Positions 1-47,897 of a DNA stretch of 47,897 nt are shown here, piece by piece (the stretch's first letter is position 1; every line of letters begins with the position of its first letter). Under the pieces are notes generated by a model. It was given only the letters and a program-made list of their open reading frames with translations. It made no database searches and was not told where the DNA came from. Made by a program: the position numbers and the translations under genes. Origin of the DNA: a virus (taxonomy: Duplodnaviria > Caudoviricetes); the IMG/VR virus record IMGVR_UViG_3300037470_000256, positions 1-47,897 of that record; one strand, given 5' to 3'.

Positions 1-127
1 ACCGGCACACAGGGGGCCGACGCCTTTGTCCAGACCAAGACGCAAAACAACACTACGAACGTCACCACGACCGGGAATGTGGCGTTCGATAGTGCGCTGA
101 CGGCGGGCAACGCGGTCATTGCCTTCT
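1..127. repeat. 127-bp terminal direct repeat (copy 1), circular-assembly overlap
   Basis: Bases 1-127 (accggcacac...gccttct) are identical to 47771-47897, and an ORF reads through the join in frame. Confidence 0.97.
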
Positions 128-405
128 TCGCGGTTAATCAGAACGTCAACCCCTCCGTTGAAGCGGGCTACTCCAGCTCGACGGGCCAGAACCACGCCTC
201 CCCCGCTTGTGGCAGTCGCGTCATTTGGCGGCTAGACATCGTGGATAACACCCCGTCCGTGACGCATGGGAACAACGAGTCGGGGATGGTGGCGTATGAG
301 CTTCAAGGGGTGCCTGCGGGTCCCGGTGCATCCATCGCCAGCAGGACACGAGGGATTCCTGGAATGAGCCGCTTGGGGAAGATCCCCGGCGTGAACCGTT
401 GGTAA
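1..405 (+). CDS. 3' part of junction-spanning virion/tail-accessory protein (starts at 47429; about 248 aa in total)
   Basis: Frame 1 is open from base 1 to TAA at 405 and continues the ORF from ATG 47429. Thr/Gly/Ser/Val-rich beta-type sequence in the tail cluster. Confidence 0.8.
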   Translation, partial: TGTQGADAFVQTKTQNNTTNVTTTGNVAFDSALTAGNAVIAFFAVNQNVNPSVEAGYSSSTGQNHASPACGSRVIWRLDIVDNTPSVTHGNNESGMVAYELQGVPAGPGASIASRTRGIPGMSRLGKIPGVNRW

Positions 406-417
406 AAGGAGCAGGCA

Positions 418-2019
418 ATGGCCTCAACTGATGCCAGACCGGTCCCCCAAAAGAATGTGGCCTACCGGGTCACGTTCCCGATCCTCGATGCGGCTGGTGA
501 TCTCGTCACGGCGGCTGGCTCACTGGACAGTGAGGTGTCCATTGACGCTGGCACGTTCGCGGACTGCACCAACGAGGCCACGGAAATCGCCACCGCTTCG
601 GGGATGTACTACCTCGACCTCACGTCCGGTGAGATGAACGGAGACACGGTAGCCATCATCGTCAAGAGCACGGGCGGTAAGACGGTGCCGGTCGTGCTTT
701 ACCCGGAAGAGGCTGGCGACATGCGGGCGGACGTGACCCACTGGAGCGGCACGGCGGTGGCAGCGGTGGATACCGCCGGTTATCCCAAGGTCACGATCAA
801 GGACGGCACTGGAGCGGGAGAGATCGCGTTGACCTCGGGTGCCGTGGATAGTGTTACCACGGTTGCGACGGCTACAGCAGTCACCACAGTCAACGGGCTG
901 GCGGCGAACGTCATCACGGCGGCCTCCCTCGCGGCGGACGCTGGGGCAGAAATTGCCGATGCTGTCTGGGATGAAGCCATTGCCGGGCATGCTGGTGCGG
1001 GATCAACCGGCGAAGCCCTGAGTGATGCGGGCGGCGCGGGGACACCTCCCACTGCTGCGGAAGTTGCGGATGCGGTGTGGGACGAAGCGCGATCCGGCCA
1101 TGTCGCAGCGGGCAGTTTCGGCGCGGCCAACCAGCTCCTCGATGAAGGCACCGCCTCCAGTGTGACCGCAACAGGTCTCACGGTAGCGGGCTCATTTGAA
1201 GATGACGCGCTGATGGGGGCGTTCCTCGAAATCGTCTCGGCCACTACGGGCGCGGGTCAGGGGCGTATCGTCGCCTCCAACGTCGGCTCGGCGGTCACGG
1301 TCGCGACGTTTGATCCGGCGCTGACCGGTACGGTGACCTACCGGCTCTATGCGGGATCACCGGCCGAAACCGCCGCCTCGATTGCTACAGCGGTACGGAC
1401 GGAACTGGCCACGGAACTGGCGCGGGTGGATGTGGATGTGTCCAGCCGGGCCGATGGGGCGGACTACACCCAAGCCCGAGCAGTGAAGATCGACAACCTG
1501 GACGCAACGATCTCTTCGCGCTCTACCGTGACCACGGCACAAGTCAACACAGAGTGCGATACCGCGATCACTGACGCGGCGCTGGTCACGAAGCTGGACG
1601 CGATTGATACCGTGGTAGACGCCATCCTAGTGGATACGGTGGAGATCGGAACGGCCGGCGCTGGCCTCACCGCGCTTGCCTCTGCCGCGAACCTCGCCAC
1701 AGTAGACGGGATCGTGGACTCGATCTTGGTGGACACGGCCGTGATTGGTGCAGCGGGCGCGGGGTTGACCGCAGTCCCGTGGAACGCGGCGTGGGACGCG
1801 GAAGTGGAGAGCGAAGCTACCGACGCACTGGTGGCCTATGATCCGCCGACCCACACGGAAGTCACCACAGCCGTGGGCGCGGTGGAGACCGACACCCAAG
1901 ACATCCAGGCACGGCTCCCGGCCGCGCTCACGGTGGCAGGGAACATCAAAGCCGATGTCGAGGAAGTGAACGCGGTCACGATTATAGGCGACGGTTCCGG
2001 GACTCCCTTCAACGTGTAG
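418..2019 (+). CDS. Ala/Thr-rich virion structural protein (tail fibre/accessory) with internal repeats
   Basis: 533 aa; strong RBS AAGGAG; repeated ADAVWDEA and ILVDTxxIGxAGAGLTA motifs; lies in the tail-accessory cluster. Confidence 0.7.
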   Translation: MASTDARPVPQKNVAYRVTFPILDAAGDLVTAAGSLDSEVSIDAGTFADCTNEATEIATASGMYYLDLTSGEMNGDTVAIIVKSTGGKTVPVVLYPEEAGDMRADVTHWSGTAVAAVDTAGYPKVTIKDGTGAGEIALTSGAVDSVTTVATATAVTTVNGLAANVITAASLAADAGAEIADAVWDEAIAGHAGAGSTGEALSDAGGAGTPPTAAEVADAVWDEARSGHVAAGSFGAANQLLDEGTASSVTATGLTVAGSFEDDALMGAFLEIVSATTGAGQGRIVASNVGSAVTVATFDPALTGTVTYRLYAGSPAETAASIATAVRTELATELARVDVDVSSRADGADYTQARAVKIDNLDATISSRSTVTTAQVNTECDTAITDAALVTKLDAIDTVVDAILVDTVEIGTAGAGLTALASAANLATVDGIVDSILVDTAVIGAAGAGLTAVPWNAAWDAEVESEATDALVAYDPPTHTEVTTAVGAVETDTQDIQARLPAALTVAGNIKADVEEVNAVTIIGDGSGTPFNV

Positions 2020-2030
2020 GAGAAGAGATC

Positions 2031-2444
2031 ATGGCTGGGTTCATTCCTGACGAAGGCGAGGCGCTGATTGCCAATCTGGTATGCAAGCGGATCTTGACGG
2101 ATCGTGACGCCGATCTGGAGTTGGGGTTATTCACCAACGCCTCGGTGGACGAGACCACCGATCTGGCGGCTATCACCGAACCGACCGGGACCGGCTATGC
2201 CCGCATCACCCTGACGGACGCGAGCTGGTCGGGGTCTACGGATACCCGCACGTATGCACAGCAAACGTTCACCGGGGGCGCGGGCGGATGGACCGGGGCG
2301 GTGTACGGCTACTTCATCGCCACCAAGGCAGCGGGCGGGACACCGCGGCTCCTCGCGATTGAGGTTGATGGCGATGCCCTCGCCCCGTACACGATTGCCG
2401 AGAACGACACGTACCGTGTCACCCCCTCGATTGCGGTTGCCTAA
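2031..2444 (+). CDS. Phage tail-associated protein
   Basis: 137 aa; RBS AGGAG; motifs LGLFT, EPTGTGYARITL and VYGYFI are typical of small tail-fibre/baseplate-associated phage proteins. Confidence 0.65.
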   Translation: MAGFIPDEGEALIANLVCKRILTDRDADLELGLFTNASVDETTDLAAITEPTGTGYARITLTDASWSGSTDTRTYAQQTFTGGAGGWTGAVYGYFIATKAAGGTPRLLAIEVDGDALAPYTIAENDTYRVTPSIAVA

Positions 2445-2447
2445 ACA

Positions 2448-3158
2448 ATGGCGCAAGTCTGGGCTACGGGCGTCTGGGCTCCCGGTGTCTGGGCGACCAC
2501 CACATGGGAGGGGTGCGAAGCCGCCGCGATTACCGGCGACGTCACGGTCACCCTTACGGTGGCTGGGACGATGGACCTTACCCGGCACGCAGATATTGCC
2601 GGAGATGTGGTGGTTACGGTGGCGGTGGCGGGCACGATGGACTTTACCCGCCATGCGGACATTGCAGGGGATGTCACCGTCACGCTGGCGGTCGCAGGCA
2701 CCATGCTGTACCGGCGACCGGCCCCGTTGGTGTTGGCGTGGGCAAGTCACCCCAAGTTCTTACTGGCATGGGGCAGTCACCCGAAACTGATTCTAGCGAG
2801 AGTGTCTATGGACGACTTCCTGTATCTCGATAACCCCTACGTCATCAAGTGGACGGCGAAGGAGTACAACACCTCCAACGTGCTGGAAGCGGCAGACGGG
2901 TACACCGTGACGGGGCGGATCTCGCTCACCGCCAGCGGGGCAGTCATTGGCGAATGTAGTGCCACCCTCACGGAACTGGTGGGTGAGGCGGGCACCTACT
3001 CGGGCACCATCACATCCTCCTCGATTACCACAGACCTGACGGCCTACGTAGGGCAGACGGTATTCGAGATCGTAGAGGACAGCGATGGGAACGGCGAGAA
3101 GTCGAAGCGGCTGACCGTGGCCTATCGGTCGGTGGAAGTCGAAGACGGCACCCCCTGA
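2448..3158 (+). CDS. Virion protein with 22-aa and 10-aa tandem repeats and a C-terminal beta domain
   Basis: 236 aa; about 3x IAGDVxVTxAVAGTMDxTRHAD (66-bp period) and 2x LAWxSHPK. Confidence 0.6.
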   Translation: MAQVWATGVWAPGVWATTTWEGCEAAAITGDVTVTLTVAGTMDLTRHADIAGDVVVTVAVAGTMDFTRHADIAGDVTVTLAVAGTMLYRRPAPLVLAWASHPKFLLAWGSHPKLILARVSMDDFLYLDNPYVIKWTAKEYNTSNVLEAADGYTVTGRISLTASGAVIGECSATLTELVGEAGTYSGTITSSSITTDLTAYVGQTVFEIVEDSDGNGEKSKRLTVAYRSVEVEDGTP

Positions 3159-3176
3159 ACTACTCACGGCCATGAG

Positions 3177-3581
3177 GTGAGCACGGTGCAACACTCGGGA
3201 TGGATACTGATCGACCTCATGACGATCCTCGCTCTCGGGGGAGTGGCGTTCGCGACGTTCTTGACGAACGCGCAAGTCGCGGTCAACGCGGGTCCAGTGG
3301 TGCCCCTCTTCTGGATCGCCGGGCCGACGATCACGGTGCTGATCGGGTTGCTGGTCTGGGCGGTGCGGACAATTCAGACCACGCAAATCACGATGGCCGT
3401 GGTGCAGTCGCAGATGGTAGAAGTGACCGCGTTGCGGAAGTGGAAGCACGACGAAGTGGAGCAGTGGCGGCTGGTGATGAACCTGGAGATCGGCGCACTC
3501 AAGGGCAGCCAAGAGGACCACGAGAAGCAGCTAGACAACTTGCATCGCCGGATTGAGCGATTCGAGCAGGAGCGGGCTTAG
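3177..3581 (+). CDS. Membrane protein with two hydrophobic segments and a C-terminal coiled coil (holin/antiholin-like candidate)
   Basis: Two predicted TM stretches, then a charged heptad tail; sits at the head of the lysis cassette. Confidence 0.55.
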   Translation: MSTVQHSGWILIDLMTILALGGVAFATFLTNAQVAVNAGPVVPLFWIAGPTITVLIGLLVWAVRTIQTTQITMAVVQSQMVEVTALRKWKHDEVEQWRLVMNLEIGALKGSQEDHEKQLDNLHRRIERFEQERA

Positions 3582-3715
3582 ACCTCCTCCCGATGGCCGC
3601 ACCGGAGACAGACGTGAACGAGCCGCCAGACCTTGAGGTCGAAGGCCAGGAAGCGAGGCTCCCAGAACCAGTCTCCGAAGAGATGAAAGCGAGTCGGTGT
3701 CATAACAGGTACCAT
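3578..3715 (-). CDS. Small hypothetical protein with HxCxxC motif (not in ORF track)
   Basis: MVPVMTPTRFHLFGDWFWEPRFLAFDLKVWRLVHVCLRCGHREEV (45 aa); fills the gap and its stop overlaps the stop of the convergent gene. Confidence 0.4.
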   Translation of the reverse strand: MVPVMTPTRFHLFGDWFWEPRFLAFDLKVWRLVHVCLRCGHREEV

Positions 3716-3775
3716 GCTCAAGTATCGCAAGCGTAGGGGGTTGGCGCAAGTTCATTCGTCACACAGGGGGTTGGT

Positions 3776-3907
3776 ATGACGATCTCATTGTTTGTCCTCG
3801 CCGCGATCTTGGCGGTGCTGTCCTACATCTCTCCACCGGTGGAGAAGGCGGTGCGGGTGACGGCGTATGCGTTAGTGGTGGTGTATCTGCTCCGGGGGCT
3901 CTTGTGA
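3776..3907 (+). CDS. Small two-TM membrane protein, holin candidate (not in ORF track)
   Basis: MTISLFVLAAILAVLSYISPPVEKAVRVTAYALVVVYLLRGLL (43 aa); RBS AGGGGG; GTGA overlap with the next gene. Confidence 0.6.
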   Translation: MTISLFVLAAILAVLSYISPPVEKAVRVTAYALVVVYLLRGLL

Positions 3908-4251
3908 TCGGGCCGAACACCAGCCAAGTCCTTGAGCCCATCAAGGCGGAGGTGGTGAAGTCGGATGGCGGTGAAGAGAAGTGGGCTGACAAGGTGCGGC
4001 GAGGGTTTGCCGGTATGCTCTTTATCGTGATGGGGATCGGTGTGATTGCTCTCTCGGTGTTCAAGGTCAACACTGATTGGGTGCTGTTGATCTTGTGCTT
4101 GGTGGGCGTGGTGCTAGCCATTCGCGGCGGCAACATCATCGCCAGTGACCTCGCCAAGAACGCGGACCGGCTGACGGTGGCCTTTGTCAAAGACATTGCG
4201 GGAGCGGCGACTCGGGTAGTGCGCGGCGGAAAGAAAGAGGGGGAGGAATGA
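3904..4251 (+). CDS. Two-TM membrane protein, holin candidate
   Basis: 115 aa; two hydrophobic helices and a charged C-terminus; ATGA overlap with the endolysin. Confidence 0.6.
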   Translation: MIGPNTSQVLEPIKAEVVKSDGGEEKWADKVRRGFAGMLFIVMGIGVIALSVFKVNTDWVLLILCLVGVVLAIRGGNIIASDLAKNADRLTVAFVKDIAGAATRVVRGGKKEGEE

Positions 4252-4724
4252 GCCTGTCACAAATCTCTGACCGGCGCAGTCTCGCGCTGGAGGTGTGGCG
4301 ACGACAACTGAACCAGCCTTACATATGGGCGGGCGATGATCCGATTGTCGGGTTTGACTGCTCAGGGTTAGCGCTGGAAGGGTTGAAAGCGGCGGGCATC
4401 GTAGACCGGAACCTGGATACGACGGCGCACAACCTCTTACATGTGACGTTCAAGAACCGGCCACGACTGACGGACCCGAAGGCGATGCGTCCGGGCTGCC
4501 TGATCTTCTGGGACGGGAGTCAGGGGATTCGGCATGTGGAGATAGTCGTGCTGGTGTTACAGGAAACCATTTTCACGATTGGGGCCAGCGGCGGCGGGAG
4601 CAAGACGCCCACGGCGACAGAGGCGGCGAAACAAAACGCCTACACCAAAATCAGACCAGCGGCGGCGGGATGGCTCTGTGCGGTTGATCCGTTCATGGCG
4701 GGCAGCTCGACGGGGCCAGCGTGA
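4248..4724 (+). CDS. NlpC/P60 cysteine-peptidase endolysin
   Basis: PYIWAG...GFDCSGL catalytic Cys motif, PGCLIFW and RHVEI catalytic His; flanked by holin- and spanin-like genes. Confidence 0.9.
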   Translation: MSLSQISDRRSLALEVWRRQLNQPYIWAGDDPIVGFDCSGLALEGLKAAGIVDRNLDTTAHNLLHVTFKNRPRLTDPKAMRPGCLIFWDGSQGIRHVEIVVLVLQETIFTIGASGGGSKTPTATEAAKQNAYTKIRPAAAGWLCAVDPFMAGSSTGPA

Positions 4725-4834
4725 AACAGCCCCCCATTTCTGAGAGGCTGAGTCAGACAGGGCGGGTACCTAGCCCGAGGATGGGCGCTTCCCCACGGCG
4801 TTCCTCTCTATGCCTTTTCCTGTCTGTACGATGA
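4721..4834 (+). CDS. 37-aa bridging ORF across a structured spacer
   Basis: GTG overlaps the endolysin stop (GTGA) and its TGA overlaps the ATG at 4831 (ATGA); the downstream gene has no clear RBS. Confidence 0.4.
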   Translation: MKQPPISERLSQTGRVPSPRMGASPRRSSLCLFLSVR

Positions 4835-5454
4835 AAACTAACTACCTCGTCCTCGGAGTGCTCGGTGCCCTGCTCTTTTGGGTAGGCCACTCCTGCGGGA
4901 AACCCAAAGACGGGCTGACGGTGGCGATAGATACGCTGGCTATTCGGATCAACGTGAGCGATTCCGTGCAGCGAAGCCTACAACCACGGATCGCAGCGGC
5001 CGAGGCCGAGGCCAGTAGGAAAGCACAAGACGCCGTGTCCGCACGTAGCGAGGCCAACAGATTACACGCTGAATCTCAAGGTTTGCGAGATCGTTATTGC
5101 GAGGGTCGCCGTCCTTGTGGTGGACAACGAACGTTGAGCGATTCACTTGTTCCATCTGACTCTCTCCTCGTGGTGGCATACGATACACTCCTCGCGGCTT
5201 ACGATGCCTGCACGCTGGCGGACCAATCATGTCAAGCGGTCGTGGCCCAGAAAGATTCCATCATCGGCGCTGAACGTCAAATCCGGGCCTCCCTTGAAGC
5301 TGTCCGGGACGCGGGGAGAGCGGTCGTGAAAGCGCGGCCGTCGTTTCTATCCCGGATACTTCCTAAGCCGTCCTTTGGGTATGGTGTCACATTGTCAAGG
5401 CTGGACAGGGAGATTCACGACGGTATCCAGTTGGGGCTGACGTGGACGTTTTGA
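4831..5454 (+). CDS. Spanin-like lysis protein (N-terminal membrane anchor, coiled coil, C-terminal beta-hairpin)
   Basis: MKTNYLVLGVLGALLFWVGHSC anchor; Ala-rich helices; ends GYGVTL...GIQLGLTWTF; follows the endolysin. ATG 4831 preferred over 4810. Confidence 0.6.
   Translation: MKTNYLVLGVLGALLFWVGHSCGKPKDGLTVAIDTLAIRINVSDSVQRSLQPRIAAAEAEASRKAQDAVSARSEANRLHAESQGLRDRYCEGRRPCGGQRTLSDSLVPSDSLLVVAYDTLLAAYDACTLADQSCQAVVAQKDSIIGAERQIRASLEAVRDAGRAVVKARPSFLSRILPKPSFGYGVTLSRLDREIHDGIQLGLTWTF
4949..5155 (-). CDS. Mini HNH-motif ORF nested antisense in the spanin-like gene (possibly a remnant)
   Basis: MEQVNRSTFVVHHKDGDPRNNDLANLEI...; AGGAG 8 nt upstream of the ATG. Confidence 0.35.
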   Translation of the reverse strand: MEQVNRSTFVVHHKDGDPRNNDLANLEIQRVICWPRYVRTRRLVLSYWPRPRPLRSVVVGFAARNRSR

Positions 5455-5991
5455 CTTTCGCCGCTTCCACCGTTCTCTATCAGCGGCTCGCGCCTTCTCT
5501 AGGTTGCGGGCTCGCCATGCTCGCATTTTTGCGGCGTGGTGTGCCAGTGACTCACGTCTGGTTTTCCGCTCATTGGCCGCTACACATGGAATACACCGAC
5601 GCCCCGTTTTCCCCTGAGAGTATTCGCCCCCGCATTTCGGACAGTGTGTCTGTCGGGCAAACTTCGCCATCGGGGATTCTCCCCGAAGAATGTTCTCTCG
5701 GTTTGTCACGGGTTCAAGATGGTCTGGATTCACACAGCCGCGATTGCGACAGAGGTGGTCCAAGTCTAGGCCGCCTGGAATCGGTCCTCGGTGTAACTCG
5801 TAGACATGTCTGTGAGCAGGGATCATGTGCTGTGAGGAGCGATATAACTCCTTCACGTAGATGGAGCCATAGCCATCGGCGGATGTACAGCCGACCCACT
5901 GCCAACAGCCATTCTCTTGGATCACATACCCGACTGGGTTGCTCCCTGCTCGACGACTGTCAGAATTGAGTTGAATGAATGCGCCAATCAT
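5395..5991 (-). CDS. HNH homing-type endonuclease
   Basis: CWQWVG...GYG...AHRHVYE...LDHLCRNRGCVNPDHLEPVT..EN, followed by a CxxC...CxxC C-terminal module. Confidence 0.9.
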   Translation of the reverse strand: MIGAFIQLNSDSRRAGSNPVGYVIQENGCWQWVGCTSADGYGSIYVKELYRSSQHMIPAHRHVYELHRGPIPGGLDLDHLCRNRGCVNPDHLEPVTNRENILRGESPMAKFARQTHCPKCGGEYSQGKTGRRCIPCVAANERKTRRESLAHHAAKMRAWRARNLEKARAADRERWKRRKSKRPRQPQLDTVVNLPVQP

Positions 5992-6048
5992 GGTGAAATA
6001 TAATGATTTTCAGAGGAGAAAAGGCGCATTGTTACACCCGGCCATCGG

Positions 6049-6372
6049 CTACGGTGTCTCCCTGTCTGGTGGGGAGTTGAGGACCGGGCCGGTGCTGGCG
6101 TTAGGATGGTCTTTTTGACTTTCGGATTTTTCGCCGTCCAGATAGACACCTGCGGCGATGCGCTCAATACGGGTGTCGTCAATGTACGGCTCTGTCGCAA
6201 GCACGGCTCTGTCGTGGTCGGTCAGCACGACCGATGCTGGGCCAAGACATCCGTGCGCGGCAAGTTTCTCCGCGATATAGCGGTACGGTTGAGCATCCAC
6301 AAAGGAAACACCGACATGGCCCAGCGCCACAACTATGCAATGGTGAAGGGCTTCAACGTTTCGCTCGTTCAT
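6049..6372 (-). CDS. Hypothetical protein, paralog of 24879..25160
   Basis: Shares MNxRNV(E/D)A, AExLAxxGxLGPASxVLTD and ERIAxG with the 24879 gene; GGAG RBS. Confidence 0.7.
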   Translation of the reverse strand: MNERNVEALHHCIVVALGHVGVSFVDAQPYRYIAEKLAAHGCLGPASVVLTDHDRAVLATEPYIDDTRIERIAAGVYLDGEKSESQKDHPNASTGPVLNSPPDRETP

Positions 6373-6387
6373 AACGGGGGGTCTCCA

Positions 6388-7263
6388 ATGAAGGTACTCA
6401 CGCTGCTCTTGCTGCTGGCCTCACCACTCTCTGGTCAGTCGATGGATACCGTCAAGGTGGGGTATGACTCCATCGTGTCGCTCTCCCGCGACTCGATCGG
6501 CCCCACGGTGCACGATACCACCTACCTGGTCACCAAAGATACCATCCTCCGGCTCTGCTGCCGAGACTCGCTGGTGCCCAAACCTGCGCCCCCGGGTCCG
6601 ACACTGCCCGCTGGGGTGACGCTGGTGGCCACACATACCTGCTCCCAGCTTTATGAAGACGGGTTCACCAACCGAAACGGCTCTGCGCGCATCGTCTCCG
6701 ATGCTGGTGGAACCGTCTGCCAAGCCTTCTACCCGGCGGGGTATGAAGGGGGTAGAGGACCAGTACTGGTGGGCCATCCCAGTAAAGGAACGACCGTCTT
6801 TGTCTCGTTCCGGCTGTACATCGACCCGCACTGGCAAGGGCACGGCTCGGGCGTCAACAAGGTGCTGCATTTCTGGATCGGCAACCCGGGGGTCAGTCCG
6901 GGGAATCGGTTGTACTTGTCGGCGCAAGGCAGCGGGACCGGGCTGTTGCAAGCGCAAGTGCGGTTGCAAGGCGTTGCCGAAGATCCGGTCAGTCGGAACT
7001 TGTACAGCCGTCTCTTCATTCCGCGAGGCCAGTGGGTGCGCTGGGAGGTGCTCACCACAGCGAACACGAACGGGCTCGCCAACGGGACAGTTCAGTGGTG
7101 GATTGACGGCGTACAAGCCGGACACGTCACCAACATCCGGTTTACCGCGGGCAGTCCGGTTTTCCATCATGTGGACTGGAACCCAACGTGGGGCGGAATG
7201 GGTGGCACGCTCGTGCAATCGCAGGTCATGCGGATAGACGACTTCGCGATTGCGGTCCGGTAG
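6388..7263 (+). CDS. Secreted polysaccharide-lyase-like / ConA jelly-roll protein
   Basis: Signal peptide MKVLTLLLLLASPLSGQ; motifs RGQWVRWEV, NGTVQWWIDG and NPTWGG; start reassigned from 6106 to ATG 6388. Confidence 0.65.
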   Translation: MKVLTLLLLLASPLSGQSMDTVKVGYDSIVSLSRDSIGPTVHDTTYLVTKDTILRLCCRDSLVPKPAPPGPTLPAGVTLVATHTCSQLYEDGFTNRNGSARIVSDAGGTVCQAFYPAGYEGGRGPVLVGHPSKGTTVFVSFRLYIDPHWQGHGSGVNKVLHFWIGNPGVSPGNRLYLSAQGSGTGLLQAQVRLQGVAEDPVSRNLYSRLFIPRGQWVRWEVLTTANTNGLANGTVQWWIDGVQAGHVTNIRFTAGSPVFHHVDWNPTWGGMGGTLVQSQVMRIDDFAIAVR

Positions 7264-7265
7264 CA

Positions 7266-7367
7266 TCACTTGATCTGCTTGAAGTGATACCAGAGGACGG
7301 CGATCAGGCCGCCCACCAAGACGCCCATGAGAATCCAGTACAGGGGTTCAGGCATCGGTCCGGTCAT
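7266..7367 (-). CDS. 33-aa single-TM peptide
   Basis: MTGPMPEPLYWILMGVLVGGLIAVLWYHFKQIK; ATGA-coupled to the upstream minus-strand gene. Confidence 0.55.
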   Translation of the reverse strand: MTGPMPEPLYWILMGVLVGGLIAVLWYHFKQIK

Positions 7368-7588
7368 GGTCGATCGTGTCTTCGGAGCCACGGGCCGACG
7401 CCAGCCACAACAATGAGGAAGAGTCCGCCGAGCGCCCCGACGATACTCCACGGCACGTTGAGGGGATCGGGGCCGGGGCCACCACCTGACGCCTGGATCG
7501 GGGTGGGTCCCTCTGTCGTGACGGCAACGAAGACGGCCGCGACGAGGGCGAGCCAAATGAGTCCGGTGATGTAGCGAAGGATGGTCAT
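7364..7588 (-). CDS. 74-aa two-TM membrane protein
   Basis: MTILRYITGLIWLALVAAVFVAV...WSIVGALGGLFLIVVAGV; AAGGG upstream. Confidence 0.6.
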   Translation of the reverse strand: MTILRYITGLIWLALVAAVFVAVTTEGPTPIQASGGGPGPDPLNVPWSIVGALGGLFLIVVAGVGPWLRRHDRP

Positions 7589-7617
7589 TTCTCGTTTCCC
7601 TTTAGAAGGAGGCTGTA

Positions 7618-7791
7618 ATGAAAAAGATCGCTCTGTTGTCTCTGTTGGTGCTGGCCTGTGCCTCACCCACAGCCGAGAACCCCAAACCGTCGCTGGACGA
7701 TCAGCATGCCCTGCCGCACAACGGGCCGTGCCATGCCGGCGAAACCGAGACCCAAGGACAAGGCGGTGTCGTGACCTGTAGCGCGGCCTAG
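7618..7791 (+). CDS. 57-aa exported lipoprotein/propeptide (not in ORF track)
   Basis: MKKIALLSLLVLAC-ASPTAENPKPSLDDQHALPHNGPCHAGETETQGQGGVVTCSAA; lipobox-like VLAC; strong RBS AAGGAGG; stop overlaps the TPR gene stop. Confidence 0.75.
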   Translation: MKKIALLSLLVLACASPTAENPKPSLDDQHALPHNGPCHAGETETQGQGGVVTCSAA

Positions 7792-8963
7792 ACTCCTGCC
7801 TGAATCGCTCGGATGTCTAAGTCTACCCATACCTTTTCGAGCCGGGGTTCTTCTCTCGGCTCGGGAAGCGAGGGGTGGACCGCTAACAGCTTCTCCATCC
7901 GCATCACCCACTCACCCAGCATTCCTTTGCCAGGACCGGGATCATAGGCAATGTCTAACGCCTGACGCCATTCTGATGCAGGATTCTCGCCACGGCGTAA
8001 CTCTACTAATCCGAGTCGGTAGTGATAATCACATTGCATGTCCACATCAAACCTGTTGAGACGCCACTGGAGCGTGTCTTTGATATACTCGACCTGCGCC
8101 CAGTCCTGGAGGGCGGAGCAGGTATCCAGCCGTTCAATGAGCGCATTGGTGACGGTGGCCCAGCACTCCGAGCCCGGCGACAGAGGGGAGCCAATCACCA
8201 ACCGCAAGGCAGCGTCGGCCAGTTTGTAGTGCTGACATCCGACAGCACAGATGGCGAGGTTGGCGAAACAATCCCATTGCAGGGTTTTGTCGGTGTGGAG
8301 GTGGGCGGCGTCGTAGAACTTGAGCGCCGCGTCTACCCAGAGGGGCGGGTGCATGTGGGAGAGTACATCGCCGAGGTTGTTGAGCGCCATTGCCCGCAGC
8401 TCGGACAGGTGGTAGCTGTCGGCGGCGGCGGATTCAAAGTAGGTCCGTGCCTTACTGAGGTTCCCCAGTTTTGATGTGACCATGCCCAGCCCGATATGCG
8501 CCCGAACGACCAGCCACGGTGTCTCTGTTTGTCGGCCGAACCGTTCCACTTCATACCAGACATCTTGTGATTCAATAAACCGGGCCTGTTTCCGGTAGAG
8601 GGTAGCCAACTCAATCAACAGGTCCGGCGACGGCTCCTCGGTGAAGGATCGGGCGAGTTCGGCAAAGTAGAGGGCGCATGCGGTCTCATGCTCAACGGTG
8701 GCCAGGTGCCGGATATAAGCCAGGAGTGCGCCGGCGAGCCGGGTGGGGCTGTTCACCGAGTCAATGATGCGGTGAAAGCACTCCACTTCAAGGCTGTTGA
8801 TGGGCAGGCACGCACCGACGGCTTGCCATGCGGCACCCCACGGCGTGGTGCCGAGCAGGGCTTGTGCGATCGTGACCGACGCCACGCTTACCCGTTCATC
8901 ATTCGCAACCCGGACGAGCAGCGGGTGCATGGGCTCACCGTTTCCGATCAGGGCGAGACTCAT
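7788..8963 (-). CDS. Tetratricopeptide-repeat (TPR) protein, 391 aa
   Basis: TPR-like helices (AHIGLGMVTSKLGNLSKARTYFE, AMALNNLGDV, CFANLAIC, DYHYRLGLV); ATG 8963 overlaps the repressor stop (ATGA). Confidence 0.8.
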   Translation of the reverse strand: MSLALIGNGEPMHPLLVRVANDERVSVASVTIAQALLGTTPWGAAWQAVGACLPINSLEVECFHRIIDSVNSPTRLAGALLAYIRHLATVEHETACALYFAELARSFTEEPSPDLLIELATLYRKQARFIESQDVWYEVERFGRQTETPWLVVRAHIGLGMVTSKLGNLSKARTYFESAAADSYHLSELRAMALNNLGDVLSHMHPPLWVDAALKFYDAAHLHTDKTLQWDCFANLAICAVGCQHYKLADAALRLVIGSPLSPGSECWATVTNALIERLDTCSALQDWAQVEYIKDTLQWRLNRFDVDMQCDYHYRLGLVELRRGENPASEWRQALDIAYDPGPGKGMLGEWVMRMEKLLAVHPSLPEPREEPRLEKVWVDLDIRAIQAGV

Positions 8964-9523
8964 CCCGCGTGCTTCTCCCCGTTCGGTTTGGAGGGGACAC
9001 ACTTGGCACGGGCCGAGTCCTGTTGGCTCGCAACGGCGAGGCGGTTGAAAAAGAAGTAGATGTCTTTGGGGTTGGCGGGGGAACCGGAGCGTGTGAGATC
9101 GTCCAGGTACGAGAGGGCGGCTTTGTAAACGACGATAGTGGCGGTCCATTCGGCGGCCGAATCAGGTATGAGCGGCTCGACTAGCGGTGGGATGCCGTCG
9201 GGTCGGTCGGTGGCTTGAGTTGAGACGGGGGGATGATACGGTAACGATTGGTCCTGCCCCTCGCCAGATGGGGACACTGGCGTCTGACTGCCAAGGGTCA
9301 TTCCCGCTGGGAACTCAATGGGTTGCTCACCGGCCCCTTCCTTGAGATAGCCGGTACTGACATCCAGCAGCGCCGCCACCCGTGCGAGATGGACTGGGCC
9401 AGGGACGTAGCCCGCACGCCACCGGCTCACTGAATTGGGCTCAACCGGGACCTGGCCAGCAAACTCAGCCACGCCTACCCCTTTCCGTTTCATTGCCTCT
9501 TTCAGTCGGTCAGCGAACCCCAC
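8960..9523 (-). CDS. CI-like XRE-family repressor (N-terminal HTH, no S24 peptidase domain seen)
   Basis: FADRLKEAMKRKGVGVAEFAGQVPVEPNSVSRWRAG..P....LARVAALLDVSTGYL; GTG start with GGAG RBS; divergent from the Cro-like gene. Confidence 0.85.
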   Translation of the reverse strand: MGFADRLKEAMKRKGVGVAEFAGQVPVEPNSVSRWRAGYVPGPVHLARVAALLDVSTGYLKEGAGEQPIEFPAGMTLGSQTPVSPSGEGQDQSLPYHPPVSTQATDRPDGIPPLVEPLIPDSAAEWTATIVVYKAALSYLDDLTRSGSPANPKDIYFFFNRLAVASQQDSARAKCVPSKPNGEKHAG

Positions 9524-9559
9524 GTTAGGCTCCCGATCCTTCCGGTTTGATTTGCCCAC

Positions 9560-9607
9560 TTGATATCTTTCTCCGGGTATTGTACTGTGTTTGTGTGTTT
9601 GGCGCAA
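9560..9607. promoter_or_regulatory. Overlapping divergent sigma70-type promoters
   Basis: Plus strand: TTGATA(9560-65)-17 nt-TACTGT(9583-88). Minus strand: TTGCGC(9607-02)-17 nt-TACAAT(9584-79). Confidence 0.55.
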
Positions 9608-9615
9608 GTTTGTTT

Positions 9616-9699
9616 CTAACTCCGGGTTAGGTCGCCACCTAACCGTATGTATGACAGGAACATAGGCTAAAGATATGGCAGAATCTAACCGCGAGATAG
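9616..9699. promoter_or_regulatory. Candidate repressor operators
   Basis: CTAAC-N5-GTTAG (9616-30), GGTTAGGT-CGCC-ACCTAACC (9625-44) and CTAAC-N5-GATAG (9685-99). Confidence 0.5.
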
Positions 9700-9887
9700 G
9701 CGAAGAAACGCCGCAACCGAGTGGCCGGATCGGGGTCTCCGAGGCGGCTCATCGGCTCAAGCTCACCTACCACCAGACTCATGCCTTGCTGCTCCGAGGC
9801 ACGCTAGAAGGAGCGAAGGGCGAGGATGGCTGGTACGTGGAAAGCGATTCCGTGGAGCGGTATCTAGCCGCGCAGGGTGCCGCATGA
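9675..9887 (+). CDS. Small HTH DNA-binding protein (Cro/excisionase-like)
   Basis: IGVSEAAHRLKLT....ALLLRGTLEGAK...WYV: MerR/Xis-type wHTH; first gene of the rightward operon. Confidence 0.75.
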   Translation: MAESNREIGEETPQPSGRIGVSEAAHRLKLTYHQTHALLLRGTLEGAKGEDGWYVESDSVERYLAAQGAA

Positions 9888-10702
9888 CTCTCCCTATTCA
9901 CCCACTCTGCGCACTGTCACCCGATATGCCGGACGCACAATTCAAAGAGTTTGCGGCCGACATCGTCGCTAATGGTCAGCGCCAGCCGATCAAACTCTGG
10001 CAGGGTCAAGTGATTGACGGTCGGCACCGACTACGCGCCTGTACTGAATCCGGGTTGGAGCCGGTGACCGAGATGGTGGAGATGGAGGAGTCAGCCTTAC
10101 CGGGCTACGTCCTGTCGCTGAACACGATGCGGAACCACCTCACCCCGGCCTCACGGGCAATGTATGCGGCTGAGGTGGCGGGCCTGGTTCACGGCAGCAA
10201 TCAGTTTCAGAAGAAAGAGGAGACAGATATAACTGCCTCCTCTATCTCTATCCAGGCAGCCGCCGACGCAGTCGGGGTTCACTCCACGACGGTGGACCGC
10301 GCCAAAAAGATCAAACGAGAAGCGGCCCCCGAGGTGACGGACGCCATCCGCAAGGGCAGTCTGAGCCTTCACGCGGCGCGGGAGATCATCAGTGCGGTGC
10401 CAGAGAAGGCCGATCAGCCTGCCGCGCTCAAGAAGGTTCTGGAGGCCAAAGGAACCAAACACAGAGCTAAAACGGCCATCTCAGGTGGGCGGGTCCGTCG
10501 CTCTCCCAAAAAGAATGAACCTCGTGAGGCGTTGATCGACCGCGCCCTCATGCAGGTCGAGACTGGCGTCTCTGTTTTAGACAGTCATGGGAAAGACATC
10601 GCCCCCTCGTCAGAGATGCTCAAGCAGTGGTTGGGTGTCATCACGCGGGCGATGACTTCCCTTCGTCGGTTCCGCTCTCAGATCACTCAGGAGGTTGCAT
10701 GA
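9884..10702 (+). CDS. ParB/Srx N-terminal-domain protein with HTH
   Basis: IHPLC...DIVANGQRQPI...IDGRHRLRAC, then AADAVGVHSTTVDRAKKI HTH. Confidence 0.8.
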   Translation: MTLPIHPLCALSPDMPDAQFKEFAADIVANGQRQPIKLWQGQVIDGRHRLRACTESGLEPVTEMVEMEESALPGYVLSLNTMRNHLTPASRAMYAAEVAGLVHGSNQFQKKEETDITASSISIQAAADAVGVHSTTVDRAKKIKREAAPEVTDAIRKGSLSLHAAREIISAVPEKADQPAALKKVLEAKGTKHRAKTAISGGRVRRSPKKNEPREALIDRALMQVETGVSVLDSHGKDIAPSSEMLKQWLGVITRAMTSLRRFRSQITQEVA

Positions 10703-11520
10703 CAGCCGCACGTACGCCCAACACGCTCAATATGGCGCATGTCGAGTGGCTACCCCTCAAGCGTCTCACGGTGGACGAGCGCATTCAGCGACCTCTCAAT
10801 CAGAACTGGATCAAGCGCACCGCCCCGAACTTCGACCCTGACGCCCTCGGAGCGCTGGAAATCTCGCTGCGAAAAGATGGTCGCTACGTCATCGTGGACG
10901 GCCAGCACCGCAAGGCAATGCTCGAAACGCTCGGCTACCTGGATCAGCTCGCACCGTGCTTAGTGCATCGCGGCCTCACGTTTGAGCAGGAGGCGAAGCT
11001 CTTCGTGAACAAAAACACGATGCGGCGCCCTGAACTTCTGGATTTCTATCTCCAGCGTCTCAACGCGAAAGAGGAATTGGCGGTAGCGATTCACGAAATC
11101 GTCTCTGAGTTTGGTCTGACCATTGGGCGCGGGAACAACGACAAGAACATCCAGGCAATAAAGGCCGTTCAGGTGACATATCTCGGAGATCGGGGAAAGG
11201 GTAGTGGGCGAAACCCCAAGGCGCTGCGAGACACTCTTTGGACGCTGATCGCGGCGTGGGGCTCCGCTTCGGAGGTATTCACGGGCGACGTGCTTGAGGG
11301 GCTCGGTCTGATGTTTCTCCGGGATAACACCACTATCGACCGCAAACTTCTAGCAGAAAAACTCGCCAAACAAGGATCAGTCTCGCGCATTATCGGCCGG
11401 GCGAAAATGGCAAAGGAGACTCACGGTGGATCGGTGGCTCGAAACGTGGCAGGTGTGGCCACTGAATTGTACAACCGTGGCCATCGGGTCAACAAACTCT
11501 CCTCCTGGTGGGCGGAGTGA
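10699..11520 (+). CDS. Second ParB-fold protein (DGQHR type, DUF6551-like)
   Basis: VDERIQRPL...FDPDALG...YVIVDGQHR...EQEAKLF..N; ATG 10699 with GGAGG RBS overlapping the upstream stop. Confidence 0.75.
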   Translation: MTAARTPNTLNMAHVEWLPLKRLTVDERIQRPLNQNWIKRTAPNFDPDALGALEISLRKDGRYVIVDGQHRKAMLETLGYLDQLAPCLVHRGLTFEQEAKLFVNKNTMRRPELLDFYLQRLNAKEELAVAIHEIVSEFGLTIGRGNNDKNIQAIKAVQVTYLGDRGKGSGRNPKALRDTLWTLIAAWGSASEVFTGDVLEGLGLMFLRDNTTIDRKLLAEKLAKQGSVSRIIGRAKMAKETHGGSVARNVAGVATELYNRGHRVNKLSSWWAE

Positions 11521-11597
11521 CCGTCTTTCTCTGGCTGCTGGTGCTCATGGTCTGCTGGGCGTGGCTGTTCAGTGAACTGATGGAGGATGACAAATGA
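11517..11597 (+). CDS. 26-aa single-TM peptide
   Basis: VTVFLWLLVLMVCWAWLFSELMEDDK; stop/start overlaps at both ends. Confidence 0.5.
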   Translation: MTVFLWLLVLMVCWAWLFSELMEDDK

Positions 11598-11710
11598 TTA
11601 GCTGCACGCTGTCGGTGATCGTGGGGGCCATCGCGGGACTTTTAGGGTATGCCTTGGGGCGCACAGTGGAAGGAATCGTCCGGACCTATCGAGAGAAGAG
11701 GGGACAATGA
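11594..11710 (+). CDS. 38-aa single-TM peptide
   Basis: MISCTLSVIVGAIAGLLGYALGRTVEG...; GGAGG RBS; ATGA overlaps. Confidence 0.5.
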   Translation: MISCTLSVIVGAIAGLLGYALGRTVEGIVRTYREKRGQ

Positions 11711-12156
11711 GCGCCGAGAAGTTCGAGCGGATCGTGGAGATGCACGGCGCGTTCGACAAGCGCCATCCCGACCCGAATAAGAACTACGGTATCCACGGAA
11801 TGGAAATCCGCTTTGTGCTCAAGGGGCCACTCGGCGCAGTGCAATTCCTCGTGTTCACCGGCATGCACTTACCGCTCGTCGCCGCAGAGTTGTGGGATCG
11901 GCAGGGAAGTTACAACCCGTTCGAACCGATGGGAGCCGACATCGGGTTTCACTCACCGACACCTCACTACGACTCCCACACGCCGATAGAGGACTGCCCC
12001 TATCTCGACGGTAAGCCGTGTTACTACGACGGCTCGGGACTACAGGCAGAAGAGTTTATGGGGCAGTTCTTGGCGGGCGGTTCTGATGCAGTGTGGCCGA
12101 TGCTGGAGCAGCGGTATCGCACATGGCTGGAAAAGTCTGAGGAGGCCGTCGCATGA
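11707..12156 (+). CDS. Hypothetical phage protein
   Basis: 149 aa; coupled start and stop; protein-like composition (CPYLDGKPCYYDGS). Confidence 0.7.
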   Translation: MSAEKFERIVEMHGAFDKRHPDPNKNYGIHGMEIRFVLKGPLGAVQFLVFTGMHLPLVAAELWDRQGSYNPFEPMGADIGFHSPTPHYDSHTPIEDCPYLDGKPCYYDGSGLQAEEFMGQFLAGGSDAVWPMLEQRYRTWLEKSEEAVA

Positions 12157-12248
12157 CCACCGCTCACGTGGTGGTGCTGCTGTTGACCATACCTGCCATT
12201 CTCGGCGGCTGGTGGATTCAATCTCGGAAGTATCGGAGGCACCAGTGA
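12153..12248 (+). CDS. 31-aa single-TM peptide
   Basis: MTTAHVVVLLLTIPAILGGWWIQSRKYRRHQ; GAGGAGG RBS. Confidence 0.5.
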   Translation: MTTAHVVVLLLTIPAILGGWWIQSRKYRRHQ

Positions 12249-12553
12249 CGTACAAGCCTGGCAGCGATTCCGAAGAGCTGCGCGAATCCGCGGAGGTCTG
12301 GCATGAACAAGGCTGCGTCCTCTGTGGTGGGCCGTCCAATGGATTTCGGTTATGTGGACGTTGTCTCACCGAAGAACAAGACCGAATCGAGCATGCGACG
12401 ACGGAGCCCCCAGCGTTCGGGGTAGGCGCAATGGGCATGTCAGTCTACGATGACGAAGCCCTGTCGATCCACGACGCTGATAAATGCCGATTCATGACCG
12501 AGCCCTGCTCGATTTGCGGGCGATGCGCGGAAGACATTGCGAGGGGCGAATGA
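12245..12553 (+). CDS. Cys-rich hypothetical protein (CxxC pairs)
   Basis: GTG start with GGAGG RBS; CVLC...CGRC and CSICGRC. Confidence 0.6.
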   Translation: MTYKPGSDSEELRESAEVWHEQGCVLCGGPSNGFRLCGRCLTEEQDRIEHATTEPPAFGVGAMGMSVYDDEALSIHDADKCRFMTEPCSICGRCAEDIARGE

Positions 12554-13434
12554 GCGAATCTACTGCCGTTGTCCGATCACACGCCGATGAGCCGCTGACG
12601 ATCGCGCGGCAACCGGAGGCGGATTTCGCCGCCCTCATGAACCTAGCCAAAGCGTTAGTCCCCACCGGGTTCCTGCCTGACCACATCAAGACGGCAGGGC
12701 AGGCGGTGGCGATCATCCTGACGGGGCGGGAGATGGGGGTGGGTCCGATGCAGTCCCTCCGTTCCATCGTCATGGTGAAGGGCAAGCCTACCGTCTCCGC
12801 CGACCTGCAACTGGCGGTGTTCAAGCGGAACGGGGGCAAGGCCACGTTCCTCCATCTGGACGACCAGAGGGCCGTGTTGGAGTTGACGCACCCGAACGGG
12901 GACAGGCATACCGAGACGTTCACGATGGCGGACGCACGGGCGGCAGGGTTGACCAACGAAACCTACCGCAAGTGGCCCAAGGCGATGCTTCGAAGCCGCG
13001 CCATTACCGCCGGGTTGAAGTCGGTAGGGTTTGAACCGTGTGCGGGAGCGTATGACCCGGAGGAGCTGGCCCCGGTCATGGATGATGGGAGGAACGGATC
13101 ACCCCCAAAAGCGGAGGGGCCAACGGAGACTCCGGCCCCAACTATCGCGGCTGATACTCAACCTCTCCGCAACTGTACCCTCCGCAAGCGGGGACGGTTC
13201 TTTGTGGTTGAGGGCGACAACATCCAAGATCACAACGACCTCCTCGCTTCGCTGGGGTGGAAGTGGGACCCAAAGAAGAAGTTCTACTGGCACCCGGAAG
13301 AAGGGGCCGACGAGGCGGCGGACACGGTTGGACTACTGATCCCACCGCCTGAGACGTTGGCGGATTTCCCGAAGGCACTGGAACCAACCGAAGGCGAGAA
13401 GGAACTGGACTCGTTACTGGACGGTGCCAAGTGA
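12550..13434 (+). CDS. recT: RecT/Redbeta-like single-strand annealing protein
   Basis: GFLPDH...AIILTGREMGVGPMQSLRSI...GKP...FTMADARAAGL...YRKWPKAMLRSRAIT pattern of phage SSAPs. Confidence 0.75.
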   Translation: MSESTAVVRSHADEPLTIARQPEADFAALMNLAKALVPTGFLPDHIKTAGQAVAIILTGREMGVGPMQSLRSIVMVKGKPTVSADLQLAVFKRNGGKATFLHLDDQRAVLELTHPNGDRHTETFTMADARAAGLTNETYRKWPKAMLRSRAITAGLKSVGFEPCAGAYDPEELAPVMDDGRNGSPPKAEGPTETPAPTIAADTQPLRNCTLRKRGRFFVVEGDNIQDHNDLLASLGWKWDPKKKFYWHPEEGADEAADTVGLLIPPPETLADFPKALEPTEGEKELDSLLDGAK

Positions 13435-13577
13435 CCGCGCTCCAGTTCTCCCACACGACCCGATTAGGGTGGATCGTCCGCCGGATTGAAGAGGCCAAGG
13501 ACGACATGGAAGTCTGGGCCATCCAACGAGACTTGTTGGTGTGGCTGAAAGAGAAAGCCCGGATCGGCAATAGGTAG
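13431..13577 (+). CDS. 48-aa hypothetical protein
   Basis: GTGA overlap with the SSAP stop; fills the gap. Confidence 0.45.
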   Translation: MTALQFSHTTRLGWIVRRIEEAKDDMEVWAIQRDLLVWLKEKARIGNR

Positions 13578-13603
13578 CCCCGGAAGCCGGTGGAGCTGAT
13601 GCC

Positions 13604-13984
13604 GTGAGTGAGCCGATCCGCTTTCGAGTGGAGGGCAGACCGCCCACCGTCAACGAGATGACCAAGCGCACTCGGCACTGGGGCACGGCCCACTTGCTCA
13701 AGAAAGCCTGGGCTGATCGGGTCATGGTGGCGAGGCAGAACAACCGACTACAGAGAGCCACAGGGAAACGCCGGGTGGACATTGTTGTGATGCTTGGCAA
13801 GGGACAGCGCACAACTGATCCTGATGCCCTCTGGAAGTCCTCACTTGACGCACTCAAGGTCAACTGGCTGCTCGTGGACGACTCCCCGAAGTGGTGCGAG
13901 ATGGGAACCGTGACGTTCAAGGAGCGTGGCTCATTCGTGGAGAAGGTTGGGTGGACCGAGTACATCCTGACGGAGACGGCATGA
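13604..13984 (+). CDS. rusA: RusA-like Holliday junction resolvase
   Basis: PPTVN...DPDALWKSSLDALK..LLVDDS matches the RusA DxDN..K...DAL...DD motif. Confidence 0.8.
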   Translation: MSEPIRFRVEGRPPTVNEMTKRTRHWGTAHLLKKAWADRVMVARQNNRLQRATGKRRVDIVVMLGKGQRTTDPDALWKSSLDALKVNWLLVDDSPKWCEMGTVTFKERGSFVEKVGWTEYILTETA

Positions 13985-14190
13985 CCGCCCGTCATCTCCA
14001 CCTCCTGCCACCCCAAGGAGGATCGGTGAAAGCGTCCCCGGTGCTGCGCTTCCCGGCGAAGTATCGCAGTCTGATGCGGGGCATCTTGCGGCGGGAGATC
14101 GCCCGATTAGAGACGGCGGTGCCGATGGAGGAGTGGATGGTGGATGACGAGGAGGGCTGGATTACCCTGAGATTCGAGCGCGAGCCGTGA
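13981..14190 (+). CDS. Hypothetical protein
   Basis: ATGA/GTGA coupled at both ends. Confidence 0.55.
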   Translation: MTARHLHLLPPQGGSVKASPVLRFPAKYRSLMRGILRREIARLETAVPMEEWMVDDEEGWITLRFEREP

Positions 14191-14561
14191 GACGCTGGCA
14201 CGGGGACGACTTCCCCCCGCCTGATCCTGGGCTCTCCGGGTTGCCCCTCTGGAAAGAATCGCCGCCCGAAGAAGCAAGGCCGCATGTGTTGCCGATTGAC
14301 GGCACACTCACGGCAGAGTACTGGAAATGGCGGGAGTCAGGTATCGGGCAGCGGGTCTACCATGCGTTCTGTTTGGAAGCGATGACCCGGATGAAGCTGG
14401 GCGCGGAGTACATTGGTGCGAAAAGTGTGTGGGAGGCTATCCGGCCTCGGTTTCATCAGGGCTGCGATAACAGGTTTCCCCAATTCGTGAGCCGGGAATG
14501 CGTGGAGGAATACCCGGAGTTGAAGCCGTACTTCAAGTTCAGGATTCGCAAGGTTGTCTAA
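14187..14561 (+). CDS. Hypothetical phage protein
   Basis: 124 aa; IGAKSVWEAIR...NRFPQFVSR...FKFR; coupled start. Confidence 0.65.
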   Translation: MRRWHGDDFPPPDPGLSGLPLWKESPPEEARPHVLPIDGTLTAEYWKWRESGIGQRVYHAFCLEAMTRMKLGAEYIGAKSVWEAIRPRFHQGCDNRFPQFVSRECVEEYPELKPYFKFRIRKVV

Positions 14562-14597
14562 GAAGAAATCGGGGCCGCTGTGTGGCCTACCCTGATT

Positions 14598-14806
14598 GAC
14601 GTGCCGTACCCTGAATGGCGGATAAGGGGGCGGCAACCTCTCTGGCGAGAGGAGACGTAGGGCTGAGAGGGGCGGGCACGGCGACCCGCACACAATAAAA
14701 ATATCGGGCACTTAATCGCAGTAGCCGGGGTGCGTGGTTCAGGCAAAAACGCGCAGCAACCGTTGGCCCGAGGTGCATAGCCGGTTCGACTCCGGCCCTC
14801 AGTCTT
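14598..14806 (+). ncRNA. Candidate structured RNA with a tRNA-type T arm
   Basis: GCCGG-TTCGACT-CCGGC (14780-96); closing helix 14659-67/14798-806; several further hairpins in a gap of about 300 nt without a credible gene. Confidence 0.45.
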
Positions 14807-14858
14807 TCAGTTTGATTTTGTCTTGCAGTGGGGGGAGAGAGGGGAGCCCACCGACCAC

Positions 14859-15203
14859 ATGAGCATCGAACAGCAGCAGCCCGAGGAGGAGAACCCGGAG
14901 CCCCGTTCGTTTCGCTGGGAGGGGAAGCGGTACGCGCTTCACGCTTGCTGGTGGCAGCAATGGGGTGAGTGGTTCACTCGCGGGTGGAACTGGAAAAACT
15001 TCACGCTCATCAATGTGAGTTTTGAGGGCGGCGCATACAAAGGCGGTTACGGCGAACTGACGCTCGGACTGCTGGGACTCAATTGCCAGATTGAAATCTA
15101 CGACCAAGCGGACCGCGCACAGAAGCTTGCGCCCGTCATGGACAGGCTTCTCGAATGGCGCTCACGCGAAGATCGCGAACCGTGGGAGCAGAACCCCCTA
15201 TGA
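14859..15203 (+). CDS. Trp-rich hypothetical protein
   Basis: ATG 14859 after a purine-rich RBS; 114 aa. Confidence 0.6.
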   Translation: MSIEQQQPEEENPEPRSFRWEGKRYALHACWWQQWGEWFTRGWNWKNFTLINVSFEGGAYKGGYGELTLGLLGLNCQIEIYDQADRAQKLAPVMDRLLEWRSREDREPWEQNPL

Positions 15204-15344
15204 GTGATCTCACTACGAGTGGAAATGTCGGTTCGACTCCGACTAGGCGCACAGCCGCCTATCGTCTAACTGTTGCCGGGCTGTCGGCGGCTTTGGGTCG
15301 CACCCAAGGTCAGGACGCCACTAAGGTGAACCCCCTATGAGTGA
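15191..15344 (+). repeat. 17-bp exact direct repeat GAACCCCCTATGAGTGA (15191-15207 and 15328-15344)
   Basis: Two identical copies 137 bp apart, each containing an ATGA stop/start overlap. Confidence 0.95.
15210..15329 (+). ncRNA. Circularly permuted tRNA-like RNA (YrlA/Y-RNA-like topology)
   Basis: Order is T arm, loop-closed acceptor stem, then D arm, with the anticodon-equivalent stem AGTGG/CCACT closing the ends. Confidence 0.65.
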
Positions 15345-15846
15345 ACCCGTGGAGTACCCGGCACTGGAGCGGATTATCCGCCGCGCAATGGTTCCACACA
15401 TCAGCTATTCGGATGGCATTCGCGCAGCCGCGCAGGGTGTGGTGGAGGCGCTGCTACCCAGGGGTCCCTTCTTCTACGACGACAATGAGGGCCAATACTG
15501 TATTAGCGCCGTAGCCCTTCACGCCCTGCGTTCTCGTGCCTGTTCGCTCCTCGTCTCCTCACCAGAGACACAGACCAGCCCGCCTTGTTCCCGGTGGCCG
15601 CATGAGAGGAAGTCGTACAGCTACAACTGCGGCTACTGCAACACACACGTCCCGCATGGGGAGCGTCGAGTGCTGGGAGAGAGACGGGGGACGAACATTC
15701 CCAATCGGCGGAGCGGGTATGATCGTCGCGACCATCTATTGAGGCGGCGGCGCGATGACGGATCGCAGAATCAGACGCGCCGTACCAACGGCGAACGCCG
15801 CAACTCGTTATGCCGTCGTGTCTCCCCCTCCCCGGAGAAGGTATAG
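15337..15846 (+). CDS. Hypothetical protein with CxxC and Arg-rich ERR/DRR repeats
   Basis: CGYC followed by ERRVLGERR...NRRSGYDRR...GERR. Confidence 0.6.
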   Translation: MSEPVEYPALERIIRRAMVPHISYSDGIRAAAQGVVEALLPRGPFFYDDNEGQYCISAVALHALRSRACSLLVSSPETQTSPPCSRWPHERKSYSYNCGYCNTHVPHGERRVLGERRGTNIPNRRSGYDRRDHLLRRRRDDGSQNQTRRTNGERRNSLCRRVSPSPEKV

Positions 15847-15851
15847 GACCG

Positions 15852-16193
15852 ATGACCCGAGAGGCTTCGAGGGAACTGGACGCGGAAATCGCGGAGAAGG
15901 TGATGGGCGCGGACATGCCTCGTTTCTTTCCGGGGGCATATCCTCTCCAGCGGCGGGTTGATGCGCCTTACTCCACCGAAATCGAATCTGCCTGGTTAGT
16001 GGTCGAGTCGATGCGCGCCAAGGGGTGGAGTCTCAGCCTTGACGATCTGGGGTACGACGGCGAGGAATGGCGCGTCCGCTTTGAACACAGTGAGCGGCGA
16101 GAACACGACATCAAGGAATCGTGGGTATACGCTGACGCTGTTACCGCCCCACTCGCTATTTGCTTGGCTAGCCTCAAAGCACTGGAAGGGTAA
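15852..16193 (+). CDS. Phage ABA-sandwich-domain protein (BC1872-like)
   Basis: RELDAEIAEKVMG...YSTEIESAWLVVE...TAPLAICLASLKA. Confidence 0.75.
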   Translation: MTREASRELDAEIAEKVMGADMPRFFPGAYPLQRRVDAPYSTEIESAWLVVESMRAKGWSLSLDDLGYDGEEWRVRFEHSERREHDIKESWVYADAVTAPLAICLASLKALEG

Positions 16194-16199
16194 GGACCG

Positions 16200-16388
16200 A
16201 TGACCCTGGAGCAGCCCCGGATGGAGCCACACCCGCCCGTTCTCTCCCCCAAGGAGGCGGCGAAGCTCTGCCGGTGTTCGGTGGCGACCCTGTACCGAGC
16301 CGGGGTGCCGTATGTCGAGCTCACCCCGCACAAGCGGGTGTTCCTACTGGAGAACGTCTTAGCCTGGCTCAAGCAGAGGGCGGCATGA
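16200..16388 (+). CDS. xis: Excisionase-like HTH protein
   Basis: VLSPKEAAKLCRCSVATLYR..VP......RVF....VLAWL; ATGA-coupled to the integrase. Confidence 0.75.
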   Translation: MTLEQPRMEPHPPVLSPKEAAKLCRCSVATLYRAGVPYVELTPHKRVFLLENVLAWLKQRAA

Positions 16389-17464
16389 CGCCACACCGGA
16401 ACAAGAAACGGATTGACGGCAAACTCGTGCCGGTGGGGACACTGGTGTTTGACCGGGTGTTCCGAGGGATTGGACGTATTGCCTTGGCCAGTGGGCAGCC
16501 CGATACGGTGGACGGCCGGCGACGGTTCAAGCAGATGAATCAGATGTTGACCGACCTCTACCAGAACGGCGACGGGGAGATCCTAGCTCGGTTCAAGGCG
16601 GGGGAGATTGCCCCCCTCCAACTCTTTGCCGCATGGAAGGGCAAGCGATTAGACAAACTGCCCACGGTGGAGATGATGCAGCCGCTGGCCGCCACCTTCA
16701 CGGCTTGGGCGAAGGCGGCTCCTACGGGGCCGCATAACAAGGCCCAGCGCCTCACAGCGGGGCGAACGCTGGAGCGGCTGGCGTCGGGGGCCATGGTCGG
16801 CGAGATCGCCCGTGTGGTGGGCACGTACCAGCGGCAGTGTATGACCAAGGGTACCCCATCAGCCTTTAACCACTTTAAGGTGCATTGCCAGCGGTTTATC
16901 GGCCTGACGCTCGGGGAGCATCATCCGATCTATACCCAGCTTACCCGGATCGAATCGCTCAAGGTGACGGTCAAACGGAAGCGGGGTCTGACCCTACTGG
17001 AAGCAACGGCCGTCTGGACGTTCCTGAAAGAGCCCTACCGTCGGGCCTTCCGGGAGTTGTGCTACACCGGCATGCGGCCGAACGAGTATTTCGCCCAGCG
17101 GTGGCAGGTGTTGAATGACCGGATTGAAGTCTACGGCACCAAAACACAGGGAGCCGACCGGGCTATTCCCCTGGTGCAGCCGATTATCGGGGCCGGGATC
17201 ACCCGCCAGCGGCTCCGCTATGCGCTAGAGAAGTACCCGGAGATGACGGTGGAGCCTTATACAGCCCGGCGCACTTTCATGCACTGGATGGAAGAAGCGG
17301 GGATTCCCCGCGCGCGGCGGAAGATGTACATGGGGCACGGGGTGAAGGACGTGAGCGACCTGTATGAGCGGAGCCACCATACCGCCTACCTGAAAGAAGA
17401 TGCGGCGAAACTGCGGGTATTCTTAGGGGTCGCTGGCGTTCAACTGATGAGTGCCAGGCGGTAA
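16385..17464 (+). CDS. int: Tyrosine integrase
   Basis: YTGMRPNE (R), GTKT (K), YTARRTF (HxxR position), MGHG (H), LYER (Y); ATG 16385 with GAGG RBS. Confidence 0.88.
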   Translation: MTPHRNKKRIDGKLVPVGTLVFDRVFRGIGRIALASGQPDTVDGRRRFKQMNQMLTDLYQNGDGEILARFKAGEIAPLQLFAAWKGKRLDKLPTVEMMQPLAATFTAWAKAAPTGPHNKAQRLTAGRTLERLASGAMVGEIARVVGTYQRQCMTKGTPSAFNHFKVHCQRFIGLTLGEHHPIYTQLTRIESLKVTVKRKRGLTLLEATAVWTFLKEPYRRAFRELCYTGMRPNEYFAQRWQVLNDRIEVYGTKTQGADRAIPLVQPIIGAGITRQRLRYALEKYPEMTVEPYTARRTFMHWMEEAGIPRARRKMYMGHGVKDVSDLYERSHHTAYLKEDAAKLRVFLGVAGVQLMSARR

Positions 17465-17465
17465 T

Positions 17466-17695
17466 CCCCATGGCCTATCCCATTTCCAAAGTGACCATCT
17501 GCCGCCAAAGTGCGATCAGGGAGGGGCTTACGCCGTGGAACAACGATGAGTGTAGATCAACGTTGGGGCCGGTAGAAACCCGAGAGAACAGAGACGCCAG
17601 AGGGAATTCACGCAACGGTGGCGACAGTAGCCGCCGACTCTCTGCCGGGAAACCCCATGGCCTGACCCATGGTCGGAAATGTGCCACGTGGAACA
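17466..17695. other. Putative attP region
   Basis: Non-coding gap after int, bracketed by arm-type-like repeats CCCCATGGCCT(AT/GA)CCCAT at 17466-83 and 17653-70. Confidence 0.6.
17680..17695. promoter_or_regulatory. parS-like site
   Basis: TGTGCCACGTGGAACA, one mismatch from the palindrome TGTTCCACGTGGAACA. Confidence 0.45.
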
Positions 17696-17776
17696 CCCGT
17701 GAAATACCTGGCCTCGTGCTCCCTCCCAAGAACCAACCAAAAGCAGGCTAACCAGTAGCGACGAGGCGGTGAGCGC

Positions 17777-18457
17777 ATGAATGGAAAAGTGAAAGGTACG
17801 GCGAAGAACGAGCGTTGCGTCAGTTGCAGACGTGAGATCGTGGGCACGTCGCACTACGGCTGGATGATTGGTGATCAGGAGCGCCCATGGTGTACGGACT
17901 GCTGGGAGGGGAGGCCGCAACGGTACATGACCGTTCGAGGTAAGAAGTCTGTACTTGCCGAATGGGAGCGGTACAAGGCGGAGAGTCCCCGGCCAGAAGG
18001 AGACTTCGGCGGGCACGGGTATCCCGATCCGGAGGTGGAGCCCCTCTGCGCCAAACTCAACGCAATGCCATACCTCTGCACGTTGCAGTCTTGTGCGGGG
18101 CATCGCCTCCCTGCCGCCGACGGCTCCGGCGAACACGTCATGAACGGGCAACTCTGGATTTGGCCCACCCAGGTCGCCGCGCTGCGCTTCTACAAAAGGG
18201 CGACCAAACTCGCGCAAGAGTTTCCCCTCATACAGCGGGTGCAAGTCCTCTGGCAGCCGGATAGCCAAGAGGTAATTGATGTCTGCTGGCAGGTCGGCCG
18301 GTTGGCGGCGGCGGAAAGTGTCATCGTTCCCTTCTTCGAGTCGCTACAGTGGGGCGGCCAATGTTACGGCTGTGATGCCCCCGAGGGCGTCAGGTGCCAT
18401 CCAGACTGCCTCTCACTGGACTATCGAACCAACGATCCGTCACATGGGGTGGCCTAG
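17777..18457 (+). CDS. TYW3-like-fold protein with Zn-finger-like ends
   Basis: DPEVEPLCAKLNAMPYLCTLQSCAGH resembles the TYW3 D..I..L...LN...T.SSC.G(H/R) motif; CxxC at both termini. Confidence 0.55.
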   Translation: MNGKVKGTAKNERCVSCRREIVGTSHYGWMIGDQERPWCTDCWEGRPQRYMTVRGKKSVLAEWERYKAESPRPEGDFGGHGYPDPEVEPLCAKLNAMPYLCTLQSCAGHRLPAADGSGEHVMNGQLWIWPTQVAALRFYKRATKLAQEFPLIQRVQVLWQPDSQEVIDVCWQVGRLAAAESVIVPFFESLQWGGQCYGCDAPEGVRCHPDCLSLDYRTNDPSHGVA

Positions 18458-18513
18458 GGATGTCCTCCCAACCTCAACCCCGAGGGTCTGCTCTCTTGGA
18501 GAACCCCCAATAA

Positions 18514-18939
18514 ATGACCAAACAAAAGAAGCAGCCCAAGAAGCGGAGCCCGTTCGTTCGCGTCGGTCGCCGGAAGTACGAGGCGATGCAGGCGAAGGTG
18601 GCGGCGTTTCCGAAAGAGTTGGCCGATGCTGTGCGCGAAGCTGAACGCTTGGGGCGCGTCGCTAAGGGAAAGGTTGAGGACTACTGCCTCAAGGAAATCG
18701 GGCAATGCGACAGTTACAACCCAGCCGACCATCGGCGGTGCAGCCAATTCAAGGGGCATCTTCAATTCGGCTACCCGCACCAATGCTCTATCAGTTACCC
18801 AAACCCCAACGACAGCAGTTCGTGGATACTACAAAGCATTTCATGGGGTTTCGAGCCCGTGAAACCCCGCACCTACGGATGGGGCGACTTTGACTCTCGG
18901 GTTGCTTCTGTTGCTGGCTCGGAGGAACACAAGAAATGA
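18514..18939 (+). CDS. Hypothetical protein
   Basis: 141 aa; GGAG RBS; coupled to the next gene. Confidence 0.55.
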   Translation: MTKQKKQPKKRSPFVRVGRRKYEAMQAKVAAFPKELADAVREAERLGRVAKGKVEDYCLKEIGQCDSYNPADHRRCSQFKGHLQFGYPHQCSISYPNPNDSSSWILQSISWGFEPVKPRTYGWGDFDSRVASVAGSEEHKK

Positions 18940-19235
18940 GCGTGGCCTTAACACGAAAGAACCGTCCTGACGGAAGGTGGGCAACCTCCTCGGGCAGGTT
19001 CACAATCGAGAAGCTTCGGGGTGGCGGGTATCTGGTCTACGACAACCAGAAACTCATGCGGCCGGCGGCATTCGTTCGGCTCTGGATGGCGCGCACCGCC
19101 ATTGATGACCGGATCACACGAGAGCGCGAAGAGTGGCTAGAGGCACGGGAACTCCTCGTTGCGGATCGCCGCTCTCCGATAGAGCGGATGGTTGACGAAG
19201 CGTGCGGCGTGGCTGGCTCGGAGGAGAAGAAATGA
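18936..19235 (+). CDS. Hypothetical protein
   Basis: 99 aa; bounded by repeated RBS/stop-start sequences. Confidence 0.6.
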   Translation: MSVALTRKNRPDGRWATSSGRFTIEKLRGGGYLVYDNQKLMRPAAFVRLWMARTAIDDRITREREEWLEARELLVADRRSPIERMVDEACGVAGSEEKK

Positions 19236-19615
19236 TCCGGCAGAAGTTTTCGCCGTGCTCGGAATGCGGCGATGAGCGAGGCCGGAAGTACCGAGGTGTG
19301 AAGGGGCCGAAGTGTCTCCGGCACGCCCCGAGCAAGGTAAAGAAGGCGACCCATGACGACCCAGCGGTAGCGCAGCAAGCGAGGGCAATGGGCTGCGCGG
19401 TAGCGGGCATGGTAGGGCGGAAAGACGGCAAGTCGTGGCTGCATATCTGCGATGGGCCGATTGACGCCCACCACATCACCAGCCGGGGCGCGGGCGGGAA
19501 AGACGCGGGGAACCTGGTGGGCTTATGCCGGAGGGCGCACGATCAGCTCCACCAGTGGGGCGCAAAGTCGTTCCCGCTGGCCTATAACATTGACCTATGG
19601 GAGAAGGCGGTATGA
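19232..19615 (+). CDS. HNH-like nuclease-domain protein
   Basis: CDGPIDAHHITSRGAGGKDAGNLVGLCRRAHDQLH. Confidence 0.75.
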   Translation: MIRQKFSPCSECGDERGRKYRGVKGPKCLRHAPSKVKKATHDDPAVAQQARAMGCAVAGMVGRKDGKSWLHICDGPIDAHHITSRGAGGKDAGNLVGLCRRAHDQLHQWGAKSFPLAYNIDLWEKAV

Positions 19616-19824
19616 AAGATCAATCGCGAAACCTCAATCCACACAAGGCGGCAGTGGTCGCCACGTGGCTATGGGGGAAGGCGTATTCCAACCAGAGGGG
19701 TGGGTCGATGGACTATTGGTACAGCCTCAGCGAGGGAGACAGGGAGGTTTGTCGCGACCTCGTGAAACGCATCGCGGAAGCGCCAGAGGAACGAGGTGCC
19801 CATGTCAAGGTGGCCGCACCATGA
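19612..19824 (+). CDS. Hypothetical protein
   Basis: 70 aa; ATGA overlaps at both ends. Confidence 0.6.
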   Translation: MKDQSRNLNPHKAAVVATWLWGKAYSNQRGGSMDYWYSLSEGDREVCRDLVKRIAEAPEERGAHVKVAAP

Positions 19825-20183
19825 ACGAACCGGAACTATCGCCGTGCCCGTTTTGCGGCGGAGAGGCGCTGCGTTTCGAGGAAGGTGAGGACGGCGCTGA
19901 GCCCTGCGTTTGTTGTCAGGAATGCGGAGCAAGCCGCAACACCCCTGCGGAGTGGAACCATCGTGTCTCCGTGAGGGAGCCAGCCACAGAACCAGCGTTT
20001 TCCGAGGCGAAGGTCAAGCTTCTCGTTTGGCAATATCTCGGGTGCGAGAACCACAACGACAGACCCGATAGCGAGGCGTGTGGTAGCACCATGCTGGCGC
20101 GGGGTTTCATCAAACTCGTAGAGGCAGAGGCAGCGCGTATGCGGGCCGCTGCTGTTTCCTCCGAAGGGGAGACACCCACATGA
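19821..20183 (+). CDS. Lar-family restriction-alleviation protein
   Basis: ELSPCPFCGGEA...VCCQECGA...AEWNHR. Confidence 0.75.
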   Translation: MNEPELSPCPFCGGEALRFEEGEDGAEPCVCCQECGASRNTPAEWNHRVSVREPATEPAFSEAKVKLLVWQYLGCENHNDRPDSEACGSTMLARGFIKLVEAEAARMRAAAVSSEGETPT

Positions 20184-20710
20184 ACGAACGACCCGAGAAC
20201 TTCGACGGATGCCCTGAGTGCGGATTCTTTCACATGGCGGGCGTGGCGTGTCCAGTCGAGCCGCAGCCCACAGGGGGAGAGCGGGAGCTACCGACTTTTG
20301 CGGAGCCCGTGGACGACATGAAGCGCCGCCTTCGCGCCATCTGGGATGCTGCGTTTGCGAAACTGGAGACCCGTCACGGTGGCGCTGATGACGCATGGGG
20401 AGTTGTCGCGCACAATGTTCTGGTGTGGATGCAAGGCTCTCATGCGATTGGGGCGGCGTCGGAGTGTCAGTTTTGTAAACTATCACCCGAAATGCAAAAA
20501 CTTCTCTTGGATTTCTACGACCGCCACGCCGTCACCCCGGAGGAGGTGCGCTACTTGATGGCGTACCGCCGCCTTGGGCCAGAGGAGCAGCAGCAGGTGA
20601 GAGAGCGAGCCGATCTCTTATTGGCGGTTGAGGCAGAAAGGGCAAGAAGGCGGCGGGCGTCGTCTCCCCCTCCCTCAGAGCAGCTACCCACGGAGGGACA
20701 ACACCTATGA
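20180..20710 (+). CDS. Hypothetical protein
   Basis: 176 aa; CPECG and CQFC; coupled at both ends. Confidence 0.55.
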   Translation: MNERPENFDGCPECGFFHMAGVACPVEPQPTGGERELPTFAEPVDDMKRRLRAIWDAAFAKLETRHGGADDAWGVVAHNVLVWMQGSHAIGAASECQFCKLSPEMQKLLLDFYDRHAVTPEEVRYLMAYRRLGPEEQQQVRERADLLLAVEAERARRRRASSPPPSEQLPTEGQHL

Positions 20711-21276
20711 GTCTAACGTGCAGGAGACATCGGGGTGTGCTCTACGTAGACAACAAGCGCGGCGAGCCGGTTTGCCCTGAATGCCTCAAGGACGGGTCTG
20801 ATCTGGTTGCCCGAGCAGTAGAGAAAGCGGAACGGGAAATCGCCATGTCCCGAGAGTCGCTTAAGCCTTGTCCGTTCTGCGGTGGCGAGGCGCAACTACG
20901 TGAAGCCGAGGACGGTGCTAACGACGGCGGACTCTACGCGGCATGTGTGGAGTGTGAGGCATCCACGAGGCTCTGGTTCGCCATTAAGGAAGAGGTAGAG
21001 GGGCAAGTTGTTGAGGCGTGGAACCAGCGGGCGGCTTCTCCCCGGGGACGACCCACCCAAGAACAGCAGGCCGAGCAAGTGTCGCATCGGCCACAACCAC
21101 ATACCGTCTATATCGGTTGGAATGAACGGCTAGCAAAGATTGCATGCGGCTGCTATGTGGAGCGGGAGGACCAAGGCACGCGACAGGTTCTCAAATTCTA
21201 CCATTGCGAAAACCAATTACTAACCCAGTTGGACCAGTTAGCCCCACCACTCCACAGCGACAAGGAGGGCGAATGA
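20707..21276 (+). CDS. Protein with an internal Lar-family domain
   Basis: LKPCPFCGGEA...ACVECEAS...VEAWNQRA. Confidence 0.7.
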   Translation: MSLTCRRHRGVLYVDNKRGEPVCPECLKDGSDLVARAVEKAEREIAMSRESLKPCPFCGGEAQLREAEDGANDGGLYAACVECEASTRLWFAIKEEVEGQVVEAWNQRAASPRGRPTQEQQAEQVSHRPQPHTVYIGWNERLAKIACGCYVEREDQGTRQVLKFYHCENQLLTQLDQLAPPLHSDKEGE

Positions 21277-21716
21277 GCAAGACGAAGCCGTGGTACGTAA
21301 GGCGAGCCCACGGCGGCTCTTATTGGGTGACCTATCGCGGCCCGGCAATCATGCGCGTGGTGAGCGACCCGCTCTCCTATCTCACGAAGGAGAGAGCCGG
21401 GGCCGTCCGCGATGCACTGAACGATACCGAGGAGTACGAAGTCGCTGCCCATTTGGCGATAACAATGGAAGCATGGAAGCAGCGCGTTCCTTCGCCACTC
21501 CACGGCGAGAGCAAGGAGGGGGACGACGTGAGAAAATTAGCCTATCGAGGGGATTGTCAGGGCTGCGGCAAGGTCGCCATCCCCGTTTGGCGAGATTGTC
21601 CCAAAGTCCTGGACTTCGGGATTCCCGGTGTCGCCCCCATTGAACCTCGGATGGTTGGTCCGAGTCTTTGTGATGAATGTGAACTAGCAGCTCGGGAGGC
21701 ATCCAGCGGTGAGTGA
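21273..21716 (+). CDS. Hypothetical protein (probable in-frame fusion of two cassettes)
   Basis: Internal AAGGAGG + GTG at about 21528 repeats the boundary motif of the upstream gene. Confidence 0.55.
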   Translation: MSKTKPWYVRRAHGGSYWVTYRGPAIMRVVSDPLSYLTKERAGAVRDALNDTEEYEVAAHLAITMEAWKQRVPSPLHGESKEGDDVRKLAYRGDCQGCGKVAIPVWRDCPKVLDFGIPGVAPIEPRMVGPSLCDECELAAREASSGE

Positions 21717-22191
21717 CGTGCTCAAGGGTTTTAAGCCACTCAAGGCTGGTCGGATTCATCTGCACTGCCCGAGTTGTGGGCGGAAGGCGAGCAATATGCC
21801 CCGCGAAGCCACGGACCCGCCCAACACCTTCCCGCCAATTCTCTGGGGTGGGCCACGTCCACTTGGTAAACCGCCGGTGAGTGATACCCAACAACCCGAC
21901 GAGTTTTTCGGCGCAACGCCGATGGAGGTTATTGAGTCACAAGCAGAGGATATTATCGCCCTCCGGCGTGAGTTACAGCAGGTACGGGAGGAGCGAGACG
22001 CCGCCAAGCGAACGGCTTTCGTGGAAGCGGCCCGGCTGGTGTGTGCGAACTGCGCCAAGCTTCGGGACGTACCCATGCGAACCAACGCCGGAACATGGCA
22101 GCATCGCGTAGGCTTTCCCGGCAAGAAGCGTCTTTGCCAAGCCTACAGTATTTGGTCTGCGTTGTCTCAGAGACTGGATGGCACCCGATGA
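21709..22191 (+). CDS. Hypothetical protein
   Basis: CPSC, a coiled-coil segment and CANC. Confidence 0.5.
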   Translation: MSDVLKGFKPLKAGRIHLHCPSCGRKASNMPREATDPPNTFPPILWGGPRPLGKPPVSDTQQPDEFFGATPMEVIESQAEDIIALRRELQQVREERDAAKRTAFVEAARLVCANCAKLRDVPMRTNAGTWQHRVGFPGKKRLCQAYSIWSALSQRLDGTR

Positions 22192-22364
22192 ACGTAAGAA
22201 CTCAAACTTGTGTGAGTGATCCGTGGTGGTGGTTCTGGACGCTCGGCAATCTGGCGCTCGGCGTCGGCTACGATTTCGCCATCAGTTGGGCAATGACCGG
22301 ATTCCTGGGTGGTATCGCCTTCTGGGACTACCGTGGGGTTGAGGAGCGGGAGAGCACCCAATGA
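22188..22364 (+). CDS. Small membrane protein
   Basis: 58 aa, Trp-rich hydrophobic; ATGA overlaps. Confidence 0.5.
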   Translation: MNVRTQTCVSDPWWWFWTLGNLALGVGYDFAISWAMTGFLGGIAFWDYRGVEERESTQ

Positions 22365-22690
22365 GCCCCGACCAATGGCTGTTGCCGAAGCCTGAACCGT
22401 TAGCGTGTTATCAGTGTGGGCTTCGCTACGGCGGTCTCGGTTGGATCGACGCGTGCGTACACCGCGATCTGTGGTTTCGCATCAGTCCAACAGGTGACGA
22501 GGGCGGGATTCTGTGTATTACCTGCATGGCGAAGCGGTGCGAGGTGCTGGAGCTTGAAGATGTGCCGCTCTATCTCGGAAGCGGCCCTTTTCATCCTGTC
22601 TACGCCTGCACGAACTGTGGTGTAATGGAGGGGCTAAAACACCAAGACTGGTGTGATGCCCCAGCGTTGTCTCAGGGAGAGGAGCGATGA
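22361..22690 (+). CDS. Cys-rich hypothetical phage protein
   Basis: CYQCG...LWFRISP..GGILCITC. Confidence 0.65.
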   Translation: MSPDQWLLPKPEPLACYQCGLRYGGLGWIDACVHRDLWFRISPTGDEGGILCITCMAKRCEVLELEDVPLYLGSGPFHPVYACTNCGVMEGLKHQDWCDAPALSQGEER

Positions 22691-22742
22691 GCGACCCGAA
22701 AAAGGGGGCTGGTTTTAGCAACCCATTGTTGTACCCTGGAGC

Positions 22743-22928
22743 ATGACTGAGATGGATGTACGCGAGACACTGGCGGCGATGTGCCAACTGCACGGATTGG
22801 GCACAATCGCATATGCCTACGATTTCCACCCGGGCTATCTGGCTATGGTGCGGGATGGTGAAGTGAAAGCCGGCCCGAGGCTGCGCCGTTTACTGGAAAC
22901 ACCGCTGGATGATGGGGAGGTGGCGTAA
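22743..22928 (+). CDS. Small HTH-like protein
   Basis: GLGTIAYAYDFHPGYLAMVRDGEVKAGPRL; directly before the initiator. Confidence 0.5.
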   Translation: MTEMDVRETLAAMCQLHGLGTIAYAYDFHPGYLAMVRDGEVKAGPRLRRLLETPLDDGEVA

Positions 22929-23645
22929 ATGGCGCACTTGGAAGTACGCAACTGGAAAACCTACCAGCATTATGGCTCGGACGTGACCAAGGGGAAGCGT
23001 CGGCTCTCATGGGTCAAGGTCTATCTCGACCTACTGGACGACCAGGAGTTTGGGATGTTGGAAGATGACACAAAGTGGCATGTGATCTCCTGCATCCTGC
23101 TAGCAGGGCGGCTCAACAACCGGCTTCCGGCCGATTTGGCCTTCCTGGAACAGCGGATGAATGTCCGAGGAAAGGTAAAATGGGTAAGTCTCATTGGGGA
23201 CGCCACTTCGGGGTGGCTGGTGCCAGTAGACATTACTGCTAGCGAACTTTTACAAACTCCTGCTAGCACAGAGGAGATAAGAGGAGAGGAGATAAGAGGA
23301 GATATATCGCGGCGTAAACGCCGCGGTTCCGACACGAGCGCAATAACCAACGGGCATCCCACGACGGAAGCGCTGGCGTCTAACTGGTGCGCTCAGATCC
23401 GACAGGCAGCCATCGAGATGGCGATGGGTGATTGGTCGGTGGGGCGGTGGGGGAAGGCTGGGAAGGCCGGTTATGAGCGGGAAGGGACATTGGACCGCAT
23501 TGTGTCGGTGATCCCGCTGTATAACAAGCGGGTCGAGCCTGCTTTCCGGTCACCGGAGCGGTTCTTCCAGCAGTTACCGGATCTTCTGGACTTCAAGTAT
23601 CGGCCCCTCACGCCGGAGGAGATGCGGATGGAGATGCGGTCATGA
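22929..23645 (+). CDS. Phage replication initiator (lambda O-like position)
   Basis: VRNWKTYQHY...WVKVYLDLLDD N-terminus typical of phage replisome organisers; internal repeats; precedes the helicase. Confidence 0.7.
   Translation: MAHLEVRNWKTYQHYGSDVTKGKRRLSWVKVYLDLLDDQEFGMLEDDTKWHVISCILLAGRLNNRLPADLAFLEQRMNVRGKVKWVSLIGDATSGWLVPVDITASELLQTPASTEEIRGEEIRGDISRRKRRGSDTSAITNGHPTTEALASNWCAQIRQAAIEMAMGDWSVGRWGKAGKAGYEREGTLDRIVSVIPLYNKRVEPAFRSPERFFQQLPDLLDFKYRPLTPEEMRMEMRS
23236..23305. repeat. Iteron-like repeats, candidate replication origin
   Basis: CTGCTAGC at 23236 and 23260; tandem AGAGGAGATAAGAGG at 23270 and 23285. Confidence 0.5.
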
Positions 23646-24628
23646 CTCCAGACGAGCAGGTCGCCCGGATTCGGCGAGAGCAGAGCGTCCAGGCCCCGCA
23701 AGCGGATGCCTTACTGCGGTTGGTGGGCGATGAGGCTAACCCTGCCGTGGATCAAGCGGCCGAAGCGATTACCCGGACCCAGCAGAGTTTTCACCTGGCC
23801 CCTCAGATGCCGTGGCGGGTCTTGCATGATCTGGTCGGGCCGGTGCTCCCAGATGCGCTCTGGATCATTGGGGCACAGACCGGGCATGGGAAAACCACGT
23901 TGATGCTCAACTGGCTGCAAACACTGGCCCGATCGGCGGGACAGAAAACCTACGTGCTCCCCCTTGAGCAACGCCCGGCCATGATGCGGTTGGTGTGGGC
24001 GTCGCTGTCACTGGGCTATCCCACAGCCCTAGTGCTGGAGAATCGTTGGCGGGAGCTCCCCGACGACGCGGAAAAGCAGGTACAGGCGCATGTAGCCGAA
24101 CAAGTGGAGTGGTGTGGCGAGAGCGTGGTGTTCAGTGACGTGGAATATCTGAGCGAAGCCAACCTTGAGGAGACGTTTCAGGACGCGCATGCGCAGGGCT
24201 GTACGCTGATTCTCGTGGATCATCTGCACCGGATGGCCGAATCGTCGTACCGAGCGATGGCGATGGTAGCTAAAGCATTGACGCGAAACATCCGAAAATA
24301 CGGTATCCCCGTCGCGTGTACGGCGCAGTTCAACCAGGGGGGACCGGAGCGGAACCCGTTGCAGGGGTATCGGGAGCCGCAATTGAGCGACATCTACATG
24401 GGTCAGGTGATTGCACATGAAGCGCACGTGATTCTTGGACTCTATCGGCCCCTCCAGGGGATGAGTAAAGAGGAGACGCAGGCGGTGAAGAATCGGGAAA
24501 CGAAAGCGTGGAAGTTCGCTATACCCAATACAGTGGGCGTGCATTGCATGAAGCATCGGGTACGCGGGATGTTGGCCGAAGGGCGGAGTATCGAGCTGCA
24601 ATATGATCGGGGGCGAATCACGGTATGA
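23642..24628 (+). CDS. dnaB: DnaB-like replicative helicase
   Basis: Walker A GAQTGHGKTT, LEQ, ILVDHLH, AQFNQ, PQLSDI and KHR motifs. Confidence 0.85.
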   Translation: MTPDEQVARIRREQSVQAPQADALLRLVGDEANPAVDQAAEAITRTQQSFHLAPQMPWRVLHDLVGPVLPDALWIIGAQTGHGKTTLMLNWLQTLARSAGQKTYVLPLEQRPAMMRLVWASLSLGYPTALVLENRWRELPDDAEKQVQAHVAEQVEWCGESVVFSDVEYLSEANLEETFQDAHAQGCTLILVDHLHRMAESSYRAMAMVAKALTRNIRKYGIPVACTAQFNQGGPERNPLQGYREPQLSDIYMGQVIAHEAHVILGLYRPLQGMSKEETQAVKNRETKAWKFAIPNTVGVHCMKHRVRGMLAEGRSIELQYDRGRITV

Positions 24629-24882
24629 TCGAGCGTCCGCTGTGTCCCTGTGGGAAGCCGATTCCCCATGACTACTACGAGTCGCCCAAGCGGCAAGCGG
24701 AACGGCTCTTTTGTTCGCGGCAATGTGCGGGAATCTACAAAGGGGTAACGCGACGGCCGACCGAAGTGGTGCGAATGGAGAACCCGCCCAAGTATTTTCG
24801 GTGTGGTGGGTGTGGGCAGCGGCATGAGGGGCAGCACCGATGTGTGATTTGTATTCCCGCGCTTCCCTGGGAGGTGAGATGA
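24625..24882 (+). CDS. Zn-finger hypothetical protein
   Basis: CPCG, FCSRQC, CGGCG, CVIC. Confidence 0.6.
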   Translation: MIERPLCPCGKPIPHDYYESPKRQAERLFCSRQCAGIYKGVTRRPTEVVRMENPPKYFRCGGCGQRHEGQHRCVICIPALPWEVR

Positions 24883-25160
24883 ACCAACGTAACGTAGACG
24901 CTATAGCCCTACTACTCGAAGAAATGGAGGGCGGGGTTGGCTATCCGTGCGCTCGTTGTCAGGCCAACGCGGAGTTTCTCGCTTCCCGTGGTGTCTTAGG
25001 GCCAGCCTCCACAGTGCTGACGGACGAGGATGCGCACGACATCAGACCAGGGGTATACGAGCGTATCGGCGACGACTTCCCTGAGGGTTACGACTACCAC
25101 GATCACGCCATGACCAAAGTCAAGCTAAAACTGGAGCGTATCGCCAAGGGGGAGGTATGA
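24879..25160 (+). CDS. Hypothetical protein, paralog of 6049..6372
   Basis: MNQRNVDA...AEFLASRGVLGPASTVLTDED...LERIAKG; GGAGGTGA RBS. Confidence 0.7.
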   Translation: MNQRNVDAIALLLEEMEGGVGYPCARCQANAEFLASRGVLGPASTVLTDEDAHDIRPGVYERIGDDFPEGYDYHDHAMTKVKLKLERIAKGEV

Positions 25161-25270
25161 CCGAGCACACGCCAATTTACGCGCTCATGCTCCTGATGGC
25201 GCTCTCGAATCTCCTCGCCGTCTATCTCATCTTGCGTCTGATTGCGAAACTTAAGCGAGGTGAGTTGTGA
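25157..25270 (+). CDS. 37-aa single-TM peptide
   Basis: MTEHTPIYALMLLMALSNLLAVYLILRLIAKLKRGEL; GGAGG RBS. Confidence 0.55.
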   Translation: MTEHTPIYALMLLMALSNLLAVYLILRLIAKLKRGEL

Positions 25271-25365
25271 CGATCTGGCGGGCCTACGGCTCCATCCTCC
25301 TCGGCACTATCGTCGCCTTGTTGTTGATCGGGTTGTTGATGTGGTCCTGTAACCGGAACGCATGA
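25267..25365 (+). CDS. 32-aa single-TM peptide
   Basis: VTIWRAYGSILLGTIVALLLIGLLMWSCNRNA; GAGGTGA RBS. Confidence 0.5.
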   Translation: MTIWRAYGSILLGTIVALLLIGLLMWSCNRNA

Positions 25366-25372
25366 GGCACCA

Positions 25373-25987
25373 ATGATCCTCAACTTCAAGGTCAATGCCG
25401 AGTCAGCTATCGCGCACCTCAAGGCGGTGCAAAAGCAGATCCCATTCATTCGATCACGCTCAGTCGATCTGACCATCAAAGATGTTCAAAAAGCCGAGCA
25501 AACGCATATCCGGGCCTCATTTATCCTACGTCGTGCGGCCTTTATCTTGCGGACAGTAAAGATCCTCAAGTTTGCCACCAAGGCTGATCCTACTTCTACG
25601 GTGGCGATTGACCCGGCAAGGCCAATCCTTGCGAAGTTTGAGAGCCAGACAATAAAGACGCCTCAGCGGGGGCATCGTCTGGCAGTGCCCCTCGAAGCGA
25701 GGAAAACCAAGGGGTCCATTGTGCCCCCCTCACTCAGACCTGGAGGGCTCGGTATCAAGGGATTCAAGATTAAAACAAAGACAGGTAAGGAGTTGCTGGT
25801 GAAGGAGAAAGGCGTTCGGGCGCAGAAGAAAACAGGCAAACGTCTTGACGTGCTCTACGTGCTTAAAGCAAGCGTGCCCATTAGGCCCGTTCTCACCTTC
25901 ATGCAGATCGGAGAAAGAACAGCCCGCAGGCAATTTCCCATTCGAGCGAACGAGGCCATGATCCACGCTTTCAGAACGGCACGCTAA
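25373..25987 (+). CDS. Basic protein resembling tail-completion/neck (gpZ-like) proteins
   Basis: KQIPF...LT.KDVQ...; Lys/Arg-rich; ends AFRTAR; this type is often found just upstream of terminase. Confidence 0.5.
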   Translation: MILNFKVNAESAIAHLKAVQKQIPFIRSRSVDLTIKDVQKAEQTHIRASFILRRAAFILRTVKILKFATKADPTSTVAIDPARPILAKFESQTIKTPQRGHRLAVPLEARKTKGSIVPPSLRPGGLGIKGFKIKTKTGKELLVKEKGVRAQKKTGKRLDVLYVLKASVPIRPVLTFMQIGERTARRQFPIRANEAMIHAFRTAR

Positions 25988-26577
25988 TGCCATACAAAGA
26001 TCCCGAAATGCGCAGGGAGTGCGCCAGAAAATGGGCACGAAAGAGCAGGGCTGACAATCCCGAACGAGAAAGGGCTGCGAAACTAAAATACCGGGAGGCA
26101 AATAGAGAAAAGGAAAGGGATTACGCAACTGCACGCTACGCAGCCGACCCCGTAAAGGCTCGGGCCATAGCAGCGGCCTACCGTGCAAGGCATCCCGATA
26201 AAGTAAAAGCAGCAACAGAGACATACCGTAGGGCGAATCAGAAGAAGGTGAGACAGGGGTATAGGGAATACAATACAACTAAGAGAAGGGCGCTATCTCC
26301 CGACAAAGCAAAGGAGTATCATCGCAACAAAACTGCGCGCCGTAAGGGAGCCGAGGGCAAGGTTAGCGCGGCCGATGAGAGGGCGCAGTATACCCGACAG
26401 AAGGGACTCTGCTTCTGGTGTGGGAAGGTTGTAGGGAAAACGTACCACGTAGATCATGTCATACCTCTAATCAAAGGTGGAACCAACCATCCAACCAATA
26501 TCGTCATAGCATGTCCCACCTGTAACTGTAGTAAGGGGCCAAAGATGCCCGAGGTATTCGCAGGAAGGCTACTGTGA
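25987..26577 (+). CDS. HNH endonuclease (terminase-adjacent)
   Basis: CFWCG...HVDHVIPLIKGGTNHPTNIVIACPTCNCSKG after a long basic helix. Confidence 0.9.
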   Translation: MPYKDPEMRRECARKWARKSRADNPERERAAKLKYREANREKERDYATARYAADPVKARAIAAAYRARHPDKVKAATETYRRANQKKVRQGYREYNTTKRRALSPDKAKEYHRNKTARRKGAEGKVSAADERAQYTRQKGLCFWCGKVVGKTYHVDHVIPLIKGGTNHPTNIVIACPTCNCSKGPKMPEVFAGRLL

Positions 26578-26587
26578 TAACCTTTTC

Positions 26588-26630
26588 GGGTCCTTCTGAC
26601 ACACTTTTTTTGCCGGAGCCGCAGTGCCCC
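26588..26630 (+). other. Candidate cos site (cosQ-like plus cosN-like)
   Basis: GGGTCCT, identical to lambda cosQ, at 26588-94, then the imperfect dyad CGGAGC-CGCAGT-GCCCCG, upstream of terS. Confidence 0.55.
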
Positions 26631-26676
26631 GATCGACAAGCACACACCGACTTGTGTAACGTGGGTTCCGTTTCGC

Positions 26677-27141
26677 ATGATTGAGAAACGGTTGAGCCAG
26701 ATTGAGTTAGCGGATTTGCTGGGATTATCGACCCGGCAGGTATCGAACCTGGTGGCGCTGGGGATGCCTCAACATGGGGACCGGGGGAAGCGGTGGTACG
26801 TCTGGCGGGGGTGTCATCAGTGGTATGTCTCGTTCAAGGTGGAGGAGGGGAAGCGGGAAGTAAAACCGTCCACGATCAACGAGGCGAAGTTACGGCGGGA
26901 GACGGCGGAAGCGGAGTTGAAGGAGTTGGAATTGGCGGAGCGGCGAGGGGACTTGATGACGGTGGAGGCGGGGGAGCGAGTGATTGCCCAAGCCTTTGCC
27001 CGGGCGTCCTCGAAGCTGGCGAACCTGGAGACGGCGATTGCGATGCGGGTAACGGGGTTGACGGTCGGGGAGCGGCAGAACCAGGCCCGGGGGTTGGTGG
27101 ATGAAGTCCGGGCCGAACTGGCAGCGGACGAAGCCGCATGA
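26677..27141 (+). CDS. terS: Terminase small subunit (Nu1-like)
   Basis: LSQIELADLLGLSTRQVSNLVALGMP wHTH, then AEAELKELELAERRGDL coiled coil. Confidence 0.88.
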   Translation: MIEKRLSQIELADLLGLSTRQVSNLVALGMPQHGDRGKRWYVWRGCHQWYVSFKVEEGKREVKPSTINEAKLRRETAEAELKELELAERRGDLMTVEAGERVIAQAFARASSKLANLETAIAMRVTGLTVGERQNQARGLVDEVRAELAADEAA

Positions 27142-29153
27142 CGATTGCCACGGATGCCCTGACCGGACACCTCGCTTTGGAGACCCGGGCGCGGGTGCAG
27201 CGGCGGGCCAATTTCGCCGCGGTGCTCCGGCCCAAACTGAGCGTGTGGGCGGATACCTACCGGAAACTTCCCAGCGAGTCGAGTGCCGTTTCGGGACAGT
27301 GGGTGTCGTTCCCCTTCCAGCAGGAGATCATGGACGTGTTGGGGAGTGGGCAGTTTCGGCGGGTAATCGCCATGCTCCCCAGCCAGGTATGCGGAAAAAC
27401 CGAGATCGCCTTAAACCTGATCCTGTCGCACATCCACCTGTCACCCTGCCCGATGTTGTTTGTCACCTACTCGCTAGACATGGCGCGGCGGTTGAGCAAG
27501 AAACGGATCGCGCCGGCGTTTCGGGAGATGGGGGTGTTGAAAGGGAAACTACTGGAACATGGAGCCCGGAAAGAGGCTGACGATACGATCCTCTACAAGC
27601 AGGGGCCGGGGTGGTCGCTGGGGATGGTGGGGGCAAATAGCCCGGGCGGGCTGGCCATGGACGCGATACGGATTCTGGCGATTGACGAAGTAGACCGCTT
27701 CCCCCCATCGGCCGGCGAGGAAGGGGATGTCATTTCGATTGCGGAGAAACGGACGACCAGTTACAGCACCAACCGGATTGTCTACCTCTCCTCGACTCCA
27801 GGGCTGGAAGAGACGAGCCGGATTGACCGGGAGTATAAGAAATCCGACCAGCGGACGTGGCGGGTCCCCTGCCCGCACTGCAATTTCACCCAATCCCTGG
27901 AGTGGGGCGGGCCAGACGAGAAGTATGGGCTGAAATGGGAGAAAGACAGCGACGGGAAGCCGGTCAAGGAATCAGTGATGTACCTCTGTGCCGGGTGTGG
28001 GGTGTTGATCGAGGAGAAGTGGAAGCACCAAATGAACGACGCGGGTGTGACGAAGCCGGTCGAAGGGTGCGGGTGGGTAGCGTCCCACGGCGGGCGGGAT
28101 ATTGCCGGGTTCCAGTGTACCGCGCTGGTGTCCCCGATCCTGACGTGGGGTGAGATGGCGGTGGAGTGGTACGACGCCAAAGACAACCCGGAAGAAACCA
28201 AAACCTTCGTCAATACCCGGCTCTGCCGGACGTACTCTTCCCCGGGAGCGCGGGCAGACACGGAAGGGCTCAAGGCGCGGCGGGCGACCTTTCCGGAAGA
28301 TGGCGCGGGGTATCCCATTGTCCCACTCGATGCGGGACTGTTGACTGCGTTTGTGGACGTGCAGCTCGGCGGAGAGCGTGGACCAGCTCGATTGGAGATC
28401 GCCGTCTCGGCGTGGGGGCCGGGGAAGCAGGAATGGAAGCTCGGGGTATTCCGCTTTCTCCGGAACTCCAAGAACCCCAAAGAGGCGTGGGAGAGTATCG
28501 AGATGATTCGCACCAGGGCGTGGCGGCACGAGTCGGGGGCCACCATGCACATCCGTATGACGGCGGTAGACTCGGGCAACGAGACAGCAGAGGTGTGTGA
28601 GTACGTCCGACCTCTCGAACGCTCCGGGGTCATGGCGACGAAAGGCTCCTCGGACAGCACCGCACAGCCCCTGACGAAGGGTCAGAAGCGGTCCACGAAG
28701 TACAAAGTGCTCGTGTGGAGCGTCGGGACGGTGGCGATCAAGGATGAAATCTTCAACTCCTTTCAGCGGGTGACGACGGCGGGGCCGGGGTATATCCAGT
28801 TTTCGCACCAGATAGACGACGCTTTTATTGAGCAATTGGGCAACGAACGGGCCTCATACAAGCGAATTGGGGGCCAAACCTTCCGATTTTACGAGCAAAT
28901 CGGGGATAAATTGACCGAAGGCATTGACCACTCGGTTGGTGTGCGGGCGGCGTTGTACGCGCTGGGGCCGACGACCATCAAACAACTTGCGCAGATCGCG
29001 AGGGGGGTGCAGGAGCGGGGCGCGGTGGAGAAAGCGAAAGCGAGTGTCCCCGAACCGGTATTATCGGCCCCGGAGGAGCGGGAGCCCGAGGTGACCCCCC
29101 GGGTACAACGGCAACCACGACGAGGAGGGTTTGTGAATAGGTGGAAACAATGA
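27138..29153 (+). CDS. terL: Terminase large subunit (lambda GpA family)
   Basis: SVWAD, SQVCGKTE Walker A, IDEVDRF, EGD, STP, SDQR..VPCPHC, FVNT, VDVQ and VDSG. Confidence 0.95.
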   Translation: MTIATDALTGHLALETRARVQRRANFAAVLRPKLSVWADTYRKLPSESSAVSGQWVSFPFQQEIMDVLGSGQFRRVIAMLPSQVCGKTEIALNLILSHIHLSPCPMLFVTYSLDMARRLSKKRIAPAFREMGVLKGKLLEHGARKEADDTILYKQGPGWSLGMVGANSPGGLAMDAIRILAIDEVDRFPPSAGEEGDVISIAEKRTTSYSTNRIVYLSSTPGLEETSRIDREYKKSDQRTWRVPCPHCNFTQSLEWGGPDEKYGLKWEKDSDGKPVKESVMYLCAGCGVLIEEKWKHQMNDAGVTKPVEGCGWVASHGGRDIAGFQCTALVSPILTWGEMAVEWYDAKDNPEETKTFVNTRLCRTYSSPGARADTEGLKARRATFPEDGAGYPIVPLDAGLLTAFVDVQLGGERGPARLEIAVSAWGPGKQEWKLGVFRFLRNSKNPKEAWESIEMIRTRAWRHESGATMHIRMTAVDSGNETAEVCEYVRPLERSGVMATKGSSDSTAQPLTKGQKRSTKYKVLVWSVGTVAIKDEIFNSFQRVTTAGPGYIQFSHQIDDAFIEQLGNERASYKRIGGQTFRFYEQIGDKLTEGIDHSVGVRAALYALGPTTIKQLAQIARGVQERGAVEKAKASVPEPVLSAPEEREPEVTPRVQRQPRRGGFVNRWKQ

Positions 29154-29506
29154 GCCGCGTGACGAACGTCCTAGTTGTCTGCTCGGTACTTGAAAGCGAG
29201 GACGACACAGACACCGTTGGGGCGATTCAGCGGATCAATGCGAATACAGACTTCTCCGGCCACCTGACGCCGCTCCATGATTTCGTAAAGGGACCGAAGT
29301 CGATGGAGGTGTATGTGTTCGGCGCGGCGTACAATCACCTTTTCTTGGGCGATCTTTTCAACGAGATACTAGCCGCTCCGTGGCTTGAGCCCGACTACGT
29401 GTTGGTTGTAGTGGCGGAGCAGGAAGATGATCGTGCCATCCCGTGGACACTGGCGGAAATCAAAAAGCGCCTGGTCTCTTCTTCTGAGGAGAAAGGAAAC
29501 CTATGA
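29150..29506 (+). CDS. Hypothetical protein
   Basis: 118 aa; ATGA-coupled to terL. Confidence 0.65.
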   Translation: MSRVTNVLVVCSVLESEDDTDTVGAIQRINANTDFSGHLTPLHDFVKGPKSMEVYVFGAAYNHLFLGDLFNEILAAPWLEPDYVLVVVAEQEDDRAIPWTLAEIKKRLVSSSEEKGNL

Positions 29507-29769
29507 GCGAACAATTCACACCCCCGGACAAGCCGGGCCAACTCTGGCTGAACGTCGCGGGCGTCTGTCCCTTCCTCGCACTGGGTTTTGCCGGGTACGG
29601 GTTCCTGATCGTGTTCGAGATCAAAGAAATTGTCGGCGGGGATGCCTTCAACTACGAGATCGCGGCCTTGCGAGGACTGGCCTGGATTGCGGGCGGGATC
29701 GTCTGGGCCGGTGTCGGGGCGGTGCTGGCGTTGTTCGGGGTGGCGGCGCGGATGGGAGGAAAAGAATGA
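29503..29769 (+). CDS. Two-TM membrane protein
   Basis: 88 aa with two hydrophobic helices. Confidence 0.6.
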   Translation: MSEQFTPPDKPGQLWLNVAGVCPFLALGFAGYGFLIVFEIKEIVGGDAFNYEIAALRGLAWIAGGIVWAGVGAVLALFGVAARMGGKE

Positions 29770-29945
29770 ACTACGAGGAGGTGCGAGAGTTGTTTCGGCG
29801 TGAGGATCGCCAAATAGCGCGGGTGGCGCGCATGTGCTCAAAACGCATCGTTCAAGCCATTTTCCCACTGGTAATGCGTGAGGTTCCTAAGCGCGGTCCC
29901 CATCCCTTCTACCGGAAGCGTCACAAGAGGATGGCCGGGAAATGA
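29766..29945 (+). CDS. Small basic hypothetical protein
   Basis: 59 aa; GGAGG RBS; ATGA overlaps. Confidence 0.5.
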   Translation: MNYEEVRELFRREDRQIARVARMCSKRIVQAIFPLVMREVPKRGPHPFYRKRHKRMAGK

Positions 29946-30244
29946 CCGAACAGGAAATCCGCGAGAAATTGCGCGCAGAGATTAAAAAAATTGATGATCT
30001 TTTCCGGCCCCTCTTCGCCGCGCTGGGTGCGAATATGGAGGAGTACGAGGCAGATTGTCTTATTCGGGAGAGCGGAGGCACACCCCCCGCTCGCCTGCGG
30101 GTGGAGCGCCCATCTACAGACAACCTGACCTGCTTCATTTGTGGGGAGCCGTTGGAATTGGCGGAAGCGTACACGGTAGCCTCTGAGGAGCCATTGCGGT
30201 CCTACTGTAAACCCTGCGGAATGCAGAAGGCATTGGAGCGGTGA
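29942..30244 (+). CDS. Hypothetical protein with CxxC...CxxC
   Basis: CFICG...YCKPC. Confidence 0.55.
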   Translation: MTEQEIREKLRAEIKKIDDLFRPLFAALGANMEEYEADCLIRESGGTPPARLRVERPSTDNLTCFICGEPLELAEAYTVASEEPLRSYCKPCGMQKALER

Positions 30245-30480
30245 TCGAGCGTCGCGTCTCACTCACCCCCCGCCAAGCGGAGATTGTAGTCGGCCTCTGT
30301 GACGACCTACCGGCCAAGCAGATTGCTTCAACCCATCACCTGACCGTCGCCACCGTCCGCTGGCATATCCGAGTCATTGCCTCCCACCTCCCCCCCGAGT
30401 ACCAGCGCTGGCCTGCCACAAAAGCCATTCGCCAGTGGGCCACCCGCACCGGATGGGCTACCGCTTGGATGGCTAAGTAG
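30241..30480 (+). CDS. LuxR/GerE-type stand-alone HTH regulator
   Basis: LTPRQAEIV.......KQIA....LTVATVRWHIRVI. Confidence 0.75.
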   Translation: MIERRVSLTPRQAEIVVGLCDDLPAKQIASTHHLTVATVRWHIRVIASHLPPEYQRWPATKAIRQWATRTGWATAWMAK

Positions 30481-30573
30481 GCCACACCTATCACTTTTGG
30501 GGGCTTTCGCGATATCCCGCAATATGTGACGTTATGACACAGAGTCTAAACGACACATACGCAGGGGTACCCA

Positions 30574-31182
30574 CTGGCGCGAGAAATCCTCACCGGGGAA
30601 CCAACATCGCTCGTCGCGGGCGATACCGCCGTTTTCACTCCTTCCAACTTCACCACCAACGACGGCCGCTCCCTCTCCAATTTCCTTCGGGCTGACTTTG
30701 ACTCACTGAGTTACGTCTTCGCCGGGGAAGATGTCGTGAAGTCCGAGTCCAGTTGGTTCTCTCACGACGGCACGACCTACACCACCTCCACCGTCACGAT
30801 TCCCGCCTCAGCTTTCTCCGCCAAGAAATCCGGCACCTACCGGCTCCACGCTTACGTCGCGGCGTCCACCGGCACCTACAGCGGGGAGCGGTATTCGGCC
30901 GATCTGGGGACGGTACAGATCCTCCCGAACCCCGCCACGGTGCAAGCAGGCACCTCGGCGCTGACGTTCGAGGAGCAGGCGTTGCGGGACATTGAGGCGA
31001 CGATTCTGGCGATGGAGGGCAATGACATCACCAGTTACTCCGTGGCGGGCCGATCGGTCACCCGAGAGGAGCGGTCTCGGCTTTTTGCCCGACGCCAGAT
31101 CCTGAAAGCCGCCGTTTGGCGGCAACAGCACCCGGGGAAGTTGGGACCCAGCGTTGAAACCCACTTCCGGCAAGCGCAATGA
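30574..31182 (+). CDS. Head completion/adaptor protein (gpW-like C-terminus), probable CTG start
   Basis: Frame open from CTG 30574 (AGGGG RBS) through EPTSLVAGDT; C-terminus SYSVAGRSVTR is gpW-like; precedes the portal. Confidence 0.7.
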   Translation: MAREILTGEPTSLVAGDTAVFTPSNFTTNDGRSLSNFLRADFDSLSYVFAGEDVVKSESSWFSHDGTTYTTSTVTIPASAFSAKKSGTYRLHAYVAASTGTYSGERYSADLGTVQILPNPATVQAGTSALTFEEQALRDIEATILAMEGNDITSYSVAGRSVTREERSRLFARRQILKAAVWRQQHPGKLGPSVETHFRQAQ

Positions 31183-31463
31183 TAGGTGTAACCGCGCTTC
31201 TCCGGTCTCGGCTCCTCCTGCCGCCCTGGCGTCTCCTCGTTGCTCTGGGGGCGTTCCTGCGCTCCCAAGTAGCGGAGATCCTCCTCGTCACCGCGTGGCT
31301 TTCGGGGTGGGCGCTCTTCACTTACGGCATTGCCCTCTACACCTCCTCGAAAGTCTATCCGATCAGCGCGGGGCTGTTCCTGCTCTCATTGGTGGGCTGG
31401 AAGATGCTCTGGGCGATCGTTTCCCACGGACTCTACGCCTTGTCGAAGGGGGATAAGAAGTGA
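31179..31463 (+). CDS. Small membrane protein
   Basis: 94 aa, hydrophobic; between the gpW-like and portal genes. Confidence 0.55.
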   Translation: MIGVTALLRSRLLLPPWRLLVALGAFLRSQVAEILLVTAWLSGWALFTYGIALYTSSKVYPISAGLFLLSLVGWKMLWAIVSHGLYALSKGDKK

Positions 31464-33019
31464 ACCCCTTCCAGAAGGCCCGCCAGTCGTTCGTCAATCG
31501 ACCGAGCGCCAGCTACTTCGGTGGGGCTCGCACAGGCCGGCTCTTCGAGGACTTCTACCCCTCCATCATCTCCGCGGACGGAGCGATCAAGGCCGACATC
31601 CGGTTGATGCGGGCGCGAGCCAGAACTTTGGTGCAGGATACCGGACCCCTCGCCGGCTGGGCACGGGCACAAGAGGACAATATCGCCGGAGCCGAAGGTA
31701 TGCGGCTCCAGGCTCGATGTAAGTATCCCCGCTCAGGCTACATGGAGCGGGAGAACGACGCCACCGAGGAAGCCTTCCGGCAGTGGGGGATGCCGGAAAA
31801 CTGTTCCGCCAACCGCCGGCTCTCGTTCACCGATACCCAACGACTGGCCATCCGTACCGCTCGGGTTGAGGGTGAAAGTTTCACCCGCCGTCTCTTCGGG
31901 TTTGACAATCCTTTCGGCTACGCCATCCAGATCATCGACGCGGACCTACTGGACGAGCAGTTCAATGTCCGGGCAGCGAACGGCGTGAATGAAATCCGTA
32001 TGGGGGTCGAAATCGACCGCTGGGGCGCAGCCGTCGCCTACCACTTCTGGGACAAGCACCCTACGGAAAGCGGATTTGACCGACGCAGCCGTACCCGGAT
32101 TCCATCGGGCGAGATCGTCCACCTCTTCCGTTCGCTCCGGCCGGGACAGACGCGGGGCATTACCGAGCTGGCGTCCATCATGATCGCCATGAAGATGTTG
32201 GACGGCTACACCGAAGCAGAGATCACACAGGCTCGGATTGCGGCAAGCGCGGGCGGATTCTTTCAGTGGTTGGGCACGGAGAATATCGAAGCCTATCCGG
32301 TACCGAAGGACGACAACGCGGCACCCGGGACCGATCCGGCCCGGTTCAACATGGACCTGGAGCCGGGATTAGCACAGGTGGCTCCTCCCGGCGCGCAGTT
32401 CCAAGCGATTGAGCCGACGCACCCGAACGGCAATTTCCCGGATTTCTCCTCGGCCATCAAGCACGATGTTGCGACGGGCAGCGGTGTCTCCTACGCGACA
32501 CTCACCGGAGATATGTCGCAGCAAACCTTTTCCTCGGCGCGCATGGCCCAGTTCCCTGAGCGGTACCACTTCCGAGCCCTGCAAGTCTGGTTTGTCACCC
32601 AATTCCACCGCCTCATTTATCTCGATTTCCTCCGCATGGCCTCGCTCACCGGCATGGTCACACTCGCGCATCCCGGCGATTTGGTGCGCTCCTCGGTCTG
32701 CGAGTGGGAGTGTCGCGGCTGGCCGTACATCAACCCGCTGGAGGACATCCAGACGTTTGAGGCGGAATTGGCGGCGGGCGTCAATAGTCGTCAGGAGTTC
32801 TGCGCGGAACGCGGCCGGGATTGGCGGAAGATCATGGCGGACCAAAAAGAGGAGCAGGATCACGCGGCTGCGTTGGGGCTGGATGTGAACGGGCTCAAGC
32901 GCTCGACCATGACACCGACCGGTGAAGCGGGAGCCCCGCCACCGGAGAAAAACGGCAACGGGAAAGAGAAGAACGGCGCGGAGAAAAACCGTGTGGCCCT
33001 GCACCTGGGGAGCCTATGA
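31460..33019 (+). CDS. Portal protein, lambda family
   Basis: LMRARARTL, GVEIDRWG..VAYH, RPGQTRGI, LTGD.S..FSSAR, GWPYINPLED. Confidence 0.95.
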   Translation: MNPFQKARQSFVNRPSASYFGGARTGRLFEDFYPSIISADGAIKADIRLMRARARTLVQDTGPLAGWARAQEDNIAGAEGMRLQARCKYPRSGYMERENDATEEAFRQWGMPENCSANRRLSFTDTQRLAIRTARVEGESFTRRLFGFDNPFGYAIQIIDADLLDEQFNVRAANGVNEIRMGVEIDRWGAAVAYHFWDKHPTESGFDRRSRTRIPSGEIVHLFRSLRPGQTRGITELASIMIAMKMLDGYTEAEITQARIAASAGGFFQWLGTENIEAYPVPKDDNAAPGTDPARFNMDLEPGLAQVAPPGAQFQAIEPTHPNGNFPDFSSAIKHDVATGSGVSYATLTGDMSQQTFSSARMAQFPERYHFRALQVWFVTQFHRLIYLDFLRMASLTGMVTLAHPGDLVRSSVCEWECRGWPYINPLEDIQTFEAELAAGVNSRQEFCAERGRDWRKIMADQKEEQDHAAALGLDVNGLKRSTMTPTGEAGAPPPEKNGNGKEKNGAEKNRVALHLGSL

Positions 33020-35517
33020 GCAAGAAACTACCGCTGGTGATGCGGGCAGTTTGCGAGTCCGTCTGGGCGATTGAACGCTCGAAGCTCGACGCCATTCTCG
33101 GGATGCTGGCGTTGCGGGCCGAGGGAGTGCGGTTCACCAAAGACGAGATCCGGGCGCGCATCGGAGGAGAACCCAAGCAGGCCAAGCCTCGTTACGGCGA
33201 TGCCGTCGCGGTGATTCCGGTGCATGGGGTGATTGCTCACCGGATGGACACGATGGTGGAGATCTCCGGCGGCACGTCAACTGAGCAAGTGGGCAAGTGG
33301 TTTGACAACGCGATGGCGGATGAATCTATCGGGGCCATTGTGCTGGAGTTCGATTCGCCGGGCGGGACAGTGAATGGCGTAGAGGAACTGGCAGAGAAAA
33401 TCTTCAAGGCCCGAGGCCAGAAACAAGTCATCGCGCACGTCAACAGCCTCGCGGCCTCAGCGGCCTATCACCTCGCGTCCCAGTGCGACGAGATCGTGTG
33501 TACACCGTCAGGCGAAGCCGGGTCCATCGGCGTCTACACCGTCCATATGGACGTGAGTAAGGCGATGGAAGAGGAAGGGTACAAAGCCACACTCGTGAGT
33601 GCAGGGAAGTACAAAGTCGAAGGCAACCCTTACGAGCCGTTGAGTGAGGAAGCGAAGGACGCGATGCAGGCGCGAGTGGACGCGGCCTATGACACGTTCG
33701 TCAAGGCGGTAGCGCGGGGGCGCGGCGTCTCGGCGGCGGATGTGCGCGGCGGGTTTGGAGAGGGCCGTGTCTTGGATGCGAAGCGAGCGAAAGCGGCGGG
33801 GATGGTGGACCGGATCGCGTCACTGGATGAGACGATTGCGAAAGTGGCGAAATGTGGGAGCCGGGGCCGAATGGCGGCCACGGTCGAGGTGTTGCCCTTG
33901 GCGGCAAACTCAATCGCCACTACTGGCCCGATCAGTCTCTCAATCACGAGCGGTACTTCAATGTGGGTCGCAGACGGTTCCTCGGTGGAGCCGGTGAGTG
34001 TGGTGGCGTTGGGGCCGGCATCAGCCGGCATGGAGCAGAGCGCGGACGGGGCCGCGACTGCTCATCAGGGAGTCCCCGCATCGGCCCCAAAGGCCAGAGG
34101 AGAAACCATGCCCGAAGTTCCAGGCACGGCGGCCCCCACCAGGGTCGAGAGCGCCGAGGTGGCGCAGTTGAAAGCGGAGGTCGAGCGGGTCAAGGGCCTC
34201 AACGCTCTGTCCGCCGTCCATCCTGAGTTTTTCGCGGCTGCACCAACCAAGGTCCAGCAATGGATCGACGGGAACGTGACCGTGGCGAACGCCAATACCG
34301 AGATCCTGGCGTTTTTCAAGAACCGCACGGCGGCGGCTCCGCACATCTCGGCGGGCGGCGTCACCATGTCCGGTGTCGCGCCGCTGGAAGCTGGAAAGAA
34401 CTTTGGTTCTCCACGGTACCAGGCACTCAAGGCTGCTGTGGACGCGGGGACACTCAAGCCCGACAGCCGTGCCTTCAAGGCGGAACGCAACGCCGCGTTC
34501 GGGGAGCAGCTCATTGCCGTGGCCAATCACTACAGCGGCAGAGGCACCGACCCCCGGCTGATGGCGACGGCGACTGGAGCCTCGGCGCAAGTCGGGTCCG
34601 ATGGCGGCTTCATGGTCCGCAAAGAGTTCTCGGTGGGCCTGCTCGAATCGGCCTTCGAGGGCGGCGAGATCCTGTCGCGAGTGGACTCCAGCGAAGTCGG
34701 GGCCAACGCGGACGGACTCGAAGTGATGTACCTGCTCGAAACCGACCGGGCGACCGGCTCACGGTGGGGCGGCATTCAGGTGTATCGCGGGGCCGAAGCT
34801 GACGCCGCGACCGCCAAGCGTCCGAAGTTCGGGCTCTGGGAGTGCCGGTTGCAGGATGTGATCGGCTTGGCCTACGTGACCGAGCGGCTGCTTCAGGATG
34901 CGCCGTCGATCGCGTCAGTGTTCTCCGATGGGTTTGCAGCCGAGTTTCAGTTTCAGGTCGAGAACGAAGTGATCCGGGGTATTGGTGGATCGCAGATGGT
35001 CGGGATTCTCGGTAACGCACCGACCGTCTCGGTGGCGAAAGAAACCGGCCAGTTAGCCGCCACCCTAGATGCGAAGAACGTCATCAAGATGTACGCTCGC
35101 ATGTCACCGAGGGCGCGGAAGAATGCGGTGTGGCTCTACAACGTCGAGTGTGACGTGCAGCTCCCGCAGATGATGATCGGTACCGGTACCTCTGGGGTGC
35201 TCGTCTACATGCCCCCTGGCGGGATCAGCGGCGCGCAGTACGGGTCGATTTTCGGCAAGCCGCTCATTCCGGTGGAGTACTGTGCCGCACTGGGCACCGT
35301 GGGGGACATCATCCTCGCGGATCTCTCGGCCTTCAAGGTCATCACCAAGGGCGGGCTCCAGACGGACGACTCGATCCACGTCAAGTTCGCCAACAACGAG
35401 CGGACCTTCCGGTGGCTCACTCGCGTCAACGGTGCTCCGAAAGACAAGAGCGCCATCACCCCGTTCAAGGGCTCTAGCACCCTTTCGCCCTTCGTCACGC
35501 TCGACACCAGAGCGTAA
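33016..35517 (+). CDS. S49 (SppA/gpC-like) maturation protease fused to HK97-fold major capsid protein
   Basis: DSPGGTV, AASAAY, GSIGVY and GKYK (S49), then DGGFMV...GSIFGKPLIPVE...GDIILADLS (capsid). Confidence 0.92.
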   Translation: MSKKLPLVMRAVCESVWAIERSKLDAILGMLALRAEGVRFTKDEIRARIGGEPKQAKPRYGDAVAVIPVHGVIAHRMDTMVEISGGTSTEQVGKWFDNAMADESIGAIVLEFDSPGGTVNGVEELAEKIFKARGQKQVIAHVNSLAASAAYHLASQCDEIVCTPSGEAGSIGVYTVHMDVSKAMEEEGYKATLVSAGKYKVEGNPYEPLSEEAKDAMQARVDAAYDTFVKAVARGRGVSAADVRGGFGEGRVLDAKRAKAAGMVDRIASLDETIAKVAKCGSRGRMAATVEVLPLAANSIATTGPISLSITSGTSMWVADGSSVEPVSVVALGPASAGMEQSADGAATAHQGVPASAPKARGETMPEVPGTAAPTRVESAEVAQLKAEVERVKGLNALSAVHPEFFAAAPTKVQQWIDGNVTVANANTEILAFFKNRTAAAPHISAGGVTMSGVAPLEAGKNFGSPRYQALKAAVDAGTLKPDSRAFKAERNAAFGEQLIAVANHYSGRGTDPRLMATATGASAQVGSDGGFMVRKEFSVGLLESAFEGGEILSRVDSSEVGANADGLEVMYLLETDRATGSRWGGIQVYRGAEADAATAKRPKFGLWECRLQDVIGLAYVTERLLQDAPSIASVFSDGFAAEFQFQVENEVIRGIGGSQMVGILGNAPTVSVAKETGQLAATLDAKNVIKMYARMSPRARKNAVWLYNVECDVQLPQMMIGTGTSGVLVYMPPGGISGAQYGSIFGKPLIPVEYCAALGTVGDIILADLSAFKVITKGGLQTDDSIHVKFANNERTFRWLTRVNGAPKDKSAITPFKGSSTLSPFVTLDTRA
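34108..35517 (+). CDS. Nested in-frame major capsid protein (internal start)
   Basis: GAGGAGAAACC-ATG at 34108, in frame, after a low-complexity linker. Confidence 0.6.
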   Translation: MPEVPGTAAPTRVESAEVAQLKAEVERVKGLNALSAVHPEFFAAAPTKVQQWIDGNVTVANANTEILAFFKNRTAAAPHISAGGVTMSGVAPLEAGKNFGSPRYQALKAAVDAGTLKPDSRAFKAERNAAFGEQLIAVANHYSGRGTDPRLMATATGASAQVGSDGGFMVRKEFSVGLLESAFEGGEILSRVDSSEVGANADGLEVMYLLETDRATGSRWGGIQVYRGAEADAATAKRPKFGLWECRLQDVIGLAYVTERLLQDAPSIASVFSDGFAAEFQFQVENEVIRGIGGSQMVGILGNAPTVSVAKETGQLAATLDAKNVIKMYARMSPRARKNAVWLYNVECDVQLPQMMIGTGTSGVLVYMPPGGISGAQYGSIFGKPLIPVEYCAALGTVGDIILADLSAFKVITKGGLQTDDSIHVKFANNERTFRWLTRVNGAPKDKSAITPFKGSSTLSPFVTLDTRA

Positions 35518-35552
35518 CCACATCGGCCTTGGGCCAAAGGAGAAACTGAATT

Positions 35553-36032
35553 ATGAGCAACCTTCTGATGGAGCGCGATCACTTCGAGCGCGGACTGGAT
35601 GCGGTGGCGGACGCCTTCGCGGATGATACCGTCGTCTCGGATGTGGTGAACATGAAGGACCACGAGTCGGTGCGGTTCATCGTGCACTGGGGTGTGGGCA
35701 CGACCGGTACACTGACGCTGAAAGTGGAGGCGTGCGATGACGTGACGCCGAGCAATACCTCCTCGATTCCGTTTTTCACTCGCACCAACAAACTCGGAGT
35801 GGTGAGCGCGATTACCAGGGCCACGGCGGCGGCAGGTGTGTTGACTGTTGCCGGTTCGTCTCAGATCATCGAGTGCGAGGTGCTGGCCGAGGAACTGGCG
35901 GCGACGGGGTACGGCTATGTGCGGTTGCAGGTGACCGAGACCGTGGACGCCGCGCTGCTCGGTGGAATCATCGTCCAGATGGGCCACAAGCGGCACAGTT
36001 CGACGGCGGCTCCGACTTCGGCGCTGACCTGA
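35553..36032 (+). CDS. Capsid-associated (decoration/cement) protein
   Basis: Follows the capsid gene; AAGGAG RBS; SDVVNMKD...KVEACDD...YVRL. Confidence 0.6.
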   Translation: MSNLLMERDHFERGLDAVADAFADDTVVSDVVNMKDHESVRFIVHWGVGTTGTLTLKVEACDDVTPSNTSSIPFFTRTNKLGVVSAITRATAAAGVLTVAGSSQIIECEVLAEELAATGYGYVRLQVTETVDAALLGGIIVQMGHKRHSSTAAPTSALT

Positions 36033-36045
36033 TCTACTGACAGAT

Positions 36046-36068
36046 AGGGGCGGGACTTCCCCGCCCCT
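36046..36068 (+). terminator. GC-rich hairpin (partial terminator or mRNA stabiliser)
   Basis: AGGGGCGGG-ACTTC-CCCGCCCCT; only a weak U-tract. Confidence 0.45.
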
Positions 36069-36133
36069 TCACCCGCGTCCTCGGCCCTTCGGGGTCGGTG
36101 CCTCATGGCATCGGGGACGCCAAGGAGATCACC

Positions 36134-36859
36134 ATGAGCGTCTTCAGCACCAGATCGACGGGTGGCAACCTGACCATCCACGATCCCAGTACCCACGAGT
36201 CACTGATCCCGTATTACCCGATCGTGTTCTACGAGGAGTTTCTCGGGAAAGCGATCGACACTACCAACATCTGGACGGCGCTCGATACCTCCTCATCCGG
36301 TGATAGCACGCCGGTGCTGACCAGCAACGGCATGAACGGCTCTGTCTCTCTGCCGATTGCCAACGCATCAGAGGCCGAGGACACCGGGCTCACCTGGGGC
36401 GACGCGCTGCGGCTGGCTCCATCCAAGGGGCTGATCTTCGAGGCCGGGCTGGCGATGGCGACCATCCCGACCACGGGCGTGGTATTCGTCTGGGGCCTTG
36501 CTTCAGCGGCCAATGCGACTCCTGACTCCGTGACGACCAATCTCTGGTTCCGGCTTCAGGCATCGGGCGCACTGCTTTGCGAGAGCGACGACAGCGCGGC
36601 CGACAACGACGACAAGGCTACCGGGATCACACTGGTGGCCGGGGTGCAGCACATCTACCGGATCGACTGCACCAACACCTCAGATGTGCGGTTCTATGTC
36701 GATGGGGTAGCGGTGGCGCTGGCGACGACTTTCACGCTGGCTGGGGCGACGCCGAGCACGCTGGTGCTTCAGCCCTACTTCCAGGGCATGAAGGCATCAG
36801 GCACGGGCGTGGGGGTCATGACACTCGACTACGTGAAGTGCTTCCAGAACCGGAGTTAA
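36134..36859 (+). CDS. Virion protein with a ConA-like beta domain
   Basis: AAGGAG RBS; FYEEFLG...YRIDC...VRFYVDGV...LQPY...LDYV. Confidence 0.6.
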   Translation: MSVFSTRSTGGNLTIHDPSTHESLIPYYPIVFYEEFLGKAIDTTNIWTALDTSSSGDSTPVLTSNGMNGSVSLPIANASEAEDTGLTWGDALRLAPSKGLIFEAGLAMATIPTTGVVFVWGLASAANATPDSVTTNLWFRLQASGALLCESDDSAADNDDKATGITLVAGVQHIYRIDCTNTSDVRFYVDGVAVALATTFTLAGATPSTLVLQPYFQGMKASGTGVGVMTLDYVKCFQNRS

Positions 36860-36881
36860 ATCCGGGCGAAGGGGAAATGGT

Positions 36882-37055
36882 ATGGCGAAAGCAGCGGCGA
36901 AACCCAAAGCCGCCCAACCGGTGGCTGGTGTGGGTGAGGCACAGGCGGCGCTCGACGCCCTCAAGCAGAAGATCACCGAGGGGTGCGGAATACCGGACGT
37001 GTTGGCGGCAGTGGATGAAGTTGGCGAAGTGATCGGGAAGATCGGGAAGCAGTAA
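36882..37055 (+). CDS. 57-aa hypothetical protein (not in ORF track)
   Basis: MAKAAAKPKAAQPVAG...IGKIGKQ; purine-rich RBS. Confidence 0.5.
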   Translation: MAKAAAKPKAAQPVAGVGEAQAALDALKQKITEGCGIPDVLAAVDEVGEVIGKIGKQ

Positions 37056-37221
37056 GCAGGTCCGTCGGGGATTCGCCACGGCTCACACGAGTCGATGCTG
37101 TACAGGGGCGACAACCATATCGAGCGTGGACCCCGGCCCTTATGTGGATCGTAACGAACTACACCAATACGCAGACCGCTGACACTGGGCAGATCGCCAC
37201 AGTGAAGGTTGAGGTGAAGTA

Positions 37222-37557
37222 ATGGGGATGCTCTCGGACGACCTCGATTTCCTCTACGGCCTAGGAGCGTTCGGCACCAGCCGGATGACCTTCTCGGGGG
37301 CGACGGTCTCAGGGTACTTCGACCAGGAAGAGACGCTAGAGGCGGATAGGACGGGGGATAACATCCTCGTCAAACGGACAGTGTTCCGCTACCGGACGCC
37401 CAAGTCCACGGACACGCTGGCGAGTCTGACGAAGGATTCCACGGTGACGATCTACGACCCGGAAACCACCGTGACACTGACCTACGTGGTGAGTGACCCG
37501 GAGTTGACCGGGGATGGGAAAGAGTCGCGGGTGATTCTCCGGCCGAGCACGGCATGA
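37222..37557 (+). CDS. Head-tail joining protein (gpFII-like)
   Basis: GAGGTGA RBS; size, position and DG..SRVIL end. Confidence 0.65.
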   Translation: MGMLSDDLDFLYGLGAFGTSRMTFSGATVSGYFDQEETLEADRTGDNILVKRTVFRYRTPKSTDTLASLTKDSTVTIYDPETTVTLTYVVSDPELTGDGKESRVILRPSTA

Positions 37558-38096
37558 GCCACCTGGAAGTTAACCGGCAGGTCCGGGACTGGTTGAACGG
37601 GACAGCAACGGATTACGCAGCGGCGGCGCAAGGCATCGCGGTGAAGCTGGCCTTGCTCACCTCGGGTGGCTACAAGGACGCAGGCGACACGCTACCCAGT
37701 GCGCCCACGGTGTATGACGAGACGAGAAGCGCTCCGGTAGCGCGGGGGGATGTTCCGGCAGAACCCTCGGTCTCGGTGAGCATCATCAGTAGCAGTGTGG
37801 CGGCGACGTACATGAGCCAGCCGCCCCGGATTGGGGAAGCTACCGTGCTGATCCGGTACGCGGCGCAGAACAGCGACACGGACGCCGGGGTAACAAATGC
37901 CTTCTACACGTTGCGGGCGATTCTGATGAGCCTGACGGAACTGTGGAAGCCGGAGAATGAAGCGAAGCGGGCGAGGAACGGGGTGTTTTTCTACCCGGTG
38001 GAGGAAGTCACCTACGAGCCGATAGTCGCGCAGCGGGAGAGTTCGGACATCACGTTCGGCTTGCTGCTCACTCTCAATACCAGGTCGGTGCCATGA
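37554..38096 (+). CDS. Tail terminator-like protein
   Basis: Position between the head-tail joining and tail tube genes. Confidence 0.5.
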   Translation: MSHLEVNRQVRDWLNGTATDYAAAAQGIAVKLALLTSGGYKDAGDTLPSAPTVYDETRSAPVARGDVPAEPSVSVSIISSSVAATYMSQPPRIGEATVLIRYAAQNSDTDAGVTNAFYTLRAILMSLTELWKPENEAKRARNGVFFYPVEEVTYEPIVAQRESSDITFGLLLTLNTRSVP

Positions 38097-38107
38097 GGAG
38101 GCCGTAA

Positions 38108-39121
38108 ATGTCAGCAGGCAAAATAGTAGAGGCCGTTGGGGTCTTGGCCAAGGTCGAAACGACCTACGGGACCGACTCCACGCCAGCGGCAAGCACCGAC
38201 GGGGTTCAAATCATCAAGCCCCGACCGTCAAGCCAGCCGCAATTCATGTTTGACGGGGTGCGGGGGCTCCAGAATGGTGGGTTTGCGAACGTCGCCAATG
38301 CGCCGAAGCGCGGGCGGTGGGGCGAGTTCACGATCCAGTGTGAGGCGAAAGGCAACGGCTCCGACTACACCTCCTCTGCGGTGCTGGTGCCGCATATCCA
38401 CGCGCTGCTACGGATGGCGGGCTATACCGGCGCGTACACCACGGCCCCGAACCTCTGGACCTTCACCCCGACAGCGGCAGGGACCGCGCCGACATCTGGC
38501 ACCGTGTGGCTCTACGGTGGCGGGGAAGTTCACAAGTATACCGGCGTCTACGCTTCCCTCAAGATCACGGCGGGCAATATCGGGATTCCGATATTTGAGT
38601 TCTCCTGTCGTGGGATCATGGGGACCGACCCTGCCGACATTGCGCTGGCCTCGATCACCTACCACGACGCTACGGTCATTCCTCCTGCCGCGACAGCGGT
38701 GACGTTCGAGTGGGGCGACCTGACGGCTCCGGTGCTCCGGTCGATGGAGTTCGATTGCCGGCGGAACCTGGACTTCCCCCGGGCGAACCAGGTGGGGACG
38801 GATGGTCACTCCGGGTTTTCACCGGGATCGCGTGACCCGATCATCAATCTGCTGATGGAAGCCACGGCACTGGCCACGGGAGATTTCTCGGACACCGCCA
38901 CGATTGACCCGTACAACCTGACACAAAACAGCACGCTGGCGCAGGACTTCGCTTACACCTGTGGGGGTACGCAGTACAACCGCTGGAAGCTGGCAGCGGC
39001 GGCGACTCAAGCGCATACGGTCGAAGTGGTGGACGAAGGACCGGTACAACTCTGGCGGATCGGTGCACGGCCGTACACCGACCAGACGAGTGCAGCGGAT
39101 CATACCATCGTGTTCTCATGA
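38108..39121 (+). CDS. Major tail tube protein
   Basis: LAKVETTYGTD N-terminus, typical of siphophage tube proteins; precedes the chaperone and tape measure. Confidence 0.8.
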   Translation: MSAGKIVEAVGVLAKVETTYGTDSTPAASTDGVQIIKPRPSSQPQFMFDGVRGLQNGGFANVANAPKRGRWGEFTIQCEAKGNGSDYTSSAVLVPHIHALLRMAGYTGAYTTAPNLWTFTPTAAGTAPTSGTVWLYGGGEVHKYTGVYASLKITAGNIGIPIFEFSCRGIMGTDPADIALASITYHDATVIPPAATAVTFEWGDLTAPVLRSMEFDCRRNLDFPRANQVGTDGHSGFSPGSRDPIINLLMEATALATGDFSDTATIDPYNLTQNSTLAQDFAYTCGGTQYNRWKLAAAATQAHTVEVVDEGPVQLWRIGARPYTDQTSAADHTIVFS

Positions 39122-39465
39122 GTGACGCCATCGAAGCCCCGACGCTCACGGTACGCGGGCGAACCATCACCGGGAAGTTCCTGACCACGCGGGAAGCGCG
39201 GCCGTTAATGGCGAGGATGAAAGATGCGAGTAACGACTGGCTGGAGTGGATTGACACCGTGTTTGATCTGATGACAGAGGGAGAAGACCGGGAGTTCTTA
39301 GCAGGGGTCCCTACTGCGGAGATCGGGGTTGAGAATGTGCAGCATTTTTTTATCCACGGCGGTACTGGAGTAAAACCACCGAAACCCCTGATCCCGGAGA
39401 TGAACATCTCGCCCCGTGGGTCAGAGCAAGGGAGCGCGCTGGAAACAATCCCGACCTCGGACTAG
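39118..39465 (+). CDS. Tail assembly chaperone (gpG-like)
   Basis: Between tube and tape measure; contains the T-TTT-TTT slippery site. Confidence 0.75.
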   Translation: MSDAIEAPTLTVRGRTITGKFLTTREARPLMARMKDASNDWLEWIDTVFDLMTEGEDREFLAGVPTAEIGVENVQHFFIHGGTGVKPPKPLIPEMNISPRGSEQGSALETIPTSD

Positions 39466-39665
39466 TCCTCGCCCGTGTTCAACATTGGTTCCCGGGGTTT
39501 CGGCTAGATGACCCGTGGCTGGAGTTCTTGGAGAAGTGCCACTACCTGCCGGCCGTCCAGGCGGATTGGAGGCTCCAGATAACAGAAGCCATCGGGTACA
39601 ACTTCGCTGACCAGGACCATCAGGGACCGTTCAACGACGCTAAGAGAGAGGCCCGAGGCGAGTAG
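39345..39665 (+). CDS. -1 frameshift extension (gpGT-like)
   Basis: Heptamer TTTTTTT at 39345-51; the -1 frame is open for 104 codons to TAG 39663-65, directly before the tape-measure ATG. Confidence 0.75.
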   Translation, partial: FFYPRRYWSKTTETPDPGDEHLAPWVRARERAGNNPDLGLVLARVQHWFPGFRLDDPWLEFLEKCHYLPAVQADWRLQITEAIGYNFADQDHQGPFNDAKREARGE

Positions 39666-41030
39666 ATGGCAACCCCCACCGTGCAATTCACAATCACCGC
39701 TCAGGACATGGCGTCGGCGCAGTTGGCCAACGTCAACCGGAACCTTGCTGCCACGGCGACAGCGGCACAGCGGACGGGCGGGATCATGGGCGGGACAGCG
39801 CGGGAGGGGGTTCGCAAGTACCAGAGCGCCATCAGCAGCCTGGCACTCTCCTCGGTCGGGGTACGGGGCACTTTAGGCCAACTGGCGCAGAGTGTCGGGC
39901 TGCTGGGAGTGGGTGGCCCCGTGGTGGCGGCGGTGGCGACGGGGACCGTGCTGCTCGCGGCGGCCATGAACCACATAAAGAACAGCGCGCAGCAAACCAG
40001 TAAGACAGTCAATGACTTGGTGACCTCCCTACTCCGGGTGAAAGAGGTGGCCCCGGAGGTACAGCGGGCCACGATTCTGGCAGACAATACGCGGATACGG
40101 GCGCAGATGGCGGCGCTGGGGAGCGGCGTGCTGACGAGTCAGGGGCTGGCCACGGGGGGACCGGCCGCCGCTGGGGTCGCAGCGGCAAACCGCACGGCGA
40201 TGACCGACCTCCGGCACCAGTTGGCGCTCAACACCATCGCGCTTCGCCGGATCGTGGACACCCCGAAGGGCGGCAGCGGTAGAGCTGATCGGCCGCTCCA
40301 ACAGGGGGACCGGGTGGATGTGTACGGTCTCCTCGCCTCGATGCGACCGGGGGCGCGAGAAGCCCCATTACGGGCACCAGAGTTTACCGTTCCCAAGATC
40401 GACCTGATCGACCCGCAAAGCCTCAACCTGCCGGTGCCGCAAGCGATTCTCGACGCCCTCGGCTTTCAGCAATGGGCCGAAGATATGGGCGCGGCCATTT
40501 CCGAAACCTTCGCCCTGACCGTTGGGGATGCGATCGGGAACGCGTTCGCTGCGGCCTTCTCGGGTGAGGGAGTGGGGGGAGCCATCGCGGCGTTTGGTAA
40601 GACGATGCTGGCGGGGATCGGCTCCATCTTCTCGATGATGGGGGATCAGTATTTGAAGTTCGGCCTTGCCATGAAGGGCCTCGCTCCGTTGCTGGCCAAT
40701 CCGTTTACATCGGCTGGTGCGGCTATCGCCATCGGGTTGCTCTTGAAGGCACTGGGTGGCGCACTCGGCGGGATTGCTCGCGGTGGGGCACCGGGGAGCG
40801 GCGGGTCGTTTCGTTCTCCCGGTGGCTACGGCGGATCGTTCGGCGGTGGCGGTGGACTGGATGTGTTCGGCAACGGCGCACGTGGACCGTCCACTGTCAT
40901 CAACGTGCAGGGCGGTCCGGTCATTGACATCCGCGACCACGAAACGAGATCGCAACTTGCGGCGGCGGGGATTGAAATTCAGTACGGGACGAGAGAGTCT
41001 GTCCAGGTGAACCACGTGAGGCGGGTCTGA
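39666..41030 (+). CDS. Tape measure protein (short)
   Basis: VQFTITAQDMAS N-terminus; Ala/Gly-rich helices; Gly-rich end with TVINVQG. Confidence 0.8.
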   Translation: MATPTVQFTITAQDMASAQLANVNRNLAATATAAQRTGGIMGGTAREGVRKYQSAISSLALSSVGVRGTLGQLAQSVGLLGVGGPVVAAVATGTVLLAAAMNHIKNSAQQTSKTVNDLVTSLLRVKEVAPEVQRATILADNTRIRAQMAALGSGVLTSQGLATGGPAAAGVAAANRTAMTDLRHQLALNTIALRRIVDTPKGGSGRADRPLQQGDRVDVYGLLASMRPGAREAPLRAPEFTVPKIDLIDPQSLNLPVPQAILDALGFQQWAEDMGAAISETFALTVGDAIGNAFAAAFSGEGVGGAIAAFGKTMLAGIGSIFSMMGDQYLKFGLAMKGLAPLLANPFTSAGAAIAIGLLLKALGGALGGIARGGAPGSGGSFRSPGGYGGSFGGGGGLDVFGNGARGPSTVINVQGGPVIDIRDHETRSQLAAAGIEIQYGTRESVQVNHVRRV

Positions 41031-41950
41031 TGGCCCTCGTCGCTCCCGCTATCGTCTTTGACTCCGCTCAAGACATCTCGACGTGGACCGACTTCTCTAC
41101 GGCGTGCGGCGTCACCTCCTCCGTCACTGATCCGATCGGAGGCACCGGCGCTTACACGTTAGAAGATGATGGCGCGGCCAATTTCGAGGGACGGTATAAG
41201 GCCGTAGTGCTGGCCCAAAACGGCACGGTGACGGTCTATGTGTTTGCCAAGGCCGGAACGGCAACGGGGTTCATGGTGGGGCTTCGCGATAACACGGCGG
41301 GGACGTATGTCGGGTTGAGTGAGTACACCTGGAGCGGCGGCAGTTTTGTCACCGCTTCCGGGTCGGTCACCACGTTTACCCCGATCTTGGTGGGCAATAG
41401 CTGGTACTTATTCCGGTATCGGTTTCCGTCCGCCATCGCCGCGAACACCAACCGGCTGATCCTCTTCCCCTGCAAGAACGACGTGGCGCTGACAGGTACC
41501 ACGTCCTTCTATGTGCGCAATGTGGTGCTTGCGCCTGTAGTGGATGTTGTGGTGCGGCGACCGGGGTTCCTCTTTGGCTATGAGCATACCGTCGGAACCT
41601 CCGGGGTGGCAGATGCGTGGGTGCCGCCCAAAATCTACCGGATCTCGACGGACATCCGACACATCCCGGACTATGACGAGAACACGCCGAGTCAGGGGAG
41701 CGGGTTCGATGGGGCCAATGAACTGGCGGGCGTTAACTGTGGATGGGAAACCCTCATCATATCGGGATGCAACGCAGGGTCCATGCTCTGGGTACCAGAT
41801 CGCACCGACTTCACGACGTACAAAACTAGTGTCTACGAGGGGCCGCTGGACCCGGACGAGGTGCAGTTGGAGGAGAATAACCCGAACTATCGGCGGTTTC
41901 GGCTGAGCCTGTTCAACACCTCGGCACCGTTCGCGGGGTGGACATCGTGA
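41030..41950 (+). CDS. Distal tail-like protein with a probable carbohydrate-binding module
   Basis: Follows the tape measure; DPIGGTGAY...VFAKAG...GNSWY beta-sandwich motif. Confidence 0.5.
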   Translation: MALVAPAIVFDSAQDISTWTDFSTACGVTSSVTDPIGGTGAYTLEDDGAANFEGRYKAVVLAQNGTVTVYVFAKAGTATGFMVGLRDNTAGTYVGLSEYTWSGGSFVTASGSVTTFTPILVGNSWYLFRYRFPSAIAANTNRLILFPCKNDVALTGTTSFYVRNVVLAPVVDVVVRRPGFLFGYEHTVGTSGVADAWVPPKIYRISTDIRHIPDYDENTPSQGSGFDGANELAGVNCGWETLIISGCNAGSMLWVPDRTDFTTYKTSVYEGPLDPDEVQLEENNPNYRRFRLSLFNTSAPFAGWTS

Positions 41951-44736
41951 CTCTACTTCAACCGCAGTATCGGATGACGCTGTACGCAGCGCGGTCGGTT
42001 GATCCGGCCGAGACCACCGTGTTGACCCCGGCGGCTGGTGGGGATCATTCCGACAACTTCAAAGTCTCCACGATGCCGGTGCTCTCCGGCTTTCAACCCT
42101 ACCTCCACTCAGTGAGCGGTCGGTCCTGCCGGTTAGATCCACTCACCCGCACGGTGGACGTGGGGACGTTTGAAGTGACACTGATCGACAAGCGCAACTC
42201 CACGGGTAACGCCTCCCGCTGGGTGACAACGTTCCTCGGCAACGCAGCGGGGGCGAACCAACTCAACGGGCTGAAAGGGTATATCGAGGAGAGCACCGAT
42301 AACGGTGCGACGTGGGCGGCATTCCAGACGGGGCGCATTGTGGAGACCTCGTTAGATGACGCCAAGCCGGGGACTATGTTCGTGTTGCGCTTCCGGGACA
42401 TGGGCGCGGATCTGGACGCGGATTGTTTTGTGGGGCGGCCGCACGCCTCGGCCACCGGCCCAGCCCCGATGCAGGTCATCCCCGTCGGGCTCGCTGGAGC
42501 TTACGGCGACTTCAACGTGCAAACGCTTCTCTCTGGGACGGTCGGAGCCAGTACGGCGGGGACTGGGAAAATCATCACACTCTCCTCGGCATCGCAGGCG
42601 TCTGCCCGCAATTTCATAGACGACTCTCTCCGTCAGGAGGGGGTGACGTTCAACAACCCAGTGAACCCCCAATACACCGATTCGGCGCGGGTTTACATCG
42701 AGCGCGACGACACGGGAGATACCGGAGATTTGAGGCTGGGGGAGGTGGAGACGGTAGCGGGCTCAGGGATTGGCGGGTTTTTCGGCGCAAAGATCACGAA
42801 GAAGATTGTAGACGCACTGCCGGTCCTTGGGGATGCGGCAGTAACCTCGATCACCCGATCCGGCTCGACGGCCACGGTGACGACGGCGGCAGCCCACAAC
42901 CTCACCTCGGGCACCATCGTCACGCACGCTGGGGCGACCCAGAGTGAGTATAACGTGGCGGCGGCGGCGACAGTCACAGGTTCCACCACGTACACCTATC
43001 CCGTCTCCGGCACCCCAGCAACGCCAGCCACAGGGACGATCTACGCCTCCGAGTACAAGAACTTCATCCCGCTTCCGCCCAACGGCACAGATGTGCATTT
43101 CGCGTTGCGTTGGGTGAGTGCGCCCCCAACAGAGGAAACGCCGTTGTTCATCGACGACGTGCATCCGGTCACGTTTATCTCCGACATCATGGCGGGGTAT
43201 TACAGCTACCTCAACAACGACGGGTCGGTCAAACCCCGGTACGTTAACGCGAAACATGCCGCATCGTTCTCGACCTTCGCGGCGGACACCTCGATCCCAC
43301 CGTTGCGGAGGCGGATTAAGAAAACCGCGAAGAAGTTCGAGGTGATCGCGTTGGTCTGTCTGGAGGCTGGACTGGGTTATTTCATCAACGGTGCGGGTGA
43401 GGTGCAGTTGTTCGACATGCGCTTCCCCAATGCGGCCCTCTCGCCGGGAACCATCTCGGATACCGATCTGGTGGGTGATCCCAAATGGGAGCAGAGCCGG
43501 GAAGAGGCCATCCCCCGGCTGACGGTGTTGTACTACGAAGACGTGGAGATGTTGGCCCTCAGTAGCGACCGCTCCCCAAACACCGGTGGGGCGATTGGGT
43601 TCAGCATGACATCCTCGTTACTGGAAGTTCAGCACAAGGTCATCGACTGGGATTTCGGCAACCAGGATACCGGGGGCCGGGCCGTCACGATCGACGCGAC
43701 CGGCTACCGGCAGGCAACAGGTGAAACAGTCGTCTCGGGCACCAACGGGACGATGGACCGGGAGCCGTACATCTACGGGCTGGCGGCGGCACTGGGGCAG
43801 GAGTTGCGGAAGCCCTACGGCAATGGACCGCAACGGGTCACAATGACCTGTCGTCGCACCGCCACAATTACCGCCTTGACGGTGGGGGCGTGGGTGCTGT
43901 CCTCGGTGAGCAAGGTCCCAGACGCCTCCACCAACGAGCGGGGCGGGACCCGGCTCTACCGGGTGCTGGAAATCACCTATCGGGGCCTCTACGTCGATTT
44001 ACTGCTCCTGGACTCAGGGCCGAACTCAGTAGCCTCGGTGCCCTCGGTAGGAACGCTGGCGGCCGGGACCGACGCTTTCCACCAGATCAAGATCCCGATC
44101 ACCCAGAACGCGGCGGACGATCCGGTCATCCTCCGGGTGGCTATGACAGACACCGCCACCACGACGGCACCGGCGGACGACTCCGGGGCGTGGCACATCG
44201 TCACCCCGGACGGGCTCAAGACACCGAGAATCCTCTTCGACGGTACCTATACCGCCTCAAACCTCCCCGCGGGACAGAATGCCCACGTCCAGGCGCGGAG
44301 CGAACCTGCGCCCTCTCAGGACGCCAAGCTGCCTTCGGCGTGGGCGGTCTCCTCGGGCACCGATTACCAGGCCACCACGACGCTCGCGGCCCCTACATCC
44401 GTTGCCAATTCTAATGACACCCCGGCGAACACGGACACGGTGAGCCTGTCGTGGACCGTGGGCAGCGCCAATACCCCGATTGAAATCCAGCTCATCAAAA
44501 CCTTCGGGCTGGGGTCGGATGTCACCAACATCCCGATTCAGCCGGCGGGGAGCACCATCCTGATCTTGAACCCCTACCTCGGGCAGAGTACCCACTACCT
44601 GCCACGGGTGCGGCATGTGGACTTGCTGGGCGGTGTGAGCGCATGGGCCGACGCCAGTGCGGACCTGGAGATCGGGGTGTTTACGGGGCCAACGCTGACC
44701 CCGGTGGGGGCCCTGGTGCTCACTGAGGCGGCCTAG
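41947..44736 (+). CDS. Tail tip/baseplate hub protein
   Basis: About 930 aa; inserted SITRSGSTATVTT..HNL..G module and FN3-like C-terminus; GTG 41947 overlaps the upstream stop. Confidence 0.65.
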   Translation: MTLLQPQYRMTLYAARSVDPAETTVLTPAAGGDHSDNFKVSTMPVLSGFQPYLHSVSGRSCRLDPLTRTVDVGTFEVTLIDKRNSTGNASRWVTTFLGNAAGANQLNGLKGYIEESTDNGATWAAFQTGRIVETSLDDAKPGTMFVLRFRDMGADLDADCFVGRPHASATGPAPMQVIPVGLAGAYGDFNVQTLLSGTVGASTAGTGKIITLSSASQASARNFIDDSLRQEGVTFNNPVNPQYTDSARVYIERDDTGDTGDLRLGEVETVAGSGIGGFFGAKITKKIVDALPVLGDAAVTSITRSGSTATVTTAAAHNLTSGTIVTHAGATQSEYNVAAAATVTGSTTYTYPVSGTPATPATGTIYASEYKNFIPLPPNGTDVHFALRWVSAPPTEETPLFIDDVHPVTFISDIMAGYYSYLNNDGSVKPRYVNAKHAASFSTFAADTSIPPLRRRIKKTAKKFEVIALVCLEAGLGYFINGAGEVQLFDMRFPNAALSPGTISDTDLVGDPKWEQSREEAIPRLTVLYYEDVEMLALSSDRSPNTGGAIGFSMTSSLLEVQHKVIDWDFGNQDTGGRAVTIDATGYRQATGETVVSGTNGTMDREPYIYGLAAALGQELRKPYGNGPQRVTMTCRRTATITALTVGAWVLSSVSKVPDASTNERGGTRLYRVLEITYRGLYVDLLLLDSGPNSVASVPSVGTLAAGTDAFHQIKIPITQNAADDPVILRVAMTDTATTTAPADDSGAWHIVTPDGLKTPRILFDGTYTASNLPAGQNAHVQARSEPAPSQDAKLPSAWAVSSGTDYQATTTLAAPTSVANSNDTPANTDTVSLSWTVGSANTPIEIQLIKTFGLGSDVTNIPIQPAGSTILILNPYLGQSTHYLPRVRHVDLLGGVSAWADASADLEIGVFTGPTLTPVGALVLTEAA

Positions 44737-45027
44737 ATGGCGGGGGCAGGCGGCGGGGCGAGTGCCACCGGGATACGGGGGCGGATTACAAAAAACTCGG
44801 CGCTCAACGGGGCGGAGCTGGACCGCGATACCGATGTGGCGTTTGGGACAGCCGAGACGATCCAGACCTTTGCGACGGGAGAGTTAGTGCATAACTGGGA
44901 AGATTCGTTACCGCTCAATGATACGACCTATTACTACCGGCACCGGGAGACGCGGACGGGGTACACCGCCTCGTCTTACAGCGCGGGCGTGAGCGGGAAA
45001 CCCACCAACTTGAGCGGCCCGGCATGA
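44737..45027 (+). CDS. Small FN3-like tail protein
   Basis: TYYYRHRE...SSYS; starts immediately after the in-frame TAG of the hub gene. Confidence 0.55.
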   Translation: MAGAGGGASATGIRGRITKNSALNGAELDRDTDVAFGTAETIQTFATGELVHNWEDSLPLNDTTYYYRHRETRTGYTASSYSAGVSGKPTNLSGPA

Positions 45028-47429
45028 AGCCTCGGACCTATGGTCGCGGACGAACCCGGAAGCCTTCCTCAGCGGCGGCGAACACCGTCACGCTCGACGC
45101 GGGGAATAGCCAGTCCGCGACGGTGGGCCAAGCCGTGGCAACCCCCTGTTCCGTGCTGGTGAAAGATCAGTTCAACGCGGCGTTACCAGATGTGACGGTG
45201 GGCTGGAGTATCAGCGGAGACGGGTCGATTTCGGCTTCCAGTGTGACCAACGGGAGCGGGATTGCTTCTGCCACCCCGACACTAGGGACGCTAGCGGGGA
45301 GCGTCACAGTGACGGCGACGGTGAACGGGGCGATTGGGTCACCGGTGACGTTCACCCACACGGCAACGGCAGGGGCGGCGGCCGCCCTCGAGTTAATCAG
45401 CGGTGCCGGGCAGACGGGGAACACCTCGGCGCAACTGGCGGAGGATTTCGTGGTGCGAGTCCATGACGACATCGGGAGCGGCAACGGTGTCTCCGGGGTG
45501 ACCGTTGACTTCACCGTGACGGCGGGTGGGGGATCACGCACACCAACGAGCGACACGACAGACGCGGATGGACTGGCGGCCACCCGGTTGACGCTGGGAT
45601 CGGGGGCGGGTGCCAATACCCTGGAAGCGTCCAGTGCTGGCCTGACTGGCTCACCCGTGGTGTTCTCGGCGGACGCGACGGCAGGGACGCCGACGCAGAT
45701 CGTGGTGCAATCGGGCGGCTCACAGTCGGGAGTGATTGCAGGGGCAGCGGCGGCGCTCATCACGTTCCGGGTCAAGGACGTGGGAGATGCCGGAGTGCCG
45801 GATGTCACGGTGTCCTTCTCGGTGTCCTCGGGGGGTGGATCACGCACACCGGCTACCGACGTGAGCGATAGCAACGGGGATGTGTCAGTTACCCATACGA
45901 CGGGGACGACGGTTGGGGGGAACGAGATCCGGGCCACGGCACTGGGTGGAACGATCTCGGCGGCAACGACAACCACGACGGTGGCAGGGACACAGACACA
46001 ACTCGGCATTACCACGCAGCCGGAAAGCGATGTCGCCACGGGTGTGGTGTGGAACCAGCAACCCGCGATCCAGTTGCAGGACCAGTACGGCAACGCGAAA
46101 GCAACCAGCGGGATCACGATCACGGCGGCGATTAACACCGGTACTGATACGCTGGGCGGGACGCTCACGGCCAACACCGACAGTAACGGATTGGCGACGT
46201 TCACCGATCTGAGCATCACCGGCAATGGGACAAACACCCTGATCTTCACGTCACCGAGTCTGACTTCAGTGGTCTCGGGCAACGTGCAAGTCACGGGACA
46301 AGTGGCGGATCATCTCGGGTTTGTGCAGCAGCCCAGTACGGTAATTATCGACCAGCAAATCAGCCCCTCGGTGACGGTAGAAGTCCTGACAGCGGGTGAG
46401 GTCCGGGTAAGCAACGCGACCACACCGATCACGCTAACACTAGGCGACAATGCCGAAGGTGGGGCGTTGACGGGAGCGAGTGTGAATGCGGTTTCAGGGT
46501 TGGCGACGTTCCCTAACCTGACCCCTGACACCGAAGGATCATTCACGCTGATCGCGGATGCGGATGGACTCACGGGGGCGACCTCGAACGCCTTCACGGT
46601 GAATCCGATCCCGGCGAGCAACGAGCCCACCGATGTCACAATGGTGCAGATCGTGGGCTTGGAAGCGGACGACCTGACGACCGATCTCACGCTGGTGACG
46701 AACAGCCAGTACGGGGATACCGGGCTCACCATCACCAAACAGTCGGGCACGATTGTCAACCGTGACTTGAGTGGGGCACAGTCGTGGCGGGCCGCCGGGG
46801 TGGCAGTGATTCCCGTTCCGCCTATTGGCAGTAAGGCGCTCCAGACCGCATTCGGTCCCAGCGCAAACGAGGGGGCCAACGAGAAGGGCAAGCTCTCTAA
46901 GACGGGGATCACCGGGGCTAAAACGCTGTACCTGCGTGACTACATCCTCATCACCAGCAATTACAAGAACCACGGGGCGTCTCAGACTAAAACCCACAAC
47001 GTCTTTCTGACGGGCGGAGGAAATAACTGCGTCCCGGAGATTCGGGGCACGGGGACGAGCACCCTCTGGTTTGCGACGGAGATCCAGGGCAGTTCGCCGG
47101 CCAGTCCGTTAGGGCACCATCCGACCGGCAACACGGCAGGAACCACCGTCACCCGGAACCAGTGGCACAAAGTGGAGCGCGTGGTGGTGGGCGAAACCAC
47201 GGCGGGAGACGCGGACGGACATCTGACGCTGTTCATTGACGGCGTGGAGAAGTACCAGGTGACGGGGATTCGCTGGAACTCGAAGGCCAGCGTAGGGACC
47301 AATTTCAGTGAGGTAGCGTTCGACTGCTACTTCGGCGGTACCGGCAATACCAACCTGCCCACCGAACAGTCGTTATTCCGTACCGGGCTGTACCTGAGCA
47401 AGTCGGCTTCACGGGCGGCGGTGCCCTGA
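45024..47429 (+). CDS. Receptor-binding/fibre protein: tandem bacterial Ig-like domains plus a C-terminal lyase-like jelly-roll domain
   Basis: Repeats of GNSQSA..G...V.V.D..G..V.GVTV.F.V..GGG.......TD..G.A; C-terminus RNQWHKVE...DGHLTLFIDG...YFGG. Confidence 0.75.
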   Translation: MKPRTYGRGRTRKPSSAAANTVTLDAGNSQSATVGQAVATPCSVLVKDQFNAALPDVTVGWSISGDGSISASSVTNGSGIASATPTLGTLAGSVTVTATVNGAIGSPVTFTHTATAGAAAALELISGAGQTGNTSAQLAEDFVVRVHDDIGSGNGVSGVTVDFTVTAGGGSRTPTSDTTDADGLAATRLTLGSGAGANTLEASSAGLTGSPVVFSADATAGTPTQIVVQSGGSQSGVIAGAAAALITFRVKDVGDAGVPDVTVSFSVSSGGGSRTPATDVSDSNGDVSVTHTTGTTVGGNEIRATALGGTISAATTTTTVAGTQTQLGITTQPESDVATGVVWNQQPAIQLQDQYGNAKATSGITITAAINTGTDTLGGTLTANTDSNGLATFTDLSITGNGTNTLIFTSPSLTSVVSGNVQVTGQVADHLGFVQQPSTVIIDQQISPSVTVEVLTAGEVRVSNATTPITLTLGDNAEGGALTGASVNAVSGLATFPNLTPDTEGSFTLIADADGLTGATSNAFTVNPIPASNEPTDVTMVQIVGLEADDLTTDLTLVTNSQYGDTGLTITKQSGTIVNRDLSGAQSWRAAGVAVIPVPPIGSKALQTAFGPSANEGANEKGKLSKTGITGAKTLYLRDYILITSNYKNHGASQTKTHNVFLTGGGNNCVPEIRGTGTSTLWFATEIQGSSPASPLGHHPTGNTAGTTVTRNQWHKVERVVVGETTAGDADGHLTLFIDGVEKYQVTGIRWNSKASVGTNFSEVAFDCYFGGTGNTNLPTEQSLFRTGLYLSKSASRAAVP

Positions 47430-47897
47430 TGGCTATGTCGATTTCAGTCCTCACCGAGGGTAAGGACAACGGAGACGGCACGAGCAAAGCCACCGGCTCG
47501 GTCACGATGACCCCAGCGGCGGATCGGTTGTTCATTGTCATGATGGTGTCAACGAAGGCATCCACGACAGACATTCCGAGTAGCGTCACAGGGAATAGTG
47601 GGACGTGGACACAGAAATCGGCCTTCGCCTGCACCTCGGGAAGTCTTAAGCGGATCTCGGTTTTTTACTGCACCGACGCCAGCGGAACCGGGGGGGTCAC
47701 CTTCGATTACGGCGGTGTCACCCAGACCGGGTTCCAGTGGTGTGTCCTCCAGCTCGACGGGTTTGTGATGACCGGCACACAGGGGGCCGACGCCTTTGTC
47801 CAGACCAAGACGCAAAACAACACTACGAACGTCACCACGACCGGGAATGTGGCGTTCGATAGTGCGCTGACGGCGGGCAACGCGGTCATTGCCTTCT
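47429..47897 (+). CDS. 5' part of junction-spanning virion protein (continues at 128..405)
   Basis: ATG overlaps the upstream TGA; the frame is open to the window end and matches frame 1 at the window start. Confidence 0.8.
   Translation, partial: MAMSISVLTEGKDNGDGTSKATGSVTMTPAADRLFIVMMVSTKASTTDIPSSVTGNSGTWTQKSAFACTSGSLKRISVFYCTDASGTGGVTFDYGGVTQTGFQWCVLQLDGFVMTGTQGADAFVQTKTQNNTTNVTTTGNVAFDSALTAGNAVIAF
47771..47897. repeat. 127-bp terminal direct repeat (copy 2)
   Basis: Identical to bases 1-127. Confidence 0.97.

Follow-up and report, generated by a model that had tools for sequence, protein, structure and literature searches.

The virus genome IMGVR_UViG_3300037470_000256 displays a CI-like repressor gene, a gene for a TPR protein and a small gene for a predicted lipopeptide in one compact region. 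This module is real and non-random: a variant form of peptide-TPR signalling that sits in a phage immunity operon, its mechanism being putative. The TPR gene and the lipopeptide gene were very likely captured from a host as a peptide-receptor cassette; the AraC partner usual in the host cassette is missing, and a repressor gene lies upstream. The TPR protein and the lipopeptide are likely to be a functional pair.

The phage genome and its immunity region

The window (47,897 nt, the entire stretch of DNA analysed) is a whole circular phage genome. Its first 127 bases recur at the end, and the IMG/VR record is classed as having direct terminal repeats and as 100% complete. Terminase, portal and capsid genes of the lambda type are encoded (Pfam). 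Because an integrase and an excisionase-like gene are present, the phage is temperate. The features are:

7266..7367, minus strand: 33-aa open reading frame with a single hydrophobic segment; overlaps the stop of the 74-aa open reading frame.
7364..7588, minus strand: 74-aa open reading frame, two hydrophobic segments; arranged head-to-head with the lipopeptide gene, 29 nt separating the two ATGs.
7618..7791, plus strand: predicted lipopeptide precursor, 57 aa; signal with lipobox (Cys14), linker rich in Pro, loop predicted between Cys38 and Cys54.
7788..8963, minus strand: Rap-like TPR protein without HTH, 391 aa, predicted to be cytoplasmic; start overlaps the repressor stop (ATGA).
8960..9523, minus strand: CI-like repressor, 187 aa, GTG start; HTH at the N-terminus, then a low-complexity linker and a short helical part at the C-terminus.
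9514..9699: four operator-like palindromes (CTAAC-N5-GTTAG) at 9514, 9616, 9639 and 9685, with 1, 0, 2 and 1 mismatches.
9675..9887, plus strand: divergent cro/excisionase-type HTH gene (HTH_17, E-value 2.5e-4, below cut-off); first early lytic gene.
16200..17464, plus strand: excisionase-like gene (phrog_66) and tyrosine integrase (phrog_1, E-value 1.2e-7), outside the module.

The first-pass annotation described a CI-like gene that lacks a recognizable autocleavage domain and is translationally coupled to the 391-aa gene, and both points hold. The N-terminal HTH of the repressor (199 aa in an alternative gene call) matches PHROG repressor families (E-values 6e-7 to 3e-6), no S24 or other peptidase domain is matched in Pfam, and the stop of the repressor gene and the start of the TPR gene share the sequence ATGA (positions 8960–8963). 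A single-sequence model of the repressor has a pLDDT of 39 and is unusable.

The four palindromes span the starts of the repressor and cro genes. Sites with one mismatch or none number three genome-wide and all lie within 9514..9699. At two mismatches there are nine matches, which equals chance genome-wide, and the motif was derived from the same region; thus only the clustering of the palindromes is informative. A search for sigma-70 promoters gave no match, and two terminator-like sites are at chance level. The tRNA and Rfam searches of the phage DNA also gave no match. Reads of a sediment metagenome, the only run containing the phage and possibly its source, show neither variants nor an integration joint in the region 3000–19000.

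The 74-aa open reading frame has no family match in Pfam, PHROGs, NCBIfam or PADLOC. The repressor operon likely ends with the 33-aa open reading frame. Since these two open reading frames follow on the TPR strand, the lipopeptide gene is likely antisense within an operon made up of the repressor, TPR, 74-aa and 33-aa genes. The shared orientation and close packing of these four genes is reminiscent of lambda cI-rexA-rexB, and rexAB and small lipoprotein exclusion factors are known precedents for exclusion. The operon could represent an exclusion or abortive unit of this type, where the TPR protein would sense a superinfecting phage or stress and trigger the 74-aa and 33-aa proteins, the lipoprotein either blocking a surface receptor or being incidental. 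This is considered quite unlikely. PADLOC, applied to 7 proteins, gave nothing meaningful (weak generic TPR and HTH matches only), and chromosomal homologs that have no membrane open reading frames keep the same convergent lipopeptide, which is left unexplained.

The lipopeptide open reading frame

The stop codons of the TPR gene and the convergent 57-aa open reading frame overlap as CTAG at positions 7788–7791, in agreement with the earlier description. That description also gave this open reading frame a strong RBS, which is confirmed by a 7-nt match of the top class within the genome. Six of 647 small open reading frames show a lipobox pattern, and of these six only the 57-aa frame has an RBS. 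In addition, its codon-position GC pattern resembles that of real genes. The frame was said to be missed by the open reading frame track; this does not apply to the public gene calls, as both JGI and Logan include it.

The pattern and hydrophobicity of the translated sequence point to a lipoprotein signal. The proposed signal peptide/lipobox and two further cysteines are likewise found, as predictions, with Cys14, Cys38 and Cys54. The lipobox has Leu at position −2, which we take to be slightly off the usual consensus. An Atlas search with the 57-aa peptide yielded no match at 0.9 or above.

A profile of 15 peptides from the host cassettes described below places the phage open reading frame first among the 647 small open reading frames (E-value = 0.0022; the next has 0.16). 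When the match is split, the phage frame ranks 49 with the mature part and 93 with the tail alone; thus the match rests on the signal and lipobox. The two-Cys layout is common to the phage and host peptides, but the phage has 15 residues between the tail cysteines, compared with 9–13 in the host Cys loops.

Fold of the TPR protein

The 391-aa protein had been described as all-TPR. Pfam TPR_12 is found at residues 116–180 only (E-value 1e-6, below the curated cut-off), and the description is loose. The AlphaFold2 model, made with a 6-sequence alignment (pLDDT 88.5, pTM 0.83), is all-helical with 20 helices, and there are TPR-solenoid matches over about positions 40–365, followed in the model by a Pro-rich linker and a C-terminal helix. 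No HTH family match is found in Pfam, PHROGs or NCBIfam, and neither the phage protein nor 7 homologs display a signal or transmembrane segment.

A PDB sequence search with the TPR protein gave no match at E ≤ 1. Foldseek with the model shows LGN-peptide complexes in the top rows; Rap, NprR, PlcR and AimR are absent among the PDB and BFVD matches listed. VIA-align, an exhaustive fold comparison of the model against 48,161 chains, ranks eukaryotic LGN (Z 23.7) and Pins (Z 23.0) at the top, followed by RapI at rank 3 (Z 20.8, 299 aligned, rmsd 4.2) and RapH-Spo0F at rank 4 (Z 20.1, 277 aligned, rmsd 4.7). Further matches are RappLS20 (6t3h; Z 18.7, 309 aligned, rmsd 7.2), the Rap of phage phi105 (Z 18.3), NprR (Z 16.4), AimR (Z 15.7, rmsd 8.1) and PlcR (Z 14.4).

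On the basis of the model, the nearest bacterial fold match is Rap, and by its fold the protein is a predicted peptide-binding TPR superhelix. The label Rap-like is supported for the fold. The proposed check against RRNPP structures had a divided outcome: RapI and RapH are the best bacterial matches by VIA-align, but LGN and Pins are higher and LGN is what Foldseek listed. A common TPR fold as modelled establishes no function, with LGN and Pins outranking Rap. Asn168, Asn196, Asn235 and Asn273 are kept in 11–14 of 15 close TPR homologs, a pattern that would fit side chains in the groove gripping the backbone of a bound peptide.

Relationship to a Gemmatimonadota protein family

The closest TPR homologs (n = 5) have 40%–60% identity and are metagenomic throughout. 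A profile search of 1.84 billion representatives gave 11 matches at E ≤ 1e-30, with many single-stretch matches of 400–447 aa. The phage-like TPR group (15 sequences) aligns with 41 full-length matches over 371 columns (hhalign probability 100, E-value 9.4e-66), and this alignment takes in the N-terminus and the C-terminal helix. The 41-member group in turn aligns with the cassette TPRs over 326 columns (probability 99.6, E-value 1.5e-23). By these alignments, the phage TPR is homologous over its full length to a Gemmatimonadota family, through which it is linked transitively to the cassette TPRs.

Direct comparison of the 6-sequence phage profile with the cassette TPRs gives an E-value of 1.1e-10 over 169 columns. 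On individual cassette TPRs the profile scores 17–34.5 bits, a range that overlaps a generic kinase-TPR control (25.8 bits). With the 15-sequence phage profile, 17 of 18 cassette TPRs are above both controls, which are two generic TPR proteins found in genome contigs.

The phage-like homologs form their own long branch and are mostly shorter than the host family. The tree also parts TPRs of the PW type from those of the Cys-loop type (tail types described below); as related sequences carry the same tail label and the branch of the phage is very long, the tree counts neither as evidence of co-evolution nor for placing the phage TPR. Loci of close TPR homologs were found neither in viral contigs with queries A1, A4, A7, the ParB-like gene and the repressor, nor in metagenome contigs with query A2. 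A portal query of viral contigs gave 2 distant matches (33% identity), and tblastn searches of INPHARED phages and PLSDB showed no close TPR homolog.

Taxon-named members are present in 4 of 10 TPR-homolog clusters looked up, and all are Gemmatimonadota or Gemmatimonadales. The best structural match to the phage TPR in the Atlas is a Gemmatimonadota cluster (TM 0.78, residues 8–391), the remaining matches having a TM of at most 0.69 and shorter spans. From the taxon-named and the Atlas clusters, the host is likely a diderm Gemmatimonadota bacterium, the TPR gene family being the sole basis; the earlier suggestion of a diderm host is supported to this degree.

The host cassette

On each of two Gemmatirosa kalamazoonensis plasmids, the sole match of the phage profile is a TPR protein of 410–450 aa with a convergent lipopeptide gene. 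Among 15 frames bearing TPR_12 on these plasmids, the cassette TPRs rank 1 and 2 (33.3 and 19.4 bits versus ≤10.0). Both have the convergent lipopeptide (2/2), compared with 1/13 of the other frames, where the pattern match looks spurious. The background rate of the lipopeptide pattern on the plasmids is 0.011–0.029 per 460 nt (1%–3%).

Thirty metagenome loci were retrieved with a profile of 32/34 relatives of the two plasmid TPRs. Of these, 24 are assessable; four ran off the contig, one has 122 nt downstream and one has a broken frame. A convergent lipopeptide is present at 21 of the 24 (19 intact, one cut at its 5′ end and one with the tail only), and at three there is none. The 19 intact loci amount to 13 sequences treated as distinct, several of them close kin, and the counts are not independent. 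The intact lipopeptide genes are 13–98 nt from the TPR gene. The first-pass annotation had made its proposal depend on TPR homologs having a neighbouring small exported open reading frame, and for the wider family the outcome is favourable. Its two caveats, convergent orientation and lipidation, are the norm in this TPR-lipopeptide family.

These findings bear on whether the 57-aa open reading frame has nothing to do with the TPR gene, being either an o-spanin gene or a neighbour by chance. In favour of this, the frame shares its strand with the late genes, follows the lysis region, carries a lipobox and is rich in Pro. However, o-spanin (Rz1-like) genes are nested in or lie directly beside the i-spanin gene in the lysis cassette, and the spanin-like gene of this phage (positions 4810–5454) is about 2.2 kb off, separated from it by an HNH gene and a gene for a lyase fold. 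Moreover, the layout is common to non-phage homologs, far above background. The conserved TPR-lipopeptide pairing largely refutes this explanation, which is very improbable.

The tails of the host peptides either form Cys loops (9–13 residues between Cys, as noted) or end in PW plus one residue. In two lineages the PW-ending motifs are tandemly repeated two or three times. RRNPP propeptides are likewise said to carry tandem repeats (PMC10075063). Across the cassette family, the tails differ widely.

A third gene, a receiver-like regulator open reading frame identified by eye, is head-to-head with the peptide gene at 19/19 intact loci, and 2/2 full-length regulators tested match AraC HTH_18. 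The three loci without the peptide gene (two lineages) keep the TPR gene and the regulator. In 18 host loci, the stretch upstream of the cassette TPR contains no HTH resembling that of the phage repressor; therefore coupling to a repressor is specific to this phage among the readable loci. The literature searched shows no description of a TPR-lipopeptide-AraC cassette.

The phage module and the host cassette share a homologous TPR gene, a tail-to-tail lipopeptide gene, a head-to-head third gene on the TPR strand, and a tail of the Cys-loop type, predicted in the phage. They differ in that two small membrane open reading frames replace the AraC regulator in the phage, the 74-aa frame being in the position of the AraC gene. 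No AraC gene occupies the third place in the phage; instead, the TPR gene is coupled to a regulator upstream, the CI-like repressor. In addition, the phage TPR is about 40 aa shorter, and the phage loop is longer and unmatched by the tail profile.

Relationship to known peptide-receptor systems

Phr peptides are short, linear and imported by Opp in monoderms. The Rap-Phr systems (RapI, RapH, phi105 Rap) resemble the phage pair in size, in an HTH-less TPR solenoid and in the adjacent small secreted open reading frame, and they provide the best bacterial folds; they differ in that no sequence similarity of the phage TPR to any solved protein is detected. Against RRNPP receptors in general, the phage TPR has fold Z-scores of 14–21, with no PDB sequence match at E ≤ 1 and with LGN and Pins higher.

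PMC10075063 gives a receptor length of 250–500 aa with TPRs, and a propeptide of 10–100 aa within −60 to 400 bp, as features of RRNPP systems. The phage TPR has 391 aa and TPRs, and the peptide 57 aa and a 4-nt overlap. In the same source, propeptides at the strict level are of the Sec/SPI type. By its sequence, the phage peptide would be accepted at the relaxed level, where every kind of secretion tag counts, that of a lipoprotein included, and would probably fail the strict one.

In the RappLS20-Phr*pLS20-RcopLS20 system of the B. subtilis plasmid pLS20, RappLS20 detaches Rco from DNA and Phr* inactivates RappLS20, as described in PMC7641744. The same text has an HTH-less Rap-type TPR protein on a mobile element, the repressor of that element as its target and an adjacent peptide as off-signal, all of which would apply to the phage under the proposal below. 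The differences are a Gram-positive host, control of conjugation, and an identity to the phage TPR of about 10%. Furthermore, the phage peptide gene is convergent and of lipoprotein type with a Cys loop, and the phage TPR gene is coupled to the repressor gene.

Arbitrium (AimR-AimP-AimX-AimC) also places a phage peptide and a TPR receptor beside a repressor-cro switch, with the lysis-lysogeny output that is proposed here, and reaches this end via AimX and AimC (bioRxiv 10.1101/2025.11.23.689978). An adjacent repressor and cro-like gene are both present in the phage. AimR, however, binds DNA and acts via the small antirepressor AimX, whereas the phage TPR has no HTH match; AimR is also a weaker fold match (Z 15.7, rmsd 8.1). 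The phage pair is not arbitrium, as its receptor has no HTH. The reported hosts of arbitrium-like systems are Gram-positive according to a 2026 review (PMC13389391).

Proposed mechanism

A tentative proposal, drawn by analogy and held at somewhat less than even confidence, is that the pair is a Rap-like anti-repressor which is switched off by the processed tail, forming a density switch on the phage repressor. The repressor is favoured as the target because the two genes are coupled, no cleavage domain is detected, the AraC partner is absent and RappLS20 sets a precedent. The repressor and the TPR protein would be made together from one coupled transcript. The peptide-free TPR protein would bind the C-terminal part of the repressor and remove it from the four operators, like RappLS20 acting on Rco. 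This would replace RecA-type autocleavage and favour lysis. Expression of the lipopeptide would come from the opposite strand, the one that carries the late and lysis genes; after export and lipidation of the peptide, the Cys-looped tail would be clipped off. Where the phage is common, the tail would accumulate and re-enter cells. Binding in the TPR groove, at the conserved Asn168, 196, 235 and 273, it would turn the TPR protein off, and lysogeny would be favoured.

The sign of the TPR effect on the repressor is a guess made by analogy. Alternatively, the TPR protein may be a co-repressor activated by the peptide, with the population logic unchanged. The repressor link rests on this one genome, the loci read being those of the wider family and not of the 14 closest phage-like homologs or the 41-member group.

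A cytoplasmic receptor with an exported, lipid-anchored and disulfide-looped ligand would need clipping and import across two membranes, a demand that weighs against the proposal. Sensing within the cell would make this crossing unnecessary: the TPR protein would bind the precursor before export, or the signal peptide once released, and report how export or the envelope stands, no signal passing between cells. Enterococcal pheromones, which are cut from lipoprotein signal peptides, are a precedent, and it is in its signal and lipobox that the phage peptide resembles the family. Yet it is the C-terminal tail of the family peptides that is patterned, repeated and clade-specific, and the paired cysteines suggest a function after export. 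Sensing of this type is regarded as decidedly improbable.

The main alternative to a switch on the repressor is that the pair is a true signal and receptor aimed at a host regulator of the receiver-like/AraC type. The phage would manipulate or eavesdrop during lysogeny, and the operon would only ensure expression in the lysogen. The host loci agree with this: the receiver-like third gene is constant at the intact loci, with AraC HTH_18 in both regulators tested, and the TPR gene and regulator stay adjacent after loss of the peptide gene. Phage-borne Rap-Phr pairs act on host regulators, and the fold match at rank 4, RapH-Spo0F, is a Rap bound to a receiver domain. From its gene neighbourhood, the likely target in host cassettes is the receiver-like/AraC protein and not a CI-type HTH, which counts against the repressor as target. 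On the other hand, the 4-nt overlap between start and stop suggests that repressor and TPR protein are made in matched amounts, a repressor with no detected autocleavage domain needs some other switch, and the closest TPR homologs have diverged on their own branch of mostly shorter proteins. Action on a host regulator is considered unlikely.

The first-pass proposal of a TPR-peptide-repressor module is partly supported: the layout, the pairing in the wider family, the Rap-like fold and the diderm host agree with it. Its steps specific to the phage are putative, namely binding of this tail by the TPR protein, action of the TPR protein on the repressor, and a choice of lysis or lysogeny as the result.

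Significance

By capture of a host cassette, Gemmatimonadota phages may have arrived at a lysis-lysogeny communication of their own, separate in origin from arbitrium. A lipid-anchored precursor would release a peptide with a disulfide loop; this peptide would cross two membranes and toggle a Rap-like protein, whose direct target would be a non-cleavable CI. This is a possibility that we regard as doubtful. In the literature consulted, accounts of cytoplasmic TPR receptors for peptides, and of peptides that guide the choice between lysis and lysogeny, come only from Gram-positive bacteria and the elements they carry. If the proposal is true, phage communication would reach a diderm phylum common in soils and sediments, by way of a lipoprotein precursor with a looped tail, and this would imply an undescribed route of clipping and import. 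The three genes and four operators form a compact module, so that tests in E. coli or in vitro are feasible and the uncultured host is not needed. Should the link to the repressor fail, a phage with a host-type signalling pair would still point to interference in an undescribed signalling system.

Lysis region and polysaccharide-lyase folds

A spanin-like gene of the phage is the first of three consecutive open reading frames.

Open reading frames around the spanin-like gene (window positions)
4810–5454, +: spanin-like gene, with a lipobox-like N-terminus and a beta-strand-like C-terminus whose last residue is Phe
5395–5991, −: HNH endonuclease gene, antisense, after the spanin-like gene
5975–6118, +: 47-aa open reading frame after the HNH gene, resembling the last 35 residues of the spanin-like gene

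The bases surrounding the stop codons of the spanin-like gene and the 47-aa open reading frame are identical at 16 of 18 positions. This arrangement has the appearance of a homing insertion, with a duplicated end of the gene remaining after it.

Two polysaccharide-lyase-fold domains are present in the phage.

Lyase-fold domains (window positions)
within 6388–7263, +: part of a secreted-looking protein whose gene follows the lysis region
within 45024–47429, +: final part of an Ig-repeat tail protein

A fusion of an S49 protease to the major capsid protein is encoded by a single 833-aa open reading frame (33016–35517, +).

End of the likely repressor operon and early genes

Small membrane open reading frames of 74 and 33 aa (7266–7588, −) are the last genes of the likely repressor operon. 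A family search gave no match to either; both are candidates for superinfection exclusion. An inverted repeat at 7248–7305 (24-nt arms, about −26 kcal/mol) lies at the tail-to-tail junction between the ends of the lyase-fold gene and the 33-aa open reading frame, and is possibly a two-way terminator, lacking a U tract.

Immediately 3′ of cro are two tandem ParB-like genes (9884–11520, +), although the same phage also carries an integrase. The second is a DUF6551 gene with a weak DGQHR/DndB-like match.

Host cassettes

Three metagenome loci of host-cassette TPR genes have no lipopeptide gene, and the regulator directly follows the TPR gene: L035 (after position 1218), L036 (after 1874) and L037 (after 5002). 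Unlike these, sister loci L019 and L029 retain the lipopeptide gene. The TPR proteins of L035, L036 and L037 may be orphan receptors. Elsewhere, two lipopeptide tails repeat a short PW-ending motif in tandem, with three copies in L011 (1595–1865) and two in L012 (4991–5198). These tails resemble duplicated autoinducers.
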